The notes beneath the pieces were generated by a model that worked only from the letters and a program-made list of their open reading frames with translations, was not told where the DNA came from and ran no database searches. This document shows, piece by piece, positions 1 through 64,000 of a stretch of DNA of 64,000 nucleotides. Source of the stretch: Candidatus Omnitrophota bacterium (GTDB lineage: Bacteria > Omnitrophota > Omnitrophia > Omnitrophales > Aquincolibacteriaceae); contig JAYTHE010000026.1 in the NCBI GenBank assembly GCA_043732705.1, positions 12,136-76,135 on the forward strand. Direction: 5' to 3'. The position numbers were made by a program, and so were the translations under genes. Numbering within the stretch: position 1 is the stretch's first letter; each line of letters starts with the position of its first letter.

Positions 1-2
1 AT

Positions 3-1088
3 CTGACTGATGATGAACGGAATATGATTCCCCATAAATTATTTCCTGGTGCTCCGCCGGCGCAGCAAATTCAAGTTTATGAGAGGCGCTTTGGCCCGGA
101 GGACACTTTTCCGGTTTGGCTGAAAGTCGATACCGGTAATGTCGCGGCGGCTAACTCGCTGCCGAATCTTTTTAACAATCGCGCGACGAATGCGTTTCAA
201 ATGCGTGATTTTTTCTGGTGGGAGTTTGCCGTTGATTTTGGAATAATTCCGGACTGGCCTATCCCCTTGAAGTCGGATGGAACCTGCCTGGATAGTTCGA
301 ACCATGTTATTCGAGGATGGGAGTGCGTGAGTCCGCGGCGTAAAGGATTAAGGCCTCGAGCTGTGCCTGATTTCGCGGGTACCGTGCATAGCACCTTGGT
401 ATGGGATAATTTAGAGGGCGTGATGATGGATCACAATAGTGGCCGCGGCATTAAAGGTTATTTGCTTGCAGCACCGACTCAAGGCACCGGAAATTGTACG
501 CAAGTATGGGTTCCAGGCACTGAAACAATTCCGGGACATGTTGAGCTTATTCCTCCGGGATGCATTCAGTTTGGGGCATGGTCAGGTACTTTCGTAGAGA
601 TGCCGATTCGACATTCGTATTTGCTCGGAGTGGGTTTTTTGAATCGCTGTCCTACGGAAGCGCATCCATGTTATGACGATGAATACTGGCATGCGAGTTC
701 GCGCAAACCCTACATTCAATATTGGGATCCGTCCTATCAACTTAATATGGGTGAGCGCAGCACTCCTTATATCGTGCGTTACAGCGGGGGGATGGAAAAT
801 CTAATTAATTTTGATGCTAATTGGAGTTATCGAACCGGTGAAAACCCTGACCATAGTCCCATTATGCATGAAAGCCATCTCTATTTTTCAGGAACTTTAA
901 CTGCGCCTTGGTCATCCAGCGAGTTAATTGGAACGGATGGGCCGGCATATTACCGTACAGATTATTACACTCCTCCGAAAAGAATTTTCGATTATGACGA
1001 AAGCCTTTCCACGGATCCGCCCCCGGCCGCACCTAATACATTTATGCTCAAGCGTTTAACGCGCACAACGGATCAGGGAAGCGCATAA
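3..1088 (+). CDS. Hypothetical protein, 5'-truncated at the window edge (C-terminal fragment)
   Basis: The reading frame is open from position 3 with no upstream stop, so Met24 is probably internal. Stop at 1088. No recognisable motif. It lies just upstream of a pseudopilin gene. Confidence 0.5.
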   Translation: MTDDERNMIPHKLFPGAPPAQQIQVYERRFGPEDTFPVWLKVDTGNVAAANSLPNLFNNRATNAFQMRDFFWWEFAVDFGIIPDWPIPLKSDGTCLDSSNHVIRGWECVSPRRKGLRPRAVPDFAGTVHSTLVWDNLEGVMMDHNSGRGIKGYLLAAPTQGTGNCTQVWVPGTETIPGHVELIPPGCIQFGAWSGTFVEMPIRHSYLLGVGFLNRCPTEAHPCYDDEYWHASSRKPYIQYWDPSYQLNMGERSTPYIVRYSGGMENLINFDANWSYRTGENPDHSPIMHESHLYFSGTLTAPWSSSELIGTDGPAYYRTDYYTPPKRIFDYDESLSTDPPPAAPNTFMLKRLTRTTDQGSA

Positions 1089-1089
1089 G

Positions 1090-1647
1090 ATGAGGATTTT
1101 TTCGCTGCGAATATTTCAAATCGACAGGGCGGGTAACACGCTGATGGAAGTGATTCTCGTCATGGTGATTTTTTCCATCGGTGCTGCGATTGGCGTGCCC
1201 AAAATGCAGCGCGTCTGGGATGTTCGAAAACTTGAACGTTCCGCAAGCTCTTTGGAATCTATCGCAAATGCGATTCGGATTTACGGAATTGAGAATAATG
1301 TTATTTCCTCAGCCGGGACCCCCGGCGTTTTTAATAACAATATTACTTCAAGGAGTTTTACCGACTTATTGACGGCACTCGAAACCAAAGGTCTTCTCAA
1401 TCAAGCTGATTTAACTCCGCATTTTTGTTATAGCTGGAAGGTTGTTCCATCAACCGATTCGAAAGGGGAGATAACGGGATTGGGTGAGATACAGTCTTCT
1501 GTGAAAGACAAAAACGGAGTTTGTAGTACGGATCCGGAAGAACAGGCGGTTTATAGAATCGATTTTACGAACGGACGCGGTTATGATCAAAAAATAATTG
1601 GAACCCAACCTCCCAAAACCAGATTGTCAAACAGCGATAATTTTTAA
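1090..1647 (+). CDS. Pseudopilin / type IV pilin-like protein (prepilin N-terminal cleavage/methylation domain)
   Basis: N-terminus reads ...RAG|NTLMEVILVMVIFSIGAAIG. This fits the prepilin peptidase site: Gly at -1, Glu at +5 and a following hydrophobic helix. Confidence 0.6.
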   Translation: MRIFSLRIFQIDRAGNTLMEVILVMVIFSIGAAIGVPKMQRVWDVRKLERSASSLESIANAIRIYGIENNVISSAGTPGVFNNNITSRSFTDLLTALETKGLLNQADLTPHFCYSWKVVPSTDSKGEITGLGEIQSSVKDKNGVCSTDPEEQAVYRIDFTNGRGYDQKIIGTQPPKTRLSNSDNF

Positions 1648-1681
1648 ATCCTATAATTTATTAAAATTAATCTGATCAATC

Positions 1682-2395
1682 ATGAGAAAAATTGTCTTTT
1701 CCCTGCGTTCACCCAGTCCTTTTCAATCGCTTGTGGATGAGTATTTCTCAGAAGTGCAATTCGAAAAGCTTCCGGAAAATAATTCCGCGGTTCAAAACGC
1801 CGATCTTATTTTTATCGAGACTCATTTTTGCCAAACGGCAATGATTCAAAGAATTCGCGTGGCGCGGAATTTGAACCCAAAAATGCGTGTGTTTGGCTTG
1901 GGTGAATTCGAGTCCGCACCCCAGGATATTTTTGACGCAACGTTTCAGGCTTCCTGTCATCTTTTTGAATTCTCAAAAAAAATATCCGAGAAAATTCATT
2001 TGCCCGAATCGATTCGGCTGCTTGTCGCGGATGATGATCCCGATATTCTCGCGATGATTTGTGATTATTTTGAGGGGCGGCAGGCTCCGGTTTTTGAAGT
2101 TTTGCGTGCGGCAAACGGGCGTGAAGCTATGGGGTGGGTTCAGAAAAAACGTCCTGACGCGATGATTCTCGATGTTAAAATGCCGCTCATGACAGGCAGC
2201 GAGGTTTATTGCAAGCTTCAAAAGCAGAATGAAAAAATCCCGACCATTATTTTTTTTGACGCGATTTCCGCGGGTGATTTAGACGCGATTAAGAAGACGG
2301 GTTCGCCGGTGATTGTGGAGAAGGGATATCGCGACAGCTCGATGGCATATTTGATGGCGACCATCAAAAAACTTGTATATTTCGCGGACTGCTGA
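1682..2395 (+). CDS. Response-regulator receiver-domain protein with an uncharacterised N-terminal ~120-aa domain
   Basis: C-terminal half shows CheY-like motifs: LLVADDDPDIL ... ILDVKMPLMTG ... a conserved Lys region. The N-terminal part has no recognisable motif. Confidence 0.6.
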   Translation: MRKIVFSLRSPSPFQSLVDEYFSEVQFEKLPENNSAVQNADLIFIETHFCQTAMIQRIRVARNLNPKMRVFGLGEFESAPQDIFDATFQASCHLFEFSKKISEKIHLPESIRLLVADDDPDILAMICDYFEGRQAPVFEVLRAANGREAMGWVQKKRPDAMILDVKMPLMTGSEVYCKLQKQNEKIPTIIFFDAISAGDLDAIKKTGSPVIVEKGYRDSSMAYLMATIKKLVYFADC

Positions 2396-2645
2396 AAAAG
2401 TCCATTTATTAGCGCGAAAGCAGTTTCATAAGGTGTCTGGAGTCCAGCCCGTCATCGCGAGGAGCCCCGTAGGGCGACGTGGCGATCTGACGCTTTTTGT
2501 CATTCCCGCGAAGGCGGGAATCCAGACTGGATCCCCGATCAAGTCGGGGATGACACGGCGTGTCAGATTGCTTCGCTTTGCTCGCAATGACGTGATAATT
2601 AATAAGGACTCTTTGAGCAGCCCTTACCATTTCGGGAGAATATTT

Positions 2646-4595
2646 TTGAATTGTAGAAAAGTTTTTTATCGTAGTGCATGTTTTTGTCTTCTGTCTTTGG
2701 CTGTTAGTCTTTTGTTTCCGGCTTTTTGCCGGGCGCAGAATTTTGAATTCTCCAATGATGACAGAATTTTTATGCAAAAAATCGAGCGGCGCGCGCTCGA
2801 TTACTTTTTAAAAGAAGCTAGCCTTGAAAATGGGCTTGTGCGCGATTATGCTCCTAATCAAGCGGGCGAAGCCGACACTTCCCCCGCAACGATTGCCGCT
2901 TCGGGACTTGCTTTGAGTGCGTATGCCGTTGGAGTTGAGAATGGCTGGATTTTACGCGAGGAAGGTATGAATCGCACCAAACGAGCGTTGCGTTTTGCCT
3001 TGCAAGGCGTCGAGTCTGAGCATGGATTTTTTTACCACTTCGTCAGTTTTAGCTCTGGGAAGCGCATTTCACAATCCGAACTTTCCCCGATTGATACCGC
3101 GCTTTTTATCTCAGGAGCTTTATTTGCCGCGGAATATTATCAAGATCCGGAAATTTCGGCATTGGCTAGAAAATTATATGAACGCGTCGACTTTCCTTGG
3201 ATGCAAAACGGCGGGAAATTTTTTGCGTTATTTTGGACGCCTGAAAAAAAATTCAGCGACAAGCATTGGGATCATTACGATGAATCACTTTTGCTTTACG
3301 CGCTTGCGATCGGATCGCCGACGCACCCCATTGACGCAGACTCCTGGCATGCCTTGGCGCGTCCCGTGGGAAGTTATCAGTCTTACCATATGGTCGCGAT
3401 GCCGCCGCTTTTTACGCATCAGTATCCGCAAATCTGGCTTGATTTGCGTAACAAACAAGACGGTGTGATGAATTATTTCAATCATTCGGTTACAGCTTGT
3501 GAGGTGAACCGGGCTTTCGCGATGGATGAATCGGAGACTTATAAAACGTATGGTCCGGCCGCATGGGGAATTACCGCGAGCGACGGGCCGCATGGTTATA
3601 AAGCTTACGGAGCGCCGCCGGGCTGGGCGATTCACGATGGAACGCTTGCTCCAAGCGGGGCAGGAAGTTGTATGCCTTTTACGCCAAAAGAATCGCTTGC
3701 GGTTCTCCGGCACTTTGAATCCTACGGAAAAAAATTATGGGGGCGGTATGGTTTTGCTGATGCTTTGAACGACGATGAAAATTGGGTTTCACCGCGTGTG
3801 CTTGCGATTGATCAAGGCGCCATGATGCTCATGATTGAAAATGCAGCGAGCGGACTTTTATGGAAAACGACGAATCGCATTGCCGCATTCCAAAAGGCTT
3901 TTGAAAAAATTGGTTTTAAACCCGGCTCAAAAGAGTTGGCATGGGTTGATCCGCCTCATACGCGTGCCTTCTATGCAGCGGGCGGAATACAAGTCGATGG
4001 ATTTATGAAAGATTGGCCGGGCGGGATGGATGTGATTACGCTGGACAAAAGCTTTGCGGAGTTTGGCGACTTTCGCAAAGAGCATGACGCGCGCGCTAAA
4101 ATTCGCTTTGCTTGGGATGAAACCAATTTATATTTTGCCGCAGAAGTGGAAGATGACAGTATCGTGGCGCGCCAAAGCGGAACGCAGCTTTGGCGGGATG
4201 ATTTATTAGAAATGTATATTGACCCCCAGGGCGACGGACTTTATTGGGAAGATGAGCGTGATTTTCAAATTGGGTTTCGTCCGGTTCCCGGGAGTGATGG
4301 GGCCATGGTTTGGTCTTGGTTTCAAAAGGGTGAAGATCCGGTCCAAGCCGGTTGGGTTAAATCGCAAAGTTATAGCGATGCGCGCGGCTATGTCATCGAA
4401 GGCAGTATGCGTTGGGATCAGCTCGGTATTGTTCCGCGGCCGGGGCTTGAGGTCTCTTTAAGCCCGGCTTTGCATGATGTGGATGCTGACCATTCGCATC
4501 GCAAGTTACAATGGTTTTTCAGAAGCGAAGGAAAACTAAAAAAGTTTACACTGGGGAAAGTTATTTTGGAGGGACCGCATGGCGGAAAAAAATAG
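2646..4595 (+). CDS. Secreted glycoside-hydrolase-like protein ((alpha/alpha)6 glucoamylase-like/DUF3131-type core) with C-terminal CBM9-like carbohydrate-binding domain
   Basis: The ORF table extends to 2373, but 2373-2640 is translation of the palindromic repeat (VIPAKAGIQ ... RFARNDV). A signal-peptide-like segment (SLAVSLLFPAFCRA) begins near TTG 2646, preceded by GGGAGA; an alternative start is ATG 2771. The core motifs (DYFLKEASLENGLVRDY ... IAASGLALSAYAVG) resemble glucoamylase-like/beta-1,2-glucanase-type barrels. The C-terminus (RFAWDETNLYFAAEVEDDSIV ... DDLLEMYIDPQGDG) resembles CBM family 9. Confidence 0.55.
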   Translation: MNCRKVFYRSACFCLLSLAVSLLFPAFCRAQNFEFSNDDRIFMQKIERRALDYFLKEASLENGLVRDYAPNQAGEADTSPATIAASGLALSAYAVGVENGWILREEGMNRTKRALRFALQGVESEHGFFYHFVSFSSGKRISQSELSPIDTALFISGALFAAEYYQDPEISALARKLYERVDFPWMQNGGKFFALFWTPEKKFSDKHWDHYDESLLLYALAIGSPTHPIDADSWHALARPVGSYQSYHMVAMPPLFTHQYPQIWLDLRNKQDGVMNYFNHSVTACEVNRAFAMDESETYKTYGPAAWGITASDGPHGYKAYGAPPGWAIHDGTLAPSGAGSCMPFTPKESLAVLRHFESYGKKLWGRYGFADALNDDENWVSPRVLAIDQGAMMLMIENAASGLLWKTTNRIAAFQKAFEKIGFKPGSKELAWVDPPHTRAFYAAGGIQVDGFMKDWPGGMDVITLDKSFAEFGDFRKEHDARAKIRFAWDETNLYFAAEVEDDSIVARQSGTQLWRDDLLEMYIDPQGDGLYWEDERDFQIGFRPVPGSDGAMVWSWFQKGEDPVQAGWVKSQSYSDARGYVIEGSMRWDQLGIVPRPGLEVSLSPALHDVDADHSHRKLQWFFRSEGKLKKFTLGKVILEGPHGGKK

Positions 4596-5199
4596 TTCTG
4601 CTAAAAAGAAAGATCCAATAACCTCGATCAATGTAGGGCAAACCGTACGGTTTCTGCGCGAAAAGCAGCGGCTTACGGGCGCGGAACTGTGTAAGCGTTC
4701 CGGAGGGTTGGACCCCAAAACTTTGACTGCGGTAGAAAAAGGACGCATCCGTAACCCTTCGATTCAAACCCTTGAAGGTATCGCGCGCGGGTTGGGCGTG
4801 ACGATCAGCGCAATCTTTCGGCAGGCGGAATTAGGGAGCGAGAAGTTTTTTTTAAGAAGTTCACAAAAAGGGGTTTTCCACCTTCAGTTTGATCCCGGAG
4901 TTGAGTTGGTGTCGTTTACGCCCTTCACTCCCGGAATTTTTTGCGGAAAATTTATTATAGGCGGCCGCAAAACATTGGATCGTAACTTAATTCGTTTTGA
5001 CGGAACTGTTTTCGCCATGAGCTTGGTGGGGAATTTTCGCGTGAAGATGGAACAGCATGAGCTTGAAATCCGCGAAGGCGAGAATCTTTATTTTCGAGGC
5101 TCATTTGATTTTTCGTTTTATAACCCGAATTATCGCAATGCGGCTCTTTTAGTGGTTACCTCACCCTCTTTCTTGTCCGCAAGCGCAGCGGGGCATTAA
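4579..5199 (+). CDS. XRE-family HTH transcriptional regulator with C-terminal cupin domain
   Basis: Helix-turn-helix motif INVGQTVRFLREKQRLTGAELCKRSGGLDPKTLTAVEKG. The C-terminal ~100 aa has a cupin-like beta pattern. Confidence 0.7.
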   Translation: MAEKNSSAKKKDPITSINVGQTVRFLREKQRLTGAELCKRSGGLDPKTLTAVEKGRIRNPSIQTLEGIARGLGVTISAIFRQAELGSEKFFLRSSQKGVFHLQFDPGVELVSFTPFTPGIFCGKFIIGGRKTLDRNLIRFDGTVFAMSLVGNFRVKMEQHELEIREGENLYFRGSFDFSFYNPNYRNAALLVVTSPSFLSASAAGH

Positions 5200-5348
5200 A
5201 ATCATAAAAACAAGCACAAAATACTGGTTTATGAGGGCATATTTATATAGACTAACCCACAATCATAATCAAATCACCCGGGTTAAGGTAAATTTGAGTT
5301 TTGCCGATAGTATTTTGAAAATGATTTTCCAACAAAAAATAAATCGAA

Positions 5349-7217
5349 ATGAATAAAATACTCATTGTTTTTTCAGGGGTTGTGTTGATGGGGATGGGTT
5401 TGCATGCTGCTCCCGCCACGGCGCAGGATTCTTCCAAGATTAAATGGACGATTGTGGACGGTTCCAATAGTCACCCTGCGGTTTCAACGGTTTCCGCTAA
5501 GGAAGAAAAGCCCTCAAAAAAAGAAAAACCCAAGAAGAAAGAAGAACCCCAGCCGTCTTCTCATAAACCTTCCTTCTGGTCCAAAAGGGCCGATAAGCCT
5601 AAAAATGTTGACCGCCAATCCGAGATGGCAAAAGCCATGCAGGGCGTTCAACCGTCCAATCCCGAAACGGCAAAAGCCGGGCATCCTGTTTCGCCGCAGA
5701 ATCTTTTTAAATCACCCGACGTCACTCAGGAATCAATTGAACTGATGTTTGCCCCATACCGAACTCAAAATAAGCAGGATTTTCTTTCACGTCAGGGCCA
5801 TGGACTGGCGGATGTCATTGAACGGTCGCAAATGGTGCATACCCAGGCACGCGCGGCTCAAGAAAGCATCGCTCTCGCCCAACGCCGCCTGCTTTTGGCA
5901 ATTCGGCAAATGTTCCCCGAACTGACATTTGAGTACCAGCACCGGGATGGTTCACTTTCTGCCGCAGAATACATCTCAAGAGGGGATAAATTTTCTATGC
6001 GTCAACCCCTTTTCAGAGGCGGAGTTTTATGGAATAGTTTCTTGCAGGAGCGCAAAATGTTGGAATCAGCGCGCAGCAACTATCAGAAAGTAATCGACGA
6101 TCTTGTTTTTGAGGTTTCAAAGGTTTACTTTGAATATCAGCGCGCCCGTGCGGTTGCGGATGATCAAGCCAAAACGATCGAAGCCGTGAAACCGCAAATT
6201 AAAATTTCGGAAGAAAAATTTAAAGAAAAAATCACATCAGAAATTGAGCATTTAAACGCGCAATCTTTGGAAGGTCAAATTGAGTTTGATCATGAAACTT
6301 CAAAGCAGGAACTCGAAATCGCGACGCTTGATTTGCAGCATTATCTGGGTTTGGGCATGAAAGACCCTTTAAATTTAAGGCCTGAGTATGATGTGGATAA
6401 AGTGATTGCAGGCATGCCGGAGGATGATTTAACGGCGGCAAAAATTGAAACTTCGTTGGGTTCGTTCAGTCATGGCCAACCCATTCCCGGGCTTGAGAAT
6501 TTGGTTGAGATGTCTTATGGCCACCGTGCCGAATTAGCGGTTCAAATTTCTCAGCTTCAGGCCGCACGTTACGGTGAGCGCGCGAAATGGGGCGGCTTTG
6601 TTCCTAAGGCTGATTTGCTTGTGGAATGGGGCGCGCTCGCGGAATCTTTTAAAGAGCTTTCCAATAACCCGGATCATCATGCTGAGTTTCGGGCAATGAT
6701 TGAGGTGGATTGGAACGCGATGGGTAATAAACTTGCTTATACCAATGAAATGGATCATCGCGCGCCTTCCGTGACGCAGTTCCAATCGGGCGCCGGCACG
6801 ATTACCAACCGTCAGTCTTTTTCGGTCGGGCTTTTGAACGGCTTAGATGGTTTTGTGGACGTGAAGCAAGCCGAAGTTGAAAAGCTGAATAAAGTTGTGG
6901 AGCTTGAGCAGTCCGAAAAGAAAGTTTTGGAAGAAGTCAAGCGGGCTTATTACGATTACCAGAAAGCGTTGATTCAAATGAAATCCGCGATGAAACGCGT
7001 GCAATGGCGCCGCAGATTGCGTGACCTCGCGCAGCATCGCCTCGAACAAAAAGAAGTCGAGATCTCGGAGTATCTTCAATCCGAAATTGATCTTTTAAGA
7101 GAGCGCGGAGAATTTCATACGGCGCTGAAAGACTATTACACGGCGAAATCAAGTCTTAATTATGCCGTGGGTGTTCAAGAATTTTTAAATGAGCACAAAA
7201 CTTACGGAGCGAAGTGA
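5349..7217 (+). CDS. TolC-like outer membrane efflux protein (OMF) with Lys/Pro-rich N-terminal spacer
   Basis: Signal peptide MNKILIVFSGVVLMGMGLHAAPATAQ. Low-complexity spacer KEEKPSKKEKPKKKEEPQP. Two OEP-type coiled-coil repeat halves. First gene of the OMF-MFP-RND-RND operon. Confidence 0.7.
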   Translation: MNKILIVFSGVVLMGMGLHAAPATAQDSSKIKWTIVDGSNSHPAVSTVSAKEEKPSKKEKPKKKEEPQPSSHKPSFWSKRADKPKNVDRQSEMAKAMQGVQPSNPETAKAGHPVSPQNLFKSPDVTQESIELMFAPYRTQNKQDFLSRQGHGLADVIERSQMVHTQARAAQESIALAQRRLLLAIRQMFPELTFEYQHRDGSLSAAEYISRGDKFSMRQPLFRGGVLWNSFLQERKMLESARSNYQKVIDDLVFEVSKVYFEYQRARAVADDQAKTIEAVKPQIKISEEKFKEKITSEIEHLNAQSLEGQIEFDHETSKQELEIATLDLQHYLGLGMKDPLNLRPEYDVDKVIAGMPEDDLTAAKIETSLGSFSHGQPIPGLENLVEMSYGHRAELAVQISQLQAARYGERAKWGGFVPKADLLVEWGALAESFKELSNNPDHHAEFRAMIEVDWNAMGNKLAYTNEMDHRAPSVTQFQSGAGTITNRQSFSVGLLNGLDGFVDVKQAEVEKLNKVVELEQSEKKVLEEVKRAYYDYQKALIQMKSAMKRVQWRRRLRDLAQHRLEQKEVEISEYLQSEIDLLRERGEFHTALKDYYTAKSSLNYAVGVQEFLNEHKTYGAK

Positions 7218-7450
7218 GCGTAAGTTTAGCGTGCGAATTTATCCCAAACGTGTAGCTTTGAAGGTTCGGGATAAAGAAGAAATTGCGGAAGCAATTTTCA
7301 AATAAATGAGCAAAAAACTTCCGGAGTGAAGTAGGCACAGGTTTTTCGTGCGCCTGCTGGCGGAAATTTAAAATAATTCCGGACGCATAGCTATGATAGT
7401 CCGGGACAGAGAAGAAGTTGCGAAAGCAAGTTTCGACACAATGGAGAAAA

Positions 7451-8698
7451 ATGGAAAATCCTAATTCAGAAGATCAAAAGCAACCGGTCGACCGCGGCTC
7501 AAAATTCAGTTTTTCTTTTCGTCCGCCGGAGGATGGTTCTCCGCGGCCCAAATTTCCCATTTCAAGAAAATGGGTGATTATCGGCGTTGCCGCTATTTTG
7601 TTGCTCTTGATCGGAAAAAATATTTTTTCACCAAAGGTAAAAAAACTTTCTTTGGCTGAAACGGTTAAAAAAGAACAGCAGGCCGCGGCTCAGGCAGCCG
7701 TTTCCGTCAAGGGTTTTAAATTAAGCCGTGTCAATTACGAGGACCCGCTTCAGGTTTTAGGTACCGTCAAGGGCGCGCAGGAAATCAAATTAAGCTTCGA
7801 GGTTCCCGGCTCGGTGAGCGCGATCAATTACCGCACCGGCGAAAAGTACGAAGAAGGCGCGCTGCTGATCTCTCTTAAGCAGGATGATATTTTATTGCGT
7901 TTGAAGCGCGCGCAAGCGGCTTGGAAAAAAGCGGAATCAGAAGTTGCCATCAAGAAGGATGAAGCCGCTGAGAATGAAAAGCTTTTCAAAATGGGCGCGA
8001 TTCCTCAATCGACTTTGGATAAAAAGAAAAATGAATTGGATGCCGCTCAGTATGAATCTGAGGCTCAACGTCTTGAAATGAAAGCTAATGAGTCGATGCT
8101 TGAGAAATCTAATTTGTACGCGCCGTCTTCCGGGATGCTCGGTAAGCTGAACGTTGAAGAAGGTGAAAATGTTTCTCAAAATACGCTTGTCGGCGAACAT
8201 ATCAACACGGAATATGTCTATGTCGAGGTTGGCATCGTTGAAAAAGACTTGAGCAAGGTTTCGTTGGGGCAAAAAGCCAAAGTTTTTATTGATGCTTACC
8301 CCGATAAGAATTTTGAAGGTGTCGTGGAAAACGTGTCGGGTGTGATTTCTGGCAATAGCCGTACCGCGACCGTCAAAGTCCGCATTGAAAACCCTGAAGG
8401 ATTGCTGCGCCCGGGCATGTTCGCGCGCATTCGTATTTTGCTTTATAGCAAGGCCAATACACTCGCGATTCCCGCGGAAACAGTCCAGGGCAAGGAAGGC
8501 GATCAATTTGTTTATTTGATCGATGCAAAATTGAACGTTGTCAAGAAAACACCAATTACAATCGGATACACGCGCCCTGATTATGTTCAGATTGACGCCG
8601 GTTTGCAGGAAGGCGATGTGATCGCCATGAGCGGCTTTGAGAATCTTGAGGATGGTAAAGCGATCAAGCTTCTCGATACTCAACAAGCCGAAATGTAA
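7451..8698 (+). CDS. Efflux RND transporter periplasmic adaptor (HlyD/MFP family)
   Basis: The ORF table starts at TTG 7418. The first in-frame ATG is 7451, preceded by GGAG. Contains an N-terminal TM anchor, a coiled coil, a lipoyl-like motif (YAPSSGMLGKLNVEEGENV) and a beta-barrel domain. Confidence 0.85.
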   Translation: MENPNSEDQKQPVDRGSKFSFSFRPPEDGSPRPKFPISRKWVIIGVAAILLLLIGKNIFSPKVKKLSLAETVKKEQQAAAQAAVSVKGFKLSRVNYEDPLQVLGTVKGAQEIKLSFEVPGSVSAINYRTGEKYEEGALLISLKQDDILLRLKRAQAAWKKAESEVAIKKDEAAENEKLFKMGAIPQSTLDKKKNELDAAQYESEAQRLEMKANESMLEKSNLYAPSSGMLGKLNVEEGENVSQNTLVGEHINTEYVYVEVGIVEKDLSKVSLGQKAKVFIDAYPDKNFEGVVENVSGVISGNSRTATVKVRIENPEGLLRPGMFARIRILLYSKANTLAIPAETVQGKEGDQFVYLIDAKLNVVKKTPITIGYTRPDYVQIDAGLQEGDVIAMSGFENLEDGKAIKLLDTQQAEM

Positions 8699-8796
8699 AT
8701 AATCCTAAACTCTAAATAAATTTCAAATTCCAATTTTGAGTGGTGTTACATCGAGTGACTGTATTTTTTTAGGATTTAGAACTTAGGATTTAACAC

Positions 8797-11700
8797 ATGG
8801 CATTAGCCGAATTTGCGGTCAAAAGAAAAGTAGCCATGGTCATGGCCACTTCCGCGCTGGTTCTTCTCGGCGTGATTTCCGCCACTATTCTTCCTCAAGA
8901 ATACTTTCCAAAAATTCAATTCCCGCAAATTACGATCGTAACCGATTATTCGAATGCCGCGCCGGAAGAAATTGAAACTCTGATTACGCGCCCGATTGAA
9001 GAAACTATTGGTTCTGTTTCGGGAATTAAGCGCATTGAGTCGGTTTCACGCGAAGGCCGGTCGACGATTACGGCCGCGTTTAATTGGGGGCAAAATATTG
9101 ATTTTGCCGCTTTGGGAATCCGTGAAAAAATTGATTTGATTAAAGAGCGCCTTCCTAAAGAGGCGGATGACCCAATCGTTCTGAAGTTTGATCCGCTCGC
9201 GACTCCAATTATGTTGATTTCCATCACGGGACCGAAGCTTGAGGCGGTACGCCTTAAGCATCTTGCTGAAAAAATGCTGAAAGATCGCCTTGAGAAAGTG
9301 GATGGCGTGGCTTCCGCGAGTATGTCGGGCGGCGTGAACCGCGAAATCTTGGTGAATATTGATCATGCGCGCCTGGAAGCCAACCATTTGTCCTTGACGG
9401 AAGTGACCAGTGCTTTGGATGAGGCCAATATTTCTTATCCTGCAGGAAGCATCAAAAAGGGTCTTTACGAATATCTTATCCGCACCATGGGTGAGTTTAA
9501 AACTATTCAGGAAATTTCAACCACGGTGGTGGGAACGGATGCCGTCCAAAATATGCGGCGCGATGACAACTCATTTATTGAAAAAAGCGAAGACGGACCG
9601 CGCGATACAATTGAGCGTTTACGCGAAGAACTGGACAAAGGGACATTAGAAAAACGTCTCATTTTTGTGCGCGATATCGGAAATGTCGAAGATGGACTTG
9701 CGGAAACGACCAGCTTTTCGCGCTACAACACACACGACAACATTCAGCTCTCGATTCAAAAGCAATCCAATGCAAATACGATTCAAGTCGTAAACCGCCT
9801 TAAAAAAGAATTGGGCAGCTTGGAAAAAGAGTTAAAGGGGCATGGAATCGAGTTCAAAGTTATTTATGATCACTCCGTTTATATCCATCAGACTTTAAAA
9901 GATTTATGCGAAGCTTCAATGGAAGCCGGAGTACTGATTTTTATTATCCTTTTAATTTTCTTGAAAGATTGGGTTGCGTGCGTTGTCGCTGTTTTAAATA
10001 TTCCGCTGAGTATTCTCGGCGTTTTCTTTATGATGACGCTCACAAAATATTTGCCGTTCATGGGCGAAGTTACGATCAATATTATGTCCTTGGGCGGTTT
10101 GACGCTTGCCATCGGGTTGATCGTGGATGACAGTGTTGTTGTTATTGAAAATATTTTCAGGAAACGCCAGCAGGGTATGGATCCAGAACAGGCGGCGATT
10201 GAGGGAACAAACGAGGTTACTTGGCCCGTAGTCGGCTCAAAAATGACTATCATCGTTGTTTTTTTTCCGATGATTGTTTTTGTTCCCGGTATTCCGGGGC
10301 AGATGTTTAAAGATTTGTCATGGGCAATTGTTTTTTCACAGCTGATCGCGCTTATTTTGCCGTTGACCGTCATTGCTATGGTTTGTGTTTACCTGAAGGT
10401 TAAGCAAGAAGGTTATCATCCCTTATCGATCACGGGAAATTTAGATCAGCATATTATTTCCATGCCCGAACCTGAGCAGCAAAATAAATTGATGCTTAAA
10501 ATGCTGATGTGGGCCGGCCTTTTTATGGCATTGAGTTTGTTGATCGTTCCGACATTGGATAAAGAAGTTTTGCCGCATGTAGACCGTGGCCAGTTTTATG
10601 TTAAGTTGGGAATGCCGATCGGAACTCAGCTTGAAGTCACCGATCAAGTGAGTCGTCAAATTGAAGGTGTACTCGAATCTGAAAATTCCGTGCAAGACGT
10701 CGCGGTGGCGGTAGGCAGTGAAAAATCAGGCAAAGGTGAAATTAAAATTGAAGCCTTACGTCCTTCTCAAGCCCAGATATTAGTTACATTAAAAAAGAAA
10801 CGCAAACAAAGTTCGTCGCAGGTGATTGATTCCGTGCGTGAGAAACTTGCCGCGCTTGAGCTCGACAGAAAGAGCGCACATATTGAATTTATTCAGCAGG
10901 AAAGTGAATTCGCGATTGCTCAAGGAGGTGTTAAGCCGATCGTGGTTGAGATTCAGGGTTATGACCTGACGAAGCTTGAAGCTTTTGCTGACCGTCTTCG
11001 TCAAAAACTCAGTAATATTCCCGGTGTGATTCATTTGTCCGATGACCGCGGTGAAAAATCTCCCGAAACTAAATTGGATATTAATAAAAAACGCGCCGCG
11101 CTTTATGGGATTTCGGCATTGGATATTTCGCTCACGGCAAAAACTGCGATTGAGGGTGCGGTGGCGACGCAGTTCCGCGAAGAGGGACGTGAAATTGATG
11201 TGCGCGTTCGGTTGCGCGAGCAAGACCGCGATAAAATTGAAAACATCGAAAATCTTTTACTTTACTCCAAAGTGTTGGATCAGCATATCCCGATGAAGGA
11301 ATTGGCTTCGATTGACCGCGGGACAGGGCCGAGTGAAATTCGCCGTATTGACCAAGAACGCACCATCACGATTTCCGGCGAAATTGACAAAGGCCAGCGC
11401 GATAAAGACGTCCTTCAGGCGGTTCAACGTATGTTGGCACAGCTTCAGCCCGGGGTGGATATTCCTCCCGACACAGCCGTGGCGCTTTCCGGAAAATTAA
11501 AAGAAATTCGTGAGAGCTTTGGCGGAACTATGTTTGCGTTTATTCTCGCCATTCTTCTCGTTTACATGGTTATGGCGGCGGAGTTCGAATCCATTTTGCA
11601 GCCGCTTTTGATTATGTTCACGATCCCGTTTTCATTTTGCGGAGCGTTGATTTTTCTTAAAATTTCCGGCGGAACACTGAATGTGATCTCACTATTGGGG

Positions 11701-12081
11701 TTTGTGTTGTTGGGTGGAGTTGTTGTTAATAATGGTATTGTTTTGATTGAATACATGAATCAACGCCGGCAAGAAGGTGAAGAATTGGTTTCGGCGGTAT
11801 GGAATGCCACACGGATTCGTACACGGCCTGTTTTAATGACTGCCATCGCGAACATCGTCAGCATGGTTCCTGTTATTTTTGGTTCGGATATTTTAAGACC
11901 GATGGCGGTGACCGTCATGGGCGGAATGTTTTCTTCGACTATTTTGACTCTTGTTCTTTTGCCTTGTCTTTATATTTTGATGGTGCGTTATATCGAAGAG
12001 CCTTATTTTGGAGCGGATGACCGGGAAAGTGAAATGATTGCTCCTGTGACGCCGCCCATCGATGGGGAACCCGAAGCTTAG
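8797..12081 (+). CDS. RND family efflux permease (AcrB/MdtB-like)
   Basis: 1094 aa with 12-TM topology and two large periplasmic loops. Typical AcrB N-terminus (FAVKRKVAMVMATSALVLLG ... PQI-TIVT-YS-A). Confidence 0.9.
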   Translation: MALAEFAVKRKVAMVMATSALVLLGVISATILPQEYFPKIQFPQITIVTDYSNAAPEEIETLITRPIEETIGSVSGIKRIESVSREGRSTITAAFNWGQNIDFAALGIREKIDLIKERLPKEADDPIVLKFDPLATPIMLISITGPKLEAVRLKHLAEKMLKDRLEKVDGVASASMSGGVNREILVNIDHARLEANHLSLTEVTSALDEANISYPAGSIKKGLYEYLIRTMGEFKTIQEISTTVVGTDAVQNMRRDDNSFIEKSEDGPRDTIERLREELDKGTLEKRLIFVRDIGNVEDGLAETTSFSRYNTHDNIQLSIQKQSNANTIQVVNRLKKELGSLEKELKGHGIEFKVIYDHSVYIHQTLKDLCEASMEAGVLIFIILLIFLKDWVACVVAVLNIPLSILGVFFMMTLTKYLPFMGEVTINIMSLGGLTLAIGLIVDDSVVVIENIFRKRQQGMDPEQAAIEGTNEVTWPVVGSKMTIIVVFFPMIVFVPGIPGQMFKDLSWAIVFSQLIALILPLTVIAMVCVYLKVKQEGYHPLSITGNLDQHIISMPEPEQQNKLMLKMLMWAGLFMALSLLIVPTLDKEVLPHVDRGQFYVKLGMPIGTQLEVTDQVSRQIEGVLESENSVQDVAVAVGSEKSGKGEIKIEALRPSQAQILVTLKKKRKQSSSQVIDSVREKLAALELDRKSAHIEFIQQESEFAIAQGGVKPIVVEIQGYDLTKLEAFADRLRQKLSNIPGVIHLSDDRGEKSPETKLDINKKRAALYGISALDISLTAKTAIEGAVATQFREEGREIDVRVRLREQDRDKIENIENLLLYSKVLDQHIPMKELASIDRGTGPSEIRRIDQERTITISGEIDKGQRDKDVLQAVQRMLAQLQPGVDIPPDTAVALSGKLKEIRESFGGTMFAFILAILLVYMVMAAEFESILQPLLIMFTIPFSFCGALIFLKISGGTLNVISLLGFVLLGGVVVNNGIVLIEYMNQRRQEGEELVSAVWNATRIRTRPVLMTAIANIVSMVPVIFGSDILRPMAVTVMGGMFSSTILTLVLLPCLYILMVRYIEEPYFGADDRESEMIAPVTPPIDGEPEA

Positions 12082-12083
12082 GT

Positions 12084-15000
12084 ATGGGCTTACCCTCGCT
12101 CGCCATTAAACGTCCGATCTCGACGATGATGTTTTACATCGCGCTTTGTATTTTTGGTGTAATCTCCCTTTTTGCTCTGGAAGTTGAGCTTTATCAAGGC
12201 CAAAACCAAAGCATTATTAGTATCGTGATCCGCGCTCGCGGCGGTTTGCCTGCCACCGAAGTTGAAAAAATGATCACCAAGCCCACCGAAGAAGCCGTGG
12301 CAACGGTCACCGGTATTCACACACTTTATTCCAATTCGCGGGAAGCTGAGTCGCGTGTGACGATGGAGTTTGAACCCGGCACCAATATGAAGTTCGCGGC
12401 ACTTGAAATTCGTGAAAAATTCGCACGTGTCAGGCCGCTTCTTCCCAAAGAAATTGAAAAGCCTGTGATCGCTAATTATGATGACGCGCAGGCGGCGATT
12501 CTTATTTTTGCGGTGACATCAGACCGATATTCCACCGAAGACATTCGTGAAAAAGTAGATAACGAATTAAAGCCTATTTTGAGTCGCGTAGATGGCGTCG
12601 CCAGCGTGGAAGTTTATGGCGGCCGCGAACGCAAAATTATGATCGAGCTCGATCGCGACAAAATGATGGAGTACAACATTCCGATCGAGCGCGTGATGGA
12701 TATTCTCGGGCAAAGTAATGTTAACCTTCTCGCCGGAAGCGTTAAAACAGGGAAGCTGCAGCTTGCGATCCGCAGTATGGGCGCGTTCAACAGCGTAAGT
12801 GAAATCGCGGAAACCGGTATTAAAGCGACGCGTCAGGGAACTATCATTCCGCTCAAAGAAATTGCCACGGTTAAAGACGCGTACATGGAAGCCAGCAATC
12901 ACGCGCGTTTAAATCTGGAACAGAACGTTACGGTTTATATTAAAAAAGAAAGTTTGGCGAATACCATTTCCGTTGTTAAAGCTGCGCATGCCGCCGTGAA
13001 TCAATATGAAAAAAATTATAAAGGCGAATTCCGCGTCATTACCGTGAATGACCGCGCGGATACGATCGCAAACGCAATCGGAACGGTTTCGGGCGAGCTT
13101 TTCATGGGATTAATTCTCACGGTTTATACGATTTGTGTTTTTTTAAAGCGGACAAAATCTATTTTTGTTTCTTTTCTGGGGATACCCGTCGCGGCATTTT
13201 ATTATTTTACCTTCGCGAAAATTTTCCATGATCCAAATAATCTTTTTGATTTGACGATTTTCTTTATGATGGTCGCGACGCTTGTCGGAATGTATTTAGA
13301 TCGCGCGATCGTGGCTTTTATTGTTGTTTTGACAATTCCGGTTTCATTAATGATTACTTTTATTTTTATGGAAGCTTGTAATATCAGCATTAATGTCATG
13401 ACTTTAACGGGACTTGCGCTTGCGATGGGTAATCTCGTGGACAGCGCGATTGTGGTTACGGAGTCTGTTTTGGCCAAAAAGGAAGAGGGTAAAACAGACT
13501 TTGCGGCGATTCATGAAGGCGCGGAGGAAGTTTGGCTGCCGCTTTTGACCTCTCTCGCGACCACCTTAATTGTTTTCTTGCCCATTTTGTTTATTGATAA
13601 ACGCGTTCAAATTATGTACAGCGGCCTGGCTTTTACCGTAAGTTTTTCCCTCATCTCTTCCTTCTTTGTTGCGTTGATGCTTGCTCCGATGATGTTTTCG
13701 CAGTTTGCGCGCGGGAAATTAATGATTGAAAAAGTTCATCATCGCACCATTTTAGACCGGTTTTGCGACTGGTATCACGGCTTTATGAAAGGCATTTTAG
13801 ACGGCACGGCTTTTAAACGCGGAGTGATATTACTTGTTTTTGCGGCGGTGGCTGTGACGGGCACCACGCTTCTCTTTAAGAAGAGCATCGATTGGCCTTC
13901 CACTTATGAAGAAAATGAATTCGCCGTTATTTCCTTTCCGCTCGCAGGCGCCAAACTGGAAACCAATGACGAGGCCATGAAGAAAATTGAACAAATTCTG
14001 AATAAAATTCCTGATGTTCAAATCTTTTCGTCCACGATCAGCAAAGATGATTTGCGAATTTTTGTGCGTCTCAAGCCAAAGAATCAAAGAAAGTATTCCA
14101 AGAGTGAGATCATGAAAATGATCGATGAGCAGGGAAATGCCGCGATTAAAGAAATTCATAATGACTTTAGTTTGATTGTCGATGAAGGCTCGGGTTCATC
14201 GGAGCAAAAGAAAATGGTGATCGAAATATTTGGCTATGACAATGATGAGTTGGAAAAGCTGGCCAAGCAATTCGCTCAGAAGGTCCGCGATGTTCCCGGA
14301 ATTTCTAATATCGTGATGACCGACCTGCGCAAACGTCCAGAGTATTCGATCAAAGTTGACCGCCGCGCCGCGTTATATGGGCTCAGTGTTAAAAAAGTGG
14401 CAGACTCTTTGCATGCGCAAATTCGTGGAATGCGACCGACCGAATTTCATGAGCTTGCCAAAGGGGAACGCATCGAAATGATCACGCGGCTGCAGCCGAT
14501 TTACAGGCAAAAAATTGACGATTTGAAGCTGGTGCCGATAGGAACTGATTTAGGCGTTCAAATTCCATTGCAGGAAATTGCTAACTTTTACCCGACTGTG
14601 GGGCCGCAGACAATTGACCGTAAAAATAAATATCGCTACGTGTTTGTTAAATGCGATATCAAGCGCCCGGTTGAAGATATTGCCAAGGATATAGACAAAG
14701 TTCTCACTGGTATCAAAATGCCGGATGATTATTTTTGGCGATTTGGCGGAGGTTACGAAGATTTGTTGGCAAGTAAGTCACAGCTTTTTGTAGCGGTCCT
14801 CATCACAGTCTTCCTGGTTTACATGGTCATGGCATGCTTGTTTCAAGATTTTCTTTCGCCGCTTTTAATCATGGTGACGGTTCCGATGGCATTAATTGGC
14901 GTTTGGATCGCGTTGGATTGGCCCAATTTTATCCGTTGGCCGCTCATGCTTTTGGGCCTGCCGGTTGAGAAGTGGACGTGGCTACCTCAAGCCAAACCGT

Positions 15001-15752
15001 TGAGTCAGCAAGTTTTGATCGGTATTGTCATGTTGGGCGGATATGTCGTCACGGCAGCGATTATTATGACGGATTACTATAAATCCCTTTTGGCGGATGG
15101 AATGGAAATGAAAGAGGCTTTGGTTGAATCCGTTGTGGACCGGTTCAGGCCGATTTTAATGACAACGATGACGACAGTTTTGGGTTTTGCGCCCATGGCT
15201 TTTTCAATCGGAACAACCAGTGATCTATGGGCGCCGATGGCGGTAACCGGAATCGGCGGAATGATCATGGGGACGGTTTTGACACTTTTTGTTTTGCCGA
15301 TTTTGATTTATTTTATAGCGGAGGAAAGGAGAGTTGTGGCGGGAATAATTGATTTAATCGTCATCCCTATCCTCTATGGTTTTCTATTAGCGCTTGTTAT
15401 TAAGCCCTGGGAAAGCGGCCCTAACAAGATCTATTGGTTGATTGTATGGAATTTAATGAACTCGATGTTGCCTGTCATACGCGACATGTTTTTTTCACCT
15501 GGCCGGACAGCGATGAAATTAAAATTAATTAGTTTAAAATCCGAAAAGGTCTCCCTGCTTCAGGTGGTTCGGCGTAATGCGCTCTTGATGATTCCGGGTG
15601 TTTCGCTTGCCGGTTGTCTATTTGAATTTATTATGATCATCAAGAAGGGCCATCGTTTTGAGGATGCCTGGGCCCAAACACAAATTGTGGACCACGAGCT
15701 TGAATTTAAAAGTAGAAAGATAGATGTTGGACTTCTCGCGCCTGGACAATAG
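12084..15752 (+). CDS. Second RND efflux permease (MdtC-like partner) with ~150-aa C-terminal RDD-like membrane extension
   Basis: The AcrB-like N-terminus (LAIKRPISTMMFYIALCIFG ...) follows directly after the previous permease, suggesting a heteromeric pair. The extra C-terminal region from about 15318 to the end carries an RDD-like motif (GRTAMKLKLISLKSEKVSLLQVVRRNALLMIPG). Confidence 0.8.
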   Translation: MGLPSLAIKRPISTMMFYIALCIFGVISLFALEVELYQGQNQSIISIVIRARGGLPATEVEKMITKPTEEAVATVTGIHTLYSNSREAESRVTMEFEPGTNMKFAALEIREKFARVRPLLPKEIEKPVIANYDDAQAAILIFAVTSDRYSTEDIREKVDNELKPILSRVDGVASVEVYGGRERKIMIELDRDKMMEYNIPIERVMDILGQSNVNLLAGSVKTGKLQLAIRSMGAFNSVSEIAETGIKATRQGTIIPLKEIATVKDAYMEASNHARLNLEQNVTVYIKKESLANTISVVKAAHAAVNQYEKNYKGEFRVITVNDRADTIANAIGTVSGELFMGLILTVYTICVFLKRTKSIFVSFLGIPVAAFYYFTFAKIFHDPNNLFDLTIFFMMVATLVGMYLDRAIVAFIVVLTIPVSLMITFIFMEACNISINVMTLTGLALAMGNLVDSAIVVTESVLAKKEEGKTDFAAIHEGAEEVWLPLLTSLATTLIVFLPILFIDKRVQIMYSGLAFTVSFSLISSFFVALMLAPMMFSQFARGKLMIEKVHHRTILDRFCDWYHGFMKGILDGTAFKRGVILLVFAAVAVTGTTLLFKKSIDWPSTYEENEFAVISFPLAGAKLETNDEAMKKIEQILNKIPDVQIFSSTISKDDLRIFVRLKPKNQRKYSKSEIMKMIDEQGNAAIKEIHNDFSLIVDEGSGSSEQKKMVIEIFGYDNDELEKLAKQFAQKVRDVPGISNIVMTDLRKRPEYSIKVDRRAALYGLSVKKVADSLHAQIRGMRPTEFHELAKGERIEMITRLQPIYRQKIDDLKLVPIGTDLGVQIPLQEIANFYPTVGPQTIDRKNKYRYVFVKCDIKRPVEDIAKDIDKVLTGIKMPDDYFWRFGGGYEDLLASKSQLFVAVLITVFLVYMVMACLFQDFLSPLLIMVTVPMALIGVWIALDWPNFIRWPLMLLGLPVEKWTWLPQAKPLSQQVLIGIVMLGGYVVTAAIIMTDYYKSLLADGMEMKEALVESVVDRFRPILMTTMTTVLGFAPMAFSIGTTSDLWAPMAVTGIGGMIMGTVLTLFVLPILIYFIAEERRVVAGIIDLIVIPILYGFLLALVIKPWESGPNKIYWLIVWNLMNSMLPVIRDMFFSPGRTAMKLKLISLKSEKVSLLQVVRRNALLMIPGVSLAGCLFEFIMIIKKGHRFEDAWAQTQIVDHELEFKSRKIDVGLLAPGQ

Positions 15753-15792
15753 TTTTAATTTAATAATTTTGATTTTCCGATAAGGAGGAATT

Positions 15793-16350
15793 ATGCAACA
15801 GCAACCGACCCGTAATTATCAACGTAAGGCGATGAATCTTTTTATTCACAAGGAGATGCAGCGCGAGTTTTCATTCGTGCTCATCGCGCTTTTGATCGTG
15901 TCGTCATTTTGCGTGGCGCTCACGATTCACTACACCATTCAACATGCCGCGTTTGGAGACCAGGCGCTGCAGTTTGGAAAAGTCAATCCTTACGAAGTGA
16001 TTGCTCAGGTGAGTTATCAAATCGTAATGCGCGTGACGGTGATTTTGATTTTGACGCTCTTTGTTGTAGCGGCATATGGCATTAAATTCTTGCATCGCGT
16101 TGCAGGCCCGATTTATCGTTGCCGCAAAACTTTAATTTTATTGAATCAGGGTAAAATCCCGGATCATATTCGTGTGCGCTCGGGGGATTTTTTTGATGAA
16201 GTGGCGGAAGAAATTAATCGTCAAACTGATTTGTGGATCGCTGAAAGCCAACGCAAAGAGGAGCTAGCCCGCCAAATTACGGATTTATCCGGTTCGATTA
16301 CGTCGTCCGATGTGAAAACAAAGGTTGAAGCGCTTAAGCAGTGGATTTAA
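15793..16350 (+). CDS. Hypothetical membrane protein (two TM segments)
   Basis: Strong RBS AAGGAGG 6 nt upstream of ATG 15793. Two hydrophobic helices. No recognised catalytic motif. Confidence 0.5.
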   Translation: MQQQPTRNYQRKAMNLFIHKEMQREFSFVLIALLIVSSFCVALTIHYTIQHAAFGDQALQFGKVNPYEVIAQVSYQIVMRVTVILILTLFVVAAYGIKFLHRVAGPIYRCRKTLILLNQGKIPDHIRVRSGDFFDEVAEEINRQTDLWIAESQRKEELARQITDLSGSITSSDVKTKVEALKQWI

Positions 16351-16355
16351 ACATT

Positions 16356-16429
16356 CCATCCTACCTCCCGGTAGTAGGAAAGACTCCTGCTGCCGGGAGG
16401 TAGGATGGGTTGGTGTAATGATTTTTTGC
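16356..16429 (+). terminator. Strong hairpin (16-bp perfect stem CCATCCTACCTCCCGG / CCGGGAGGTAGGATGG) downstream of 15793..16350; terminator-like
   Basis: The inverted repeat 16356-16371 / 16393-16408 is read directly. The T-run at 16424-16429 lies 15 nt downstream and the loop is 21 nt, so this is an atypical intrinsic terminator. Confidence 0.4.
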
Positions 16430-16561
16430 TCGGTGTTAACCTCTTTCTAAAGCCCTAAAATTATTCCATCCCTTTTAGGCATAATCACTTACGTTATATC
16501 CCAGCGTCATTATGCTTCATAGTGCTATGTAGTGCTTTGAATAGATTGATATAGATATGAT

Positions 16562-17026
16562 TTGATGTTAGACTTCTTAAGCGGAGAAGTGTCTATGTAT
16601 GGATTAGCCATTGCAGAAAATAAACACATTGGGGAAAGCGGATTCACTTTCATCGAGCTCATGATTGCGATGGTAGTGGCTTCGCTGACCATTCTCTTTT
16701 GTGTTACGGGTCAAAACGTTCTTCAGGTTAACGCTGAATCAGCTTATGAGCGTAAAGTTGCAGCTCAAGATGCGCATCGGTTTCTTGAACAAATGCGTCT
16801 TACAGCAAAGACGGGAACATTTCCTGCAAATGTTAGTACAACTTCGTTTCCGGCGGGCTCAATTTCCGGTTATACCAGTATGCCTTCATCATCTACTGAA
16901 ACGATGTCAGTTGCTTATGCTAGCGCGGCGGCTGATCCGTTGGATGTGACGGTAACAGTTTCTTGGACGGGAAATAATGGACACAGCGCGAGCCAAACGG
17001 TTCGAACCATGGTTACGGCAAGGTGA
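16562..17026 (+). CDS. Pseudopilin (prepilin N-terminal methylation domain)
   Basis: Motif GESG|FTFIELMIAMVVASL with Glu at +5. The start is uncertain: ATG 16562 or ATG 16592. Confidence 0.65.
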   Translation: MMLDFLSGEVSMYGLAIAENKHIGESGFTFIELMIAMVVASLTILFCVTGQNVLQVNAESAYERKVAAQDAHRFLEQMRLTAKTGTFPANVSTTSFPAGSISGYTSMPSSSTETMSVAYASAAADPLDVTVTVSWTGNNGHSASQTVRTMVTAR

Positions 17027-17030
17027 AATT

Positions 17031-17567
17031 ATGAAAATCTTAAAAAATCAAAAAGGGTTTTCATTGCTGGAAATTATGGTGGCTTCACTTCTTGCGAGCT
17101 TCGTGATTGGGGCCCTTTTCGCGTCAGTGCGTGCTTATGATGCCAATGGAGATTTATTTTATACGAAGACAAGTATGGAAGAGCAGGGTATGCGTGCCTT
17201 GCAGAAAATGGAGTTGGAGTTGCGTGAAACAGCGCCAAGCAGAATCTCTCTTGGCTCAGGCGGAAGTTCGATTACGTTTTCAGTTCCGAGCGAATCCTCC
17301 CCCACTACGGCAGGAACCTATGCGGTGGATTGGACCAATGCCCATTCCATTACTTATTCTGTTTCAGGAACACAACTGATTCGAACCGATGCTAACGCCG
17401 TAACAGACACAACGACGCGAAAATTAAGTAATTTTGTAAGCAGCGTTGTCTTTGCTGTCCCCAGTTCTGGTGTCGTAACAATTACTTTGAATTTATCTCA
17501 AACTTTAAAAAATACACGAACTCTAACTAAAACATTAACGGCAACGGCCCAATTGAGGAACCCGTGA
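17031..17567 (+). CDS. Pseudopilin (prepilin N-terminal methylation domain)
   Basis: MKILKNQKG|FSLLEIMVASLL. RBS AAGGTGA. The start overlaps the previous stop. The ORF table shows a longer upstream extension. Confidence 0.7.
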   Translation: MKILKNQKGFSLLEIMVASLLASFVIGALFASVRAYDANGDLFYTKTSMEEQGMRALQKMELELRETAPSRISLGSGGSSITFSVPSESSPTTAGTYAVDWTNAHSITYSVSGTQLIRTDANAVTDTTTRKLSNFVSSVVFAVPSSGVVTITLNLSQTLKNTRTLTKTLTATAQLRNP

Positions 17568-18760
17568 AATTTCAAAAAGAAATTTGTGACTGTTTCAAGG
17601 TAAATGTTTTCTCTGGGCAAAAAGGTTACGTTTTAATTACGACCTATATTCTCATGGCCGTCCTTTCTGTTACAACGCTGGCTTCAATGCGCAGAACCTA
17701 TATTTATACACGCGATGCTGAGCGCCAAAAAAATGCAATTATTGCTTCCGAGATGGCGGAGGGAGCTATCGATAAGGCGATTACACAGTTGGCAGCAAGC
17801 AGCAGTTACACGGGAACGAGTTATCAAGATTTTTCAAGCGGTAGTGCACAGGGTGGTTATTCTATTACAGTGACGACTCCGGCATCTAACATTCGTCAAA
17901 TTGCGGTCACAGGTTATGCTCCGGGAAGTACTGCAACTGCGATTGGCTATAAGACGGCGAGCTCGAATACTTATGTGAGCCTTCCTTCCTCAGGCACTTT
18001 TACTAATGCTGTTTTTTCCAAGACAACTCTCAGTATTAATGGAAATCCTACGATTGATAGTTATATTTCAAGTAGTGGGGCTTATGCTGCAGGTTCGGCT
18101 CGAAGCAATGCTAATGTGGGCTCAAACACAACAGCTGTTGGTGGGATTAGCTTGACGGGAAGTGCAATTACAATCCAAGGGGCCGTCCAATATGGTTCAG
18201 GAGGGACAAGTTCGGTTGTTGACACGAGTGGTCATCCCACAATTACGGGGGGTACGCCTACTGCGCAGACCACCAATAAATCTTTTACAAACCCTACTAC
18301 AAGCACGGTGTCTTCTGGTGCGCTTTCAGTTAGTAGAGGAACCACAACACTTGCGGCAGGAACTTACAACTACTCGTCGCTTTCGGTGAGTGCTAGCGGT
18401 TCTTTGGCGACATCTGGCGCAGTAACTATTTATGTTAGCGGCACGGTTGATCTTGGCGGAGGCGGTATCGCGGGAGCAAGCAGTATTCCCGCCAATTTAA
18501 AAATATATGTTACAGGTACTTCGGCTGTGAGTGTAAGCGGTAACAGTTCTATGATAGGAGTGATTTATGCGCCGCGTTCGAGTGTTGACTTGGGTGGGAC
18601 GGGGGGCATTTACGGTGCTGTCGTAGGAAATGCTGTAACTGTTTCAGGCAATGGAAAGATTCACTATGATGAAGATTTGGCGAGCATTGGAGCTTCAACG
18701 GGTGGAGATCCGACCGTTTTAACTTATATTCAAACTGGCAATGGGTCGTGGACAGCTTGA
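17564..18760 (+). CDS. PilX-like minor pilin / pilus-associated large Ser/Thr/Gly-rich protein
   Basis: N-terminus QKG|YVLITTYILMAVL is PilX-like and lacks Glu at +5. Followed by ~300 aa of S/T/G-rich beta-helix-like sequence. The C-terminal motif (IYAPRSSVDLGGTGGIYGAVVGNAVTVSGNGKIHYDEDL) is seen in PilX-neighbour proteins. 4-bp overlap with the upstream pilin gene. Confidence 0.55.
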   Translation: MKFQKEICDCFKVNVFSGQKGYVLITTYILMAVLSVTTLASMRRTYIYTRDAERQKNAIIASEMAEGAIDKAITQLAASSSYTGTSYQDFSSGSAQGGYSITVTTPASNIRQIAVTGYAPGSTATAIGYKTASSNTYVSLPSSGTFTNAVFSKTTLSINGNPTIDSYISSSGAYAAGSARSNANVGSNTTAVGGISLTGSAITIQGAVQYGSGGTSSVVDTSGHPTITGGTPTAQTTNKSFTNPTTSTVSSGALSVSRGTTTLAAGTYNYSSLSVSASGSLATSGAVTIYVSGTVDLGGGGIAGASSIPANLKIYVTGTSAVSVSGNSSMIGVIYAPRSSVDLGGTGGIYGAVVGNAVTVSGNGKIHYDEDLASIGASTGGDPTVLTYIQTGNGSWTA

Positions 18761-18813
18761 TGAGTCGCGTAAGTGTAGTTAAAAATAAAATAAATGAAAC
18801 AGGAGGATTGGAT

Positions 18814-19140
18814 ATGAAAAGTAAACAAAGCGCAAAAATGGTTCCCGTGGCATGGCTTGTTTTATTGGCTATGATTTTCGCACCAGCTTTCTTGAGTGCT
18901 ACTGCATGGGCTGATGAAGCAAATGATGCGGTTGCAGGCTGCCAAGCTGTGGCAGTTGATCCGGCTGCATCATTCGAGTATCAACAAGCTGTTTGTCGTG
19001 CAGCTGAAGGAAACGCTTCTTCGAGCTGTGCAGCTAGCGGTCATGGCATGTGCTCGTCTCCCAAGATGAATGACACTATGGTGGATGGCACCAACTGTAT
19101 TTGCTTGGCTGATGCTCCGGCAGAAACTCCGGCACCTTAA
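18814..19140 (+). CDS. Small secreted cysteine-rich protein (6 Cys)
   Basis: GGAGG 9 nt upstream of ATG 18814. Signal peptide MKSKQSAKMVPVAWLVLLAMIFAPAFLSATAWA. Six cysteines in the mature ~80 aa. Confidence 0.5.
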   Translation: MKSKQSAKMVPVAWLVLLAMIFAPAFLSATAWADEANDAVAGCQAVAVDPAASFEYQQAVCRAAEGNASSSCAASGHGMCSSPKMNDTMVDGTNCICLADAPAETPAP

Positions 19141-19167
19141 AAGTATTTTATAAGGTCGCTCTGTTCT

Positions 19168-19216
19168 AAAGCGCCTCGGCTTCAGCATTTTGAGGAAGCC
19201 GAGGCGCTTTCTTTTA
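19168..19216 (+). terminator. Rho-independent terminator
   Basis: 16-bp perfect stem AAAGCGCCTCGGCTTC / GAAGCCGAGGCGCTTT with an 11-nt loop, followed by CTTTT. Confidence 0.65.
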
Positions 19217-19359
19217 CACGTGTTCAAGCTCCCGCCTATTTAGCCGTTAAAGATACGGGCTTCTGTCTTTTGAGCTGCATCGCTTTCAGTTTTAGAGCCT
19301 TTAAGGCCTAAAATAAAATGTCCATATTCGTTTAAATGAAGACAGAGCGAGGATATTGA

Positions 19360-20955
19360 ATGTTTGAACCTAAAACCTACTCGGTCGACCTGAAGCGCAA
19401 GATGAAGTCAAAACGTTGGAAACTTTTGCGTTCGATGACTCGCATTGAGGATCTTGCCCGTTATATGCCTAACGTGAAGTCTTGCAAGGTAGTGGGCCGC
19501 GAGCCTGATGGGGTGGTGACCGCATGGTCCATTGAAATCGAAGGTATTCCTGTGAGTTGGAAGCAGCGGGAAATATTTGATCTTAAAAATTTCCAGGTTT
19601 CTTTTCAAGCGACCGAAGGTGATTTGCAAGATTTCGCGGGTTATTGGAAGTTATCGAAAGAATCGGATGATGTGACGGAAGTTCACCTGCATCTTCAGGT
19701 TAAAGTCGGCATTCCTCAGGTTGAAGAAATTATCGGCGAGATGATCGTCCAGAAAATAAAAAAAAATTTCTCGCAAATGCTGGATGTCATCGAAGAAACG
19801 ATTGTTTTTGAGCGTTATAAAAACTTAACGGACCGGCAAGCGAGCGACGTGCACGGTTTTGCGGTTATTTGCCACCCTTATAATTACAACCATTTAGTCC
19901 GCTACCTTCAATCGTTTAATCCCGAACTGAAGCTGCCATCGCGTGAATTTCTTTCAAAAATATTTGAAATGACACCTTCTTATGCTTCTTATGAGGTGAA
20001 AGAGTTTCGGTCGAAAACGGGCAAGGTGACGCGCGGCTATTTTATTATGTGCCCGATTTTGCCGGATATGATTGAAAATAATCTCGAGATGGTTATGAAA
20101 AAAGTGGTGGAAGCCTGCCGCGTTGCCGAAAAGCTTGGCCTTGGAATTTTGACGTTGGGCGGATTTACCTCGATTGCGGCCGAAAAACATCATCGTGGTT
20201 TGCCTGGTATGGTAAATATTCCCGTGACGACAGGCAATACTTTTACGGCCGTGCTAGCCGTGGAAGGCGTTAAAAAAGCCGCGCAAATCATGTGTCATGA
20301 TTTAACGAAATGCAATGTCGCGATTATCGGCGGTGCGGGCGATATCGGAAGCGCTTGCGCGCGCGCATTATCCCGTATCGTAAAGAAGATCACGATTACC
20401 GGGCGCAATCCCAAAAATTTGATCGAGGTGAAGCGCAGTTTAGAAAATTATGGCCGTGCCAAAATTGAAATTACGCATGACAACCGGAAAGCAGTTGCTG
20501 ACGCGGAAATTGTGATCGCGGCAGCCAGTTCCACCCATTCAATCGTGGAAATTTCCGATTTTAAACAGGGCGCGGTTGTTTGTGATATCGGCTATCCTAA
20601 AAATATTTCGCATGCCGATTGTGACCGCGATGATTTGTTGATTTTCTCAGGCGGCATTTGCGCGATTCCAGATGAATTTGACTTTGGATTTGACGTGGGG
20701 CTGCCATCTAAGAAAACGATGTATGGCTGTTTCTCCGAAGCAATTTTGCTCGATTTAGAGGAGCGTTATGAAAATTACTCCTGGGGAAAAGGGCATATTA
20801 CCGAAGAGCGGATGAGTTATCTCTGGGAAATTGCCAAGAAACACGGGTTTGGATTAGCGCCCTTCTTTTGGGGTAGTCAAATGTTGAGTGAGAAAGAACT
20901 GCAGGCCTTACACGAGCGGCGAAAGCGTATTTTATTTGACCTCGATCATGCCTGA
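19360..20955 (+). CDS. Two-domain protein: N-terminal SRPBCC (polyketide cyclase/START-like) domain + C-terminal NAD(P)-binding Rossmann oxidoreductase-like domain
   Basis: The N-terminal 150 aa show the SRPBCC pattern. The C-terminus has a GxGxxG motif (VAIIGGAGDIGSACARAL) with a shikimate/saccharopine-dehydrogenase-like arrangement. Confidence 0.5.
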   Translation: MFEPKTYSVDLKRKMKSKRWKLLRSMTRIEDLARYMPNVKSCKVVGREPDGVVTAWSIEIEGIPVSWKQREIFDLKNFQVSFQATEGDLQDFAGYWKLSKESDDVTEVHLHLQVKVGIPQVEEIIGEMIVQKIKKNFSQMLDVIEETIVFERYKNLTDRQASDVHGFAVICHPYNYNHLVRYLQSFNPELKLPSREFLSKIFEMTPSYASYEVKEFRSKTGKVTRGYFIMCPILPDMIENNLEMVMKKVVEACRVAEKLGLGILTLGGFTSIAAEKHHRGLPGMVNIPVTTGNTFTAVLAVEGVKKAAQIMCHDLTKCNVAIIGGAGDIGSACARALSRIVKKITITGRNPKNLIEVKRSLENYGRAKIEITHDNRKAVADAEIVIAAASSTHSIVEISDFKQGAVVCDIGYPKNISHADCDRDDLLIFSGGICAIPDEFDFGFDVGLPSKKTMYGCFSEAILLDLEERYENYSWGKGHITEERMSYLWEIAKKHGFGLAPFFWGSQMLSEKELQALHERRKRILFDLDHA

Positions 20956-23131
20956 TTTGTTTGATCTTAGTTTTCGTTCCAACTCCTACGCATGGCCCGT
21001 CTTTTTTATCGCGGCATTTATTCCGCTGGCCGGCATTTATATCTATAAACAAAACTACAAGTCCGCATCGAACCGCGCGTTCTTTTTTTTATGCATCGCG
21101 ATTTTCTTTTGGATGATCGGACAGGCTGGTGTTTTTTGCGCCACCAAAGAAGCTCAGGCGATTGCGCTTTACCGCACCGTTGCTTTTTTAGGAGTCAGTT
21201 GGATTGGAACACTAGTTTATTATTTCTCAGTGGTCTGGCTCGGCCTTTCTGAAAAATCACGTCTCCAGGTAAGGCTGGGCTTTATCGGTTCGGTTGTTTT
21301 CTACGCGGCGGGCCTTTTCAGTTCATGGAGTTTTCCGGGAGTCCGCACTTATTATTGGGGCTATTATCCGATTTATGGGCCGCTCAATTGGCTGTTTTTA
21401 TGCTTCTTTTTCTTTTATTTTTTTGCGGCTTTTTTTAATTTCGTCAAAGCGCTTAAAACAGAAACCAACCGCCAGCGTATTGCGCAGATTCAATTGATCA
21501 ACATTGCATTTATTATTTCTTTTTTTTCCTCGCTCGACTACGTTCCCAAGCTGATTTCATTTTCACTTTATCCGTTGGGATTTTTATACGTCTTTGTCTG
21601 GATCATGATCGTGGCTTACGCCATCATTAAATATCACGCAATGGACATTGAAACCGTCATTCATAAAACGGCGATGTGGGCCGCGACACTCGCCGTAGCC
21701 TTGGTGCCGTTCGTTGCGGTTATTTTCTTTACACATGAACGCATGAGAAACTTAGGTCATGTGACGGCGTCGATTCTTTTTTCATTTTTTGCGATTCTGT
21801 TTTATTTTTATTTCAGCAAAGTGAAGCCTCTGCTTGATAAGTTTTTTCAGAAACGGCGCTCGGATTTAAGCAGCGAGTTCGAACGTTTCTCAAGAGACAT
21901 GGTTTTTTTGACCGATTTACGCAGTTTGCTTCAGCGTTTTGCGCGTTTACTGCGCCGCAGCTTATATGCCCGCGATTTATCAATTTATCTTTTTGATGAA
22001 GAGCATGACCAATATGTGCCTGTGATTGCAAAACGAATTCGTAATTTAAAGCCGATCCCCAACAGCCAGGTATTTCTATTGTGGCTCTCCAAGGAAGCGC
22101 GAGTGGCTGGTCTTCAAAAGCTCAAGCAAAACCCTGAGAATGAAAAAATGTTAGTAGAGATCAACGCTTTTTTTGAATCGTTGCGTGCCATGGTCATGAT
22201 GCCTTTGATGGTGGGCGATAGGATGATTGGCTTTGTGTCGCTTGGCAAACGTATGAATTTACAAAAATATAAGCATGATGATATTCAGTTTTTAACCCAG
22301 CTTGCGGTTCCTGTCAGTATTGCGCTTTCGAATACCATGCAATATGAAAAAGTTCAGGAAATGACCGAAGAACTTTTAAAATGGAATGAAGATCTTGAAA
22401 AACGCGTTGAAGAGCGTACGCGTGAATTGCGTGAGACCCAGGAACAGTTAATTCAAGCCGAAAAAATGGCGACGCTCGGTATTTTGGCGGGAGGCGTCGC
22501 GCATGAAATTAATAATCCGCTGACAGCTGTTTTGACCAATGCGCAGATTTTGAAAATGGGCGCCAATCCCGATGACGTGGAATCTTTGGGAATGATTGAG
22601 GAGGGCGCTAAACGTTGTCAAATTATTGTTCAAAAACTGCTCAATTATTCCCGTACGGCGATAACGGAAGTTTCCGGCCAGAAAACAGATTTGAATAAAG
22701 CGATCAAAAATACCATCGCGATGCTTGCGTATCAAATCAAGCAGGAGAATGTTGAAATTGAATTCCATTCTGAAGAATTGCCGCCTGTTGCTGCCGTGCA
22801 AAATGAAATCGAGCAAGTTTTTACAAACTTAATTGTAAATGCCCGTGATGCCATCGCGGAGACAGGAAGAAAAGACGGTAAAATTCAAATTCGGACATTT
22901 GTGCAGAATAAGAAAGTTTGCGCCGAAGTGCGTGACAATGGCTGCGGTATTTCCAAGGAGATTGTCGGGAAAATCTTCGATCCTTTCTTTACTACCAAAG
23001 ATGTCGGCGAAGGCACCGGCCTCGGCCTTTCTGTGACGCAAGGTATCATTACGCGTTATAGCGGAGAAATCACCGTACAATCCGAAACCGGCAAAGGCGC
23101 TGCTTTCACTATTGCTTTCACTGCGACGTGA
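20948..23131 (+). CDS. Sensor histidine kinase (N-terminal 7TM sensor domain - GAF - HisKA - HATPase_c)
   Basis: ATG 20948 overlaps the previous stop. Seven hydrophobic helices. H-box [21 protein letters not shown]1 and G2 boxes present (DNGCGI ... GTGLGLS). Confidence 0.85.
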
Positions 23132-23162
23132 CATGATTGACCACATGTTTTTATCTTCAGTC

Positions 23163-23190
23163 TGTCATTCTCGCGCAGGCGGGAATCCAG
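23163..23190. repeat. Single unit of the palindromic hairpin repeat family (TGTCATTCTCGCGCAGGCGGGAATCCAG)
   Basis: Read directly. Lies 14 nt upstream of ATG 23204, at the boundary of the AT-rich segment. Confidence 0.8.
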
Positions 23191-23203
23191 GAGTTTTTAA
23201 CGA

Positions 23204-24607
23204 ATGAATTTGTACGCGTTAAGTGTGACTTGCTTTGGAATCACATCTCTTTTGATAGGACTTTTGGTTTGGATTAAGCTTGAGTCAAAGGTCGGATTTT
23301 ATTATTTTTTATTTTCGGCTTTTGCAGGGTTGTGGGGAATGTTTGAAGGACAGCAGTTTTCTAACAATTTTGATTACTCGACATCCGTTTTCTTTGCTAA
23401 GTGCTCAAATGTTTCGGCGATTTTTATCGGACCATTCTGGTATCACTTCGCCTTGGCTTTTGAACGAAAAGAATATTCTTTATCTCAGAAAGCGACACTT
23501 TTTATTTTTTACTTGGCTGCGATTTTTATTTGTTCGTTTTCTTCATCACGTTTATTTGTTGCAGGTGTTCACGAAATAGTTGGAATTAAGTACTACACGA
23601 AGCCTGGTCCTATATGGCATATTTTCACTGTTTTGTTTTTTGCATCTATTCCATTTGGTTTCAAAGAACTGTTCCGACATTTAAGTAAATTAGCGGGAAA
23701 AGAGCGGGGACAATGTTGGTGGTTAATTTGTACAACGGGCGTTGGTTTCTTGGGCGGCGCTTTAACTTTTCCACCTGCTTATGGGATTCCATTACCTCAA
23801 TATGGTTTGTTGATCATGCCGCTTTACCCTTTGTTTATGGCTATCTCGATGATGAAATATGGATTGCTTACCGAAGAGAATTTAATTTTAGCGGCACACA
23901 AAGATAAGCTTGCTGCGCTGGGAGTTTTAACCGCAAGCATGAACCATGAAATCCGCAGCCCTTTATTTTTAATGCGAGGCATGATTGAAATCGAAGGCAA
24001 AGGCTCTCCATTAGGGATTAAGCTATTGAATCAAATCAATCGCGTAACAGATATCGTTGCTCGTTTAACACATTTTGCAAAAAAGGGTGTGGAAGAAACT
24101 GCACAAATTGAGCCTCTTAACTTGAATGAAGTTTTAGAAGATATTCGTCCTTTATTTCAGCATCAGCTCAATTATCAGCATATCGAATACAATCAAGAGG
24201 TTCCCAAAGACTTACCCAAAGTGATGGCCGATAGGCGCTATCTCGAAGAAATTTTATTTAATCTTATTTTGAATGCCTGCCAAGCTCTCCAGAATACGTC
24301 GCAACCAACAATTGAATTGTCAGCGCGTATTCTTGAAGACCAACGACTATCGACTAGCGACCATAGACTCGCTTCTCGGTCCTCCGGCCTTGGGTCTACG
24401 ATCGTTGTCACGATCGTAGACAATGGCCCTGGCTTTACAGACAAGCAACGCAAAAATGTTTTTAAGCCCTTTTACACCACTAAAGAAGAGGGAACGGGCC
24501 TTGGTCTTTATATCACCAAACAACTTGTTGAAAAATGCGGTGGGAAAATTGAAATTAGATCTAGTGCCGCTAATGGGACACAATTTGTTGTAAAGCTGTT
24601 GCTTTAG
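23204..24607 (+). CDS. Sensor histidine kinase (7TM N-terminal sensor - HisKA - HATPase_c), paralog
   Basis: 7TM N-terminus. H-box LGVLTASMNHEIRSPL. G boxes DNGPGF ... GTGLGLYI. Lower-GC DNA than its neighbours. Confidence 0.8.
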   Translation: MNLYALSVTCFGITSLLIGLLVWIKLESKVGFYYFLFSAFAGLWGMFEGQQFSNNFDYSTSVFFAKCSNVSAIFIGPFWYHFALAFERKEYSLSQKATLFIFYLAAIFICSFSSSRLFVAGVHEIVGIKYYTKPGPIWHIFTVLFFASIPFGFKELFRHLSKLAGKERGQCWWLICTTGVGFLGGALTFPPAYGIPLPQYGLLIMPLYPLFMAISMMKYGLLTEENLILAAHKDKLAALGVLTASMNHEIRSPLFLMRGMIEIEGKGSPLGIKLLNQINRVTDIVARLTHFAKKGVEETAQIEPLNLNEVLEDIRPLFQHQLNYQHIEYNQEVPKDLPKVMADRRYLEEILFNLILNACQALQNTSQPTIELSARILEDQRLSTSDHRLASRSSGLGSTIVVTIVDNGPGFTDKQRKNVFKPFYTTKEEGTGLGLYITKQLVEKCGGKIEIRSSAANGTQFVVKLLL

Positions 24608-24709
24608 GGTGACTAGCTAGACGCCTTTAAAAAGACCTTCTGGGATCATTTGAGGCTCTTTAGTTTCCCGTTAATTATTCCGATACATATATGTAAAAAA
24701 GAGGTGAAA

Positions 24710-25087
24710 ATGGACAAGAAAATTGTTGTTGTCGATGATGAAGAGATACTGGTTAGATCATTTTCTAAGTTGCTGGAGAAGCATGGTTATGAAGTATTTG
24801 GATTTAAAAAAGGGTCAGATGCAATAGCTTTTAGCGAGGAAGAAGATATTGACCTAATAATATGTGATATTCGCATGCCTGGTAAAAATGGAGTGGAAAC
24901 AATACAAGATATATTTAACCATCTAATTAAAGATAAAAAAAAATTAATGCCAGTTATTTTTGCTACAGGATATGCAGACAAGGAAATAGAAAAAGCGGCT
25001 GAAAATCTTAAGCCAGTAGCAATTTTAAGGAAACCATTTGACATCAATCATCTTCTCGAAATAGTGCAACGGACACTGAGTAAATGA
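24710..25087 (+). CDS. Single-domain response regulator (CheY-like receiver)
   Basis: RBS GAGGTG. MDKKIVVVDDEEIL ... LIICDIRMPGKNG ... K. No output domain. Confidence 0.8.
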   Translation: MDKKIVVVDDEEILVRSFSKLLEKHGYEVFGFKKGSDAIAFSEEEDIDLIICDIRMPGKNGVETIQDIFNHLIKDKKKLMPVIFATGYADKEIEKAAENLKPVAILRKPFDINHLLEIVQRTLSK

Positions 25088-26109
25088 TCAAATTTATAAA
25101 AGAATTTAAACCGGAAACCTCGCTTCGAAAAAGGCTAAAGGCGTACTTACAGCGCGTTAACCAAATAGAGGTGGAGCTTGATAATAAACCAGCTGAGTGG
25201 GGCCGTTATCAGAGCGAGTTCAATCAGGAAGTTAACTCCGTATTTCGCGATTTAATGATTTTTGAGAAAGAAAATGTCATAGGGGGGAAAGAGCAGCTTG
25301 TTTATAAGCTAAAGAGATTTTTTACTGAAAACCTGAGAGATGTTTTTGTTAGAGGGAAATGTCTCAAGCAAAGCCTTCATAAGCCCTATGGATATGCGGG
25401 CGACTTTGAAATTATTAATGACATATATCTTAATGAGCCACAGACGAAGGGGATTGAATTACTTTACGATAATTACTTTCAGATGTCCGCAATTTGTCAT
25501 GCTGTTCGTAATCGTAAGAAAGATTTTCAGAATTTTTTTATTAATAAAGCAAAAAGCAAAGTTGGACGGAATGTGAATGTGCTAGATTTGGCATCAGGTC
25601 CGTGCCGAGATGTCTACGAGGTAATGAGTGGACCATTAAAGAATAATAATGACGTTAGATTATTTTGCTTTGACGCGGATGAGAATGCTGTTGCTTTTGG
25701 ATCTAAGCTCTTTGAAGGAGATCAAAGGGTGGAATTTAGAAAGTACAATGCGGTAAGGATCGCATTAATGAAAAATATAAAAGAGGTGGTTCCTGAAAGA
25801 TTTGATTTAATTTTTTCCACGGGGTTATTTGATTATTTAGATGATAAAATTACTGTTAGGTTGATAAAAAATTTAGGCAAGCTGCTGAAGCCAGATGGCA
25901 TTTTAGCTATATCGGATGTTCGCGATAAATTTAGCAACCCATCGATTTATTTTATGGAGTGGGTAGCTGATTGGAACCTGATTTATCGGGGAGATGATGA
26001 GTTTAGAGAGCTTTTTGGTGAGGCTGGCTATAAAAAAGAAAATCTCGAATTCCGTTATGAGCAACAAGGAATGTTTCAGTATGTATTGGCGAGTGGACCT
26101 CTTCCCTAA
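25084..26109 (+). CDS. Class I SAM-dependent methyltransferase with uncharacterised N-terminal region
   Basis: Motif I VNVLDLASGPCRDV, then an acidic residue after beta2 and a motif-IV-like segment. Overlaps the receiver stop (ATGA). Confidence 0.6.
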   Translation: MIKFIKEFKPETSLRKRLKAYLQRVNQIEVELDNKPAEWGRYQSEFNQEVNSVFRDLMIFEKENVIGGKEQLVYKLKRFFTENLRDVFVRGKCLKQSLHKPYGYAGDFEIINDIYLNEPQTKGIELLYDNYFQMSAICHAVRNRKKDFQNFFINKAKSKVGRNVNVLDLASGPCRDVYEVMSGPLKNNNDVRLFCFDADENAVAFGSKLFEGDQRVEFRKYNAVRIALMKNIKEVVPERFDLIFSTGLFDYLDDKITVRLIKNLGKLLKPDGILAISDVRDKFSNPSIYFMEWVADWNLIYRGDDEFRELFGEAGYKKENLEFRYEQQGMFQYVLASGPLP

Positions 26110-26123
26110 ATGAATGATTAAGC

Positions 26124-28427
26124 ATGATACAGATTTTTTGTGGATACTCTGGCTTAGTTAACTTTATTGTATGTATCGCTCTCTCAGTCTTCCTTTTTTT
26201 TGCCAATAGTAAAAGTAAAATAAATCGAAGCTTTTCTCTTTGGTCTGCCTGCGTAGCATGGTGGTCATTAGGCTATTTTGTTTGGCTATTTACTCCCAAT
26301 AAAGCTTCAGCCCTATTCTGGACGCGGTGCCTTATGGCAGGAGCTATCATTATCCCGTCCGCCTTTTTACATTTCGCTTTGATTTATGTTAAAAAAGACA
26401 TCCAACAAAAAAAACTTGTGTTTGGAGCTTATGCTTTTAGTTTTATTTATCTTATTTTAGATTTTACTAGCTACTTCATTAAAGACGTTGAGTCCCGGTA
26501 TTGGTTTCGTTTTTGGCCTGTTCCTGGAATTAGCTATCACTTGTTTCAGATATTTTTTATTTTAGCGGTAATTTATTCGCACTATTTGTTATTTAAAAAT
26601 GCAATTGATAGTAAGGTGGAAAGAGAAAAAAAACAATACATGTTGGTTGCTTTTGGAACTCTAGTTGCATTTTCTGGAGGAAGCACCAATTTCTTTATTT
26701 GGTATAACATACCTATTCCCCCCGTGCTGAATATATTAGTTGTTGGTTATGTTGTTTTGATTGCGCACGCCATACACTATTACAAGCTGTGGGATTTACA
26801 GCTGATTATACGAAGAACTGTGGTTTTTGCGGGGTTGTTAGCATTCGTTTTTGGTATATATTCAATGGCAACTATTTTTGTTCGTAATGTGTTAAACGAC
26901 TTTTTTTACATTCGTCCTTTTTGGTCAAACCTTGCTTCAATTTTTCTTATTGTGCTTGGTTACGATCCCATTCGAACCTTTCTTATTAACCTCACAGATA
27001 AACATCTATTTCAAAAAGGCTACGATTACCACAAGGTTTTGAAGGATGCTTCGCGGGGAATGGCAAAGATTGAAAGTCTTAAGCATTTGCTCGGTCTTGT
27101 GCTTCATTTTATCACCATGAAAATGCGTGTTGAAAATGTTGCGGTGCTTTCATTCGAAAACAGTGAGCGTTTATTTAGGTTGGTTGCATCGCGAGGTTAT
27201 CAAGGGAATGTCTCAAGAGTTTCTTTGAATACCGATCATCCTTTGATGGCCATGTTGCGTGAAACACGTGAAGCAATTCAATTGCATGAAGTGACGGATA
27301 AGCTTGAGAGTGCTGAAGAATCTGAATCTAGAGGAGATTTGAAAATTATCGGCGATGAAATGAAAATGCTGGGTGCAAAGTGCGCCATTCCAAGTTTCTT
27401 GGGCAATGATCTTAAAAATGTCCTTCTTATCGGGGACAAAAAATCTGGTGAGCCGCTCACATCGGAAGACATCAGCCTTTTGATGACATTAGCGCAGGAA
27501 GCCTCAATTGCGCTTGAAAATGCGCGTCTTTACGATGAAGCCATCAAGAAACAAAGGCAATTAGGGCAAATCAATGATCAGCTTGAGCACTCCAAAAAAA
27601 TGCTCGTGAATGCGCTATCTGAAGCGGAAGGCGCGAATAAGCAACTGCAAGATACGCAGGCGCAATTGATTCACGAACAAAAAATGGCGACGCTTGGACG
27701 TTTAGCCGCATCCGTCGGACATGAAGTCAATAATCCACTCACAATTTTATCGATGAATGTGTCGCGCGCAATTTTAAAATTCAGAAAAAATCCTGAATTG
27801 AAGGTGAGCGAGATTCTCGATGTATTCGACAAAATGGAAAAGAATATTGAGCGTATCAAGGCTGTTGTGAATACCCTCACCGGGCTTTTGAAGAAATCAG
27901 AAAAAGGGAAGTTTGAACCACTGTCGTTGAAGCTAATTTTGGAGGAAACTTTGCCGCTCGTTCAATTTCAAACTTATATGGATAACTTATCCGGAACTGA
28001 GGTGGAATTAAATGTGCCGGGCAGCGTTCCGCTGATTCGCGGCGATCTCGAGCGCTTGCAGGAAATTTTTCTTAATTTATTCATTAACGCCTATCATGCC
28101 ATGGCAAACAAACGCTTTCGGAAAATCCGTGTCGATGCTGAACTTGATCCTGAGGCCGCGGGAATGGTCGCGATTCATTTTACGGATAATGGCTCGGGTA
28201 TGAGTGAAGACACAATGAAGAAAGTGTTTAATTATGGCTACACCACGAAGCCTCCCGGAAAAGGTTCGGGACTTGGGCTTTATATGTGCAAATATATTGT
28301 CGAATTGCACGGTGGGACAATTCGAGTGAAGAGCAAGTTGGGCGAGGGCACAACCTTCACAGTGACTTTGCCGGTGTATCAAGAAGAACAAACGGCTGCA
28401 AGCGCGAGCCAGCAAAAGGCCGGATAA
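26124..28427 (+). CDS. Sensor histidine kinase (7TM N-terminal sensor - GAF - HisKA - HATPase_c), third paralog
   Basis: 7TM region. GAF-like middle. Coiled coil. H-box LGRLAASVGHEVNNPLTIL. DNGSGM ... GSGLGLYM. Confidence 0.85.
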   Translation: MIQIFCGYSGLVNFIVCIALSVFLFFANSKSKINRSFSLWSACVAWWSLGYFVWLFTPNKASALFWTRCLMAGAIIIPSAFLHFALIYVKKDIQQKKLVFGAYAFSFIYLILDFTSYFIKDVESRYWFRFWPVPGISYHLFQIFFILAVIYSHYLLFKNAIDSKVEREKKQYMLVAFGTLVAFSGGSTNFFIWYNIPIPPVLNILVVGYVVLIAHAIHYYKLWDLQLIIRRTVVFAGLLAFVFGIYSMATIFVRNVLNDFFYIRPFWSNLASIFLIVLGYDPIRTFLINLTDKHLFQKGYDYHKVLKDASRGMAKIESLKHLLGLVLHFITMKMRVENVAVLSFENSERLFRLVASRGYQGNVSRVSLNTDHPLMAMLRETREAIQLHEVTDKLESAEESESRGDLKIIGDEMKMLGAKCAIPSFLGNDLKNVLLIGDKKSGEPLTSEDISLLMTLAQEASIALENARLYDEAIKKQRQLGQINDQLEHSKKMLVNALSEAEGANKQLQDTQAQLIHEQKMATLGRLAASVGHEVNNPLTILSMNVSRAILKFRKNPELKVSEILDVFDKMEKNIERIKAVVNTLTGLLKKSEKGKFEPLSLKLILEETLPLVQFQTYMDNLSGTEVELNVPGSVPLIRGDLERLQEIFLNLFINAYHAMANKRFRKIRVDAELDPEAAGMVAIHFTDNGSGMSEDTMKKVFNYGYTTKPPGKGSGLGLYMCKYIVELHGGTIRVKSKLGEGTTFTVTLPVYQEEQTAASASQQKAG

Positions 28428-28431
28428 AAGT

Positions 28432-28791
28432 ATGGGCAAGAAAATATTAATTGTGGATGATGAAGTCGGAATCGTGGATGAGATTCGCGATTTTCTTGTG
28501 GAAGAGGGTTATGAAGTTTTTACGGCGGATACAGTCAAGGCAGGTATTGCCGCTGTGACTTCTTTCCGGCCTGATTTATTGATTGTCGATATGAAATTGC
28601 CCGATGCTTCCGGAATTGAAGTGTTGCGCGTCTGCCGCGCTGAATTACCAAACACAAAAACAATGGTTGTGACGGGCTATGTCGATCAAAAGGTCATGGA
28701 TGAGGCCGAAAACCTGGGCCGCGATATGTTTTTACAAAAACCTTTTGACCTTGTCACATTGATCGAAGAAATTCAAAAGTTCCTTTCCTGA
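28432..28791 (+). CDS. Single-domain response regulator (CheY-like receiver)
   Basis: MGKKILIVDDEVGIV ... LLIVDMKLPDASG ... K. No output domain. Starts 5 nt after the kinase stop. Confidence 0.85.
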   Translation: MGKKILIVDDEVGIVDEIRDFLVEEGYEVFTADTVKAGIAAVTSFRPDLLIVDMKLPDASGIEVLRVCRAELPNTKTMVVTGYVDQKVMDEAENLGRDMFLQKPFDLVTLIEEIQKFLS

Positions 28792-28859
28792 GACAAAAGA
28801 CTACAGGCTAAAGGTCGACGCACAATGACAAATTTTATTTGTCATTCGGAGAGGGCGGC

Positions 28860-28928
28860 TGTCATTCCCGCGAAGGCGGGAATCCAGTTTTTAATCTGAC
28901 TAGATTCCCGCCTTCGCGGGAATGACAG
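28860..28928. repeat. Inverted pair of palindromic hairpin units (MITE/REP-like)
   Basis: TGTCATTCCCGCGAAGGCGGGAATCCAG at 28860-28887 and the reverse unit CTAGATTCCCGCCTTCGCGGGAATGACAG at 28900-28928, separated by a 12-nt spacer. Confidence 0.85.
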
Positions 28929-28949
28929 AGTAGCAATTCTCATTAAAGC

Positions 28950-29267
28950 TTGGTTTACTTGAAAGAATATTTTGTTTATATTTTAGCAAGCAAGAGAAAT
29001 GGAACTCTTTATATTGGAGTTACCAATGATCTTGTGCGTAGGGTATATGAACACAAGCAGGGGTTGGTTGAGGGTTTTACGAAAGAATATGGAGTTGACC
29101 GGCTGGTCTATTTTGAACAAACGAATTCCGTTGAAGCAGCGATTTTACGTGAGAAGCAAGTTAAGAAATGGAATCGTCAGTGGAAATTAAGATTGATAGA
29201 AAATCAAAATCCAGAATGGGAAGATTTGTACAACAAGTTGACTGGATTCCCGCCTTCGCGGGAATGA
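28950..29267 (+). CDS. GIY-YIG nuclease family protein (COG2827-type small URI-domain endonuclease)
   Basis: YFVYILASKRNGTLYIGVTNDLVRRVYEHK ... KKW matches the GIY-YIG core. Start is TTG 28950. The last codons and the stop (..TGFPPSRE*) lie inside a repeat unit. Confidence 0.8.
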   Translation: MVYLKEYFVYILASKRNGTLYIGVTNDLVRRVYEHKQGLVEGFTKEYGVDRLVYFEQTNSVEAAILREKQVKKWNRQWKLRLIENQNPEWEDLYNKLTGFPPSRE

Positions 29268-29270
29268 CAG
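29242..29270. repeat. Single reverse-orientation hairpin repeat unit overlapping the GIY-YIG stop codon
   Basis: CTGGATTCCCGCCTTCGCGGGAATGACAG. The stop TGA falls at 29265-29267 inside it. Confidence 0.85.
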
Positions 29271-29342
29271 TAAAAACAGAGGTTTAATAATCGTGGATTT
29301 AACTGTCTTTAGTCCACAGTCTTCAGTCTTTGGTCTGCTATT

Positions 29343-29888
29343 ATGAAATTAATAGCAACTGCAATTCCCGATGTCATTTTAATTGAACCACAAGTTTTCG
29401 GCGACGAACGCGGATTTTTTATGGAAACTTTCCGCGGAGAATGGCTGACAAAACTAGGAATTAAGCACGGCTTTGTTCAGGATAATCATAGTATGTCGGT
29501 GAAAGGTGTTTTGCGCGGGCTGCATTTTCAAAAGCCGCCTTACGAACAAGCTAAATTAGTGCGCGTGATTAAAGGTGAAGCGCTTGATGTGGCGGTTGAT
29601 TTACGGCACGGATCGCCGACATTCGGAAAAGTTGCAGCTGAAATTTTATCCGAGAAAAACCGCCGCATGATGTATGTTCCGAAAGGCTTTGCGCATGGTT
29701 ATTGCGCGATATCGGAGACTTGCGAATTTCTTTATAAGGTCTCGGATTTTTATGCGCCGGGCTCCGAAGGCGGAATTATTTGGAATGACCCCGGGCTTAA
29801 TATTCAATGGCCTAAGCTCGACACGCCGTATATTCTTTCTGACAAAGATAAGAAGTTTCCAACCTTGAAAGAGTGGGTGAAAACCTAA
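29343..29888 (+). CDS. rfbC: dTDP-4-dehydrorhamnose 3,5-epimerase
   Basis: Near-collinear match to RmlC: IPDVILIEPQVFGDERGFFMETF ... VQDNHSMS ... VLRGLHFQ ... KLVRV ... DVAVDLR ... SPTFG ... VPKGFAHGY ... EFLYK ... IIWND. Confidence 0.93.
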   Translation: MKLIATAIPDVILIEPQVFGDERGFFMETFRGEWLTKLGIKHGFVQDNHSMSVKGVLRGLHFQKPPYEQAKLVRVIKGEALDVAVDLRHGSPTFGKVAAEILSEKNRRMMYVPKGFAHGYCAISETCEFLYKVSDFYAPGSEGGIIWNDPGLNIQWPKLDTPYILSDKDKKFPTLKEWVKT

Positions 29889-29911
29889 TCACGGACGTGG
29901 TCCGAGATCTT

Positions 29912-29979
29912 TGTCATTCCCGCGAAGGCGGGGATCCAGGTCTAACGATTACTAGATTCCCGCCTTCGCGGGAATGACA
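29912..29979. repeat. Inverted pair of palindromic hairpin units
   Basis: TGTCATTCCCGCGAAGGCGGGGATCCAG at 29912-29939 and CTAGATTCCCGCCTTCGCGGGAATGACA at 29952-29979. Confidence 0.85.
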
Positions 29980-29991
29980 TTAAAAAGGAAA

Positions 29992-31230
29992 TCATCTCTT
30001 TTTTAAGATGACGAGGGTTTCAATATGCTTGGTACGCGGAAACATATCAAAGGCCTGAACAGATTCCACCTTATAAGCCCGCTCGGTGAGTATCCTTAAA
30101 TCGCGCCCTAAAGCCCCCATATGACACGATATATATAGTATCGAATCAGGGCCCTTCCCTGAAGAAAGCGCCTTAGAAACGATGGGATCAAGGCCTGTGC
30201 GGGGAGGGTCAAGCAGGGCAAGAACGGGGCCATGGTGCTCTTCTTCCAAAATATCTTCGATGCAGTTTTCCACTTCTTCAGGGGCGATTTCAGCTGCAAG
30301 CCCCGCGTTATTCAAATTCATTTGCAAGGCGTCAATCGCTTGCGGATGACTTTCAACACACAAGGTTTGAGATTTGCTTGGATGCACGAGCATTGTAAAA
30401 GTACCCACGCCCGCGTAAAGATCCCAAAAATGTTCCGGTTTTAAACTTTCATACTGCGCATGAATTTTTTCTGCGATTTTTAAAGTCATTTCAAGATTAT
30501 TTTGAAAAAAGCAGCGCGAATGTGTTCGCAGGCGGATATTACCAACCGGAATATTAAAAAAAGTATCTTCAGCGCTTGTGGTAACTTTGCCTGCGGCTCC
30601 CACACGCACTGTGATTCTATTTGCTTTTGCAGTGTCATCCTCGCGCAGGCGGGGATCCATGTGCGGGTCGTTGGTCTGACGCGCAGTAGTCATCCCTGCG
30701 GAAGCAGGGATCTTCTGCCTGTTATCTCGAGTCTCTGGTCTCAGGTCTGCCAGAAATGAGTTAATCTCATTTTTAGCAAGTAGGCATGATTTGATTGCGA
30801 CTTTCGACTCATTGTTCTCATCCACAAAACCCCAGCCGTTATTTGCGTGATGTAAAGTGATGTGATTGCGATAGCTGTAAGGGTTGGAATTCGCGACAAT
30901 CGGCAGAAAAAGTTCATCGGGAAGCTGCAGCTGCTTTTGTAAAGATTCACGGATTTGAATTTCTTTCCATTTCACTTCTTCCGCGTAGCTCATGTGCTGA
31001 TACTGACAGCCGCCGCAGGAACCATAATAGGGGCAGGGAGGCGTCTCCCGCGCGTTAGAAGGATTCTCAATTTTGATGGCCCGTGCTTCTATAAAATTCT
31101 TTTTATCCTGAAGAATTTTAATTTCAACCGTTTCGCCCGGCAAAGCATTTTCAACAAAGCAAACTTTGCCTTCAAATCTGCCAATACCTTTTCCGCCGTA
31201 ACCTATTTTTTCGATTTTGATTTGTGTCAT
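29992..31230 (-). CDS. rlmD: 23S rRNA (uracil-C5)-methyltransferase RlmD/RumA family (TRAM + [4Fe-4S] + SAM-MTase), carrying an in-frame repeat insertion
   Basis: TRAM N-terminus (IGYGGKGIGRFEGKVCFVENALPGETVEIKI). Cys cluster CPYYGSCGGCQYQH. MTase motifs DLYAGVGTF and nucleophile ISCHMGALGRD. The segment IPASAGMTTARQTNDPHMDPRLREDDTAK is translation of the repeat family. Confidence 0.85.
   Translation of the reverse strand: MTQIKIEKIGYGGKGIGRFEGKVCFVENALPGETVEIKILQDKKNFIEARAIKIENPSNARETPPCPYYGSCGGCQYQHMSYAEEVKWKEIQIRESLQKQLQLPDELFLPIVANSNPYSYRNHITLHHANNGWGFVDENNESKVAIKSCLLAKNEINSFLADLRPETRDNRQKIPASAGMTTARQTNDPHMDPRLREDDTAKANRITVRVGAAGKVTTSAEDTFFNIPVGNIRLRTHSRCFFQNNLEMTLKIAEKIHAQYESLKPEHFWDLYAGVGTFTMLVHPSKSQTLCVESHPQAIDALQMNLNNAGLAAEIAPEEVENCIEDILEEEHHGPVLALLDPPRTGLDPIVSKALSSGKGPDSILYISCHMGALGRDLRILTERAYKVESVQAFDMFPRTKHIETLVILKKR
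30633..30717. repeat. Two direct hairpin repeat units inserted in-frame inside the rlmD-like CDS
   Basis: TGTCATCCTCGCGCAGGCGGGGATCCAT at 30633-30660 and TAGTCATCCCTGCGGAAGCAGGGATCTTCTG at 30687-30717. The minus-strand reading frame continues uninterrupted. Confidence 0.8.
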
Positions 31231-31256
31231 ATGAATTAATTTTTTGTATCCGTACT

Positions 31257-31325
31257 TGTCATCCCCGCGAAGGCGGGGATCCAGTCTTGAGTATTGCTAG
31301 ATTCCCGCCTGCGCGGGAATGACAG
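31257..31325. repeat. Inverted pair of palindromic hairpin units
   Basis: TGTCATCCCCGCGAAGGCGGGGATCCAG at 31257-31284 and CTAGATTCCCGCCTGCGCGGGAATGACAG at 31297-31325, between the two minus-strand genes. Confidence 0.85.
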
Positions 31326-31390
31326 CGGGTGATTATAGACAAAAAAAGAGGAGAGACCTACAAAAGTCTCTCCCCTTAAATTAAAGAATG

Positions 31391-32815
31391 CTATTTGGCG
31401 GCGACTGTCGAGCCTTCCCAGTCTTCAGCTTCTTTGGGGGTGGGTTGAAGCCCGTCCCACTTGTAAGTGAGGCCAAAGTTCCAAACATGCAGGAATGATT
31501 TGTATGTGCCGTCCACGGATGTCCCTAAAGGGTTGCTGATGTCATTTTGGACATGGCGATTGAGAAAGAAAACAGCAGTGTAGGCTGCATCAAAAGTAAG
31601 ATATTTCGTGAATGCATAAGAGATTCCAGCCGCCCAAATCATGCGGTTTGAATCCGGCACAACCGGTGTGAAGTGATTTTTGGGGATAGGCGTCCAATAC
31701 CAAAAGTTGCTGCCACGCAAAGTTAATTTATCGGTCATTTTATGACTTACACCGTACGCGAGAGAGTATCCGTTATGCCAATCTTTATCTGCTGCGCCGG
31801 TTGGTCCAGGAGTATTGAAAAGACTGTTTAGTAAATTATCATGAAAGCCGCTTAGCCCGCCCAACGATGTGCCGCTGATTGGATCCACAGGAATGTTGAG
31901 GTTGTCAAAAACAGACCAACGGGTCCAACCGAAATCAATTCCGACATCGGTTTTCTCAGTGGCTTTATAGTTATATCCCCAAGTCATATTCATGGGTAAA
32001 TGGACTTTGGTGTGAATGCCGGTTTCAAATTTACCGGTCGTCCCGCCTCCGGCAAAGTCGTCTAAAATATTCTCACCCTTAAGTAGACCCTTAGCGCGGA
32101 CCAAAACAGGACTGCGGAAGTAAAAACCAATTTTATGTTTGGGCGCCGGTTTTGCCAAAATCCCCATATGCCAACCCCATGCATTCCCGGATAAGTTGCC
32201 GCGAACCTGTCCGTCGGGAGTGGTGGGTACGCCTGTAATGGCTTTATTGGGATAAGCCGCGATTTGGCCTAAGTCAAAAATACGATACCACATTGGACCG
32301 CCGCCCATTGAGAGCCAATCTGTAAATCGAAAAGAGGCAACGGGTTTGATCGCATACATTTTAAGCCAGTTGCGAGAGCCAGTGTAATGCGTTGCCGTAA
32401 AACCGGAATCATATTTATTGGAAAGACCAAACGGAGAATCAACGCCAAGACCGAGTGCTAATCGGTCATTGAAAACTTTACCCGGATTAACCGAAAGATA
32501 AGTTGTTGGCGCGACAATGGTTGTTCCCGAACTGCGTGAAGAACCTCCGCCCGGCAAATCACTATCCATACGTGTCCACATATTTAAAAAATTGGCATTG
32601 CCTTGAAATTGGACGCCCGGTAAATCAACCAATCCCGCAGGGTTCGATGAAATGGAAGCGGGCTCATCAGGATCAGCTGTCACTGCGCCGCGAGCATAAG
32701 CACGGGGGCTAAAAGTAGCATTTTCGAAACCGGCGCCGCCGACGGCATAAGAAGAAGCGGGGAGTGCGATGAGTACAATGAGTATGAGAGCTGATACTTT
32801 TTTGAAATGCTGCAT
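31391..32815 (-). CDS. FadL/TodX-family outer membrane transport protein
   Basis: Signal peptide. N-terminal GAGFENATFSPRAYARGGAVTADPDEPASISSNPAGL motif typical of FadL-like proteins. Beta-rich with a C-terminal aromatic residue. Confidence 0.7.
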   Translation of the reverse strand: MQHFKKVSALILIVLIALPASSYAVGGAGFENATFSPRAYARGAVTADPDEPASISSNPAGLVDLPGVQFQGNANFLNMWTRMDSDLPGGGSSRSSGTTIVAPTTYLSVNPGKVFNDRLALGLGVDSPFGLSNKYDSGFTATHYTGSRNWLKMYAIKPVASFRFTDWLSMGGGPMWYRIFDLGQIAAYPNKAITGVPTTPDGQVRGNLSGNAWGWHMGILAKPAPKHKIGFYFRSPVLVRAKGLLKGENILDDFAGGGTTGKFETGIHTKVHLPMNMTWGYNYKATEKTDVGIDFGWTRWSVFDNLNIPVDPISGTSLGGLSGFHDNLLNSLFNTPGPTGAADKDWHNGYSLAYGVSHKMTDKLTLRGSNFWYWTPIPKNHFTPVVPDSNRMIWAAGISYAFTKYLTFDAAYTAVFFLNRHVQNDISNPLGTSVDGTYKSFLHVWNFGLTYKWDGLQPTPKEAEDWEGSTVAAK

Positions 32816-33125
32816 TTTTTTCCCCTCCGACGCATGCGTCGTTCCCTAAAGTCAGTATTTATTCCGCTTCATTCTAACGGCAATTTCCGGAATTTCTTCA
32901 GATTTAAATCAAGATAAAGAAAAGTCTTTTGATTGAAGGTCCGCGATTTTATCTCCGCGAGCTCAAAATCAGAAATAAATCGATCTCGTTAAACCTTCTT
33001 ATAAAGTTTTCAGTACTCAAGTGAATGATATTAATAAACGTTTTTTATCGTTTTTTGGTATCCGCTCTTCCGCTTTTCTTTCATTCGCGCATGCTATTTC
33101 CTGAGTCTCTGTTTAAACTCCAAAC

Positions 33126-33299
33126 ATGACGCATCCTGAAAAAATAAACACAGATAGTTGGATCGAAATCAAATTGATTGTTGAGCCGGAGGAATATCGA
33201 TTCCTTCAAAAGCAAGCTCAGCGCAAAGACATGATGGTTTCAGACCTAATTCGGCAAATTGTTCTGCGCTACATCGGTAATGAACGGGGGAGTTTATGA
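33126..33299 (+). CDS. Small (57 aa) ribbon-helix-helix-like protein, translationally coupled to the giant gene
   Basis: Absent from the ORF table (below 60 aa). Reads MTHPEKINTDSWIEIKLIVEPEEYRFLQKQAQRKDMMVSDLIRQIVLRYIGNERGSL. The beta-alpha-alpha pattern is CopG/RHH-like. Its TGA overlaps the giant gene's ATG (ATGA at 33296-33299). No strong SD. Confidence 0.4.
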   Translation: MTHPEKINTDSWIEIKLIVEPEEYRFLQKQAQRKDMMVSDLIRQIVLRYIGNERGSL

Positions 33300-36200
33300 G
33301 GTTAAAAAAAACAGTCAAGAAAGTGACCGCGCTTTTTTTGATAGTTACTTTTTCTTGGACAAATTTAATTGGAGCAAATAGCTGGGCGGCAGTCGAGCCG
33401 ATTCAAATGGTTAATGGGCAAGCCACAGCTGTTACCGATCCTTTTGCCACGAATACAAGTACTACTCAGATGGGAACGGTTCCCGTTGATTTTTTAGCGC
33501 AACAACCTGTGGTGACAACCGCTGCCGCAGTCTCCTTGGTTTCAATTGCTCCTACAGCTGCATTAAAATCTACCAACGTATCAAGTTTGTTGGGGAACCC
33601 TAAACCTTATATTCTTTCTAGTTCAACTTCCGCGACAAATCTGAGCTATGTAAACAATGCATTCAATTTTGGTTATAGTGTTCCAAATACTAACGACAAA
33701 TCAGGATTTTCTGTTTCATTTGATAATACAAGTACGGCCTTGATAGAAACGCAAAGCCTAACAAAAATGACCTTGGGTTTGAAGGGCACTGCTTCGACAA
33801 TTCAACTCGAAATCGTGGACTCATCCGGAATGCACGATAAGATTTTACTCACAGGTATTTCAAACACAGTCGAGCAGTTTTGGAAGATTCCAACGGCCTA
33901 CTTTTCTGCTTCAGTGAATAAAGCGAAAATTACTCAAATTAATTTTATTGTTGATCAATCGAATACTACAACCACAGCCCGATCGGGAACTTTGAATGTT
34001 CGGTTGAACGGATTGGATGTCGCTTCGCCAACTGCGCCTCTTGTGCAATCTGCGCCGCCCGCATTTTCAAATGTGAATAATATTACCTTGTCAGGAGCCA
34101 AAGAAGCGAACACATCACTTTTGATTAATGGTGTTGAAGTTATGCCGCGTAATAACTCAACAGCCTGGTCTTATCAGGTGAGCTTGCCCATAGAAGGTAA
34201 ATATATATTCAGTCTGATTGTCAAAAATTCGCTTGGAAAAATCAGTGCGGCATCTACGGTTGCGATAACGCGTGATACTGTTTTACCAACCGGAACAATC
34301 ATAATCGATTCAGGGGCTCTTTATTCCACTGACTTAAATGTGGCGTTGAAGCTTTCGGCGGTAGACGCCGGCAGCGCGGTCAAAAAAATGAGTTTTTCAG
34401 CGGACGGAGTGAATTGGAGTGCTCAAGAAACTTATGTGACTGCAAAAACTCTGACGCTTTCCTCAGGCGACGGTAATAAAACGGTGTATGTGAAATTTTA
34501 TGACGGAGCGGGGAATGCTAGCGCCGTATATTCCAAATCAATCATTGTTGATACTTTACCGCCTTCCGGAACAATTAAAGTGAATGATGGTGTGGCGATG
34601 ATTAATCAACGGGTAGCAATGTTGAATCTTTTAGCTGTAGACGTTGGATCCGGTGTCAGCAAAATGAGTTTTTCAACTAACGGGACTTCTTGGACAACCG
34701 CAGAAGTCTATGGGACAACTAAAGATTGGATATTTTCAGCGGGTGATGGGAATAAAATAGTTTATGTAAAGTTTTTGGATAAGTCGGGTAAATGGTCAAC
34801 GCCGATATCAGCAGCTGTTTTGATGGATACAATCAAACCGACAGGATCAATTAATATTAATTCCGGAGCGGCTTATGTTAATTTGCCTGAGATTGCGCTT
34901 AATCTTTCTGCTGCCGATCTTGGGGGAGCAGGCATCGGCAGCATGAGTTTCTCGTCTGACAATGTGAATTGGACAGTGCCGGAAGCTTACACGACTACCA
35001 AATCCTTTGTGCTTTCTCCCGGCGATGGGAATAAAACAATTTATGTAAAATATTTTGATAAAGCGGGGAATGTGAGTGTCGCTTATTCAAAATCCATTCT
35101 ATTGGATACGATAGCACCAACGGGTACGATGCGTATTAACGGAGGCGAGTCTTTTGTTAGTCAGACAGCCGTAACTCTTAATTTAACCGCAGCTGATTCC
35201 GGTACGGGGCTCGATAAGGTAAGTTTTTCGAATGATGGTGTGAATTGGAGCGTGGCCGAAACATTTGCTGCCGAGAAAAATTGGGTGCTTGCGATTGGCG
35301 AAGATCTTAAAACTGTTTTTGTTAAGTTTCTTGATAAGGCCGGTAATTGGTCAAGTGTAATTTCTAATAGCATTTTTCTGGATGTCACCGCGCCCACGGG
35401 GGCAATCAATATTAACTCCGGCACTGCTTACACAAACTCAAAAAATATCACATTAAATTTATTAGCAAATGATTCTGGCAGTGGTATCGATAAGATGAGT
35501 TTCTCAGTAGATGGAATTAATTGGAGCGCGCTTGAAAATTTTACGGCTTCCAAAGCATGGATGCTTTCTGACAATGATGGGAATAAAACGATTTATGTAA
35601 AATATTTTGATAAAGCGGGGAATGGGAGTGTCGCTTACTCAAAGTCCATTATCCTGGACACTATCGCACCGATTATTGATCTTTTGAATGCGCCGACTCA
35701 TGCAAATAGCGCAAGTTACATGACTCAGTATCGTGTGGATGGCGTATTAAAAGACAAAGCTTTTACGCTTAGCTCCGGAATGAATGCGATTTCAATTCGG
35801 GAAATAGACTTTGCGGGAAATGAAACAATTCGCACATGGAATGTGGAATATTCTACGACGGAAGACATCAATCTTGCCGGCGGTGGGTTGCAACATTTTG
35901 AAAATGGAAAGATTCAGTATCAGGTTAATGCGGACGGGAGCCGGGTTAATTATAATTCGGATGGATCGATTGCGAATTTTTCATGGGGCATAGCGAATGG
36001 AAATACAAAGGTCACATTTTTAAATGACGCACAAAACTCTTTAGAAATACGCGACGCATCCAATCAATTAATCAAGATCATCTCAAATGTAAAACCCCCA
36101 GAGCCTAATTTGAGCAACGCTCTTAAAATTAATTTGCAAGATGGAATCGAGACTTACTATTCAGAAGGTGTCTTGAAGGAAATCCGGACTGCGGAAAATG

Positions 36201-39200
36201 TGAAGCTTTTTAATTTAACGATGTCCGCGCCTGTCTCCGCAAGTGAAGTGCCCGAAATACGGGATGCCGTGATTGCTTATCCTAATGGTTCGATTGACAT
36301 TATGTGGAATAAATTTTTGATCCGCAGAATCACAGTTGATGGATCAATTACAGATATGCTGCCTGACGGAACGATAGGCAGGGAAATTAGCGAGGAAATT
36401 GAGCAAACTTATCTCGGAATTTATGATGCCTCCGGAAATGTTGCAGGGACAAAAATTCTTTCGAATCAAGGCGACGAAGTCACTTACGACGAAAAGGGAA
36501 TTTTAAAAGAAGTCAAAGGGCATGATGGTAAGCATTTTGTTTATGATCGCACACAAAGTGGGAACCAGTATCTTTTAAGCCTAAACGGAGCACTTTCCAG
36601 TTCTGCGTCGGACCAAACGCTTAAATCAGGGAAATATGCGCAAGACGGAAGCGTTCTTGAGCTTGATTTTCAAAATGGCAGCAAAGTAACCTTTGAAAAC
36701 GGACAAATTAAACAGGCTGTAAATGCACAAGGTGAGACGGTTAATTACAGTCAACTGCTAAGCAATGGCCTCGCACAGGGGCTAATGGTGAATCGGGGCT
36801 TAGCCAATTTTACTTATGACATAACCGGTTTTCTCAGCCAGATTCAAACGGAACAAGGAATCATTACCCGCGAACAAGTGGACTCTAATCACGATGGTCT
36901 GCTCAATGACCAAGATACGGTCGATTTGCTGTTGGAGCTGACAGGCGGGAATAAACTCACGGATTTTCAATTGGATGTGAATGGGAAAATTTTAAATGGG
37001 ATTATCGAGACGCGCGAAGGTATAAAGCAGAAAATTGAAAATGGAATTCTTAGAGAGCTAATTACCGCAGATGGCAAAAAATATCTGATACATAACGGAC
37101 AGGCAGAACTTGATACTTGGGCATTTCAGGATGGCATAGTTGTGAAGTATGGCGGTACAAGTATTCAGCAGATTTTGTTTCCAAATGGGAAGCGTTTTGA
37201 GCAAGTGCAGCTTAACGCACAAAAAGAAATTGCAAGCTATGTTGAAATTGATGGTAACACACAAAGTTTTTTTGAAAATGGAATTTTAAAAAAGCGTGTT
37301 TTTGATGGGGTTCAGATTTTTTACTCAATAGATGGACGAGCTCAAAAAATAATCCGTGCGAATGGTGCCGAGGAATTTGTTGAGCATCAATTTGATGTGA
37401 ATGGAAATTGGGTTGGATTAAATCTGGTTAGTGCGGATGGCATGCTTGTTTACGATGAGGATGGAAAGCTTACCGCTATTTTGACATCAGGCTTAACCGC
37501 GCAGGTCGAAGATAGCACGATTAAGAGTCTTTCAACGCGCTTTGGAAATATACAAGATCCCGTTTTTAATGCTAAGGGCAATCTGAACGGAGAGGTTGTT
37601 TTATCAGACGAACGAAAACTTCTCATTCAGGATGGCAAACTTTTACGTATAACTTTTAAAAATGGAACACAGATTGATTGTGCCAATGGTCGCATCTCAC
37701 GCGTTGAAAATTCAGAGGGAATTTATCAGCTTACCTACTTGGAAAACTCTAGTGCCCTTGAGGATGTTAAAGTTAATTATGTCTTAAGCCCCGGTACTTC
37801 TGCCACCGGACTTACGGTTGAAATGAGCCTCGCAAGCTATTTACTAGCTAATCCTTATTCTGAATTTTCAAAAATCATAAGTCCTCGCCCTGCGAAAGAT
37901 ATTTTTGCGGGTGGAATACAAACACAGTTAGGCGCTCATGGTTTACTTGATTTATCAAAGATAGTTGAAGACCAAGATCGCGGAGATACTTACTCCGTAG
38001 GAGGGATTTTTGATCCAAACTTATCAGATATTTATAATTTAGATGGCAACTATAACGGCGGATATCTTAGCAAAAGTCTCATGGGGATGATTGCTTCTGA
38101 TTTACTAGATTTAGATGGAGATGGTGATTTAGACCGGATCTTTGTTGATTCTTCGAAAAATTTTTGGTGGGTTCAAAAATTTGAAAATGGAAGTTTCCTT
38201 TCTGCTGAGAAGTGGATCGGGATAGAGGCGATTGGAAATACAGTCAATAATTTTGCTTTAAGATTCTCTAATGACTCAAACACCGCGGTTATGGGTAACT
38301 TGCTGGATATGAACGGGGATGGCAGGCCTGATCGCGTAGTAGCTTCTGTAAATGAAAATCCCGTTTGGTATGTTCAATTAAATAATGGTGTCGGTTTTGA
38401 TCCGGCTAAAATTTGGAGTAATGTGCAGCCGCTTATCCAAATCAATGCCGGCGATCCTATCAACAAGTACGCGCTACAAGTTCGCGAGAATTCTTCGCAA
38501 AATCAGTTTTTTATCTCTGATTTAATTGACATGGATGGTGACAATTTGCCGGATCGCATTATTCAATCGCAAGCAAGCCCTGTTCCTGGCGCGGATCCAT
38601 TCAATCATTGGTTTTTTCAAAAAAATAACGGACATGGGTTTGATGAAGCTGTCATTTGGAAAGGGATTAACAATTCCTTTGATCTGGATCCTAAGATCGG
38701 CAGCGGCATGAACGTTTTTTTTAATAGTACAACTTGGTTTGATGAAGATCTGCGCCTTGCATTTACAAGCGCCCATGCAAGTTTTAATAACGCTTGGACT
38801 AGCAAAAATATTAATGCTTACCGTGCGACTTTCCTTCTAACTAAGTCAATGGTTAAAGGGCCTCCGGGAATCTTGAATTGGCTTAATAGCCTGGAACCGC
38901 AGCTTTTCGGAACGACATGTGTAAAGAACATATGCACTCAATATATAAAGGAAAACGTATACCAAGCGGCCAACGCACTTTTTTCAAACATTGATTCTGT
39001 CCAAAGAAATATTCTAACCACGAGCGTTCTAAAGGACATGAATGGCGATGGCCGGCCCGATCGAATTTTACTTAAACAGAAGAATCCGAGTAATGCTAAT
39101 TCGGGCTATAGCTGGTACATCCAATGGAATAATGGCAGCGGCTTTGATCCCGCTGTTCTTTTTGATGATCAAGTTCGCAGTGTGTCGGGCAGCATTGCGC

Positions 39201-42200
39201 AGCAGGGAGCATCCACCGCCATTCAATCTTTTTTTGCCTGGGATCAGAAAGAAAAGACACGCAGCTATCTGAGTTATTTAGCGGATGTCACGGGTGACGG
39301 CCTTCCGGACCGCATCACTTTAGATTCTTGGAGCATGGTTCCGGCAAATCGGTGGTGGGTTGAAGTGAATGATGGAAAAACTTTTAAGGATGCTGTTGCT
39401 TGGGATGGTGTGGAAGGTAGTGCTTTAGCCCAAATCGCGCCTTCCCAAGGTATTGAAGGAGCCGCGACGCAGAGTTCGAATGTAAGCGTGATATCAAAAC
39501 TAATTGATATAAATGGCGACAAAATTCCCGACCATATTTTTTTTAAGGAAGGAACAAATCAATGGGTTGTGCAGTATGGAACAGGGCACGGCTTTTTACC
39601 TTCTCAGCCGATGGAAATCCAGGGTATTCGGAACAAAGAAGCATTTAATGCGGCTAAATACGAATATGCGCACATAAGTTTGCGCGCTCAATATCCTGAT
39701 CTTGTTCAAAATGGCAAATTGGTAATTAGGCTTATCGATGAAAATAATAAAGAAGTTCAAAAATGGGAAATTACGGGCGCAAACAATAGCTGGAAAGATC
39801 AATATTTGGCGATTGACCGTGCAAAAACAGGCGGCCGCTATCTGGATGCGCGTTGGGAGCTTAATGCAGGGGTAGTTGCAGCCGATCCGCAAATTTTAGT
39901 CGATGATGTAAGTTTAATTTCGTTGCATCCCAATGCAAGTACGGAATGGCTAGATTATTTGCTTACGGAAGGGAATGTGATTAATGCCGTGCAAGCGGCG
40001 GCGAATGATCCGGCGATTCATGATTTAGCTCAAGTCGTTAATGCGCAAGACACATTTGATTGGAAAAAACTGCTCGCGGTCGAAACCAAAATTAATTTCA
40101 ATGCAACCGGCGCGGTTAGCGGCGCCGAAAAATTAAATGGTGAAACCTCACAAGTTCAAACTTCGGGCAACACAACCACGATTACTGTGGCGCATACCGA
40201 TGGAACTGTTACTCAAACCACAGTTCCCACCGCAGGTAGTTCAAATAGCTACACAAAAAGCATTAACTATGACAATGGAACACCGGATAATTTAACGGAT
40301 GACTACACTGAGATAGCTATGATTGCTTATGATCGTATGCGAAGTGTGACTCGTGACCACAGTCATAAACAACCGCTTCAATATTCTTATGAATTTGATG
40401 AATTAAATCGAGAGATTACAGTTATCTATGATCCTGATTCTAATGAAACTGAAAAATCACGGGCGGTTTCCGGATTAAATGGGGACGAAAATAAAATTGT
40501 CGCGCAAATCGCGGCCAACGGGGTTGAAACTCGCTACACCTACAATGCTTCCGCTGAGCTCACGCGCACCGAAATTACTTATAAGGGGCGCGTACGCGAA
40601 ACTTTTGAGCAAAGTATTACTGCGGACGGCCTTCACGCGCTCAAAACCGAATCGGGCTCAATCGAGTTTTATAATGAGCAAGGACAAATTGTCGGCCATC
40701 GCACAACCGATGGCTATTATTACAAGCATGAATTTGCTCCGGCTAAAACCATAGAGACTTCTATAACCACTAAAACAGTTGTGTTGTGCGATTCCGCAAA
40801 GCAAGATTGTTCAGCAATTCCTGTCGCGCAACGCACGCTTACAGTTCAAATTCCGACAGTTACCTTGACAGACTGTTTAATTAATTGCGAAACCATTCAT
40901 CAGGTTACACTCGATCATCTTACCGACTTAGATGGCAATATTGCTTTTTATACAGGCTCGCAGTTAAGCAGTCTTGAATTATCAACGGGCCTTAAGATGA
41001 CTTTCGACGGAATGATTACCGAAAATAGCAAAGATGTTAATGGTAATGATATTGAAATTACCAAGCCCAAGAACGTGGTCATTTTTCATCAAGATGGAAC
41101 GATCACTGAGTTTAAGAATGGTCTGCCATACTCTGTCACTTCCGCAGCTGGCCACGTTATTTCTATTGAGCCCGACACAGAGACGACGACTACAGGTCGT
41201 GTTGTATTAAAAAATCCTTCCTCCTCCGCCGAGTTTCACTACGCTGAAGCGGTCAAGCTTTGGAATCAGAAAGTTTTGGCTAATTTTGATAAATATCAAT
41301 TGCCGGACAGCCAAGTTGTGCAGGTGGAATATGCAAAGACGGGCAACAAGATCGTTACGCAGCTTTTCGCGTCAGGTGGGCGGGAAATGTATGACGCTGC
41401 CGGGCATATTGACTTTGTGGTTTCCGAAGAAGGGGATCGCATTATTGATTATGACTATGATGCAGCCGGCAATCCTACCGCGATCCATTTAGAAGGCTCG
41501 CGCCGCAAACTTGATCAGACCATATTAGATCTTAAAATTGAAATAGCTTTAAAACAGTATCAGTCTTTACTTGATGTGGCAGAACGCGAGCAGATTTTAA
41601 ATGAAACAGTAGAAAGTCAGTACATTGTTCAACGCAATCAGTTAATCGCGTTACGCGCGCAAATTGAATCGCAGCGAAACCAACTAGCCTCGATTAAAGT
41701 TAAAGGCAAAGCCGGTAAAAATTCAATATCGGACGCGATGCAGCAAATTAATGTTGGTCTCGGGCAGGTGAATCAGGCTTTATACCAATTGCTCGAAAAT
41801 CGTACGCAAGCGCTCGCGAATTTACAAGGCCAGGTGAAAAATCTTAATACGCAGATTAATGACCAAACAACGCAGGCTTACACGGACATTTCAAATAAAG
41901 AAAGAGAAGTTCAAAATTCAATCCTGACGCAGGAAATTTCGCCGATCGTTTATCACTGGTACCGCACAATTCTTGGTCGCGATCCCTCTGAGTCGGAGTA
42001 TGAAGCTGCCAAGTCTTTGGCCAACTATAGCTCGGGGACATTTAACCTTACAAGTCTTAAGGCGCAGCTTCAAAATAGCCCTGAATATGTCCAACGCACA
42101 GCGGAAGTAGCCGCGATTAAAGCCGCAGTTAAGACGCAATTGCTTAATTATTTAGCGGCAGATGACGCCGGCAAGCAAGCCTTTGTCGCAGGTTTAGGAA

Positions 42201-45200
42201 TTAATTCTCAAAATAGAGTGTCTCTTGCTCGGGCTGAAGTGGATGCAATTTTTGTATGGATGGATAAGCAAAACTTGCACTTTGGTCAATCCGCTTTCAT
42301 TTCCTTAGAAGCGCTGCTTGACGATGCGGGCATTGCGCACAACCGCATTAATATGGCGCGGGATTTAATTTTAACTGACATTATTACCGGTACTCTTACT
42401 CCGATTGAAAAAGGTGATTTGCTTATTTCGATGTATGCGATGAATGCCTATGCCGCCCGGTTTGGTTTAAATTTATCGCCACTCAAACTAACTTACGACG
42501 CCCTCAAGTCTATTTTTGATACTTGGTGCGTTGAGCATGGTTCATGCGCGGGATTCCGTTTGGTTGCGCATATGGATGGTAATCATTACGTTGTAGTTAC
42601 AGGCATTACTACGCGGGTTGAAGATGGGAAGACTATCGAAGAAGTTCACTATACTGATCCGGGCGCGGGCAAGAACGGTGACGAAGCGGTTGTCGTATCC
42701 AAAGATGATTTTTTGAAGTATTGGATTAATCAATCCGCAAAGTTAGACAGCCCGGATGCATCTAACTTACAAAACTCAGCTATGGGTTATATCCTCTCGC
42801 CGCGCGCGCCTCCGGCTGCTAAAAAAAGTGAATTCCGTGTTTTAAATTTCACAGAGCAAATGCAGGTTCGCGGCTCCTTCTTCTTTCTCATTCCCATTAT
42901 CGTAGCTGCTATCGTTGTAGCTATTCATGCCATTGTTGGCGCAATTATCGCAGCGATCACGGCGATTATCGGCGCACTCGTAGCAAGTGTTAGCACAATC
43001 ATTACCGGTTTCACCACGTTCTTTGGTGGATTATTCGGAAATTTCTTAACAACATTCTCTGGATTTTTTACCGGAATATTTCACGGTTTGACTTCGCTCG
43101 GCGGACTTGTTTTTAATGCGATTACGTACGGTCCTAATGCGGTTCTTGGAGTGCTTGGCCTGAAAGCCGGAACCTTTCTCGGCAGCGTGGTTTTCTCAAG
43201 CTTGATAGGCGCTGAATTCTTGGGTGCAGGAAAGCTTTTAGAATTGACGGGTTTGTCCCCAAAATTCGCGCAAACGATTATTAACTTTGGAAAAATTATC
43301 ACGGGTGTCAGTCTTATCGCAACGGGCGCTGGAAGTGTTCTTGGATTCGGATTCATCAGCGCGGGAACAACGGATTTGCTCCATGCCTATACAAATCTTT
43401 CACCGCAGTTTATCAATGCTCTTTCCATTGGTGCGCAGGCATTAAGCGCGTTTGGAATTGGTGGAGTTATCGGCGGAACTATCCAAGGCGCAATGAATGC
43501 GCTTAAAGAAGCAACTCCATTTTTGACGAAAGAGCTTTCATCGCTGGGGTTGCTTAGTTTTGGGACGAGCAAAAGCCTCAGGCTCGCTGCCTTGCTTGAA
43601 ACCCCGATCAATTTATTTACGGGCGCACTTTTGGGAGGAGGGTTTTCAGCAGCTAATATTCTGAACTCCGTCAAAACGGCGCTTTTTAGTCAGCAAGCAC
43701 TTGCTAGTTTTATTTCGATCGGGGCGCAAGTGGGACTGAATGCATTACCGATTAACCCTCTTTTGGCCGGCTTAGGCGGGGTAGTTATTTCGGGGCTGAT
43801 TGATGGATTGGTTCCGGTCAAAAAAGTTCCGGGCTTGGAAATTGGCGCGCCTATTTTTGAAACAACTTATCAATTGAAAGGCGTGCTGGAAGGATTAAAA
43901 AATGCCGTTCAACGCGCCTTCAATACTGTTTTGGAGACTCTTAGAACAGAGTCAGTGCGGTTTGACGTATCAGTTGCGAAAAATGGACTTAAAGCAACTC
44001 TCTCCGACATTGTAGCAAGCGCGCTTGACCGCTCTTCAATTGAAGGTTTGATTGGAACTGTCGGTAACCTCTCGGATTATATTGAAGACAAATATAACAA
44101 TCACTCCACGATCGTTAATTATCACGGTTCGCCGGCTAAAGAAGTCACTTTGGATGTAAATGGTAAAACCGTCATTATGACATTCGATCAGGCGACACAT
44201 GAACTTTTGCGCGTTGATGGCAGCAATGGGCATATTTTAGAAGGCGATTTGCGGCTTGGGGCGAATGGAAATATATACGCTTTTAACGGTTCGGAATTAA
44301 CCTCTGGAGCCAATGGCGTCGTGCAACAGTTTACTTATGAAGACGGCAATCTTGTTTTTTCGCGCTATGTCGGTGATGGTAAAGGCGCGGATTGGTACCC
44401 TGAGCAAGGTAAGAAATTAACTCTTTATTCAGACGGACAATTGCGTGACGGCATTATTGAAGACTTGAGTTCGGGCGCAAAGACGGTTGTGCGCAACGGA
44501 AAAATTATTGAAGTTATCAATCCGCTTAAGCTTGAAATCGCACCGAATTCAATCGGCGGCGAGCAAGTTCCACTTTTTGAGCAGGCAGGGCTGCTTGGCG
44601 AAGATGGAAAATTCACAAATTATGAATATCGAATCAATTCCGCGGCGCTAAAAGGAATGCGGTCAGATGATTTAAGCAGCGCGGCGTTGACGGGCTTAAA
44701 AGAATCCATGAATGATCTTTCCAGTTGGCAGGGAACACCGGCAGGATTTGCGAAAACAGGTATTCAAAAAGTTCAAGCATGGGAGGAGAATTTTTATGCG
44801 GTGAACGGCAGTCCTCTGACAAATCGCGGTTCCTTGGGTGTTTTTCTTGCGGCAGGAGCCATTAAAGGCGTGTTCGATATTGGCAATTTTGGAACAGACA
44901 CGTACTTGGCGGTGGAATCATTAAAAGAAGCGATTCGAACCGGGGAATTCGAAACCGGCGCGAAGAATTATTTTGATAATTGGAAAAATTCGCTTCTCAC
45001 TAATCCTTTGATTTCTGTGGCTAACGTATTTGGAGTCAACACCCCCAATTTAAATCAAGCCGTGTCGTCTATGGGCAACGAAACCATGCGCGTCATGAAT
45101 GCCTTTGGCACCGCAGAAATGGTCAAGGTTTTATGGCCGTACAAAGGAATTTTCGCTACGGGGTTAGTATCTGCTCTGAAAGATGATTTTGGACAGCTCA

Positions 45201-45748
45201 TTAGGAGTGAAGGCGGGTATATTCGAATTGTTCGAGAAACTTTTGGGGAAAGAGTATCAAGATTGCTTGGAAATCCTACCAGCGGTAACTTAAATGAGAT
45301 CGAGGGATTATTACGAAATAAAGTCAATATGCAGGAGGTCTTATTTAAAGAATATAAGAGTGCAACAGATGTGACTGAGGCGGCTCAACGCGGCTTTTTA
45401 AATTTGGATGTTAATACAGCACGATCATTTAAAGGCGGACAGTATCAAGTTAGAGTTTTATCGGAAGATCTTGTAGTGTATCGAGCAGAAGGTGGATTGG
45501 CCAAAAAATATGGCGCATTTTTTGGCACTGAAAAACCTATTAATGCTTACGATGCGGATCGGCTCTATAATGTCGTTGTGCATGGCAATGATGTGCAAGA
45601 GGTTTCTACGTATATAATTAAAAAAGGCACAGTGGTCTACGAAGGTGGGGTAGAAGGTGGGGTAGGTGTTCAAATGTTTTTGAGAAATCCAAAAGAAAAA
45701 GATGTGGCTCTTTTAGCTACAGAAATCTTAGAAAGAAGTACTACATGA
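33296..45748 (+). CDS. Giant (4150 aa) secreted multidomain protein: Ig-like tandem repeats, YD/RHS-like repeats, FG-GAP-like Ca-binding repeats, coiled coil, DUF4214-like motif, C39-like peptidase motif, 330-aa glycine-zipper hydrophobic region, variable C-terminal domain (polymorphic-toxin/teneurin/Tc-toxin-like architecture)
   Basis: Single uninterrupted 12.4 kb ORF. Signal peptide MRLKKTVKKVTALFLIVTFSWTNLIGANSWA. Five ~93-aa repeats (DT-PTG-I-IN-G...GDGNKT-YVKF-DKAGN). YD-like segments (VYDEDGKLTAI, ETRYTYNASAELTRTEITYKG). Six FG-GAP-like repeats of the form L-D-[MLI]-[ND]-G-D-G-x-P-D-R (written xDxNGDGxPDR elsewhere). Heptad-rich region at aa ~2740-2880. VYHWYRTILGRDPSESEYEAA (DUF4214-like). 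CAGFRL ... NHYVVVTG (Cys...His). aa ~3192-3521 is hydrophobic and G/A/I-rich. Confidence 0.85.
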   Translation: MRLKKTVKKVTALFLIVTFSWTNLIGANSWAAVEPIQMVNGQATAVTDPFATNTSTTQMGTVPVDFLAQQPVVTTAAAVSLVSIAPTAALKSTNVSSLLGNPKPYILSSSTSATNLSYVNNAFNFGYSVPNTNDKSGFSVSFDNTSTALIETQSLTKMTLGLKGTASTIQLEIVDSSGMHDKILLTGISNTVEQFWKIPTAYFSASVNKAKITQINFIVDQSNTTTTARSGTLNVRLNGLDVASPTAPLVQSAPPAFSNVNNITLSGAKEANTSLLINGVEVMPRNNSTAWSYQVSLPIEGKYIFSLIVKNSLGKISAASTVAITRDTVLPTGTIIIDSGALYSTDLNVALKLSAVDAGSAVKKMSFSADGVNWSAQETYVTAKTLTLSSGDGNKTVYVKFYDGAGNASAVYSKSIIVDTLPPSGTIKVNDGVAMINQRVAMLNLLAVDVGSGVSKMSFSTNGTSWTTAEVYGTTKDWIFSAGDGNKIVYVKFLDKSGKWSTPISAAVLMDTIKPTGSININSGAAYVNLPEIALNLSAADLGGAGIGSMSFSSDNVNWTVPEAYTTTKSFVLSPGDGNKTIYVKYFDKAGNVSVAYSKSILLDTIAPTGTMRINGGESFVSQTAVTLNLTAADSGTGLDKVSFSNDGVNWSVAETFAAEKNWVLAIGEDLKTVFVKFLDKAGNWSSVISNSIFLDVTAPTGAININSGTAYTNSKNITLNLLANDSGSGIDKMSFSVDGINWSALENFTASKAWMLSDNDGNKTIYVKYFDKAGNGSVAYSKSIILDTIAPIIDLLNAPTHANSASYMTQYRVDGVLKDKAFTLSSGMNAISIREIDFAGNETIRTWNVEYSTTEDINLAGGGLQHFENGKIQYQVNADGSRVNYNSDGSIANFSWGIANGNTKVTFLNDAQNSLEIRDASNQLIKIISNVKPPEPNLSNALKINLQDGIETYYSEGVLKEIRTAENVKLFNLTMSAPVSASEVPEIRDAVIAYPNGSIDIMWNKFLIRRITVDGSITDMLPDGTIGREISEEIEQTYLGIYDASGNVAGTKILSNQGDEVTYDEKGILKEVKGHDGKHFVYDRTQSGNQYLLSLNGALSSSASDQTLKSGKYAQDGSVLELDFQNGSKVTFENGQIKQAVNAQGETVNYSQLLSNGLAQGLMVNRGLANFTYDITGFLSQIQTEQGIITREQVDSNHDGLLNDQDTVDLLLELTGGNKLTDFQLDVNGKILNGIIETREGIKQKIENGILRELITADGKKYLIHNGQAELDTWAFQDGIVVKYGGTSIQQILFPNGKRFEQVQLNAQKEIASYVEIDGNTQSFFENGILKKRVFDGVQIFYSIDGRAQKIIRANGAEEFVEHQFDVNGNWVGLNLVSADGMLVYDEDGKLTAILTSGLTAQVEDSTIKSLSTRFGNIQDPVFNAKGNLNGEVVLSDERKLLIQDGKLLRITFKNGTQIDCANGRISRVENSEGIYQLTYLENSSALEDVKVNYVLSPGTSATGLTVEMSLASYLLANPYSEFSKIISPRPAKDIFAGGIQTQLGAHGLLDLSKIVEDQDRGDTYSVGGIFDPNLSDIYNLDGNYNGGYLSKSLMGMIASDLLDLDGDGDLDRIFVDSSKNFWWVQKFENGSFLSAEKWIGIEAIGNTVNNFALRFSNDSNTAVMGNLLDMNGDGRPDRVVASVNENPVWYVQLNNGVGFDPAKIWSNVQPLIQINAGDPINKYALQVRENSSQNQFFISDLIDMDGDNLPDRIIQSQASPVPGADPFNHWFFQKNNGHGFDEAVIWKGINNSFDLDPKIGSGMNVFFNSTTWFDEDLRLAFTSAHASFNNAWTSKNINAYRATFLLTKSMVKGPPGILNWLNSLEPQLFGTTCVKNICTQYIKENVYQAANALFSNIDSVQRNILTTSVLKDMNGDGRPDRILLKQKNPSNANSGYSWYIQWNNGSGFDPAVLFDDQVRSVSGSIAQQGASTAIQSFFAWDQKEKTRSYLSYLADVTGDGLPDRITLDSWSMVPANRWWVEVNDGKTFKDAVAWDGVEGSALAQIAPSQGIEGAATQSSNVSVISKLIDINGDKIPDHIFFKEGTNQWVVQYGTGHGFLPSQPMEIQGIRNKEAFNAAKYEYAHISLRAQYPDLVQNGKLVIRLIDENNKEVQKWEITGANNSWKDQYLAIDRAKTGGRYLDARWELNAGVVAADPQILVDDVSLISLHPNASTEWLDYLLTEGNVINAVQAAANDPAIHDLAQVVNAQDTFDWKKLLAVETKINFNATGAVSGAEKLNGETSQVQTSGNTTTITVAHTDGTVTQTTVPTAGSSNSYTKSINYDNGTPDNLTDDYTEIAMIAYDRMRSVTRDHSHKQPLQYSYEFDELNREITVIYDPDSNETEKSRAVSGLNGDENKIVAQIAANGVETRYTYNASAELTRTEITYKGRVRETFEQSITADGLHALKTESGSIEFYNEQGQIVGHRTTDGYYYKHEFAPAKTIETSITTKTVVLCDSAKQDCSAIPVAQRTLTVQIPTVTLTDCLINCETIHQVTLDHLTDLDGNIAFYTGSQLSSLELSTGLKMTFDGMITENSKDVNGNDIEITKPKNVVIFHQDGTITEFKNGLPYSVTSAAGHVISIEPDTETTTTGRVVLKNPSSSAEFHYAEAVKLWNQKVLANFDKYQLPDSQVVQVEYAKTGNKIVTQLFASGGREMYDAAGHIDFVVSEEGDRIIDYDYDAAGNPTAIHLEGSRRKLDQTILDLKIEIALKQYQSLLDVAEREQILNETVESQYIVQRNQLIALRAQIESQRNQLASIKVKGKAGKNSISDAMQQINVGLGQVNQALYQLLENRTQALANLQGQVKNLNTQINDQTTQAYTDISNKEREVQNSILTQEISPIVYHWYRTILGRDPSESEYEAAKSLANYSSGTFNLTSLKAQLQNSPEYVQRTAEVAAIKAAVKTQLLNYLAADDAGKQAFVAGLGINSQNRVSLARAEVDAIFVWMDKQNLHFGQSAFISLEALLDDAGIAHNRINMARDLILTDIITGTLTPIEKGDLLISMYAMNAYAARFGLNLSPLKLTYDALKSIFDTWCVEHGSCAGFRLVAHMDGNHYVVVTGITTRVEDGKTIEEVHYTDPGAGKNGDEAVVVSKDDFLKYWINQSAKLDSPDASNLQNSAMGYILSPRAPPAAKKSEFRVLNFTEQMQVRGSFFFLIPIIVAAIVVAIHAIVGAIIAAITAIIGALVASVSTIITGFTTFFGGLFGNFLTTFSGFFTGIFHGLTSLGGLVFNAITYGPNAVLGVLGLKAGTFLGSVVFSSLIGAEFLGAGKLLELTGLSPKFAQTIINFGKIITGVSLIATGAGSVLGFGFISAGTTDLLHAYTNLSPQFINALSIGAQALSAFGIGGVIGGTIQGAMNALKEATPFLTKELSSLGLLSFGTSKSLRLAALLETPINLFTGALLGGGFSAANILNSVKTALFSQQALASFISIGAQVGLNALPINPLLAGLGGVVISGLIDGLVPVKKVPGLEIGAPIFETTYQLKGVLEGLKNAVQRAFNTVLETLRTESVRFDVSVAKNGLKATLSDIVASALDRSSIEGLIGTVGNLSDYIEDKYNNHSTIVNYHGSPAKEVTLDVNGKTVIMTFDQATHELLRVDGSNGHILEGDLRLGANGNIYAFNGSELTSGANGVVQQFTYEDGNLVFSRYVGDGKGADWYPEQGKKLTLYSDGQLRDGIIEDLSSGAKTVVRNGKIIEVINPLKLEIAPNSIGGEQVPLFEQAGLLGEDGKFTNYEYRINSAALKGMRSDDLSSAALTGLKESMNDLSSWQGTPAGFAKTGIQKVQAWEENFYAVNGSPLTNRGSLGVFLAAGAIKGVFDIGNFGTDTYLAVESLKEAIRTGEFETGAKNYFDNWKNSLLTNPLISVANVFGVNTPNLNQAVSSMGNETMRVMNAFGTAEMVKVLWPYKGIFATGLVSALKDDFGQLIRSEGGYIRIVRETFGERVSRLLGNPTSGNLNEIEGLLRNKVNMQEVLFKEYKSATDVTEAAQRGFLNLDVNTARSFKGGQYQVRVLSEDLVVYRAEGGLAKKYGAFFGTEKPINAYDADRLYNVVVHGNDVQEVSTYIIKKGTVVYEGGVEGGVGVQMFLRNPKEKDVALLATEILERSTT
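34270..35680 (+). repeat. Five tandem ~279-bp coding repeats (Ig-like modules) inside the giant gene; repeats 3 and 5 are near-identical at the DNA level over ~100 bp
   Basis: GATGGGAATAAAAC(A/G)ATTTATGTAAAATATTTTGATAAAGCGGGGAATG ... CGCTTA(T/C)TCAAA at about 35028 and about 35578. The protein-level periodicity is listed in the call. Confidence 0.8.
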
Positions 45749-46107
45749 TTAAATCTTTATCCGAAACTCGCAAATCAATTGTAGAAATAGTTGGGTTTTT
45801 GAAAGTGCACAATGATTTAGTTTGGACTAAATATTTGAGTGGAATGCTTTCGGAGTTTGACAGGGTTTTTGGTGGAGCCGAAGTAGATCAGCAGGGTGGA
45901 AAAAGTATTTTAGAAAAAATCGACAAGCTATTCGGTGGCATGGGCTCATTGAATGATTTGAATATTTACAAAGAGAATGGTCATATTGTAAGTAATGAAA
46001 GAGAAGCCAATGTGGAATTAAGCAAATTACGATCAAGATTATTTGATAATGTTCAGAGAAGTATTTTGGAGATGCAGCAACAACAGGAGAGATCGGAACA
46101 TTTCTAA
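45745..46107 (+). CDS. Small (120 aa) cytoplasmic protein translationally coupled to the giant gene's stop; candidate immunity/partner protein
   Basis: Its ATG at 45745 overlaps the giant gene's TGA at 45746-45748 (ATGA). No signal peptide. Acidic, helical. Motif SILEKIDKLFGGMGSLNDL. The assignment rests on position only. Confidence 0.5.
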   Translation: MIKSLSETRKSIVEIVGFLKVHNDLVWTKYLSGMLSEFDRVFGGAEVDQQGGKSILEKIDKLFGGMGSLNDLNIYKENGHIVSNEREANVELSKLRSRLFDNVQRSILEMQQQQERSEHF

Positions 46108-46153
46108 AAGTGCCAGGTCTAAAAGGACAAAAAGTTGAAAAAGATATTAAGTT

Positions 46154-46741
46154 ATGCCAAGAAGACCAAGAGTATTAGTAGATGGTGGAATCTATCATGT
46201 TTTTAATCGTGGAAATAACCGACACGATTTATTTTGTGATCAAGAGGATGCAGGAATTTTCCTTTCGTATTTATATGAAATCAAGCAAGAGCTTGGGGCG
46301 AGCATCTATCACTATTGTTTGATGACCAACCACTTTCATTTTTTGATGAAGGTTGAGAGGGGCGAGGACTTGTCGAAAGTGATGCATAGAGCACAATTGG
46401 GATATGCGCGTTACTTTAAGCGAAAATATAAATTTGTTGGGCATGTGTTTCAGGAACGGTTTCGAAGCCCATTAATTGATAGAGAGGCTTACTACCTCCA
46501 GTGTGGGAGGTATATCGAGCGCAATCCTGTCAAAGCGGACATGGTGAAGAATGCCTGGGACTACGAATGGACGAGTGCTACGTATTATGCGCTAGGTGAA
46601 AAGGATGGAATGATAACTCCAAACCCATATTATGAGGGAATGGGCAAGGATGCAGCGAGTCGGCAGGAGAGTTATCGTAGCTTTTTAGCGATCGAAGATG
46701 CTTATTCAAAGTTAATTGATGAGGCTTTAATTAAATGTTAG
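46154..46741 (+). mobile_element. IS200/IS605-family Y1 (HuH) transposase of the REP-associated tyrosine transposase (RAYT, COG1943) type
   Basis: IYHVFNRGNNRHDLFCDQED ... YHYCLMTNHFHFLM (HuH motif HFH) ... catalytic Tyr in YIERNPVKADMV. Matches the RAYT signature YI..NPVKA. Confidence 0.8.
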
Positions 46742-47040
46742 TAATCGAACCCGGCACTTTTAGAAATGTTCCGATCTCTGTTCTAAGATATGCCAGTGAA
46801 CAAAATGGAGCTGGTAGTTTTTTAACCAAAAGTAATTATTCAGATGTCGCTCAAGCTGTTAGTGGATTAAACTTGGAGCCAACTAATAATTTAGCAAGTT
46901 ATAAACAAGTGGTTATGGTGGAAAAACCCACGCTGGTTTTAGAAGGTAAAATTGCCGGAAGTGGTGATGGTTCTGTGCAATCAATAGTCCTCGAGAAAGA
47001 TAGCTTTGTTTTTCAGGCAGGAGAAAGTATTAATGATTAA
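46735..47040 (+). CDS. Hypothetical small protein (101 aa), coupled to the transposase stop
   Basis: ATG 46735 overlaps the RAYT stop by 7 nt. AT-rich DNA. No motif recognised. Confidence 0.4.
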   Translation: MLVIEPGTFRNVPISVLRYASEQNGAGSFLTKSNYSDVAQAVSGLNLEPTNNLASYKQVVMVEKPTLVLEGKIAGSGDGSVQSIVLEKDSFVFQAGESIND

Positions 47041-47311
47041 TAAAGTTTTAATTCAACTAGAAGCTTTAATTCGTCAGTTAGAAACGCCCTTACAAGAAGA
47101 AGAAAAACAGCAAGGGTGGACTGAAGAGAAAAGAAAGATATGGTTGAATTATTTTATTTCGGTGAAGCTTGAAATTAAACTTAAAGGAATTGAATATTAT
47201 AAGAAAAATTCCAAATCAATCATTAGGTCCTTAGATTCTCATAACATCCATGGCGGCAATATTCTCGAAAGCGCTTGTCGCCTTGAAAATTTGGTTCATG
47301 ATTTAAAATGA
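47033..47311 (+). CDS. Hypothetical small helical protein (92 aa; alternative start 47006)
   Basis: ATGATTAA overlap with the previous stop. Predicted helical. No motif recognised. Confidence 0.4.
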   Translation: MINKVLIQLEALIRQLETPLQEEEKQQGWTEEKRKIWLNYFISVKLEIKLKGIEYYKKNSKSIIRSLDSHNIHGGNILESACRLENLVHDLK

Positions 47312-47469
47312 AACTCTGGCACATCGGTTTAATCATTCTTCTTGTGTCGCTGCTTATCAGCGTATTGCTTGTCCATGCTGAAATCGGCGGCCTTATTCGC
47401 GATCTTTTTCGCATCCTTACGCTTGCTGGACTCGTGCTTCTTATTTATGGACTTATTAAGCATAAATGA
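47308..47469 (+). CDS. Putative 53-aa two-TM membrane peptide
   Basis: Absent from the ORF table (below 60 aa). ATGA overlap with the previous stop. Reads MKLWHIGLIILLVSLLISVLLVHAEIGGLIRDLFRILTLAGLVLLIYGLIKHK. Confidence 0.35.
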   Translation: MKLWHIGLIILLVSLLISVLLVHAEIGGLIRDLFRILTLAGLVLLIYGLIKHK

Positions 47470-47558
47470 CTGGGGCAAAGATTGAATTTTTTCAAAGGTA
47501 GTGAGTCTAAGAAAATAGATTCGTAGTTATGATTCTTAAAAATAAACAGGAGAAAAAT

Positions 47559-47960
47559 ATGAAAACCTTAGCATCCGTATTTGCAGTTATGATTTTATTA
47601 AGTGGATGTAACGCGGCCAGCCATCGTGCGGCGGTTCAGGATGACTCCACGGATCGTTTGACTGTGGGAAATGTGCAAAGAGAAATTCATGTTGGCATGA
47701 GCGGTGCTGATGTGGTTCAGGCACTAGGTTCACCCAATGTTGTAACTACGGATGAGCAGCGCCGCGAAGTTTGGGTTTATGATAAAGTTGCTTCCGATGC
47801 CACATATTCAAACAGTTCAGGCTATGGCACGCTAATTCTTTTAGGCTATAGTAAAGATGCTGGATCGGTTTCGACTACTCAAAGAACTTTAACTGTTGTT
47901 GTGAAGTTTGATGAGAAAAAAATGGTCCGAGACTTTGCTTATCACAGCTCGAAATTTTAA
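47559..47960 (+). CDS. Lipoprotein, BamE/SmpA_OmlA-like
   Basis: RBS AGGAG. MKTLASVFAVMILLSGC lipobox. Motif LTVGNVQREIHVGMSGADVVQALGSPN ... EVWVYD. Confidence 0.55.
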   Translation: MKTLASVFAVMILLSGCNAASHRAAVQDDSTDRLTVGNVQREIHVGMSGADVVQALGSPNVVTTDEQRREVWVYDKVASDATYSNSSGYGTLILLGYSKDAGSVSTTQRTLTVVVKFDEKKMVRDFAYHSSKF

Positions 47961-47991
47961 AAATAGAACTGATTTGTGCGGATTTAAAAAT

Positions 47992-48534
47992 ATGAAACGC
48001 ATTGCAGCTTTTGTCTCAGCCTGTTTAATATTGACCGGCTGTATGTCTATGCCGCTGGATATTTTAAAATCTCCAGCGGATGCGGTTCAAAAGCGTGAGC
48101 TCCAGAGTCGGGCTTATGCCACGACCGATGAAAATAAAATGATCACATCGGCCGCTATGGCGCTCCAGGATATGGAGTTTACCTTAGACGATAGTGAAAC
48201 TTCACTTGGCGTGGTATTAGCATCAAAGGATCGAAGTGCTGTGAGCGCCGGTCAAGTTACTGCGGCAGTGATGCTTGATGTGCTTGCGGCGGCAGGGGGC
48301 GGATATTCAAATGCTTATGGAACAACTGACAAGCAACAAAAGATACGCGCTTCAGTTGTGACAAAACTGAGTGAAGATAGATCAAAGGTTATTGTCCGCA
48401 CTGTTTTTCAAAAACTGGTTTGGAATCAAATGGGGCAGCTTTCTCGAGTTGAAACGTTGAAAGACGCGACGATGTATCAAGGGTTTTATGATAAATTGTC
48501 TAAATCGGTATTTCTTGAGGAACAAAAAATATGA
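47992..48534 (+). CDS. Lipoprotein, uncharacterised family (paralog A)
   Basis: MKRIAAFVSACLILTGC lipobox. Shares motifs with the next gene (R-Y/F-T-D ... QD-E ... FY..LSKSVFL..QK). Confidence 0.55.
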   Translation: MKRIAAFVSACLILTGCMSMPLDILKSPADAVQKRELQSRAYATTDENKMITSAAMALQDMEFTLDDSETSLGVVLASKDRSAVSAGQVTAAVMLDVLAAAGGGYSNAYGTTDKQQKIRASVVTKLSEDRSKVIVRTVFQKLVWNQMGQLSRVETLKDATMYQGFYDKLSKSVFLEEQKI

Positions 48535-48962
48535 AGTCAGATTTTTGTAAAAGAATATTTATCGCGGGAGTGATGCTTTTTTTTGTAGGGTGCACGAGCT
48601 CTCCATCGAAGAGTGTTCTTGCGACCGATGCGAGTCAAGTGATGTTGCGTAGTATGCAGACACGTGCCTTTGATACAAGTGATCAGTCAAAAACAATGCG
48701 TGCGGTGATTGCCACTGTTCAAGATCTTGAGATGGTGATCGAAAAAGCGGATCAGCAGTTGGGGAGTGTGACTGCAACAAAATTTAGCAGCGGACAAGAG
48801 CTTAAAATGACTGTTACGGTGAGAAACGGAAATCCTGGACAAACTCTGGTGCGTGCTAATGCGCAATATGGAATTAAGCCTGTTGATAAGCCAGAGCCCT
48901 ACCAGGACTTTTTTTCTGCACTTGAAAAATCGATGTTTTTAGCCGCGCAAAAAGTCGATTAA
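48531..48962 (+). CDS. Lipoprotein, uncharacterised family (paralog B)
   Basis: MKSDFCKRIFIAGVMLFFVGC lipobox. ATGA overlap with paralog A. Motifs RAFDTSDQ ... QDLEMV ... FFSALEKSMFLAAQK. Confidence 0.55.
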   Translation: MKSDFCKRIFIAGVMLFFVGCTSSPSKSVLATDASQVMLRSMQTRAFDTSDQSKTMRAVIATVQDLEMVIEKADQQLGSVTATKFSSGQELKMTVTVRNGNPGQTLVRANAQYGIKPVDKPEPYQDFFSALEKSMFLAAQKVD

Positions 48963-49072
48963 GTTTTCTTTTCATTTCCGCAAAATAAGATTTTCCCTCC
49001 TATTCCGTCATGCCTGCTTTGCAACTTGAAGGTGCAGACAGCTGTGTTTCGAATGAGCTACAATAGCGGCTT

Positions 49073-50068
49073 GTGATGTCCTTTTATATGCGAATTCAAA
49101 AAACGACTTTAATCCGGCAGGCTTTTTTTATTGGTGTTTTATTTTTAATTTCTGCACAAGGTTTTGCCGCGGAAAAGGGTGAGCAAATGAAAAATAGTCC
49201 TATCAAAATAAAAATCGGCGAATCTTTTCTTTTACAAAAGGATCAAGCAGCGAAGTATAAGGGAATTTTATTTAACTTTTCAGCCGTCACACATCCATTC
49301 TCCAAAAATCCGGATACAGGCATTGAGCAATATCCGAAAGAGGATTATGAGCTCACCGTTTCATACCGGGGAACAAAGCTGAATACCTATAAAATAGGTG
49401 ACGGCACTTTTTTACGTTTAGCTGACCCTAGTGATCAGGTTATAGGGAAAATCGAAGGTATTTCTTATGCGTTTCGCAGACTTGAACACAAGTTGGGAGA
49501 GGTGCGATTGATATTAAATAAAACCGAATATGAAGTTGCTCCCATTGCAAAGCAAGATGCTGCAAAACAATCTCTTATCTATTCGATTAAATTGCGTTAT
49601 GACATTGAAAAAGACGTTGCCAGGAAAGTTATCTATCTTGATGAAACTTTTCACAATAGCGGACAAACTCCATTAACTCTAAGTCTGTGGGGGCAGTCTC
49701 CCATGGTTAAAGCAGTTAAGCCTTGGTGGGCATTTCGTAAAGAAAAAACCCGCGCAGCTTGTGGAATGCCAGGTGCCGCCAAAGAATCAGATGTGCTGCA
49801 AATTCCTCCTAATCAGTCAATCACAGTGTCTCAATGGTATTGGGCGCAGTCCCTGCTGCCATGGACTTCAGAGCCGGACAAAGGTTTTAATACGCTTTTT
49901 CACCTTAAGAAATCAAGCTCGATTCAAATAGCACTTTGCCGGGTTTTTCGTAATGACGTTGAGGTAGTCGGGCATTTATTAAAGTGTAAAGTACAACTTG
50001 TGGAAGGAAAGTTCTGTTCAGCGCCGGTGAAGTTCAAGTACGAAATTCTTGAAAAAGAAGAAAAGTAA
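49073..50068 (+). CDS. Hypothetical secreted protein
   Basis: Signal peptide (FFIGVLFLISAQGFAA). No recognisable catalytic motif. Confidence 0.45.
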   Translation: MMSFYMRIQKTTLIRQAFFIGVLFLISAQGFAAEKGEQMKNSPIKIKIGESFLLQKDQAAKYKGILFNFSAVTHPFSKNPDTGIEQYPKEDYELTVSYRGTKLNTYKIGDGTFLRLADPSDQVIGKIEGISYAFRRLEHKLGEVRLILNKTEYEVAPIAKQDAAKQSLIYSIKLRYDIEKDVARKVIYLDETFHNSGQTPLTLSLWGQSPMVKAVKPWWAFRKEKTRAACGMPGAAKESDVLQIPPNQSITVSQWYWAQSLLPWTSEPDKGFNTLFHLKKSSSIQIALCRVFRNDVEVVGHLLKCKVQLVEGKFCSAPVKFKYEILEKEEK

Positions 50069-50187
50069 ATAAGTAAAATGAGCCGGTGCAAACTAGCCCC
50101 TTTTCATTAGCCGGAATGGAATAGGGGAGCGTGGAAAAATTTATGTTTTGTTAAAAATACCGAATTGTATTTCCGGTCAACCTAGGC

Positions 50188-51132
50188 TCAGGCTTTCTTT
50201 TTTATCAACGCGATAAAAAAGGCGGTCATGGTGCCGTCGGGTAAAATGCGGCGGGCTTTTTTCACCTCCGGCGAGTAAGTCTTTTTATCCCAATCGGCAA
50301 TGCCTTCCATCCAATTTGAAACGGGCGGCCTCCAATCTAAAATTTCCATTTTATCGTCAGTGCGTCCAAGCGCCCAATCAAGCATGCCCTCATTTTCTTC
50401 GGGCGCGAAAGTGCAAGTGGCATAAACCATCACACCGCCCGGTTTCAAAGAAAGAAAAGCAGATTTAAAAAGCGCGCGCTGTTTAAAAACCATTTCCTTG
50501 ATTTTGGAAAGCGACCAGAATTTAAATGAATCGGGATAGGCGGTGGAAAAACGCCCTTCGCTTGAACAAGGTGAATCTAAAAGCACACGGTCGAAAGTAT
50601 CGGGCGCGAGTTTGCAGTAAATTTCACCGGGCTTAAGTGTTAATTTAAAATTGTCATAACCCTGCGTATCGAGATTGGTTTTTAGTTTAAAAAACCGGGT
50701 TTTAATTTTTTCATTCGCGGTAAGTTCACCCTCGCCATTGAGGGCGCGCGTCATTTGGCCGGTTTTACTGCCCGGCGCGGCGCAAAGATCAAGAATCGTT
50801 TCACCCGGTTCAGGGTCTAAAGCTAATACAGGCAGCATGCTTGCAAGCCCTTGAATGTAAATTTCGCTATTTTGATAGCACGGCGCCTCTTGTAAGGCGC
50901 GGATATCTTTATTAAGAAGGCGAAAAGCATCCGGATACCAACTGACCGGTTCAATTTCAAATCCAAAATCTTTAAGCTGAGCAATTATTTTTCCGTGGTC
51001 TGCGTTTTTGTGATGAAGCCGGAAAGCGGGACGAGGCGTTTCAGAAAAAGAATCAACAACCTGTTTTAGATGAAGCGCCGGAATTATTTTTTGAAGGCGT
51101 TCAAGAAAAAGCGGGGGAAGTGATAGGGGCAT
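50188..51132 (-). CDS. RNA cytosine-C5 methyltransferase, NOL1/NOP2/Sun (RsmB/RsmF) family, compact form
   Basis: ILDLCAAPGSKTGQM (motif I). LLDSPCSSEG (the motif-IV Pro-Cys motif) and YATCTF (motif-VI Thr-Cys) supply the two catalytic cysteines. Confidence 0.8.
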   Translation of the reverse strand: MPLSLPPLFLERLQKIIPALHLKQVVDSFSETPRPAFRLHHKNADHGKIIAQLKDFGFEIEPVSWYPDAFRLLNKDIRALQEAPCYQNSEIYIQGLASMLPVLALDPEPGETILDLCAAPGSKTGQMTRALNGEGELTANEKIKTRFFKLKTNLDTQGYDNFKLTLKPGEIYCKLAPDTFDRVLLDSPCSSEGRFSTAYPDSFKFWSLSKIKEMVFKQRALFKSAFLSLKPGGVMVYATCTFAPEENEGMLDWALGRTDDKMEILDWRPPVSNWMEGIADWDKKTYSPEVKKARRILPDGTMTAFFIALIKKKA

Positions 51133-51140
51133 GGGATTAT

Positions 51141-51183
51141 TTAACCTGCGAGATTAGGAGACCGCTCCAATCTCGCAGGTTAA
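51141..51183 (-). promoter_or_regulatory. 15-bp perfect inverted repeat hairpin between the DUF2892-like gene and the m5C-MTase start (TTAACCTGCGAGATT ... AATCTCGCAGGTTAA)
   Basis: Read directly. On the minus strand the stem ends 8 nt before the MTase AUG and has no U-tract. It is therefore more likely an RBS-occluding or processing structure than an intrinsic terminator. Confidence 0.35.
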
Positions 51184-51193
51184 AATGGGTTGT

Positions 51194-51424
51194 CTAATGA
51201 CTGCAGCCGTCACCGTGTTTGTGCTCGTGCTTTTCTTCTTCCTTTTTCATTTCGCATGATTTTCCGCCGCAGCAAAGCGGGCAATAGCCGATCGCAGACG
51301 AAAGAATTGGAATAATACCTAACCCGCCAAACCAGTTTTTATAATAAATTCCTGCGCCAATGATCGCGAGCCCGATAATAGCTCGAATCAAACGGTTTGT
51401 TCGATTCATATTTGCTTTCATCAT
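51194..51424 (-). CDS. DUF2892/YgaP-like small membrane protein with Cys/His-rich C-terminal tail
   Basis: RLIRAIIGLAIIGAGIYY ... IGYCPLCCGGKSCEMKKEEEKHEHKHGDGCSH. Two TM segments plus a metal-binding-like tail. Confidence 0.55.
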   Translation of the reverse strand: MMKANMNRTNRLIRAIIGLAIIGAGIYYKNWFGGLGIIPILSSAIGYCPLCCGGKSCEMKKEEEKHEHKHGDGCSH

Positions 51425-51569
51425 TTCCCCCTCTTAAAAAACATGCTGAAATAAACCCCTGATAAGCGCATATTGTAGCACTTAAAAACCGATTGTGATC
51501 CGAATGAAGATAGCCCCTTTAATTCCATCCTCTTTTTCTATTATACTGATACTATATATACTTAATTTT

Positions 51570-53543
51570 ATGAGTAAAAAGCCAAAACCAACCAAGCAGG
51601 ATTTGCCCCTCAATAAGATTTTTGGATCAGCTTCCGAAAAGAGCAGTCCTTTCATTACCGACTTTGACCTGTACCTCTTAGGCGAAGGCACCCATTTAAA
51701 AAGCTACGAAAAATTAGGCGCGCATCTCATCGTCAAGGATGGCGTTGCCGGAGTTTGCTTTGCGGTGTGGGCGCCGAATGCCAAAGCCGTCAGCGTCGTA
51801 GGTGATTTTAATGGCTGGTGCGCGGGCAAGCATGCGCTCGAAAAATTACCTAAATCGGAATTTTGGGCGGGTTTTTTTCCGGGCATCAAAGAGGGCAGCT
51901 TTTATAAATATTCGATTGTCACTCCGGAAGGGGGACAGATTCCTCTCAAAGCCGACCCGTACTCTTTTTTTTGTGAAATCCGTCCGAAAACCGCATCCGT
52001 TGTCACAACGCTTGACCGTCATGTTTGGCAGGACAATGATTGGATGGAAAAGCGCGCAAAAATAAATAGCCTCGACGCGCCGCTCTCGATTTACGAAGTT
52101 CATTTAGGCTCTTGGAAACGAGAGCTTCATTCCAACCATTTTTTAAACTATCGTAATTTAGCGCATGAGCTTGTCGAGTACGCGAAGAAGCAAGGCTATA
52201 CCCATATTGAGCTCATGCCCATTATGGAACATCCGTTGGATGAATCTTGGGGCTACCAGGTGCTTAGTTATTTCGCGCCCACAAGCCGCTTTGGTTCCGC
52301 GGAAGACTTTATGTATTTCGTAGATTATTGTCATCAGAACGATATCGGTGTCATTCTCGATTGGGTGCCGGCCCATTTTCCGCAGGATAAACATGGCCTC
52401 GCGAATTTTGACGGTCGCGAAATTTATGCGTATGGCGATTGGAAAAAGCGCGAGCACAAAGACTGGGGGACTTTTGTTTTTGATTATGCGAACCCCAAGG
52501 TGCGTAATTTTCTGATGGCGAACGCGCTTTTTTGGTTTGATAAATATCATATCGACGGTTTACGCGTGGATGCGGTCGCGTCGATGATTTACCGCGATTA
52601 TTCCAAAAAACCCGGAGAGTGGGATCCGAATGAGTACGGCGGCCGTGAAAACTTGGAAGCGATTGATTTTTTAAAACGCTTCAATGAAACGGTGCACATT
52701 AATTTTCCCGGCGTGTTGACGATGGCGGAAGAATCAACTGCCTGGACCGGTGTGTCACGCCCGACTTATACCGGCGGACTTGGGTTTAGCTTGAAATGGA
52801 ACATGGGCTGGATGCATGACACGCTTGAATTTTTTTGTCAGGATCCCGTGCATCGCCGCTTTCATCAAAACATGCTGACTTTTTCCCTGCTCTACGCTTT
52901 TACCGAAAATTTTGTACTGCCTATTTCCCATGATGAAGTAGTGCATGGTAAGCGCGCGCTGCTTGAAAAAATGCCGGGCGATGATTGGCAAAAGTTCGCG
53001 AATTTACGTCTTTTTCTGGGATATATGTTCGGGCATCCCGGGAAGAAACTCAATTTTATGACGAATGATATCGCGCAGCGTCAAGAATGGAATGCGGTTA
53101 GTTCCATGGATTGGCATGTGCTGCAATGGGAGCCGCATCAAAAGATTCAGCACTTTGTGCAGGATTTGAACCGTCTTTATCGTTCTAACGCGGCGCTCTA
53201 TGAAGTTGATTTTGAATGGCAGGGTTTTGAATGGATTGATTTTCTTGATCATGAAAACAGCGTGCTTTCTTTTATTCGCTGGTCGAAAGACCGCAAGCAG
53301 TCTTTAATTTTCACCCTCAATTTAACCCCGGTTCCGCGTTTGAATTACCGCATCGGAGTTCCTTTTGGCGGTTTTTACGAAGAAATCTTAAACAGTGACG
53401 CCAAAGAATACGGCGGAAGCGGTATTGGTAATTTGGGCGGAGTCCAAGCGGAATCATTTTCTTGGCATGGAAGGCCGCATTCGATCGAAGTTAATTTGCC
53501 GCCGCTCGCGATTAACATTTTTAGACCGACAATACAAAAATAA
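51570..53543 (+). CDS. glgB: 1,4-alpha-glucan branching enzyme
   Basis: Collinear with GlgB: DLYLLGEGTHLKSYEKLGAH ... VWAPNAKAVSVVGDFNGW ... SIYEVHLGSW ... GYTHIELMPIMEHP ... LDWVPAHFP ... IDGLRVDAVASMIYRDYS ... EWDPNEYGGRENLEAIDFLK ... LPISHDEVVHGK. Start at ATG 51570 (MSKKPKP). Confidence 0.93.
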   Translation: MSKKPKPTKQDLPLNKIFGSASEKSSPFITDFDLYLLGEGTHLKSYEKLGAHLIVKDGVAGVCFAVWAPNAKAVSVVGDFNGWCAGKHALEKLPKSEFWAGFFPGIKEGSFYKYSIVTPEGGQIPLKADPYSFFCEIRPKTASVVTTLDRHVWQDNDWMEKRAKINSLDAPLSIYEVHLGSWKRELHSNHFLNYRNLAHELVEYAKKQGYTHIELMPIMEHPLDESWGYQVLSYFAPTSRFGSAEDFMYFVDYCHQNDIGVILDWVPAHFPQDKHGLANFDGREIYAYGDWKKREHKDWGTFVFDYANPKVRNFLMANALFWFDKYHIDGLRVDAVASMIYRDYSKKPGEWDPNEYGGRENLEAIDFLKRFNETVHINFPGVLTMAEESTAWTGVSRPTYTGGLGFSLKWNMGWMHDTLEFFCQDPVHRRFHQNMLTFSLLYAFTENFVLPISHDEVVHGKRALLEKMPGDDWQKFANLRLFLGYMFGHPGKKLNFMTNDIAQRQEWNAVSSMDWHVLQWEPHQKIQHFVQDLNRLYRSNAALYEVDFEWQGFEWIDFLDHENSVLSFIRWSKDRKQSLIFTLNLTPVPRLNYRIGVPFGGFYEEILNSDAKEYGGSGIGNLGGVQAESFSWHGRPHSIEVNLPPLAINIFRPTIQK

Positions 53544-53555
53544 TATTAATAGTAT

Positions 53556-53620
53556 TGTCGTCCCCGCGAAGGCGGGGACCCAGTTATTATTTCTGGATTC
53601 CCGCTTACGCGGGAATGACA
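53556..53620. repeat. Inverted pair of palindromic hairpin units between glgB and glgX
   Basis: TGTCGTCCCCGCGAAGGCGGGGACCCAG at 53556-53583 and CTGGATTCCCGCTTACGCGGGAATGACA at 53593-53620. Confidence 0.85.
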
Positions 53621-53644
53621 ACTGAGAATAACGGAGTTAGGAAG

Positions 53645-55756
53645 ATGCAAATTTGGCCCGGCAAATCTTATCCTCTGGGAGCGAATTGGGACGGTGCGGG
53701 AGTGAATTTTTCGATTTTTTCGGAGCATGCTGAAAAAATCGAGCTTTGCCTTTTTGATTCCCCGGACTCGGCTAAAGAAGATGTCATTCTGCCGTTGCCC
53801 GAACGCACCAATCATATTTGGCATGGATACATTCCTGGGTTAAGGCCCGGACAGCTCTATGGCTACCGCGTGCATGGACCCTACAAACCGCAAGAAGGAC
53901 ATCGCTTTAACCCCGCTAAAATTTTACTCGATCCTTATGCTAAAGCGATTGGCCGCCAGATTACCTGGCGCGAAGAAATGTTTGGCTATGACTTGCATAA
54001 CCGCCGTAAAGATCTCGCTATCGATAAACGTGACAATGCCGCTTGGGCGCCTTTGGGTGTTGTGGTTGCGCCTTATTTTGATTGGGAAGGCGACACGCTT
54101 TTAAAAACACCTTGGCAGGAAACAGTTATTTATGAAATGCATGTTAAGGGCATGACGCAGCTGCATCAGCATATTCCCAAAGCCTTGCGCGGAACTTATG
54201 CCGGGTTGGCCTCCGAACCGGTGATCGCACATCTGAAAGAATTAGGAATTACGGCGGTGGAGCTGATGCCGATTCATTTTCACGCGAATGAGTGGCATTT
54301 ATTGGATAAGAAGTTGACGAATTATTGGGGGTATAACACCGTTTCTTTTTTTGCGCCCGACCCGGAATATGCTAGCGCCAAAAATCCGCTCGAGGTGATT
54401 CGTGAATTCAAGCATATGGTGAAACTTTTTCACCGCGCGGGTATCGAAGTGATTTTAGATGTGGTTTATAACCATACTGCGGAAGGTAATCAGCACGGGC
54501 CGACGCTTTCATTTCGAGGCATCGATAATAAATCTTATTACCGTTTATCGGAAGAGAATCAACGGCATTATGAGGACTTTACAGGCTGCGGCAACAGTTT
54601 GAATGCGCGTCATCCGCGTGCGCTCCAGGTGATTACCGATAGTTTGAGATATTGGATTCAAGATATGCATATCGACGGTTTTCGTTTTGATTTAGCGAGC
54701 ACGCTCGCGCGTGAATTTTTTGCAGTTGATAAAATGGGAAGCTTTTTTGATGTGATGCATCAAGACCCCGTTATTCATCAAGTGAAACTCATTGCTGAGC
54801 CATGGGATCTGGGTGAAGGCGGCTACCAAGTTGGTAATTTTCCGGTAGGTTGGGCGGAATGGAATGGAAAGTACCGTGATTGCATGCGCAGTTTTTGGAA
54901 GGGAGACGGCGGACGGCTTTCAGAATTCGCGACACGGTTGTGCGGTTCCAGCGATCTTTATAAAATCAGCGGGCGCAGGCCTCAGGCGAGCATTAATTTT
55001 ATTACCAGCCATGATGGATTTTCAATGCAGGATTTAGTAACGTATAACTCGAAGCACAACGAGGCTAACCTTGAAGAAAACCGCGATGGGACGGATGATA
55101 ATTTAAGCTGGAATTGCGGTTTTGAGGGTCCGACTGAAGAATTATCCGTAGTCAAACTGCGTGAGCAGCAAAAAAGAAATTTGATCGCCACACTTTTTCT
55201 TTCACAGGGTGTGCCGATGATGCTGGGCGGCGATGAAATTTCGCGCAGTCAAATGGGCAATAATAACGCGTACTGCCAGGATAATGAGCTCAGCTGGTTT
55301 CATTGGGATTTCAATGAGAATCAAGTCGCGTTTTTAGATTTCGTTAAAAAAGTAATCCGCTTTCGCAAAAGCCAGCCGGTCCTGATTCGTAAAAATTTTT
55401 TAGAAGGCCGTGAAGTACGCGGAGCAAAAGACATAATCTGGCTTGATTCAACCGGCAAAGAAATGGGCGACGCGGAGTGGAACAATCCGCATGTTCAAAG
55501 TGTCGGCATGCTGCTTTCCGGTCAAGCCATGAACGAACTGAATGAACGCGGCGAACGGATTGAAGGCGACACTTTACTTTTAATGATGAATGCGTATCAT
55601 GACCGGGTTTCCTTTTTGCTTCCGAAGATTGATTCGTCACAAGCATGGGAAATGGCTTTTGATACAGCGGAAGGCAAATTGTCAGGATGGAGAATGCGCG
55701 GCGAAGAAACGTATGTTCTTGAAGGCCGGTCATTGGCCGTGATGAAGCTTGCCTGA
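53645..55756 (+). CDS. glgX: Glycogen debranching enzyme
   Basis: MQIWPGKSYPLGANWDGAGVNFSIFSEHAE ... HGY-PG ... GYRVHGPY ... GHRFNPAK-L-DPYA ... YWGYN ... FDLAS ... AEPWD ... NNNAYCQDN. Collinear with GlgX. The ORF-table start at 53555 is a repeat-derived artefact. Confidence 0.93.
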   Translation: MQIWPGKSYPLGANWDGAGVNFSIFSEHAEKIELCLFDSPDSAKEDVILPLPERTNHIWHGYIPGLRPGQLYGYRVHGPYKPQEGHRFNPAKILLDPYAKAIGRQITWREEMFGYDLHNRRKDLAIDKRDNAAWAPLGVVVAPYFDWEGDTLLKTPWQETVIYEMHVKGMTQLHQHIPKALRGTYAGLASEPVIAHLKELGITAVELMPIHFHANEWHLLDKKLTNYWGYNTVSFFAPDPEYASAKNPLEVIREFKHMVKLFHRAGIEVILDVVYNHTAEGNQHGPTLSFRGIDNKSYYRLSEENQRHYEDFTGCGNSLNARHPRALQVITDSLRYWIQDMHIDGFRFDLASTLAREFFAVDKMGSFFDVMHQDPVIHQVKLIAEPWDLGEGGYQVGNFPVGWAEWNGKYRDCMRSFWKGDGGRLSEFATRLCGSSDLYKISGRRPQASINFITSHDGFSMQDLVTYNSKHNEANLEENRDGTDDNLSWNCGFEGPTEELSVVKLREQQKRNLIATLFLSQGVPMMLGGDEISRSQMGNNNAYCQDNELSWFHWDFNENQVAFLDFVKKVIRFRKSQPVLIRKNFLEGREVRGAKDIIWLDSTGKEMGDAEWNNPHVQSVGMLLSGQAMNELNERGERIEGDTLLLMMNAYHDRVSFLLPKIDSSQAWEMAFDTAEGKLSGWRMRGEETYVLEGRSLAVMKLA

Positions 55757-55792
55757 GTATGAAATTATAATTTTTTTGAAAGGATTTTATTT

Positions 55793-57484
55793 ATGGCGTT
55801 TTTAAGTCAAGAAGTGATTGCTTATTTTTCCATGGAAATTGCGTTGCAGTCGGATATGCCGAGTTACAGCGGCGGTTTGGGCGTGCTTGCCGGCGATACA
55901 GTGCGCACAGCCGCTGATCTTGGAATTCCGATGGTGGCAGTAACATTGCTGCACCGTAAAGGTTATTTTAATCAAAAGTTAAATCCCGATGGAACTCAGG
56001 TCGAGTCGCCATCGGAATGGCGTATTGAAGACTTTTTGCAGGAACTGCGCTCCCGCGTTGCGGTTAACATTGAAGGCCGGACAGTGTACATCCGGCTTTG
56101 GCGTTACTTGATCAAGGGTGTTACCGGCGCGACTGTTCCGGTTTATTTTTTAGATACCGACCTTCCCGAAAATTCCGAATGGGACCGCACATTAACTCAT
56201 TTTCTTTATGGTAAAGATCAGCGCTATCGTCTTGCCCAAGAAATTATTTTAGGCGTGGGCGGAGTGCGCATGCTGCGTGTCAAGCGCCACAATAATATTC
56301 GCCGGTTTCATATGAATGAAGGCCACGCCAGTTTACTGACTTGGGAGCTTATGCAAGAGCGGCTCGGTCCGGACCAAAGCCGCACATTGACTGCCGAAGA
56401 TATTAATGCTTTGCGTGAAAAGTGTATTTTTACAACGCATACGCCCGTTCCCGCCGGACATGACCAATTTCCGATGGAACTTGTAGAGCAGGTTCTCGGG
56501 AAACCGGCGATGGAAGCGATTAGCGCGGTTGTGAATGATTCGCATACTTTGAATATGACGCGCTTGGGAATGAATCTCAGTCATTTCATCAATGCTGTTG
56601 CGCGCAAACACGGCGAAATTTCGCGCAAAATGTTTCCCGAGCACAACATTGACTATATTACGAACGGTGTTCACGCTACCAGCTGGACTGCGCCCGCTTT
56701 TCAAGCTTTATATGACCGCTATATTCCCGATTGGAAGAAGGACAATCTTCTTTTTCGTGAAGTTCAAAAGATTCCGCGTCAGGAAATCTGGGACGCGCAT
56801 CAAGCGGCAAAGCGTGATTTGATTGCCTATGTTAAGTCAGCTGCGCAGGTTGAATTTGACCCCGAAGTTTTTACTCTCGGTTTTGCGCGGCGTTCGGTTG
56901 CGTATAAGCGCGCGGATTTATTTTTCGAAGACACCGAACGCCTCAAAAGAATTATCGGAAACCATCCGATTCAAATTGTTTTTGCAGGCAAAGCCCATCC
57001 TCAAGATACTGCCGGCAAAGAACTGATCAAAAATATCCATCGTGCCCGCGCAGCTTTGGCACCGCAGGTTCGCGTTGTTTATTTGGAAGATTATGATATG
57101 GAAATCGGGCGGTTGATGACCTCAGGCGTGGATATTTGGCTGAATAATCCGGAGCGTCCGCTTGAAGCTTCTGGCACCAGCGGAATGAAATCTGCATTAA
57201 ATGGTGTTCCGTCACTTTCAGTTTTAGACGGATGGTGGTGTGAAGGCTGCATTGAAGGTGTGACCGGATGGGCGATTGGCGAGCAATTTAATGAAACCAA
57301 TCAAAATCGTAAAGATGATGCCGACTCGCTTTACTCCAAGCTCGAAAATCTGATTTTGCCGCTTTACTATAAAGAGCGTGCGCGTTATCTCGATATTATG
57401 GCGCAGGTGATTGCTCTTAATGGTACGGCATTTAATACGCAAAGAATGTTATATCAATACGCGCTTAAGGCTTATTTCCTCTAA
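55793..57484 (+). CDS. glgP: Alpha-glucan phosphorylase (GT35, short form)
   Basis: MAFLSQEVIAYFSMEIAL ... SGGLGVLAGD ... a PLP-lysine motif EASGTSGMKSALNGV. Confidence 0.85.
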   Translation: MAFLSQEVIAYFSMEIALQSDMPSYSGGLGVLAGDTVRTAADLGIPMVAVTLLHRKGYFNQKLNPDGTQVESPSEWRIEDFLQELRSRVAVNIEGRTVYIRLWRYLIKGVTGATVPVYFLDTDLPENSEWDRTLTHFLYGKDQRYRLAQEIILGVGGVRMLRVKRHNNIRRFHMNEGHASLLTWELMQERLGPDQSRTLTAEDINALREKCIFTTHTPVPAGHDQFPMELVEQVLGKPAMEAISAVVNDSHTLNMTRLGMNLSHFINAVARKHGEISRKMFPEHNIDYITNGVHATSWTAPAFQALYDRYIPDWKKDNLLFREVQKIPRQEIWDAHQAAKRDLIAYVKSAAQVEFDPEVFTLGFARRSVAYKRADLFFEDTERLKRIIGNHPIQIVFAGKAHPQDTAGKELIKNIHRARAALAPQVRVVYLEDYDMEIGRLMTSGVDIWLNNPERPLEASGTSGMKSALNGVPSLSVLDGWWCEGCIEGVTGWAIGEQFNETNQNRKDDADSLYSKLENLILPLYYKERARYLDIMAQVIALNGTAFNTQRMLYQYALKAYFL

Positions 57485-57501
57485 TCCGTTTCGCCCCATT
57501 T

Positions 57502-57538
57502 AACCGCTTAGGGCCTTTGGCCTTAAGCGGTTTTTTTC
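57502..57538 (+). terminator. Rho-independent terminator after glgP
   Basis: AACCGCTTAGGGCC / GGCCTTAAGCGGTT stem with one G-U position, followed by TTTTTTT. Confidence 0.8.
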
Positions 57539-57848
57539 TATTCCTTGTCTTCATAATCTTGTAATTTATTAATCCTATGTTAGTTTTTGATTAATAATGC
57601 TATTAAATGACTCATATTTTTTTGAATAATCTTTGAATATCCGCCGTCCAAGATGTGAACTTGAAATTATTCACTTAATGATAATGGAGGGGTAAACCGA
57701 AAGAATCCTGACGGTATTTTTATACTGTTATGAACGCTGTCAAAGGCGCTCAGGTAGCAGGGCAAAACCCTGACGGTGAATCAGCGTAAGAGTTTCTGGT
57801 GCGCGTTTTTGTTTAGTGTTACTTCAATTTAAACTCAAGGAGATATTT

Positions 57849-58175
57849 ATGAAAAAGTTTTTGACAGTCTTGGCTTTATTGGCGGTTGCGCTTAATTTCA
57901 GTTCAGTTCGTTTATGGGCTGAAGAAATCAAAGCAGACAGCACGGCGGTTGTTAGCACAGATGCAGTTAAAGGCGGCAGTGATGCTGAAATTGCTCTTGA
58001 AAACGCGGCTGTAGCGGATGATCAGAAAGCGAAGACTGAAGTAGTAGCGCCCGTAGTTGCTGTGCCCGCGGCGGATGCCGCAAAAGCAGTCGTTCCTGCG
58101 GTGACAGAAGAGAAGAAGGAAGCTATGGGCTCTGTTCTTCCTGTAACCACACAAGATCAGGCTAAGATTTCCTAA
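57849..58175 (+). CDS. Small secreted Ala/Val-rich protein
   Basis: AAGGAG RBS. Signal peptide MKKFLTVLALLAVALNFSS. Low-complexity A/V/E/K-rich mature region. Confidence 0.5.
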   Translation: MKKFLTVLALLAVALNFSSVRLWAEEIKADSTAVVSTDAVKGGSDAEIALENAAVADDQKAKTEVVAPVVAVPAADAAKAVVPAVTEEKKEAMGSVLPVTTQDQAKIS

Positions 58176-58196
58176 TCTTTTCCTGGCTGAGAGAAT

Positions 58197-58232
58197 AAAA
58201 AGCGGCTTGGGTTTCCCAAGCCGCTTTTTCTA
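58197..58232 (+). terminator. Rho-independent terminator
   Basis: AAAAGCGGCTTGGG-TTT-CCCAAGCCGCTTTTTC. Stem about 11 bp, with flanking A-tract and T-tract. Confidence 0.8.
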
Positions 58233-58464
58233 TCTTCTGTTTTATATTGCGACCATCAACAAGCCTGCGGTCGTCTTTTGGCAATCCTCGATAAAAATCG
58301 AACCGGGCATGCTGCGCTTTGAACCTCAATTTTTGATAATGCTTGGATTGGTCTCTAGCGTATTTTTAGGGTATTTCTCGAGAGGATTTTCAGAAAGTTC
58401 TTTTCGGATTTAGGGCAAACAGGCTATATTGCTTCAACGTCAGACTAAACTGAGACAATAATAT

Positions 58465-59004
58465 ATGTTATGTTCCTGCGGTAAAAAAGAGGCGACAATT
58501 CATTTGACCGAAATTGTCAACGCTCAAGTCACGGAGCTTCACTTATGCGAAGCTTGCGCGAAAGATCAGGGAACTGACTTTAAGCAATTTCTTGCCCCTT
58601 TGCAGGGCGGTATGCCGGATTTGGCGGGTATGTTTTCAAAAGCCATGGGGTTGGCTCCCGGACAGGATATGAAGTGCCAGTCCTGCGGCATGACCATGGG
58701 TGATTTTGAAAAGGCGGGCCGTTTGGGATGTGCCGGTTGTTATAAGACCTTTGCGCCTTATTTACTACCGTTGATTAAACGGATTCACCGTCATGACCAG
58801 CATCACGGAAAAACGCCGGGAAATGTAAAACAGGTTGTTGCCGATAATAAAGCAGCCCCGCGGGGTAAATTGTCCGATTTGGCGATCCTGCGCAAAAAAC
58901 TCACCGAATGTGTGAAGACTGAAGATTATGAGGACGCGGCACGGCTGCGTGATGAAATTCAAAAATATGAAAAGTCCCATTCTAAAAAAAAGGTTAATTT
59001 GTGA
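58465..59004 (+). CDS. McsA-like zinc-finger protein with C-terminal UVR domain (UvrB/UvrC motif-containing protein)
   Basis: CSCGKKEATIHLTEIVNAQVTELHLCEAC ... CQSCGMTMGDFEKAGRLGCAGCYKTF ... LRKKLTECVKTEDYEDAARLRDEIQKYE. Collinear with McsA. Confidence 0.8.
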   Translation: MLCSCGKKEATIHLTEIVNAQVTELHLCEACAKDQGTDFKQFLAPLQGGMPDLAGMFSKAMGLAPGQDMKCQSCGMTMGDFEKAGRLGCAGCYKTFAPYLLPLIKRIHRHDQHHGKTPGNVKQVVADNKAAPRGKLSDLAILRKKLTECVKTEDYEDAARLRDEIQKYEKSHSKKKVNL

Positions 59005-59107
59005 GCGGAAAATATAAAGTAAATGACGACATTTTTTTATGGAGCAGCGCGAACATAAATAATGATGGGTCGGAATTTATCCCAGAAAAATGCGCAGCAT
59101 TTCATCC

Positions 59108-59146
59108 GGGACCCAGGCTAGATTCCCGCCTGCGCGGGAATGACAG
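59108..59146. repeat. Degenerate hairpin repeat pair upstream of topA
   Basis: GGGACCCAGG remnant followed by CTAGATTCCCGCCTGCGCGGGAATGACAG at 59118-59146. Confidence 0.75.
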
Positions 59147-59158
59147 GAAAGTTTAAAT

Positions 59159-61741
59159 ATGGCACATTATAAAGCTCTCGTGGTAGTTGAGTCTCCTACC
59201 AAAGTTAAAAAAATAAGTGCGTTTTTAGGAAAAGATTACAAAGTCATGGCCAGCGTCGGCCATGTACGCGATTTGCCTTCCAGCGCGTCCGAAATTCCGG
59301 CGGCCATGAAAAAAGAAAAATGGCGAACACTCGGTGTCAATGTAAACGATGATTTCAAACCGTATTATCTTGTCTCATCCGAAAAAAAGAAGATTGTCGC
59401 TGAAATTAAAAAGGCTGCGGATGAATCCGACGAACTCTTGATCGCGACCGACGAAGACCGCGAAGGCGAGAGCATTGGCTGGCATCTCATTGAAGTGCTT
59501 CAGCCTGAAGTTCCGGTACGGCGCATGGTTTTTTCTGAAATCACAAAAGAAGCTATTCAAACCGCATTAACACAAACCCGCAAGCTTGATTTGCATTTGG
59601 TGAATGCGCAGGAAACACGCCGTATTTTGGACCGCCTTTACGGGTACACATTAAGTCCTTTGCTTTGGAAGAAAATCGCGCGCGGCCTTTCCGCAGGACG
59701 TGTTCAGTCGGTTGCGGTGCGGCTTTTAGTTGAGCGCGAACTCGAGCGCCTCGCATTTCGCAGCGGAACTTATTGGGATTTGAAAGCTTCGCTTGCCAAG
59801 ACCACAGGCGATCGTTCTTTTGAAGCGCATCTTTTTAAAGTCGGAAGTAAGCGCGTTGCGGAAGGCCGTGACTTTGATGAATCCACCGGAAAACTGAAAG
59901 CGGACGTGGATGTTTTGCTTTTGGATGAAAAGGCCGCCGGAGTATTAAAAGAAAAAGTTCTGACAAGTCCTTGGAAAATTTCAAACATTGAAACCAAGGC
60001 GCAGATCCGCCGCCCTTATCCGCCGTTTACAACCAGCAGCCTTCAACAGGAGTCCAACCGCAAGCTTGGTTTTACCGCGCGGCGCACGATGCAGGTCGCA
60101 CAGGGACTTTATGAAAATGGACACATTACCTATATGCGTACCGACAGCGTTAATCTTTCCGGTGAAGCTATGAAAGCCGCGCGCGGTGCGGTGCTTGAAC
60201 GCTACGGTAAAGAATTTTTAAGTCCCGAGCCCAGACAGTTTCAAAATAAATCCAAGAACGCGCAGGAAGCCCACGAAGCGATTCGTCCCGCCGGAACGGA
60301 AATGAAAAAGGGCGAAGAACTTGGTTTAGCGGGTGAAGAATTGAAACTGTATGACATGATTTGGAAGCGCACCATGGCGACGCAGATGGCGGACGCGCGC
60401 GTTCAATTTGAAACGGTTTTTATCTCTGCCGCTGACGCGGAATTCCGCGCGACCGGCAAAAAGATTTTATTTCCCGGTTTCTTCAAAGCATATGTGGAAG
60501 ATGTGGATGATCCCGAAGCGAAGGGTGATGACCATGAAACCGAATTGCCCGAGTTGGCGGTAGATGAAAATTTGAATTGTAAAAATGTCGAAGCGATTTC
60601 GCATGAAACGAAACCGCCCGCGCGTTATACCGAAGCGTCGCTTGTAAAGGCGCTGGAAGAAAAAGGGATCGGCCGTCCGAGTACTTATGCTTCGATTATC
60701 GGAACGATTCAAGACCGCGGCTATGTGCGTAAAGCCGGCAATCAATTGATTCCTACCTTTGTAGCGATTGCCGTGACACAACTTTTGGAAAAAAACTTTC
60801 CCAAGCTTGTTGACTATAATTTTACGGCGAAGATGGAAGACTCGCTGGACGATATCGCGGCCGGCAAAGCGGAAGAGCTGCCTTATTTGCAGAATTTTTA
60901 TAACGGTGAAGAGGGTTTGGCTCAGCGCGTTAAAGTGGGCGAAGAAAAAATTGATGCGCGCGCGTCATGCACTTTGAGGTTTCCGGATTTGGATTATGAT
61001 ATTCGTGTCGGCCGCTATGGGCCTTATTTTGAAGTGATTACCGGTGAAACCAAAGTGACCGCCGGAATTCCTGAAACTTGCGCGCCCGGAGATTTGTCGA
61101 ATGCTGTAGCTAAGCAAATTATTGCGGACAAAGAAAAAGGCCCGCAAAGCATGGGAACGCATCCCGAAACAGGGCTACCGATTTTTCTGATGCGCGGTCC
61201 TTACGGTCCCTATATTCAGTTGGGCGAAGTTAAAGAAGGCGAAAAAAAGCCTAAGCGTGTTGGTATTCCTAAGACGATGGACGCCAATGCAGTTGATTTT
61301 GAAAAATCACTGGCACTTTTACAATTACCTCGTAATTTAGGCCCGCATCCGGCTGATGGTAAATCTGTTTTTGCAAATACGGGGCGCTTCGGTCCGTATG
61401 TCAGCCATGATGGAAAATTTAAGTCCATTCCTAAAGACCAGGACGTGCTGGCAATTGAATTACCTGCGGCCGTAGAATTGATTGCACAGGCCAAGGGCCG
61501 CGCGACAGCGAAACCCATCAAAGAATTAGGCAATCATCCTGATGGTGATGCGGTTGGAATTTATGAAGGTAAATACGGTCCTTATGTAAAACATAAGAAA
61601 ACCAATGCCACGATTCCAAAACAAACCGATCCGCAAAGTGTCACGCTTGAGCAGGCGCTTGAACTTTTGAAAGCGCGTGAAGCTAAAGGCAAGAAGAAAC
61701 CTGCGCGCGGCGGCAAACGTTCTAAAAAATCTGCTGAGTAA
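59159..61741 (+). CDS. topA: DNA topoisomerase I
   Basis: TOPRIM N-terminus (ALVVVESPTKVKKISAFLGKDYKVMASVGHVRDLP). Active-site region. Three C-terminal Topo_C repeat motifs (GPYGPYIQLG, GRFGPYVSHDG, GKYGPYVKHKK). Lys-rich tail. Confidence 0.93.
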   Translation: MAHYKALVVVESPTKVKKISAFLGKDYKVMASVGHVRDLPSSASEIPAAMKKEKWRTLGVNVNDDFKPYYLVSSEKKKIVAEIKKAADESDELLIATDEDREGESIGWHLIEVLQPEVPVRRMVFSEITKEAIQTALTQTRKLDLHLVNAQETRRILDRLYGYTLSPLLWKKIARGLSAGRVQSVAVRLLVERELERLAFRSGTYWDLKASLAKTTGDRSFEAHLFKVGSKRVAEGRDFDESTGKLKADVDVLLLDEKAAGVLKEKVLTSPWKISNIETKAQIRRPYPPFTTSSLQQESNRKLGFTARRTMQVAQGLYENGHITYMRTDSVNLSGEAMKAARGAVLERYGKEFLSPEPRQFQNKSKNAQEAHEAIRPAGTEMKKGEELGLAGEELKLYDMIWKRTMATQMADARVQFETVFISAADAEFRATGKKILFPGFFKAYVEDVDDPEAKGDDHETELPELAVDENLNCKNVEAISHETKPPARYTEASLVKALEEKGIGRPSTYASIIGTIQDRGYVRKAGNQLIPTFVAIAVTQLLEKNFPKLVDYNFTAKMEDSLDDIAAGKAEELPYLQNFYNGEEGLAQRVKVGEEKIDARASCTLRFPDLDYDIRVGRYGPYFEVITGETKVTAGIPETCAPGDLSNAVAKQIIADKEKGPQSMGTHPETGLPIFLMRGPYGPYIQLGEVKEGEKKPKRVGIPKTMDANAVDFEKSLALLQLPRNLGPHPADGKSVFANTGRFGPYVSHDGKFKSIPKDQDVLAIELPAAVELIAQAKGRATAKPIKELGNHPDGDAVGIYEGKYGPYVKHKKTNATIPKQTDPQSVTLEQALELLKAREAKGKKKPARGGKRSKKSAE

Positions 61742-61776
61742 CCCGGTAATTTTAAGTTCTTAACGAAAGAAAACTC

Positions 61777-62589
61777 ATGAAACTTGATAATGCGCTTGTG
61801 GTGATTGATATTGAATCAACCGGAACTTGGGTTGAAAAAGACCGGATTATCGAAATTGCTTTGATTAAATATTTGCCCGACGGAAAAAAAGAAGTTTTTG
61901 AAAAAAGGATTAACCCGGGAATGCCGATTCCGCCTTTCGTCGTCCAGTTGACGGGGATATCGGATGCCGACGTAAAAGACGCGCCGGCTTTTAAATCAGT
62001 CGCGCAAAGCGCGATTGCTTTTATCGGTTCCGCGGATATGGGCGGCTTCAACATCGAACGTTTTGATTTGCCGCTTTTGGAGCGGGAATGCGCGGACGCG
62101 GGTTTCCGTTTTGAGTGGAAAAACAGGAAGATATATGACGCGCAAAAGGTTTTTCATTTGAACGAAAAACGCGATCTTTCGGCGGCATATCAGTTTTATT
62201 GCGGACAGGACTTGGTGGGGGCGCATTCTGCCAGAGCGGATAGTGAAGCGGTTTTTGCTATTTTGGAAAAACAAGTTCAAAAGTACGGCGCGGGTTCCGA
62301 CGCTCTTTCTATTTTGGATCAGTTTGAGTATACATCCAGCACCGAGTTTTATGACACGGAAAGAAAGTTTTGCTGGTGGGACGGGAAACTTTATTTGATG
62401 TTCGGAAAATACGCGCGCAAACTGCCGCTTGAAGAAATTGTGAAAGTGGATACGGGTTATTTAACTTGGATTTTAAAATCTGATTTTTCAGACGGTGTTA
62501 AAAATATTATTCGTGCCGCGATGAAAGGTGAAATTCCTTCGCGAAAATCAAATTCAAACCCAACTCCCGCTCAAACAACCGCGTCCTGA
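61777..62589 (+). CDS. DEDDh 3'-5' exonuclease (DnaQ/epsilon-like) with C-terminal extension
   Basis: Exo I VVIDIESTG. Exo II FNIERFDLPLL. Exo III HSARADSEAV with Y-x3-D-like context. Confidence 0.75.
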   Translation: MKLDNALVVIDIESTGTWVEKDRIIEIALIKYLPDGKKEVFEKRINPGMPIPPFVVQLTGISDADVKDAPAFKSVAQSAIAFIGSADMGGFNIERFDLPLLERECADAGFRFEWKNRKIYDAQKVFHLNEKRDLSAAYQFYCGQDLVGAHSARADSEAVFAILEKQVQKYGAGSDALSILDQFEYTSSTEFYDTERKFCWWDGKLYLMFGKYARKLPLEEIVKVDTGYLTWILKSDFSDGVKNIIRAAMKGEIPSRKSNSNPTPAQTTAS

Positions 62590-62732
62590 CGGCGCGGAAC
62601 TCGCGGTTTTTGAGTTTGAATTTGATTTTCGCTCAGCTGGGCCATAATAAAGAACTGCGTCTGTTTTAAATTTGCGCTCCTGAATGTCGCGCCTGGGTTG
62701 TTTAATTGAAAAGTAAAAATTGAGAGGAAATT

Positions 62733-63200
62733 ATGTCGAAGCGTGTACTTTCATTTCATTATATTCTTACCAATAAAAAAGGCGAAACGATTGATTCGTC
62801 TCGCGGCGCCGAAGTTTTTCCGGTGTTGGAAGGTGCCCAGCAAATTATTCCCGGCCTTGAAGCCGAACTTTTTCAAATGAAAGCCGGTGATAAAAAGAAA
62901 ATCCATGTGACGGCGGACAAAGCCTATGGCCTCGTGCGCGAGGATTTACGCGTTAAAGTGAGCCGCGGACAGCTTCCGGACGGCGAAATCAAAGTCGGCG
63001 TTCAATTTAGTGCGGGCGAAGGGCATGGCCCCGTTTTTACCGTGATCAAGATCGAAGAAGACGGCGTACACTTGGATGGCAATCATCCTTTAGCCGGCGA
63101 AGATTTAACTTTTGACGTAGAAGTGACGGATGTGCGCGATGCGACGGCGGAAGAGGAGCAGCATGGACATGCTCATGGGCCACATGGTCACCACCACTAA
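62733..63200 (+). CDS. slyD: FKBP-type peptidyl-prolyl cis-trans isomerase SlyD with His-rich tail
   Basis: Collinear with SlyD, including the IF domain and the C-terminal HGHAHGPHGHHH metal-binding tail. Confidence 0.88.
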   Translation: MSKRVLSFHYILTNKKGETIDSSRGAEVFPVLEGAQQIIPGLEAELFQMKAGDKKKIHVTADKAYGLVREDLRVKVSRGQLPDGEIKVGVQFSAGEGHGPVFTVIKIEEDGVHLDGNHPLAGEDLTFDVEVTDVRDATAEEEQHGHAHGPHGHHH

Positions 63201-63325
63201 AATTTATTGAAAAAGGTCATCTGCTGCGTCATTCACGTCGTTTCCTTGTGCGGCGTATTACCGCATACGCCTCCGCGGGCACTAGTGAATTCCTTGCATC
63301 TGAACCTTTTTGAATAAATTTTTCT

Positions 63326-64000
63326 ATGAAAAAGCTAACATCAAAATTTTTTGAGAATGTGAAATCAAAGCGAAACGGCCGATATGCGAATATCGGCCGT
63401 TTACGTTTGTATTACGAAATTCACGGAAGGGGCGAGCCGCTTTTTTGGCTGCATGGCGGGCTTTCCTGCATTGACGGCCTGCGCTTTCAAATCCCTTATT
63501 TTGCTGGAAGCAAATATCATAATCGTAGTGAGCATTTCAAAGTGATTCTTCCTGAAAGGCCGGGGCATGGGCATACAGCCGATATTGCGGGCGCTTATTC
63601 TTACGAGCAAATGGCCGTTCAGACTTTTGAGTTAATGAAGAAATTAAAAATTAAAAAGGCGAACTTTGCCGGATACAGTGACGGCGCGAATTTGCTTCTA
63701 TGGTTAGCTGCGAAATATCCCACATGCGTTAAAAAAATAGTTTTAGTCGGCGGGAATTTTCATCATCGCGGATGTGAGTCTGAGTTTCAGAAGCATTTGC
63801 GCAAACAAAATGCGGGAATGGATCCGCGCTATGCGGCCTATTCTCCGGACGGCGCCGGGCATTACGTGGAAGTGTTTGAAAAGTGCCGTAAATTGTGGCT
63901 GACCGAGCCTCGGTGGAAAACCAGCCTCCTGAAAAAAATTCGCTGCCCCGTTCTGGTGATGGCGGGTGACCGCGATATGATTAAGCCCGAGCATACGCTT
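63326..64000 (+). CDS. Alpha/beta-hydrolase fold protein, 3'-truncated by the window end
   Basis: Read by hand; the ORF has no stop, so it is absent from the table. MKKLTSKFF ... LFWLHGGLS (HGG oxyanion motif) ... FAGYSDGANLLL (GxSxG nucleophile elbow). Confidence 0.65.
   Translation, partial: MKKLTSKFFENVKSKRNGRYANIGRLRLYYEIHGRGEPLFWLHGGLSCIDGLRFQIPYFAGSKYHNRSEHFKVILPERPGHGHTADIAGAYSYEQMAVQTFELMKKLKIKKANFAGYSDGANLLLWLAAKYPTCVKKIVLVGGNFHHRGCESEFQKHLRKQNAGMDPRYAAYSPDGAGHYVEVFEKCRKLWLTEPRWKTSLLKKIRCPVLVMAGDRDMIKPEHTL

Follow-up and report, generated by a model that had tools for sequence, protein, structure and literature searches.

Organisation of the locus

The stretch of DNA analysed here (64 kb; the window) carries a compact array of genes, all on the + strand, which GC skew identifies as the leading strand. 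A 57-aa ORF (nt 33126–33299) is followed by a giant ORF of 4150 aa (33296–45748), a 120-aa ORF (45745–46107), an intact gene for a 195-aa Y1/RAYT transposase (46154–46741), and three small ORFs: ORF5 (46735–47040), ORF6 (92 aa; 47006/47033–47311) and ORF7 (53 aa, two TM segments; 47308–47469). ATGA overlaps join the stop of the 57-aa ORF to the start of the giant ORF, the giant stop to the start of the 120-aa ORF, and ORF6 to ORF7, and ORF5 also overlaps ORF6. These ORFs, ATGA overlaps and patches of AT-rich DNA had been noted in a preliminary description made from the sequence alone, and all were recovered. The low GC content is real but patchy, being 0.36 across the toxin tip and immunity gene (about 45.3–46.2 kb) and 0.34–0.36 across 46.8–47.6 kb, with the RAYT gene between them at a host-like 0.43. 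The decrease starts exactly at the toxin tip of the giant protein.

The 57-aa ORF had been proposed as a ribbon-helix-helix (RHH) component of the system. Its RHH-like similarity is weak, below the cut-offs of both Pfam NikA-like (23.3 bits against 27) and NCBIfam RelB (23.7 bits against 50), and no homologue was found in the 48 related loci described below, so a part in the toxin system is not supported. The Shine-Dalgarno sequence of the giant gene (GGGGGAG) sits inside the 3′ end of this ORF.

By inspection of the translation, the giant protein begins with a probable Sec signal peptide (MRLKKTVKKVTALFLIVTFSWTNLIGANSWA, followed by AVEP; 33296–33391). About six Ig-like/OmpL47-type beta-barrel repeats (aa ~330–880; 34283–35935) make up a surface stalk, and were recognised in profile searches by Big_7 (E 9e-12), NF047446 (E 7e-18) and NCBIfam barrel_OmpL47 (64.9 bits against a cut-off of 40, in four stretches). 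They are succeeded by degenerate YD/MORN-like beta-repeats (aa ~880–1560; 35933–37975), with sub-threshold matches to MORN_2 and RHS_repeat only, by a beta-propeller of the FG-GAP/TcdB-midN type (aa ~1560–2130; 37973–39685; FG-GAP_3, E 2e-17, 64.2 bits, four stretches; TcdB_toxin_midN, 28.8 bits against 24.8), and by YD/RHS-like repeats (aa ~2130–2780; 39683–41635) that match TIGR01643 YD_repeat_2x at 24.8 bits (cut-off 15.8). The body also includes a coiled coil. Modules of RHS, Tc and CDI type had been suggested for this protein. The FG-GAP, YD and Ig repeats are present, but canonical Rhs membership is not supported, as the DPxGL core cleavage motif is absent and the RHS repeats are weak (Pfam RHS_repeat is below its cut-off), and nor is membership of the Tc or CdiA families. 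No T1SS, T5SS, T6SS, T7SS or TpsB genes were found within the 64 kb window.

Residues 2869–3175 (41900–42820) comprise a DUF4214-like segment (ILGRDPS) and a C39-like papain-fold module, which together are a signature of this giant-protein family. The C39-like module, earlier taken for a peptidase, does adopt the C39 fold. Its nucleophile position, however, holds an invariant Ser (Ser2999, in HFGQSA) instead of the catalytic Cys; Asp3028 and His3097 are likewise invariant. Given this replacement, the domain may be non-catalytic and HlyB-like. Beyond it lies a hydrophobic, glycine-zipper-rich block (aa ~3188–3570; 42857–44005), delimited by hydropathy and composition, with 14.7% Gly, 15 small-xxx-small-xxx-small motifs and about 5–6 strongly hydrophobic segments. 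It is kept among orthologues (P0002–P0005 and related loci). We infer that it is a membrane-insertion or translocation module; alternatively, it might do no more than anchor the protein in the membrane of the producer, and a TM anchor is proposed for other long Omnitrophota proteins in the available text of an Omnitrophota preprint.

The variable toxin tip and its immunity gene

The preliminary description could name no family for the giant protein. The scaffold proves to belong to one that is almost confined to Omnitrophota, with 48 related loci, nearly all from this phylum. The repeat body and the C39-like/hydrophobic module are conserved among these loci, but the C-termini are polymorphic, as had been anticipated. 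Among 30 orthologues compared, homology to the window protein stops in most at aa ~3450–3800; weak alignments extend further in two (L043 to ~aa 3807, L034 to ~aa 4044), and none crosses the toxin tip. Several unrelated families are represented among the orthologue tips, and even the closest relative, L002, has a lipase-like tip unlike that of the window. The variable pre-toxin region (aa ~3600–4035; 44093–45400), where orthologue homology ends, matches no Pfam family and differs from all orthologues, with a few distant relatives (P0033 and P0050).

The tip itself (aa ~4036–4150; 45401–45745) has 158 relatives in an exhaustive HMMER search, and in 137 of 148 no more than 10 aa separate the domain from the C-terminus. 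Long relatives align to the giant protein over aa 4036–4147 only, and their own scaffolds are diverse, carrying RHS_repeat (7 proteins), DUF637 (2), TPS, TEN_YD-shell, PT-HINT, LXG, PT-TG or DUF6531. The family conserves an Arg (Arg4063), an Asn (Asn4092) and a GGxGxQ motif ending at Gln4126, and the window protein retains every conserved residue. Structure prediction of this domain, proposed in the preliminary description, gave a confident AF2 model (pLDDT 89.7), which Foldseek matched to Tne2 (E 6e-5); ADP-ribosyltransferases, of the same fold superfamily, matched at lower Z. At sequence level the tip matched neither the Pfam TNT/Ntox families nor any PDB chain, and the functional assignment therefore rests on fold. 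As modelled, the C-terminal ~115 aa adopt the Tne2/Tse6/TNT NAD(P)+ glycohydrolase fold and constitute a new sequence family; they form a discrete toxin domain that has been shuffled horizontally, in agreement with the original suspicion of a C-terminal toxin.

The 120-aa ORF matches Pfam DUF6966 (E 1.4e-9), is translationally coupled to the giant gene through its ATGA overlap, lacks a signal peptide, and takes its last six codons and stop from the left arm of an inverted repeat described below. Small ORFs of the DUF6966 family occur directly after, or fused to, the tip domain at four unrelated loci (L051, L054, L055 and L053). In P0027, DUF6966 is fused to the toxin domain (E 2.5e-11); small homologues overlap or adjoin the RHS/YD-shell toxins P0010 and P0059, and another follows P0023, an unclassified 1,040-aa toxin. 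The toxin-immunity pairing first proposed from gene order is thus matched by the recurrence of this family beside the tip domain on unrelated scaffolds, and on these sequence comparisons the ORF is the cognate immunity gene of the NADase tip. NADase activity and toxicity of the tip, and its neutralisation by the DUF6966 protein, are what this pairing would predict.

The RAYT element and the displaced tip

The transposase gene matches Y1_Tnp (E 7e-13) and falls just short of the NCBIfam REP_Tyr_transpos cut-off (78.8 bits against 80). Inspection revealed an HUH motif (HFH) and a Tyr motif (YIERNP), and the protein is 55% identical to the RAYTs at the matching position in L001. An inverted-repeat search found 31-nt arms on either side of the gene (46088–46118 and 46749–46779), 97% complementary where 0 matches are expected by chance, a feature that had been missed previously. 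The core of the arm lies 2–8 nt past the stop codon in 9 of the 11 closest RAYT relatives. Folding of the arms into REP hairpins was not seen, and there were no dispersed copies in the 64 kb window.

The start codon of ORF5 falls within the 3′ end of the RAYT gene, and the right arm encodes most of its N-terminus. Directly after the arm begins a 5′-truncated, divergent copy of the NADase-type toxin domain (46780–47040, + strand), aligned from position 45 of 127 of the toxin HMM (149 sequences; 30.7 bits). In a six-frame scan of the window with this model, the giant tip and ORF5 were the sole matches; hhalign with a smaller profile was suggestive only. By sequence, ORF5 is a displaced, truncated older tip of the same toxin family. 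ORF6, which overlaps the end of this remnant, is not related to DUF6966 and matches no Pfam family, and could be an orphan immunity gene from another family. In L025 and L034, homologues of ORF7 close the toxin array; ORF7 is therefore probably a conserved locus-boundary gene and not cassette cargo. The orphan cassette envisaged downstream of the transposase therefore stands for ORF5, but its candidate immunity gene, ORF6, is not of the DUF6966 family and ORF7 probably lies outside it.

The RAYT gene and its arms coincide exactly with the 3′ edge of the present tip-immunity module. A RAYT or its remnant, on the same strand, starts 0.4–2.1 kb past the toxin stop in 10 of the 27 orthologous loci with enough downstream sequence. 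Orphan C-terminal modules directly follow RAYT copies in L001, L005 and L037, and L025 is similar by position, with a RAYT and then a short remnant; L001 has three and a half RAYT copies within one locus.

This recurrence raises the question of whether the RAYT is an active diversifier, its HUH enzyme nicking single-stranded DNA at the arms and yielding recombinogenic ends or mobilised modules, with exchange or capture of tips at a defined boundary. The element and its arms sit exactly at module boundaries in the window, L001, L005, L025 and L037, and the orphan modules begin at the first base past the right arm; orphan ORFs in two genomes start in or just upstream of that arm and read through it in frame. 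Between the window and L002, DNA homology restarts precisely where the left arm begins, and this arm is identical at 27 of 27 nt against 68–73% for the flanking genes. The same RAYT subfamily and arm core are also found 3′ of unrelated RHS and Tc-like toxins, and for 8 of 27 metagenomic relatives of the window RAYT an RHS or giant toxin gene lies just upstream. However, about 70% of related RAYTs adjoin unrelated genes, and 17 of the 27 orthologous toxin loci have none. The cargo lies outside the arms rather than between them, and the giant gene contains no third arm copy, hence no left end for a moving tip. Since toxin and immunity genes overlap, module junctions are the only intergenic gaps that would tolerate an insertion. 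The RAYT is always oriented as the toxin gene, but Y1 transposases (IS200/IS605) insert with a replication-strand bias, and co-orientation is expected from this bias on a leading strand. An active role for the RAYT in tip exchange is accordingly unlikely.

Relation to known systems and proposed function

The closest parallels are the Rhs NADase toxins (Serratia Rhs1/RhsI1, Tne families), which likewise join a large repeat-rich delivery protein to a variable tip of NADase fold, with an immunity gene directly downstream and then displaced tip/immunity remnants; true RHS proteins also carry the tip family of the window. In contrast to Rhs, the giant protein has weak RHS repeats without DPxGL, and its toxin lies ~1,300 aa past the YD region, behind the C39-like module and hydrophobic block, which makes canonical encapsulation impossible. 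PAAR, VgrG and T6SS genes are absent from the 64 kb window. The toxin forms a sequence family of its own, paired with a DUF6966 immunity protein. Tse6/Tne2 similarly combine a hydrophobic TM module, a NADase tip and a dedicated immunity protein, but the window tip shares only 10–13% sequence identity with them, with no sequence-level match, its TM block of 330 aa, rich in glycine zippers, lies inside a Sec-type protein of 4,150 aa without prePAAR/PAAR, and the DUF6966 protein has no relationship to Tsi6 or Tni2. Unrelated immunity proteins are normal among NADase toxins (PMC10539506).

CdiA, too, is a surface protein of great length that ends in a modular toxin, with an immunity gene and orphan arrays downstream, and the tip domain occurs on CdiA-type TPS+DUF637 proteins; the giant protein differs in having no TPS domain, FHA repeats, VENN-type demarcation motif or CdiB partner. 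With TcB/TcC of Tc toxins it shares the FG-GAP and TcdB_toxin_midN propeller and YD repeats, and a Tc-like SpvB-TcdB-RHS protein has a window-type RAYT downstream, but there is no SpvB domain, TcA partner or aspartyl-protease core, and the toxin does not adjoin the shell.

In E. coli Rhs loci, H-rpt insertion sequences lie between the main gene and the orphan tips, so that a transposase gene likewise follows the tip and small ORF, with orphan tips beyond. The window element is, however, an HUH/Y1 RAYT with 31-nt inverted arms and not a DDE-type IS, and it recurs at one boundary across divergent genomes and several toxin scaffolds. It resembles REP/RAYT systems (REPINs) in its Y1 HUH RAYT-type transposase flanked by inverted copies of a subfamily-wide sequence, but the arms are not self-folding palindromes and are not dispersed through the window. 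RAYTs are typically single-copy, according to the accessible part of one study (PMC5581495), unlike the several copies within the L001 locus.

Long secreted Omnitrophota proteins with C39-like domains, the 'Archaeovorins' and related proteins, have been described in two preprints (West-Roberts et al. 2023; a 2026 complete-genome preprint). As far as their available text goes, these come from the same phylum as the window protein and, like it, have C39-like domains, with TM segments close to the C-terminus; the C39-like domains and TM anchors of the scaffold are touched on there in general terms. Both treat cell-wall degradation, dockerin and SecA-like domains; neither RAYT-bounded orphan arrays nor toxin tips, their polymorphism or immunity genes came up when that text was searched.

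We consider it probable that an uncultured Omnitrophota bacterium here carries a polymorphic-toxin locus, with a conserved body, a swappable NADase tip, DUF6966 immunity and a RAYT-bounded older tip. The polymorphic-toxin reading of the preliminary description was largely right, given the swapped tips, the family-linked immunity gene and the orphan tip. The giant protein would leave the cytoplasm through Sec and be presented at the surface of a very small, probably host-attached cell. Upon contact with another cell, the C39-like module would process or chaperone the C-terminal part, and the hydrophobic block may insert in the target membrane, like the TM domains of Tse6-type effectors. The NADase tip would then enter the target cell and deplete NAD(P)+, while the cytoplasmic DUF6966 protein would protect the producer and its kin by blocking the tip. 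Recombination (C-terminal displacement) would bring in new tip-immunity modules, the conserved gene body serving as left homology and the RAYT unit either as right homology anchor or as an element merely settling in the only intergenic gaps of the array.

Alternatively, the protein might be an anchored surface fibre or adhesin whose NADase stays in the cytoplasm of the producer, forming with DUF6966 a toxin-antitoxin or abortive-infection-type switch. The hydrophobic block could leave the C-terminus in the cytoplasm, consistent with the C-terminal TM anchors proposed, in preprint text, for other long Omnitrophota proteins, and no delivery machinery was found nearby in the 64 kb window; a Salmonella study, in its accessible part, reports a type II toxin-antitoxin role for Rhs elements (PMC7043789). 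The lack of a signal peptide on the DUF6966 protein would also fit, but immunity proteins of delivered toxins are normally cytoplasmic (PMC10539506). The tip domain is also carried by export and delivery scaffolds (TPS/CdiA-type, LXG and RHS), and tips that are polymorphic between close relatives, with displaced tips downstream, are a signature of diversifying selection by cell-cell antagonism, which makes such a switch quite improbable. An ordinary repeat adhesin or S-layer-type protein with unrelated small ORFs and transposase as neighbours, suggested by the adhesin-typical Ig-like, YD-like and propeller repeats of the N-terminal two thirds and by the lack of a supported function for the RHH ORF and ORF6, is rejected as highly improbable on the high-confidence NADase-toxin fold of a tip spread like polymorphic-toxin tips, the recurrence of DUF6966 after that domain, and the second tip copy in ORF5.

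To our knowledge, giant proteins of Omnitrophota have no established function. As a polymorphic-toxin locus, the array described here would be an Omnitrophota variant of a known weapon.

Gene order and the toxin tip

The gene map drawn in the preliminary description matched the sequence exactly: an RHH-like 57-aa ORF (33126-33299), the giant 4,150-aa ORF (33296-45748), a 120-aa ORF (45745-46107), a Y1 transposase gene of 195 aa (46154-46741, the RAYT gene) and three small ORFs, ORF5 (46735-47040), ORF6 (47006-47311, with its likely ATG at 47033) and ORF7 (47308-47469). The two ATGA overlaps claimed at the giant start and the giant stop are both present. The AT-rich DNA reported there is real but restricted to two patches, and GC falls from 0.45 to 0.36 at about nt 45,300, the start of the shuffled toxin module. 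The RHH mini-ORF, which had been counted as part of the system, gave only hits below the curated Pfam and NCBIfam cut-offs and shows no conserved linkage; a homologue occurs in none of the related loci, ruling it out as a conserved component.

The last 300 aa of the giant protein gave no match in Pfam, NCBIfam, PDB sequence or word-indexed protein searches. Hits of the tip to PDB sequences by phmmer and profile (an alpha/beta hydrolase at E 0.002, and an antibody chain) were noise, and the question was answered by fold search. An exhaustive HMMER search of 1.84 billion cluster representatives recovered 158 proteins at E <= 1e-3, 58 of them at E <= 1e-10, and every strong match fell on giant aa ~4034-4146. 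In 137 of 148 proteins (93 to 4,735 aa long) the matching domain ends no more than 10 aa from the C-terminus. In a Pfam scan of 88 tip relatives it was joined to RHS repeats (seven proteins), DUF637 (two), TPS, a teneurin-type YD shell, PT-HINT, LXG, PT-TG and DUF6531, and the long relatives share aa 4036-4147 with the window protein and nothing else. This spread over scaffolds, combined with the C-terminal placement, is the defining distribution of a polymorphic-toxin domain, and the occurrence of one toxin domain on unrelated scaffolds agrees with the definition of polymorphic toxin systems (Zhang/Aravind; Jamet & Nassif).

No Pfam family covers the tip, either in the window protein or in 88 relatives, and its profile matches no PDB chain. 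An AlphaFold model (pLDDT 89.7, pTM 0.81; 37-sequence alignment) has the palm fold of TNT, Tse6 and Tne2, and by sequence the tip belongs neither to Pfam TNT/Ntox nor to Tne1-4. Its best Foldseek matches were Tne2 (E 6e-5), Tse6, Serratia Rhs1-CT and fungal NADases, all experimentally shown to be NAD(P)+ glycohydrolases (PMC10539506). One PDB entry considered as an ADP-ribosyltransferase, 6xtd, is shown to be an NADase in the same paper. The conserved residues of the family (the Arg of VYRAEG, the Asn of LYN, and GGxGxQ) are all kept in the window protein. From the modelled fold we infer that the tip would hydrolyse NAD(P)+; ADP-ribosyl transfer is also compatible with this fold. The scaffold-shuffled domain and its NADase fold bear out the proposal that the C-terminus is a polymorphic toxin tip. 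The toxin family, previously without annotation, comprises about 160 clusters and is found also on Rhs, CdiA-type and LXG scaffolds.

The 120-aa ORF, directly downstream and coupled by ATGA, had been read as an immunity partner, and this too found support. It matches Pfam DUF6966 (E 1.4e-9), a family of which no mention was found in the literature searched. A link between toxin domain and DUF6966 was seen in four independent loci: protein P0027 unites the toxin domain in one chain with a DUF6966 homologue of the window ORF (E 2.5e-11); the DUF6531-RHS toxin P0010 and the 1,040-aa toxin P0023 each have a homologous ORF overlapping the stop codon (110-115 aa in the case of P0010); and a DUF6966 homologue adjoins the YD-shell toxin P0059 on its 3′ side. 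The window ORF and these four homologues align, sharing an invariant Trp and the conserved core GMGSLxDL...G[HL]. The immunity proteins of known NADase toxin families are mutually unrelated (PMC10539506), so a new immunity family is to be expected. Judged by this linkage, the ORF probably encodes the cognate immunity protein of the tip, and DUF6966 would thereby receive its first functional assignment, as the predicted immunity protein of an NADase-fold toxin.

Modules of the giant protein and its proposed delivery part

Most of the modules listed in the preliminary description could be verified. Ig-like/OmpL47-type repeats occupy aa ~330-880 (Big_7, E 9e-12; NF047446, 64.9 bits against a cut-off of 40), followed by an FG-GAP/TcdB_toxin_midN propeller at aa ~1560-2130 (64.2 and 28.8 bits, each above cut-off). 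The YD repeats pass with TIGR01643, while Pfam RHS_repeat stays below its cut-off. A C39-like segment and a hydrophobic block were also confirmed; the latter, a glycine-zipper block at aa ~3188-3570, contains 14.7% Gly and 15 small-xxx-small-xxx-small motifs. The DPxGL motif of the Rhs core is absent, and no DPxG[LWMIV] occurs in the whole giant protein.

Eight residues are invariant among 29 C39-like sequences: His2995, Phe2996, Ser2999, Ala3000, Asp3028, Gly3032, Ser3045 and His3097. An AF2 model of the segment, built on a 5-sequence alignment (pLDDT 79.6), matches C39 domains and has their papain-like fold; the catalytic Cys-His dyad of Peptidase C39 is missing. The fold match and the invariant Ser together indicate a C39 fold with Ser as nucleophile. 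On this model, the domain could be a variant protease using Ser/His(/Asp), or it could bind without catalysis, as the HlyB domain does.

Genes for T1SS, TpsB, T6SS or T7SS are lacking in the 64-kb window. By analogy with Tse6-type effectors carrying TM domains, the giant protein would be exported by Sec and displayed on the surface; after processing, the glycine-zipper block would insert in the membrane, and the tip would then enter. The conserved C39-like(Ser) and hydrophobic module is a candidate for a new translocation device. The pre-toxin region (window 44555-45304, giant aa ~3770-4003) has distant relatives in the proteins P0033 (678 aa, E 7e-18) and P0050, without Pfam annotation, and may be a separate uncharacterised entry or linker domain.

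Around the giant gene, the 64-kb window contains housekeeping genes, an RND efflux operon and histidine kinases. Three of the kinases (20888-28427) are paralogues with a 7TM (HisKA_7TM) sensor domain and lie in and around an AT-rich stretch (GC 0.36-0.38, 24-27 kb) that also contains a methyltransferase gene. A divergent gene for a FadL/TodX-type outer-membrane channel (31391-32815, minus strand) precedes the giant gene and is found at the same position, with 50% identity, in the related locus L039; it is conceivable that this channel aids export of the giant protein, a candidate role. Three lipoprotein genes (47529-48962), a BamE-like gene of 143 aa followed by a pair of paralogues (208 and 143 aa, 32% identical), have the same order 3′ of the giant gene in L039. 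They appear to represent the ancestral right border of the toxin island.

Tip replacement and the RAYT unit

The DUF4214-like, C39-like and hydrophobic regions, used together as a query, retrieved four database proteins, every one of them encoded in a metagenome-assembled genome. When 185,579 species genomes were scanned for the pattern, 48 loci were obtained, nearly all from Candidatus Omnitrophota, with some labelled uncultured bacterium or Planctomycetia. We compared 30 orthologues whose 3′ end is complete. Most of them lose similarity to the window protein at aa ~3450-3800; two can be weakly aligned beyond this point, and the tip is covered in none. Their last 250 aa fall into several unrelated groups, none of which matches the window tip or its immunity gene. 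The C-terminal toxin thus differs between homologues, the closest relative included, in a comparison of the kind suggested in the preliminary description. That relative, locus L002, is 63% identical in the core; it has the rRNA methyltransferase gene downstream in common with the window, while its tip is lipase-like and accompanied by a TPR immunity protein. L039 shares both flanks, FadL upstream and the three lipoprotein genes downstream. The shared flanks and the differing tips show that the giant gene is chromosomal and vertically inherited, and that the tip is replaced. The tip of a further locus (L003:12734-13633) matches Peptidase_C92, a permuted papain-like amidase (E 3e-7), so the tips of this scaffold family include likely cell-wall- or lipid-directed enzymes besides NADase and lipase-like domains.

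Downstream of the immunity gene, the RAYT gene scores 49.1 bits with Pfam Y1_Tnp (against 23) and 78.8 with NCBIfam REP_Tyr_transpos, narrowly missing the cut-off of 80. It is bracketed by a 31-nt inverted repeat (left arm 46088-46118, right arm 46749-46779; 97% complementary), that is, by inverted copies of a cognate repeat, as expected for a RAYT unit. The arm core is present beside 9 of the 11 closest RAYT relatives. No further copy of the arms occurs in the 64-kb window, the chance expectation also being zero. Folding of the arms is no better than that of shuffled sequences (z about 0), a result that does not support palindromic hairpins of the REP/REPIN type. The left arm forms the end of the immunity gene, supplying its final six codons and its stop; this gene is ~8 aa longer than its homologues. 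The right arm encodes most of the ORF5 start.

An orphan tip cassette had been proposed 3′ of the transposase. A six-frame scan of the window with a toxin HMM of 149 sequences gave two hits and no others. One is the giant tip (E 7e-44); the other, at nt 46780-46971 (30.7 bits, E 6e-8), aligns from position 45 of the 127 in the model, which identifies ORF5 as an older tip of the same family, divergent and 5′-truncated. With BLASTP, ORF5 showed no match to the C-terminus of the giant protein, and hhalign with a 37-sequence profile was ambiguous (48%); the larger HMM resolved the case. ORF6, tried as a DUF6966 immunity protein, is not one by profile search. ORF7 encodes a small TM protein with homologues at the array end in two related loci (L025 and L034).

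Displaced cassettes downstream of the main gene were seen in related loci as well. Locus L001 has three RAYT copies and a partial one, whose arms share the core ACCCGGCACTTTTRGAA or are of a second type, and its orphan C-terminal modules start directly 3′ of the right arms. In L005 and L037 orphan modules lie directly 3′ of RAYT, and L025 has the same layout. In L002 the left arm is preserved without change (27/27 nt), and the truncated 5′ part of a RAYT directly follows the immunity gene of that locus; DNA homology between L002 and the window restarts exactly at the arm.

Several of these arrays have features of their own. A stretch of L001 (16060-16444) is a partial tandem duplication of the RAYT 3′ part and right arm, 98% identical to the full copies; it lies immediately 5′ of a remnant of the last 25 codons of the main gene, to which a homologue of the 65-aa ORF downstream of that gene is fused. 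The variable island of L002 ends in a toxin-antitoxin pair instead of an orphan tip: as read from its sequence, a VapB-like RHH gene (78 aa) and a PIN-domain gene (131 aa) lie directly 3′ of the truncated RAYT (14995-15623). Loci L057, L068 and L060 are parts of one 53-kb contig (Ga0209515_10000839), on which at least three RAYT copies, of two subtypes, and RHS-containing orphan fragments are spread over ~40 kb downstream of a gene for a 17-repeat RHS toxin; this stretch may be a very long orphan array punctuated by RAYT units. Downstream of a RAYT relative (L059:7593-7660) there are two tandem copies of the right-arm motif CTTTTGGAAATGTTCCGGTTTTTCCG, which suggests that the arms are able to multiply locally.

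Of the orthologous loci, 27 extend at least 2.2 kb downstream; 10 of these have a RAYT gene or remnant, always on the same strand and starting 0.4-2.1 kb after the stop codon. Among the 27 metagenomic RAYT relatives whose flanks were long enough, eight were found shortly 3′ of toxin genes, among them those of a 17-repeat RHS protein and of an SpvB-TcdB-FG-GAP-RHS protein, and the rest are beside unrelated genes. Since toxin genes adjoin only ~30% of related RAYTs, an exclusive association with toxins is rejected. We read the RAYT unit as a real boundary marker of cassettes that recurs and shows strong enrichment at toxin loci without being exclusive to them.

For this placement ordinary explanations are sufficient. 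RAYT may be a bystander, module junctions being the sole intergenic sites where insertion is tolerated; Y1 elements have a replication-strand bias. A conserved RAYT could also serve as a homology anchor. Its recurrence at the exact cassette boundary, across divergent genomes and toxin types, hints at a route of tip exchange, and we regard an active part of RAYT in that exchange as unlikely. The tip moving as a transposon was rejected, as the third arm copy that this would need was not found inside the giant gene at up to three mismatches. Equally doubtful is the broader idea that RAYT and its arms form a domesticated HUH-transposase device, which would mark and process the 3′ module boundary and drive or guide tip capture and switching in giant Omnitrophota toxins and some RHS/Tc-like toxins, and that, alongside it, the C39-like (Ser/His) and glycine-zipper module is a self-contained delivery device independent of any T5, T6 or T7 system in ultra-small episymbionts or predators. 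If true, this would be the first transposase-assisted diversification system for polymorphic toxins, and the C39-like/glycine-zipper module would be a new toxin-delivery device.

Comparison with known systems

The system works like Rhs- and CdiA-type polymorphic toxins that diversify by C-terminal displacement, and lacks the defining features of Rhs, Tc and CdiA, so that canonical membership in any of them does not hold. In canonical Rhs proteins, the RHS/YD shell ends in a DPxGL...DPxGL core with the toxin directly after it, whereas the window protein is without this core and its toxin lies ~1,300 aa past the YD region. The TcdB_toxin_midN/FG-GAP propeller is common to the window protein and Tc toxins (TcB/TcC), but the window protein has no SpvB, and no TcA-like gene is found in the window. 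Unlike CdiA and two-partner secretion proteins, it is without TPS or Haemagg domains, and no TpsB gene is among the neighbours. The scaffold thus carries none of the T5SS, T6SS, T7SS or Tc delivery signatures.

Long Omnitrophota proteins are the subject of two preprints, which refer to C39-like domains and TM anchors; a text search of each gave no toxin tips, no immunity genes and no arrays bounded by RAYT. New here are a putative delivery scaffold in an uncultured phylum, an NADase-fold toxin family, a first predicted function for DUF6966 and a recurrent RAYT boundary element. Members of the Omnitrophota are widespread, uncultured and very small, and are suspected to live on or prey upon other microbes. 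The giant locus would give one family of their long proteins a testable role, the contact-dependent delivery of an NAD-depleting toxin.

What the first reader, a model, noticed from the sequence alone, without database searches (positions are those of the whole stretch)
33126..33299. 57-aa ribbon-helix-helix-like ORF translationally coupled to the giant gene start
The sequence MTHPEKINTDSWIEIKLIVEPEEYRFLQKQAQRKDMMVSDLIRQIVLRYIGNERGSL has the beta-strand-helix-helix pattern of the CopG/Arc/antitoxin RHH DNA-binding fold. Its stop TGA shares nucleotides with the ATG of the 4150-aa ORF (ATGA). This suggests a dedicated regulator or antitoxin-like component co-translated with the giant protein. 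It is below the 60-aa cutoff of the ORF track, so it would be missed by default annotation.
Basis: seen in the sequence. Interest (0 to 1): 0.6.

Follow-up and report, generated by a model that had tools for sequence, protein, structure and literature searches.

The report
Small RHH gene heading giant-gene operon
A real, conserved 57-residue ribbon-helix-helix (RHH) protein gene overlaps the start of a 4150-residue secreted surface protein gene in an Omnitrophota-like bacterium, and it is most likely a small DNA-binding regulator made together with the giant protein.

Summary
ORF 33126..33299 (+, 57 aa) ends in TGA inside ATGA, and that ATG starts the 4150-aa ORF 33296..45748.

The ORF is a real gene. 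A search of 1.8 billion representative proteins found a tiny family of about 9 lineages, one from a Candidatus Omnitrophota MAG. dN/dS is 0.09-0.36 with synonymous sites near saturation.

In 8 of 9 lineages the stop overlaps (ATGA) the start of a homologous long secreted protein. An SD-like CGGRG 8-13 nt upstream is kept even where the encoded C-terminus differs.

AlphaFold (pLDDT 84) gives an extended segment plus two helices. All top-50 PDB fold matches are RHH proteins. A family profile hits the RHH regulator AvtR (E=7.8e-5). Pfam hits (NikA-like, DUF6290, RHH_1) stay below threshold.

The antitoxin reading fails: there is no small toxin and no C-terminal toxin-binding tail, and the partner carries a signal peptide.

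The missing SD is shared by all relatives. They keep TAnnCT exactly 6 nt before the start codon, which suggests a leaderless mRNA (inferred). An AT-rich imperfect palindrome about 75 nt upstream is a candidate operator.

Best reading: a CopG/Arc-style operon-leading autoregulator. It is a new member of a known kind and of moderate interest.

The parts
33126..33299 (+). Small RHH protein gene (57 aa, ATG start, TGA stop). It is the first cistron of the operon.
   Evidence: ORF and translation. Nine-lineage family with dN/dS 0.09-0.36. RHH fold.
33296..33299 (+). ATGA stop/start overlap between the RHH gene and the giant gene.
   Evidence: Read directly. The same 4-nt overlap is present in 8 of 9 lineages.
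33285..33292 (+). SD-like CGGGGGAG for the giant gene, lying inside the RHH coding sequence.
   Evidence: CGG(G/A)G is kept 8-13 nt before the ATG in all 8 coupled loci. This includes L009 and L013, where it encodes different amino acids (N-G-E instead of E-R-G).
33296..45748 (+). Giant gene (4150 aa). It has a signal-peptide-like N-terminus, OmpL47-type Ig-like barrels, FG-GAP/VCBS repeats, YD/RHS repeats, a coiled coil, a hydrophobic block at aa ~3195-3500, and a C-terminus with no family match.
   Evidence: The N-terminus and large blocks are homologous to the genes downstream of the RHH relatives.
33114..33119 (+). TAAACT hexamer exactly 6 nt upstream of the RHH ATG. It is a candidate -10 element of a leaderless transcript (inferred).
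   Evidence: TAnnCT at -12..-7 in 8 of 8 loci. Mean pairwise identity is 0.81 there against 0.39 at -50..-13 and 0.47 at -6..-1. It is the only start among 44 ORF starts in the window with TAnnnT at that position.
33027..33062 (.). AT-rich imperfect palindrome (GATATTAATAAACG-N8-CGTTTTTTGGTATC). It is a candidate operator (inferred).
   Evidence: Inverted repeats lie at the aligned position in L001 (15-nt arms, 87%), L007 (17 nt, 76%) and L006 (19 nt, 79%). The window copy is weaker, about 73% by hand count. The half-site consensus has one 1-mismatch site in the 64-kb window, this one, and the rest is at chance level.
32990..33005 (+). Conserved block TAAAC-N2-CTTATAAAG about 125 nt upstream of the RHH start. 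Its role is unknown; it may be an alternative promoter element.
   Evidence: Conserved in the window, L001, L006, L007 and L009 at fixed distance from the start codon.
45745..46107 (+). Third cistron (120 aa, DUF6966). Its ATG overlaps the giant gene's TGA, again as ATGA.
   Evidence: Conservation in relatives could not be checked because the contigs end first.

Best explanation
ORF 33126..33299 encodes a genuine stand-alone RHH protein of a small, previously unnamed family restricted to an Omnitrophota-like clade. It is the first cistron of an operon whose second cistron is a giant secreted or surface protein. The two are translationally coupled through a conserved ATGA stop/start overlap, and the giant gene's SD lies inside the RHH coding sequence. 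Those points are shown by sequence and comparison. The remaining steps are inferred. The protein dimerises and binds DNA in its own upstream region, probably at the conserved AT-rich palindrome about 75 nt upstream. There it would act as a CopG/Arc-type autoregulator, setting and buffering transcription of the very costly 12.5-kb gene. Because it is made from the same mRNA, its level would report operon output. Its own translation probably starts without an SD, possibly on a leaderless mRNA whose -10 element is the conserved TAnnCT 6 nt upstream of the ATG.
For: Gene reality. Exhaustive phmmer found 5 clear homologues, and a profile search found 2 more. The frame is kept in 9 lineages, and dN/dS is 0.09-0.36 with pS 0.35-0.95, above 0.5 in nearly every pair.

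RHH fold. The AF2 model has pLDDT 84 with an extended segment plus two helices. All top-50 Foldseek PDB hits are RHH proteins (ORF56, ParG, PutA, NikA, Arc, CopA-SO, AvtR, CopG), with prob up to 0.99 and TM up to 0.86. The family profile matches AvtR 4hv0 at E=7.8e-5, followed by weak, non-significant matches (E 0.25-0.83) to HP0222, 2k1o and 2kke. Sub-threshold hits: NikA-like in 6 of 9 members, DUF6290 in 4 of 9, RHH_1 in 1 of 9, and RelB NF046040 at 4.5e-5. V38, S39 (start of helix 2) and R43 are invariant, and the '(M)VSDLxRQ' stretch is nearly so.

Coupling. ATGA is present in 8 of 9 lineages. In 7 of the 8 the downstream product has the homologous signal-peptide N-terminus and 36-58% identical blocks, and two loci show at least 2544 and 5524 aa. 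In L001/L002 only 20 downstream residues are held, and they do not resemble it. SD-like CGGRG is kept regardless of the amino acids it encodes.

Local regulation. The upstream 140 nt aligns almost without indels, with a conserved palindrome and hexamer. No extra half-sites occur elsewhere in the window.

Context. The surroundings are ordinary chromosome: RND efflux, histidine kinases, glycogen genes and topA.
Against: No Pfam or NCBIfam RHH model reaches its curated cut-off, and the individual Foldseek E-values are only 0.06-1.

The monomer model shows no DSSP strand. That is expected without the dimer partner, but the ribbon is therefore not modelled.

By alignment to CopG from memory, the presumed DNA-facing strand residues are E15, K17 and I/V19. 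This face is less basic or polar than in classic RHH repressors, and family pI ranges from 5.2 to 9.2.

The palindrome is weak in the window itself and in L009. If TAnnCT is the -10, the palindrome lies upstream of the promoter, whereas classic RHH repressor operators overlap it. No canonical -35/-10 pair is found on the + strand.

No TSS, binding or expression data exist. Only 5 loci have enough upstream sequence to compare.
Confidence: 0.6

Rival explanations
1. It is the antitoxin of a type II toxin-antitoxin-like pair in which the giant protein, or a domain of it, is the toxin.
For: The best NCBIfam hit is RelB-family antitoxin, and Pfam DUF6290 is antitoxin-related, both sub-threshold. 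The gene order, RHH first with a 4-nt overlap, is typical of TA operons. The giant protein carries YD/RHS repeats, as polymorphic toxins do.
Against: The partner is 4150 aa, not about 100 aa, and has a signal-peptide-like N-terminus conserved in relatives, so it leaves the cytoplasm. Most members end 8 residues after helix 2, which leaves no toxin-binding tail. No TA toxin domain was found in the giant protein, and it has no Rhs DPxGL core end. There are no PADLOC hits. Polymorphic-toxin immunity genes lie downstream of the toxin, and here that position is taken by the DUF6966 ORF.
Confidence: 0.06
2. Only the act of translating the small ORF matters. It would be a leader ORF that delivers ribosomes to the giant gene's start, and the peptide has no function of its own.
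For: The ATGA overlap and the internal SD are conserved in 8 lineages. The ORF is short and lacks its own SD.
Against: dN/dS of 0.09-0.36 and nine invariant residues show selection on the protein sequence. The peptide is predicted with confidence to fold as RHH. There is no conserved RNA structure at the junction for ribosomes to open: alifold found 0 pairs and the fold z-score is 0.56. L011 keeps the protein without the coupling. Delivery of ribosomes can still operate alongside a protein function.
Confidence: 0.08
3. The RHH protein does not bind DNA but binds protein or RNA. It could be a dedicated chaperone or export adaptor for the nascent giant protein, or a factor acting on the 12.5-kb mRNA.
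For: There is strict genetic linkage and co-translation with the giant gene. The presumed DNA-facing strand face (E, K, I/V) is unusually non-basic, and pI is near neutral. No operator has been proven.
Against: All structural neighbours are DNA-binding RHH proteins. The canonical helix-2 N-cap Ser and the conserved Arg are present. A conserved palindrome lies upstream. I know of no precedent for RHH proteins acting as secretion chaperones (own knowledge).
Confidence: 0.1
4. It is a relaxosome accessory protein (NikA/MbpA type) of a mobile element.
For: The best Pfam hit is NikA-like (7e-5, in 6 of 9 members), and NCBIfam MbpA scores 0.007. An IS200-like transposase ORF lies 13 kb downstream.
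Against: The hits are below the curated cut-offs. The window has no relaxase, T4SS or oriT context and looks chromosomal. tblastn found no match in 72,556 plasmids or 50,697 phages. The conserved partner is the giant gene, not a relaxase.
Confidence: 0.02
5. It is a chance ORF in the 5' leader of the giant gene.
For: A 57-codon open frame is not rare by chance. It has no SD.
Against: The frame, the length and nine invariant residues are conserved across lineages that are only 48-84% identical, with saturated synonymous change. A confident fold prediction also argues against it.
Confidence: 0.02

Closest known systems
CopG (RepA) of plasmid pMV158, in the copG-repB operon
   Same: A 45-aa stand-alone RHH with no extra domain. 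It is the first gene of an operon, is co-transcribed with a larger downstream gene, and represses its own promoter (own knowledge). CopG structures 2cpg, 1ea4 and 1b01 are among the fold matches.
   Different: CopG is a plasmid copy-number control protein and its partner is a replication initiator. Here the setting is chromosomal and the partner is a 4150-aa secreted protein. RHH_1 (the CopG family) is matched by only 1 of 9 members, below cut-off. The CopG operator overlaps the -35, and here the operator position is unknown.
Arc repressor of phage P22 (arc-ant operon)
   Same: A 53-aa RHH that is the first cistron and autoregulates the operon encoding the downstream protein (own knowledge). 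Many Arc chains appear in the fold matches with TM 0.6-0.8.
   Different: Arc is a phage protein with a 21-bp operator overlapping Pant and a polar or basic DNA-reading face (Q9, N11, R13; own knowledge). The family here has E/K/I at the equivalent positions. No phage match was found.
AvtR (Acidianus filamentous virus 6 gp29; PDB 4hv0)
   Same: It is the best sequence-profile match, E=7.8e-5 over helix 1 to helix 2, with 42% identity over 33 aligned residues in the fold search. It is an RHH transcription regulator according to the PDB title.
   Different: AvtR is an archaeal virus protein of about 100 aa, longer than a single RHH unit. There is no giant-gene linkage.
Type II antitoxins with an RHH N-domain (RelB, ParD, CopA-SO, AtaR, TacA, DUF6290)
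   Same: An RHH DNA-binding domain, the first gene of a bicistronic operon, a 4-nt overlap and autoregulation. They appear among the fold and profile matches.
   Different: Those proteins carry a C-terminal toxin-neutralising segment and pair with a small cytoplasmic toxin. Neither feature is present here.
CdrS (small archaeal RHH co-transcribed with ftsZ2)
   Same: A very small RHH gene immediately upstream of, and co-transcribed with, a structural gene it helps control (PMC8406309, listed; details from own knowledge).
   Different: CdrS is archaeal and acts as a global cell-division regulator. No sequence relationship was tested.
Lambda cI from PRM (leaderless repressor mRNA)
   Same: If the TAnnCT-N6-ATG inference is right, this is a repressor translated from a leaderless mRNA as the first gene of an operon, as with cI-rexA-rexB (own knowledge).
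   Different: cI is a helix-turn-helix protein. The leaderless status here is only inferred from conserved spacing.

Membership tests
Ribbon-helix-helix (RHH, MetJ/Arc) superfamily | Strand-helix-helix topology of about 45 residues | tested here: met
   The AF2 model (pLDDT 84) has an extended segment at 11-20 (block pLDDT 86) and helices H21-33 and H38-56. The top-50 PDB fold matches are all RHH proteins, with TM normalised to target up to 0.86.
Ribbon-helix-helix (RHH, MetJ/Arc) superfamily | Significant sequence or profile match to a curated RHH family | tested here: inconclusive
   NikA-like scores 23.3 bits against a cut-off of 27, DUF6290 18.9 against 27, and RHH_4 12.2 against 25. RelB NF046040 scores 23.7 against 50. 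The family profile matches PDB AvtR at E=7.8e-5. The hits are consistent but all below the curated cut-offs.
Ribbon-helix-helix (RHH, MetJ/Arc) superfamily | Helix-2 N-terminal Ser/Thr phosphate cap and alternating hydrophobic strand pattern | tested here: met
   V38-S39 and R43 are invariant. The strand W-(I/M)-E-I-K-(L/F)-(I/V)-(V/L) places hydrophobic residues at I14, I16, L18 and V20.
Ribbon-helix-helix (RHH, MetJ/Arc) superfamily | Obligate dimer forming a two-stranded antiparallel ribbon that binds the DNA major groove | not testable with these tools
   Only monomer prediction was available, and there are no binding data.
Operon-leading RHH autorepressor (CopG/Arc/Mnt type) | Stand-alone RHH gene as first cistron, co-oriented and contiguous with the regulated gene | tested here: met
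   There is a 4-nt overlap with the downstream gene in 8 of 9 lineages.
Operon-leading RHH autorepressor (CopG/Arc/Mnt type) | Repeated or palindromic operator at its own promoter | tested here: inconclusive
   A conserved imperfect palindrome lies about 75 nt upstream in L001, L006 and L007, and is weaker in the window and L009. Its position relative to the promoter is unknown, and no canonical promoter was found.
Type II toxin-antitoxin antitoxin (RelB/ParD/DUF6290 type) | Adjacent small cytoplasmic toxin gene | tested here: not met
   The downstream gene encodes 4150 aa with a signal-peptide-like N-terminus and no TA toxin domain.
Type II toxin-antitoxin antitoxin (RelB/ParD/DUF6290 type) | C-terminal toxin-binding extension after the RHH domain | tested here: not met
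   Six of 9 members end about 8 residues after helix 2. L009, L013 and L011 have 12-15 extra, poorly conserved residues.
NikA/MbpA relaxosome accessory proteins | Linkage to a relaxase, oriT or mobilisation genes | tested here: not met
   The window has no relaxase or T4SS genes. No plasmid or phage matches were found.
Translationally coupled gene pair | Stop codon of the upstream gene overlapping or adjacent to the downstream start, with the downstream SD inside the upstream ORF | tested here: met
   ATGA at 33296..33299 and CGGGGGAG at 33285..33292. Both are conserved in 8 lineages.
Translationally coupled gene pair | Downstream translation depends on upstream translation | not testable with these tools
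   This needs a reporter with a premature stop. No sequestering RNA structure was found, so any dependence would come from termination-reinitiation, not from unfolding.
Leaderless mRNA | Transcription start at, or within a few nt of, the start codon | not testable with these tools
   The only evidence is indirect. TAnnCT is at -12..-7 in 8 of 8 loci and T at -34 is invariant. The -35 is weak.

The most novel reading that the evidence does not exclude
The RHH gene is part of a dedicated expression gate for giant genes in this Omnitrophota clade. A leaderless mRNA would begin at the RHH start codon. The only efficient route for ribosomes onto the 12.5-kb cistron would then be termination-reinitiation at the conserved ATGA. 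The co-made RHH dimer would feed back on the promoter, or act on the mRNA or the nascent giant protein. Together these steps would meter both transcription and ribosome loading of an extremely costly gene. That would be a first cis-encoded control module for bacterial giant genes.
Probability: 0.15. Interest if true: 0.65.

Novelty: new member of a known kind. Interest (0 to 1): 0.4.

Why it matters
Omnitrophota are noted for very long, probably predation- or attachment-related surface proteins (bioRxiv 10.1101/2023.11.21.568195 and 10.64898/2026.06.07.730766). Term searches of those two papers found no conserved regulator of such genes. One RHH 'antitoxin' is merely listed among flanking genes in the second paper.

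This small gene gives a concrete, testable handle on how one family of 4000-5500-aa proteins is controlled. It comprises a 57-75-aa DNA-binding candidate, a conserved upstream region with a palindrome, and a fixed ATGA junction.

It also shows that proteins of fewer than 60 aa without Pfam coverage can be validated purely by comparison. The broader significance is limited. The family is tiny, about 9 lineages among 1.8 billion representatives, and the mechanism proposed is a classic one.

Tried and rejected
1. Peptide-pattern scans of genome contigs and metagenome contigs with the single sequence found nothing. With the alignment they returned only loci already known (L012 = L007, L015 = L013).

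2. A search with the giant protein's first 330 aa returned one distant 488-aa relative (P0013, L016) with no RHH gene upstream. That is too little to say how often relatives of the giant protein lack the RHH gene.

3. I tested for a conserved RNA hairpin hiding the giant gene's SD. RNAalifold found 0 pairs in 8 sequences and the fold z-score was 0.56, so this idea is rejected. I also considered pairing between the upstream 'ACUCC' and the SD 'GGAGU'. The complementarity is expected for any anti-SD-like string, and the motif is better explained as the 3' part of TAnnCT.

4. An apparent second, divergent RHH copy in L009 is a 66-nt exact inverted duplicate at the contig end. It is an assembly artefact.

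5. The C-terminal 'WKSK' of P0002 results from a gene caller reading TGA as Trp. The DNA has the same ATGA junction.

6. An Rfam scan of 32600..33500 gave only chance-level hits.

7. The sigma-70 consensus scan found no + strand promoter.

8. tblastn against plasmids and phages found no match, and PADLOC gave no hit.

10. Pfam on the giant protein's C-terminal 1250 aa gave only a weak Peptidase_C39 hit (E=0.012) and no toxin domain.

Full report
**Observation**

A 4150-aa ORF runs from 33296 to 45748. The motif ATGA at 33296..33299 holds both the start of the giant ORF and the stop of the small one.

A purine-rich CGGGGGAG (33285..33292) lies inside the small ORF just before the giant gene's ATG. 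No SD-like sequence precedes 33126.

**Is it a gene?**

A word-indexed search of 5.8 billion proteins found only the identical protein and one 84% relative. An exhaustive phmmer search of 1.84 billion representatives found five clear relatives of 45-61 aa, with E from 5e-14 to 1e-6. It also found a few proteins made of tandem RHH-like modules. A profile search added two more relatives.

The family therefore has nine lineages in all:
- the window, which equals L003
- L001/L002
- L004/L005
- L006
- L007/L008/L012
- L009/L010
- L013/L015
- L014
- L011

L007/L012 is a contig of a Candidatus Omnitrophota MAG from a glacier-fed stream. The window's FadL-like gene, small ORF and giant gene are syntenic with that contig, so the window is very probably from a related Omnitrophota lineage. 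That assignment is an inference.

Reading the DNA shows that all relatives keep an upstream start about 15 codons before the conserved W-M-E-I-K motif. Several gene calls had truncated to an internal Met. The window has Ile at that position, so it can only use ATG 33126. The window also differs from its relatives by an in-frame 3-codon deletion in the N-terminal tail.

Nei-Gojobori estimates give dN/dS of 0.09-0.36 for almost all pairs, with pS typically 0.5-0.8, so synonymous sites are near saturation. This is purifying selection on a protein. The 'chance ORF' reading is excluded.

**Fold**

With the 9-sequence alignment, AlphaFold2 gives mean pLDDT 84. It shows a confident extended segment at residues 11-20 and helices at 21-33 and 38-56. 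DSSP assigns no strand in the monomer, as expected for a fold whose sheet forms only in the dimer.

Foldseek against the PDB returns RHH proteins in all 50 top places. They include ORF56, ParG, the PutA N-domain, NikA, Arc, CopA-SO, the MatP RHH, CdbA, AtaR, ParD, TacA, AvtR and CopG. Probabilities reach 0.99 and target-normalised TM reaches 0.86. Individual E-values are only 0.06-1 because the domain is so small.

A profile of the family matches the RHH regulator AvtR (4hv0) at E=7.8e-5. Weak, non-significant matches (E 0.25-0.83) to HP0222, 2k1o and 2kke follow. Pfam and NCBIfam hits are all of RHH type but below the curated cut-offs: NikA-like in 6 of 9 members, DUF6290 in 4 of 9, RHH_1, RHH_7, RHH_4, RelB and MbpA.

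V38, S39 and R43 are invariant within a nearly invariant '(M)VSDLxRQ' stretch, and strand residues I14, I16, L18 and V20 are hydrophobic. Both features fit the RHH signature. I therefore accept the RHH fold. The family is a new, unnamed branch of that superfamily.

**Linkage to the giant gene**

In 8 of 9 lineages the small gene's stop overlaps the next gene's ATG as ATGA.

In 7 of these 8 the downstream product begins with the same signal-peptide-like segment and the 'AEPIQM.DGQPQAV.DPF' motif. These products share 36-58% identical blocks with the window's giant protein, although domain content is mosaic. For example, L013 lacks the OmpL47-type repeats and has Laminin_G domains. Two contigs show sizes of at least 2544 and 5524 aa. 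In L001/L002 only 20 downstream residues are held before the contig ends, and they do not resemble the signal peptide.

The SD-like CGG(G/A)G 8-13 nt before the ATG is kept in all eight. This includes L009 and L013, whose small proteins have a 15-residue C-terminal extension, so the motif there encodes N-G-E instead of E-R-G. That indicates selection at the nucleotide level for the downstream ribosome-binding site.

No conserved RNA structure sequesters the junction: alifold found 0 pairs and the fold z-score is 0.56. Coupling, if obligatory, would therefore work by termination-reinitiation and not by unfolding.

The most distant member, L011, is uncoupled and sits before a different gene. The protein therefore has a function separable from the junction.

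**Upstream region**

In the window, L001, L006, L007 and L009, the 140 nt before the start codon align almost without indels. Three features stand out.

1. *TAnnCT hexamer.* It lies exactly 6 nt before the start codon in all 8 loci that reach that far. Mean pairwise identity is 0.81 there, against 0.39 and 0.47 in the flanks, and T at -34 is invariant. With the start codon's first base as +1, these are the canonical -12..-7 and -34 positions of a sigma-70 promoter. That suggests a leaderless mRNA and would explain the missing SD. It is an inference only. The -35 is weak and the consensus scan finds no + strand promoter. None of the other 43 ORF starts in the window has TAnnnT at that position, and only about a third have an SD-like motif.

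2. *AT-rich imperfect palindrome.* It is centred about 75 nt upstream. The arms are 15 nt at 87% complementarity in L001, 17 nt at 76% in L007 and 19 nt at 79% in L006. In the window (33027..33062) the match is about 73%, and it is weak in L009. This is a candidate operator. The consensus half-site has one near-perfect match in the 64-kb window, at this place, and otherwise occurs at chance frequency.

3. *TAAAC..CTTAYAAAG block.* It lies about 125 nt upstream and its role is unknown.

**Mechanism**

Shown:
- The small ORF is a real RHH-fold protein gene.
- It is contiguous with the giant gene.
- The stop/start overlap and the internal SD are conserved.

Inferred:
- The protein dimerises and binds DNA in its own upstream region.
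- It autoregulates the operon, which runs RHH gene, giant gene, then the DUF6966 ORF. The last of these is also joined by ATGA, at 45745.

The closest functional analogues are CopG in the copG-repB operon and Arc in the arc-ant operon. Both are 45-53-aa stand-alone RHH proteins that are first cistrons and repress their own promoters (own knowledge; their structures are among the fold matches).

Caveats:
- The predicted DNA-facing strand residues (E15, K17, I/V19, by analogy with CopG) are less basic than in classic repressors.
- Family pI ranges from 5.2 to 9.2.
- The operator position relative to the true promoter is unknown.

**Rivals**

*Antitoxin.* This reading fails two defining tests. 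There is no small cytoplasmic toxin, because the partner is a 4150-aa protein with a signal peptide. Most members have no toxin-binding C-terminal tail. PADLOC finds nothing.

*Relaxosome accessory (NikA/MbpA).* There is no relaxase context, and no plasmid or phage relatives were found.

*Leader ORF only.* This is contradicted by the selection on the protein.

*Non-DNA-binding role.* A role as chaperone, export adaptor or RNA binder cannot be excluded, but it has no positive evidence.

**Comparison with the literature and novelty**

Two papers on Omnitrophota giant genes describe conserved secretion-system and glycoside-hydrolase neighbours. In term searches of their text, neither describes a conserved small regulator. 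One lists a single 'ribbon-helix-helix antitoxin' among flanking genes without further comment.

The family has no Pfam model and no source-given name. It is a new, very small family of a well-known kind, an operon-leading RHH regulator, in a new context, a giant surface-protein gene. I rate it 'new member of a known kind' with interest 0.4.

**Confidence by step**

| Claim | Confidence |
|---|---|
| Real gene with RHH fold | about 0.95 |
| Translational coupling | about 0.8 |
| DNA-binding autoregulator | about 0.6 |
| The palindrome is the operator | about 0.4 |
| Leaderless mRNA | about 0.4 |

Noticed in passing
window 45745..46107 (+): A 120-aa ORF with Pfam DUF6966 (E=1.4e-9) starts with an ATG that overlaps the giant gene's TGA, again as ATGA. 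The operon therefore has at least three overlap-coupled cistrons. Its position would suit an immunity or accessory protein, but nothing supports that.
   Followed up: partly
window 46154..46741 (+): An IS200-like Y1 transposase ORF (Pfam Y1_Tnp, 7.4e-13) lies directly downstream of the operon. It is followed by several ORFs (46735..50068) with no significant Pfam match and no PADLOC match.
   Followed up: partly
window ~32859..32912, and 32829..32842: A strongly conserved non-coding block (TTATTCCGCTTCATTCTAACGGCAATTT...TTCTTCAGATTTAAATCA) lies next to the divergent FadL-like gene. It is kept in L001, L006 and L007. A GC-rich palindrome CGACGCATGCGTCG lies just upstream of the FadL SD in the window and L007. 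There is no Rfam match. The block is probably the FadL promoter or leader.
   Followed up: partly
L001/L002 (P0002): The public gene call reads the TGA of the ATGA junction as Trp (…GSL-W-KSK), so the caller evidently used a TGA-as-sense codon table on these short contigs. The downstream frame in L001 starts MKIEIGRKRTFERCHPRIAV. It does not resemble the usual signal peptide before the contig ends.
   Followed up: partly
L009:1-80: A 66-nt exact inverted copy of the contig's own RHH gene sits at the contig end. It is an assembly artefact, not a second divergent gene.
   Followed up: yes
window 20888..28791 (+): Three paralogous histidine kinases with the 7TM HisKA_7TM N-domain (20888..23131, 23204..24607, 26124..28427) are followed by a stand-alone response-regulator receiver (28432..28791).
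   Followed up: no
P0009, P0010: Two unrelated metagenomic proteins of 154 and 405 aa consist of several tandem RHH-like modules each (2 and 4 matched stretches). They resemble this family at E of about 1e-4.
   Followed up: no
window giant protein aa ~3195-3500 (about 42878..43795): A 300-residue Gly/Ala/Ile-rich hydrophobic block with multiple predicted membrane-like segments lies deep inside a protein that has an N-terminal signal peptide. It is preceded by a weak Peptidase_C39-like match (E=0.012). This architecture is unusual for an RHS/YD-repeat protein, and there is no DPxGL core end.
   Followed up: partly
L016 (P0013): A 488-aa protein shares the giant protein's N-terminal domain (42% identity over 62% of the query). 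It is not preceded by an RHH gene; a multi-pass membrane protein lies upstream.
   Followed up: partly

Follow-up and report, generated by a model that had tools for sequence, protein, structure and literature searches.

A hydrophobic block between a C39-like domain and a polymorphic-toxin-type tip as a candidate protease-unmasked, membrane-active element of a giant Omnitrophota protein

Introduction

The Omnitrophota, nanobacteria that have not been brought into culture, have giant proteins that are suspected of a role in attaching to other cells and killing them. In a stretch of 64,000 nucleotides from a Candidatus Omnitrophota contig (the window), one ORF encodes a protein of 4150 residues in which a glycine-rich hydrophobic block separates a long exported repeat region from a C-terminal effector, as the initial annotation had recognised; the tip of this effector is shared with Rhs proteins, and an immunity-like ORF is coupled to it. 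What does a hydrophobic block do at such a place? Plain self-translocation of the effector had been suggested. Our analysis indicates that the block most probably helps to move the toxin into a membrane or through it, and the features below, all on the + strand, are those on which the argument is built.

33296..45748, +: giant ORF of 4150 aa, with signal peptide, OmpL47-type/Ig-like domains, FG-GAP/VCBS-like and YD repeats, coiled coil and C-terminal cassette
33296..33388, +: putative Sec signal peptide, aa 1-31 (MRLKKTVKK...ANSWA, with AV following the predicted cut), assigned by eye
42248..42790, +: papain/C39-like domain, aa ~2985-3165, suggested by a sub-threshold Pfam match, column counts, AF2 and Foldseek
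42842..42877, +: double-glycine-leader-like motif LNFTEQMQVRGS, aa 3183-3194, predicted cleavage after S3194
42869..43819, +: hydrophobic, Gly-rich, low-charge block, aa 3192-3508 (317 aa), from composition and charge counts
42878..43033, +: strongly hydrophobic head of the block, aa 3195-3246, the sole part at TM level, with one long AF2 helix over aa 3198-3246
43217..43810, +: moderately hydrophobic helices, aa ~3308-3505, with breaks at conserved G-L-x-P-type turns and weak internal repeats
43865..44635, +: conserved helical segment and beta-hairpin-repeat domain, aa ~3524-3780; the beta part has an AF2 pLDDT of ~84 and weak OspA/Rhs-like sheet matches
45392..45733, +: C-terminal toxin-type domain, aa 4033-4146, common to Rhs proteins P0107 and P0118 and many small proteins
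45745..46107, +: coupled downstream ORF of 120 aa (DUF6966), a putative cytoplasmic immunity protein without signal peptide or TM segment, whose start overlaps the giant-ORF stop

The giant protein and its family

An exact look-up of the giant protein returned no record, and a first genome scan with the single protein as query gave no match; protein searches with the C39-like domain or its alignment returned fragments only. The family search yielded 348 matches in 1.84 billion representatives, and the best 150 were examined for architecture. About 125 giant proteins among these best 150 of 348 matches have the C39-like domain in common, and in 95 of the 104 homologues with enough sequence this domain is followed by a hydrophobic block that is low in charge and spans 150 aa or more. 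The block had been called unexpected at its position; it is in fact a fixed part of the cassette, standing at the same place in more than 100 giant proteins, nearly all from Candidatus Omnitrophota. Family members range from 2,000 to 7,000 aa, and almost all of the 48 genomic loci found come from Omnitrophota MAGs, where a genome has several of them. One candidate for a stand-alone gene of leader, block and toxin, P0057, proved to result from a frameshift at locus L050, within its C39-like domain.

The N-terminus resembles the putative signal peptide of the query in 54 of 75 full-length homologues. Matches of the giant protein to YD/RHS repeats are weak (TIGR01643, 24.8 bits; PF05593, E 0.0028), and the DPxG[LWIF] motif by which an Rhs/YD cage core is recognised is absent from the entire protein, as are HINT and PrsW domains. 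No linked secretion system was found at the locus: the genes around the giant ORF are those of an RND efflux operon, of histidine kinases and of sugar metabolism, and a comparison of loci showed no conserved neighbour.

Composition, hydrophobicity and predicted fold of the block

The block is encoded in frame +0 of the giant ORF, running from RGSFFFLIP (from aa 3192) to GLIDGLVPV (to aa 3508), and all other frames are closed across it. The block seen in the initial annotation is real, but it had been drawn at ~330 aa with its end at residue 3521, and its nucleotide start, 42870, is one base out of frame: 42870-43860 gives stops, and the true start is 42869. The residues G/A/I/L/V/F/S/T make up 84% of the block versus 60% of the entire protein; the earlier description had called it almost purely composed of them, with GxxxG/AxxxA spacing. 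GxxxG occurs 12 times versus 7.0 +/- 2.2 in shuffles (p about 0.02) and GxxxGxxxG three times versus 1.0 (p = 0.09), while small-xxx-small spacing, at 44 versus 38.8 (p = 0.13), is not enriched. The GxxxG enrichment is therefore mild, and glycine-zipper spacing is weakly supported. The paucity of charge is pronounced: 17 of the 317 residues (5.4%) are charged, compared with 19.7% in the rest of the protein (binomial P = 1.9e-13), and no other window of this length elsewhere in the giant protein has fewer than 32.

Kyte-Doolittle values in a 19-residue window (KD19) are clearly above 1.6 for aa ~3195-3240 only, where they reach 2.9. On the Hessa biological scale, used as a simple sum, the block falls below a dG of zero in one segment (3212-3230) and comes close to zero in another (3193-3211), and these hydrophobicity scales reveal no other TM segment in the giant protein outside the block head. 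AF2 predicted the block as all-helical in two runs, with about 11 helices at low confidence (pLDDT 27-50 and 46-82), among them long ones of 49 and 38 aa that exceed the thickness of a bilayer. The earlier estimate of 8-10 membrane helices is an overstatement: the block is helical but for the most part only moderately hydrophobic, and TM-level hydrophobicity is confined to the first ~45 residues. A buried beta-solenoid core, which had been named as the structure to check against, was rejected on the strength of the two all-helical AF2 runs. Conserved prolines (P3322, P3370, P3408, P3437 and P3488) punctuate the helix-turn part.

No Pfam or NCBIfam family covers the block; Pfam gave no match at E<=1, nor did 29 homologous blocks at E<=0.1. 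When the block model was compared with the PDB by Foldseek, no match with E<0.3 was obtained, and neither AF2 model had a significant match for the block. The proposed resemblance to the translocation regions of TcA or of the large clostridial toxins TcdA/TcdB (e.g. Pfam TcdA_TcdB_pore) found no counterpart in sequence or fold.

The nearest likeness of the block, judged by sequence, is to the hydrophobic regions of phage tape-measure proteins. Nine of 29 homologue blocks match phrog_1272 (best E 2e-7) compared with 0 of 29 shuffled controls, and tape-measure proteins account for 8 of the 10 PHROGs matched by homologue blocks; the query block matches none, falling short of E 1e-3 in this comparison on its own. 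The top PDB sequence matches for the block are FtbJ (E 7e-7) and gp57 (3.6e-4), both with high compositional bias. A phage origin was rejected, since no relative was found in 2.9 million viral contigs. The locus has no tail gene module, and its neighbours are chromosomal genes.

A C39-like domain and a leader-like motif before the block

Upstream of the block, Pfam Peptidase_C39 (PF03412) matches at 17.3 bits (E 0.0043) over the His region only, below the 22-bit gathering score, and the C39-like profile finds nothing significant among PDB sequences, with 3erv, a 'putative C39-like peptidase', at E 1.6. The domain is predicted by AF2 with pLDDT 80-90, and in fold, as compared by Foldseek, it modestly resembles PCAT1 (prob 0.80) and the cores of calpains. 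Based on 100 homologues, S2999 (nt 42290-42292) is Ser in 99 and Cys in one (P0007), H3097 (nt 42584-42586) is His in all, and D3121 (nt 42656-42658) is Asp in 55 and Glu in 44, together 99. These residues stand in motifs parallel to those of C39 peptidases (CGxAAL, nHfvVl, DP). The domain thus has, in place of the strict Cys-His-Asp triad of C39, a Ser-His-Asp variant in which a catalytic-type set is kept. Owing to the Ser at the nucleophile position, it could also be a non-catalytic binding domain.

The motif that follows has the family consensus L-[ST]-x-x-E-x-x-x-[IV]-[RK]-G-[AS] and lies exactly at the block start. Its columns at -12, -11, -8, -4, -3, -2 and -1 are L74/I20, S47/T27, E56/Q18, I64/V33, R75/K17, G99 and A70/S28, respectively. 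Published work gives the leader rule as Leu(-12)-X3-Glu(-8)-Leu(-7)...Val/Ile(-4)...Gly-Gly/Ala/Ser (PMC6363468) and the leader consensus as LSXXELXXIXGG (PMC1538908). The giant protein matches the rule in cis and in exact register at five of six positions, the exception being -7, which is Ala/Thr and not Leu. The strict motif occurs once in 4150 aa versus 0.052 expected, and a relaxed form is found at the corresponding place in 81 of 119 homologues versus 0.009 expected per window. GG-leader HMMs gave marginal matches on 79 motif peptides (BlpC and TIGR01847, E ~0.06, one member each). In the AF2 model, the motif forms a helix (pLDDT ~84) that adjoins the C39-like domain.

The C-terminal toxin domain and its downstream ORF

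Canonical Rhs proteins have C-termini that share ~50% identity with the last ~110 aa of the giant protein, and neither Pfam nor NCBIfam has a family for the toxin domain. Clustering of the last 220 aa from 104 family members gave 40 clusters, so that a conserved scaffold bears diverse tips. A coupled downstream ORF on the same strand is present in nearly all of 26 loci, and the toxin clusters co-vary with the downstream-ORF clusters. P0150, in which the same toxin domain lies upstream, shares 33% identity in its C-terminal part with the downstream ORF of the query locus. With its exchangeable tips and a co-varying gene, the effector is, as far as sequence comparison goes, a genuine polymorphic-toxin-type domain. 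The toxin domain is also found without the block, on the Rhs proteins P0107 and P0118, formally a case that the initial annotation had named as counting against its proposal; the occurrence of the same toxin on block-less Rhs proteins shows only that tips are exchanged between delivery scaffolds, as in polymorphic toxins. A further ORF, at 46735-47040, was considered as an orphan toxin fragment and dismissed (BLASTP E 86).

Lipase-like tips are paired with exported ORFs in 16 of 16 cases, and the query locus pairs with a cytoplasmic ORF. Since the immunity-like ORF of the query has no signal peptide, its toxin would need a step that crosses a membrane.

Proposed mechanism and alternatives

Because a C39-like domain and a double-glycine-like motif at the block start, both missed in the initial annotation, precede the hydrophobic head, we replace plain self-translocation with protease-primed insertion. 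We tentatively favour, as plausible though far from assured, the reading that the block is the protease-unmasked membrane-active part of a conserved pre-toxin cassette in a polymorphic-toxin-like giant surface protein of Omnitrophota. The N-terminal ~2,900 aa would be exported and form a variable adhesin-like stalk. The papain/C39-like domain, with its Ser-His-Asp/Glu residues, would then cut in cis at L-x-x-x-E-x-x-x-V-R-G-S after S3194, a site that lies ~60 aa past the domain and coincides exactly with the block start. Such a cut would release a C-terminal fragment of ~955 aa whose new N-terminus is the very hydrophobic head FFFLIPIIVAAIVV..., a release that may be likened to the removal of a bacteriocin leader or the unmasking of a viral fusion peptide. 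The head and the Gly-rich helices could insert into the membrane of a target cell and, as carrier or conduit, bring the C-terminal toxin to the place where it acts. Here this place would be the cytoplasm, to judge by the cytoplasmic nature of the putative immunity protein.

Several points count against this reading. The assignment to C39 is weak by sequence and modest by fold, the nucleophile position is Ser, -7 is not Leu, AF2 confidence for the block is low, no secretion genes are linked, and the likeness to tape-measure proteins is compositionally biased. Moreover, the head of this particular protein, with a dG of about -2 on a simplified scale, has the hydrophobicity to halt Sec export in the producing cell, which would make it an anchor. 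The latter leads to the main rival, which we regard as unlikely, namely that the N-terminal 3,190 aa are exported by Sec, the head is a stop-transfer segment that tethers the stalk to the cytoplasmic membrane of the producer, and the C39-like domain sheds the stalk or has another role. The signal-peptide-like N-terminus suits such an anchor, as does a single dG<0 segment with KD19 up to 2.9 in a protein that has no other TM segment. Surveys of giant Omnitrophota proteins take C-terminal TM regions beside C39-like domains as anchors (bioRxiv 10.1101/2023.11.21.568195), and 'signal peptide + TM' has been reported for 39% of long Omnitrophota proteins (10.64898/2026.06.07.730766). However, the median number of dG<0 segments per homologue is 0, and 62 of 104 homologues have none in the 500 aa after the C39-like domain; in some of them the block opens with a W-rich interfacial sequence (GSGWWEDFW) and not with a TM helix. 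Most of the block is only marginally hydrophobic across the family, which fits conditional insertion and not a constitutive anchor. Moreover, the conserved positive charges (K/R) at 3181, 3190 and 3192 would lie on the exported side, contrary to the positive-inside rule. An anchor also leaves unexplained ~270 further conserved residues with G-L-x-P motifs, and beyond them a polymorphic toxin with its cognate ORF, including the lipase-like tips with exported immunity-like partners.

It is improbable, in our estimate, that the block acts as the weapon in its own right, as an outsized pore-former of bacteriocin or microcin type that is activated by leader-type cleavage and to which the C-terminal domain is secondary. 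The layout invites this idea, since in class II bacteriocins a double-glycine-type motif is likewise followed by Gly-rich hydrophobic sequence. Class IIa microcins have the same layout (PMC10233263), and membrane-depolarising glycine-zipper toxins are known in T7SS (PMC12744356). Yet the tip and the downstream ORF vary together while the block is conserved, so that immunity appears to track the tip and not the block, and no conserved second immunity gene was seen at the loci. We likewise give little credence to a passive element without a membrane role, be it a tape-measure-like helical spacer, an oligomerisation stalk or a compositionally biased linker: the likeness to tape-measure proteins, predicted helices longer than a bilayer and low AF2 confidence would suit it, but a charge of 5.4% along 317 aa is unusual in a soluble coiled coil, the family keeps the positions of the motif, the hydrophobic head strictly abuts the cleavage-type motif, no phage tail setting was found, and none of the viral contigs searched carries the family.

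Discussion

The locus gives a concrete proposal of mechanism, down to single residues (S2999, H3097, G3193/S3194), for an entire family of Omnitrophota proteins of 2,000-7,000 aa. If the cleavage is real, the C39/double-glycine system would extend from small ABC-exported peptides to the cis-processing of giant extracellular toxins, and the repertoire of polymorphic toxins would gain a new kind of translocation domain. The replacement of Cys by Ser would be a rare natural swap of the nucleophile in a papain-fold peptidase. A bolder reading, possible but rather doubtful, is that the cassette is a self-contained toxin-injection device without a dedicated secretion machine in ultra-small, possibly predatory Omnitrophota: a C39 descendant with a Ser nucleophile would cut its built-in double-glycine site and unmask a fusion-peptide-like, tape-measure-like helical conduit for a toxin-bearing tail of ~600 aa into prey. 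A Ser nucleophile would suit such work outside the cytoplasm, because a Cys enzyme would be oxidised there. If true, the device would unite, as an evolutionary chimera, the processing known from bacteriocins, the membrane penetration of phages and the polymorphic toxins.

Compared with the PCAT/AMS proteins (ComA, LahT, PCAT1), the giant protein is alike in its candidate C39-type domain of putative papain fold, with the putative nucleophile on a helix, His in the 'nH[FY]vV' strand and Asp in 'DP'. It is alike in the positions that mark PCAT substrates, Leu(-12), Glu(-8), Ile/Val(-4), Gly(-2) and Gly/Ala/Ser(-1), and the hydrophobic Gly-rich sequence past the predicted cleavage site repeats the layout of many class II bacteriocins. 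Unlike in PCATs, the peptidase-like domain and the 'leader' are fused in cis without an ABC transporter domain, the nucleophile position is Ser in 99%, -7 is not Leu and the Pfam score is sub-threshold; the domain is predicted to be extracytoplasmic here and is cytoplasmic in PCATs.

With polymorphic toxin systems that have releasing peptidases (PMC3482391), the family shares a long repeat-rich N-terminal scaffold, a candidate internal processing peptidase, a variable C-terminal toxin and an adjacent co-varying immunity-type gene, and its tips are shared with Rhs. It differs from the surveyed proteins in the absence of the Rhs-core DPxG[LW], HINT and PrsW, in its Omnitrophota lineage and in having no known secretion system linked; moreover, the C39-like domains in the survey of Zhang, Aravind et al. 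(2012) are listed among the toxin tips (Tox-PL-C39), not among processing domains that lie within a protein and are followed by a hydrophobic block (PMC3482391).

Tape-measure proteins (FtbJ, 9j1k; 80alpha gp57, 6v8i; PHROG 1272 and others) resemble the block head in their long A/G/I/V-rich helices. They are thought to embed in membranes (PMC11830787, PMC5099701), with a proposed entry into the target membrane as a conduit for DNA, whereas the cargo of the block would be a protein toxin; the block family differs from them in its setting without tail genes, and the comparison carries a high compositional bias with the query itself below threshold. In T6SS effectors, GxxxG segments drive the translocation of Tde1 (PMC10240207), and short GxxxG-rich hydrophobic segments before the toxin, in Tde1 and in Tse6-type prePAAR effectors, are needed to cross the target cytoplasmic membrane. 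Those segments span tens of residues, depend on the T6SS and on chaperones and have no linked peptidase, whereas the block spans 317 aa in a giant protein with Sec-type export. Finally, although the effector of TcdB is N-terminal and that of the giant protein C-terminal, and although domain order, protease family and trigger all differ with no likeness detected, TcdB and MARTX place an autoprocessing protease domain beside hidden hydrophobic helices that insert for effector delivery, which is the same logic as that proposed here.

Extent and composition of the hydrophobic block

The block lies within a giant protein of secreted type, to which all residue numbers refer.

33296-45748, + strand: giant ORF, a single ORF of 4150 codons

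The initial annotation had described a glycine-zipper block at 42870-43860, and its observation of a hydrophobic block was essentially right. In the correct frame, the block runs from aa 3192 (RGSFFF...) to aa 3508 (...GLIDGLVPV), covering 317 aa at nt 42869-43819; the start at 42870 was one base out of frame, with stops in the translation of 42870-43860, and the end at aa 3521 (nt 43860) was placed too far. Gly, Ala, Ile, Leu, Val, Phe, Ser and Thr constitute 84% of the block versus 60% of the whole protein, and 17 charged residues were observed versus ~62 expected (binomial P = 1.9e-13); elsewhere in the protein, the lowest count in any 317-aa stretch is 32. Considering this low charge, and that only frame +0 is open across the region, the block is real and far outside chance expectation. 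The zipper spacing was weakly supported, as GxxxG was only mildly enriched (12 versus 7.0 ± 2.2, p about 0.02), whereas small-xxx-small spacing was not enriched over composition. The proposed count of 8-10 membrane helices was wrong. Transmembrane-level hydrophobicity is confined to the first ~45 residues, the head of the block (KD19 up to 2.9), and a simplified Hessa-scale sum, using values of the 2005 biological scale without position weighting, gave a single segment with dG < 0. Hydrophobicity is moderate over the other ~270 residues (KD19 0.2-1.3, family average).

A C39-like domain and a leader-like site precede the block

42248-42790, + strand: C39-like domain, aa ~2985-3165, directly upstream of the block (Peptidase_C39, E 0.0043, 17.3 bits versus a threshold of 22)

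Three positions of this domain are near-invariant in an alignment of 100 family members. S2999 (nt 42290-42292), in LHFGQ-S-AF[LI][AS]LEALL, is Ser in 99 members and Cys in one (P0007, 'GQCAF'), H3097, in GN-H-[YF]V[VI][IV]T, is His in all 100, and D3121, in [VI]TYxDPGxG, is Asp in 55 and Glu in 44. The layout parallels that of C39 peptidases, where the nucleophile lies at a helix start (CGxAAL), the His in the 'nHfvVl' strand and the Asp ~16 residues later in 'DP'; the triad of LahT is Cys27/His101/Asp117 (PMC6363468). The AF2 model of the domain reached pLDDT 80-90, and Foldseek matched it to PCAT1, a peptidase-containing ABC transporter (probability 0.80), and to calpain protease cores, with weak E-values. 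The Ser nucleophile and the sub-threshold score leave the domain outside strict C39 membership.

Between this domain and the block, the same alignment contains a conserved motif. Counted back from [AS], it has Leu/Ile at -12 (74/20), Ser/Thr at -11 (47/27), Glu/Gln at -8 (56/18), Ile/Val at -4 (64/33), Arg/Lys at -3 (75/17), Gly at -2 (99) and Ala/Ser/Gly at -1 (70/28/2), followed by F-[FWL]. Double-glycine leaders follow the rule Leu(-12)-X3-Glu(-8)-Leu(-7) with a hydrophobic residue at -4 and a cut at Gly-Gly, Gly-Ala or Gly-Ser (PMC6363468), also given as LSXXELXXIXGG (PMC1538908). The family motif matches this rule in exact register at five of six positions, -7 being Ala/Thr. A strict pattern occurs once in the 4150 aa, at aa 3183, versus 0.052 expected, and a relaxed pattern occurs at this location in 81 of 119 homologues versus 0.009 expected per window. 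HMM searches with 79 motif peptides gave marginal matches, of which the two best families, BlpC and TIGR01847, are both GG-leader families (E ~0.06). In the AF2 model the motif forms a short helix (aa 3185-3190), and its pLDDT of ~84 indicates that it is confidently placed relative to the C39-like domain. Taken together, these sequence features make a C39-like fold with a double-glycine-like site in cis well supported, if not proven.

Predicted structure of the block and resemblance to tape-measure proteins

AF2 was run twice on the block, with alignments of 17 and 29 sequences, and both predictions contained helices only. Two long helices (aa 3198-3246 and 3250-3287) are followed by nine helices of 12-26 residues, interrupted at conserved Gly/Pro turns (GLSP 3319-3322, NLSP 3367-3370, P3408, P3437 and P3488), around which profile-profile comparison of block segments suggested weak internal repeats (probabilities 63-74%). 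With pLDDT values of 27-50 (first run) and 46-82 (second run), confidence was low to moderate, and any topology of the helix bundle is therefore tentative. A β-solenoid core was unsupported, both runs being all-helical. A PDB search with the block model gave no significant neighbour, Pfam and NCBIfam searches gave no family, and the translocation domains of Tc and TcdA/TcdB, with which the block had been compared, showed no similarity in Pfam searches or a Foldseek PDB search of the model.

The three best PDB matches of the block profile were tape-measure proteins, namely monocin FtbJ (E 7e-7; PMC11830787), phage 80alpha gp57 and another such protein, all carrying high compositional bias. Among 29 family blocks, nine matched PHROG 1272, a tape-measure family, and ten PHROGs were matched overall, eight of them tape-measure families; the query block itself had no match at E 1e-3. 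Since residue-shuffled versions of the same 29 sequences gave no match, the resemblance must reflect the order of residues, or at the least their local composition; overall composition alone does not account for it. We regard it as a resemblance in sequence and not as demonstrated homology.

Between block and toxin, at 44108-44635 (aa ~3605-3780), a sheet of β-hairpin repeats was predicted confidently (pLDDT ~84); it is kept in many members and weakly matches OspA single-layer sheets and Rhs repeats.

Distribution of the family

When 1.84 billion representatives were searched exhaustively with aa 2951-4150 (HMMER), 348 matched. Among the best 150, about 125 are 2,000-7,000 aa long or are pieces of proteins of that size, and have the C39-like domain in common; one of these is annotated as a VCBS-repeat protein from Candidatus Omnitrophota. 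Of 104 relatives with enough downstream sequence, 95 have a hydrophobic block, low in charge and rich in Gly, that spans at least 150 aa behind the C39-like domain, with another ~450-700 residues beyond it. Scanning one genome per GTDB species with a pattern yielded 48 loci, with more than one locus in several genomes. Nearly all lie in Omnitrophota MAGs or in MAGs with no label beyond 'uncultured Planctomycetia' or 'uncultured bacterium', and no family member was found in 2.9 million viral contigs. The first 2,800 aa of the query carry OmpL47-type barrel domains, an FG-GAP repeat and weak YD/RHS repeats (Pfam, NCBIfam), and N-terminal scaffolds vary among members (ILEI, CBM60, Laminin_G, Big_13, FG-GAP). 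No conserved secretion genes were found in the neighbourhoods of homologous loci.

Signal-peptide-like N-termini of the query (33296-33388) and of homologues P0004, P0007, P0009, P0020, P0025-P0027 and P0031 have an unusual pattern in common, ...[LI]-T-F-x-x-x-Q-[IVL]-x-[WY]-[AS]-A/D (for example LLLTFPFTQTGWSAD and LITFLTSQISWAAD), which could be a lineage-specific sorting signal of giant proteins. At the homologous locus L050 (3300-4100), a frameshift within the C39-like domain splits the gene into products of 2,890 aa and 877 aa (P0057), reflecting either a pseudogene or an assembly error.

The variable tip and its partner ORF

45745-46107, + strand: coupled ORF starting on the stop codon of the giant ORF, 120 aa, DUF6966 (E 1.4e-9)
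46154-46741, after the DUF6966 ORF: IS200-like Y1 transposase gene (PF01797, E 7e-13)

Clustering of the C-terminal 220 aa across the family gave 40 clusters. On reading the sequences, the largest (53 members) shows GYSGG...H-DY motifs of α/β-hydrolase type, and one member matches RES weakly. The query tip has no counterpart elsewhere in the family. Over its last ~110 aa, it has ~50% identity with the C-terminal ends of numerous small proteins, and it also matches P0107, with DUF6531 and eight RHS repeats, and P0118, a 4,735-aa YD protein with the canonical ...DPIGFAGGDANLYGY... core-end motif just before the common domain. A coupled ORF on the same strand comes after the giant ORF at almost all of 26 genomic loci, and clusters of tips and downstream ORFs co-vary. 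The DUF6966 partner, 33% identical to the part of P0150 located after the same toxin domain, has no signal peptide or TM segment, and several other partners likewise lack an N-terminal signal or TM sequence. Judged from sequence, the tip diversity, the Rhs-borne tip and the co-varying ORF together mark a polymorphic toxin-immunity system in the sense of PMC3482391, and the block is part of the conserved pre-toxin region, not of the variable tip.

The commonest, hydrolase-like tip (GYSGG...[GS]H-DY) occurs at L002, L003, L005, L008-L011, L018, L019, L024, L025, L027, L028, L034, L036 and L049, always with a downstream ORF bearing an N-terminal signal peptide or TM anchor (16 of 16 partners), like periplasm-acting lipase effectors with their immunity proteins.

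A Y1 transposase gene also lies just downstream of a toxin/immunity-like pair at the unrelated L050 (8183-8758) and may have a role in toxin-cassette exchange. After the transposase, two overlapping 101-aa ORFs (46735-47311) are a candidate orphan immunity cassette; the second has marginal similarity to the DUF6966 ORF (BLASTP E 0.04, single comparison), and sequence comparison of the first with the toxin domain gave none. Elsewhere, the window carries what is ordinary for the chromosome of a diderm bacterium, including a TolC-like/HlyD-like/AcrB-like efflux operon, three 7TM histidine kinases, a FadL-like porin, glycogen-type enzymes and topoisomerase I. The three consecutive kinase genes (20888-28427) have a HisKA_7TM sensor region, and a kinase of this kind also lies upstream of homologue P0026 (L001), a hint of partial synteny or of common regulation. 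Of two tandem AcrB-like RND transporter genes, the second (12084-15752; 1,222 aa) has an unusual architecture with a fused C-terminal RDD-family domain.

A proposed model for toxin delivery

The order of peptidase-like domain, leader-like site, hydrophobic head, Gly-rich helices, helical/beta domain and variable toxin is fixed and conserved. In the best-supported model, the block would be a latent membrane-insertion domain, primed by cleavage at its N-terminal boundary, that delivers the C-terminal toxin. Strict conservation and the lone Cys variant at the same position argue for catalysis by the Ser-His-Asp set. Cleavage by the C39-like domain would fall after G3193-S3194 and free an FFFLIP... 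N-terminus, which would enter a target membrane together with the helices behind it, and the toxin-bearing tail would follow into or through it. As the partner at the query locus appears cytoplasmic, the target would be cytoplasmic too, and hence a membrane has to be crossed. The Ser at the position of the C39 catalytic Cys may be a natural nucleophile swap that would suit an oxidising, extracytoplasmic compartment, in contrast to the redox-gated Cys-type C39 toxin domain in StbD (bioRxiv 10.64898/2026.05.07.723447). Self-translocation, as first proposed, seems right in spirit, but not in its Tc/TcdA-TcdB comparators or number of membrane helices.

The main rival is that the head acts as a stop-transfer anchor in the inner membrane of the producer. 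The query head is hydrophobic enough for this, and surveys of Omnitrophota giant proteins interpret similar regions as anchors. Across the family, however, most homologues have no segment below dG 0, some start with a Trp-rich interfacial sequence, and conserved positive charges lie on the exported side; an anchor also leaves unexplained the toxin and the ~270 additional conserved residues before it. Anchoring and delivery are compatible, as cleavage could release a tethered precursor. Two other readings are less likely. One makes the block a passive helical spacer; the other makes it the pore-forming toxin itself, although immunity-type genes go with the tip rather than with the block.

All of the elements involved are known, namely polymorphic toxins, C39 peptidases, double-glycine leaders and hydrophobic translocation segments. 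In the literature searched, no description was found of these elements combined in cis, nor of a Ser nucleophile, an extracytoplasmic setting or a tape-measure-like block of 300 aa in Omnitrophota giant proteins, for which 'C39 domains' and 'transmembrane regions' are described in general terms only. As precedents for the delivery model, leader removal activates hydrophobic bacteriocins, and large clostridial toxins arrange a protease with a delivery domain. Furthermore, tape-measure proteins are proposed to enter membranes (PMC11830787, PMC5099701), and translocation of Tde1 is GxxxG-dependent (PMC10240207).
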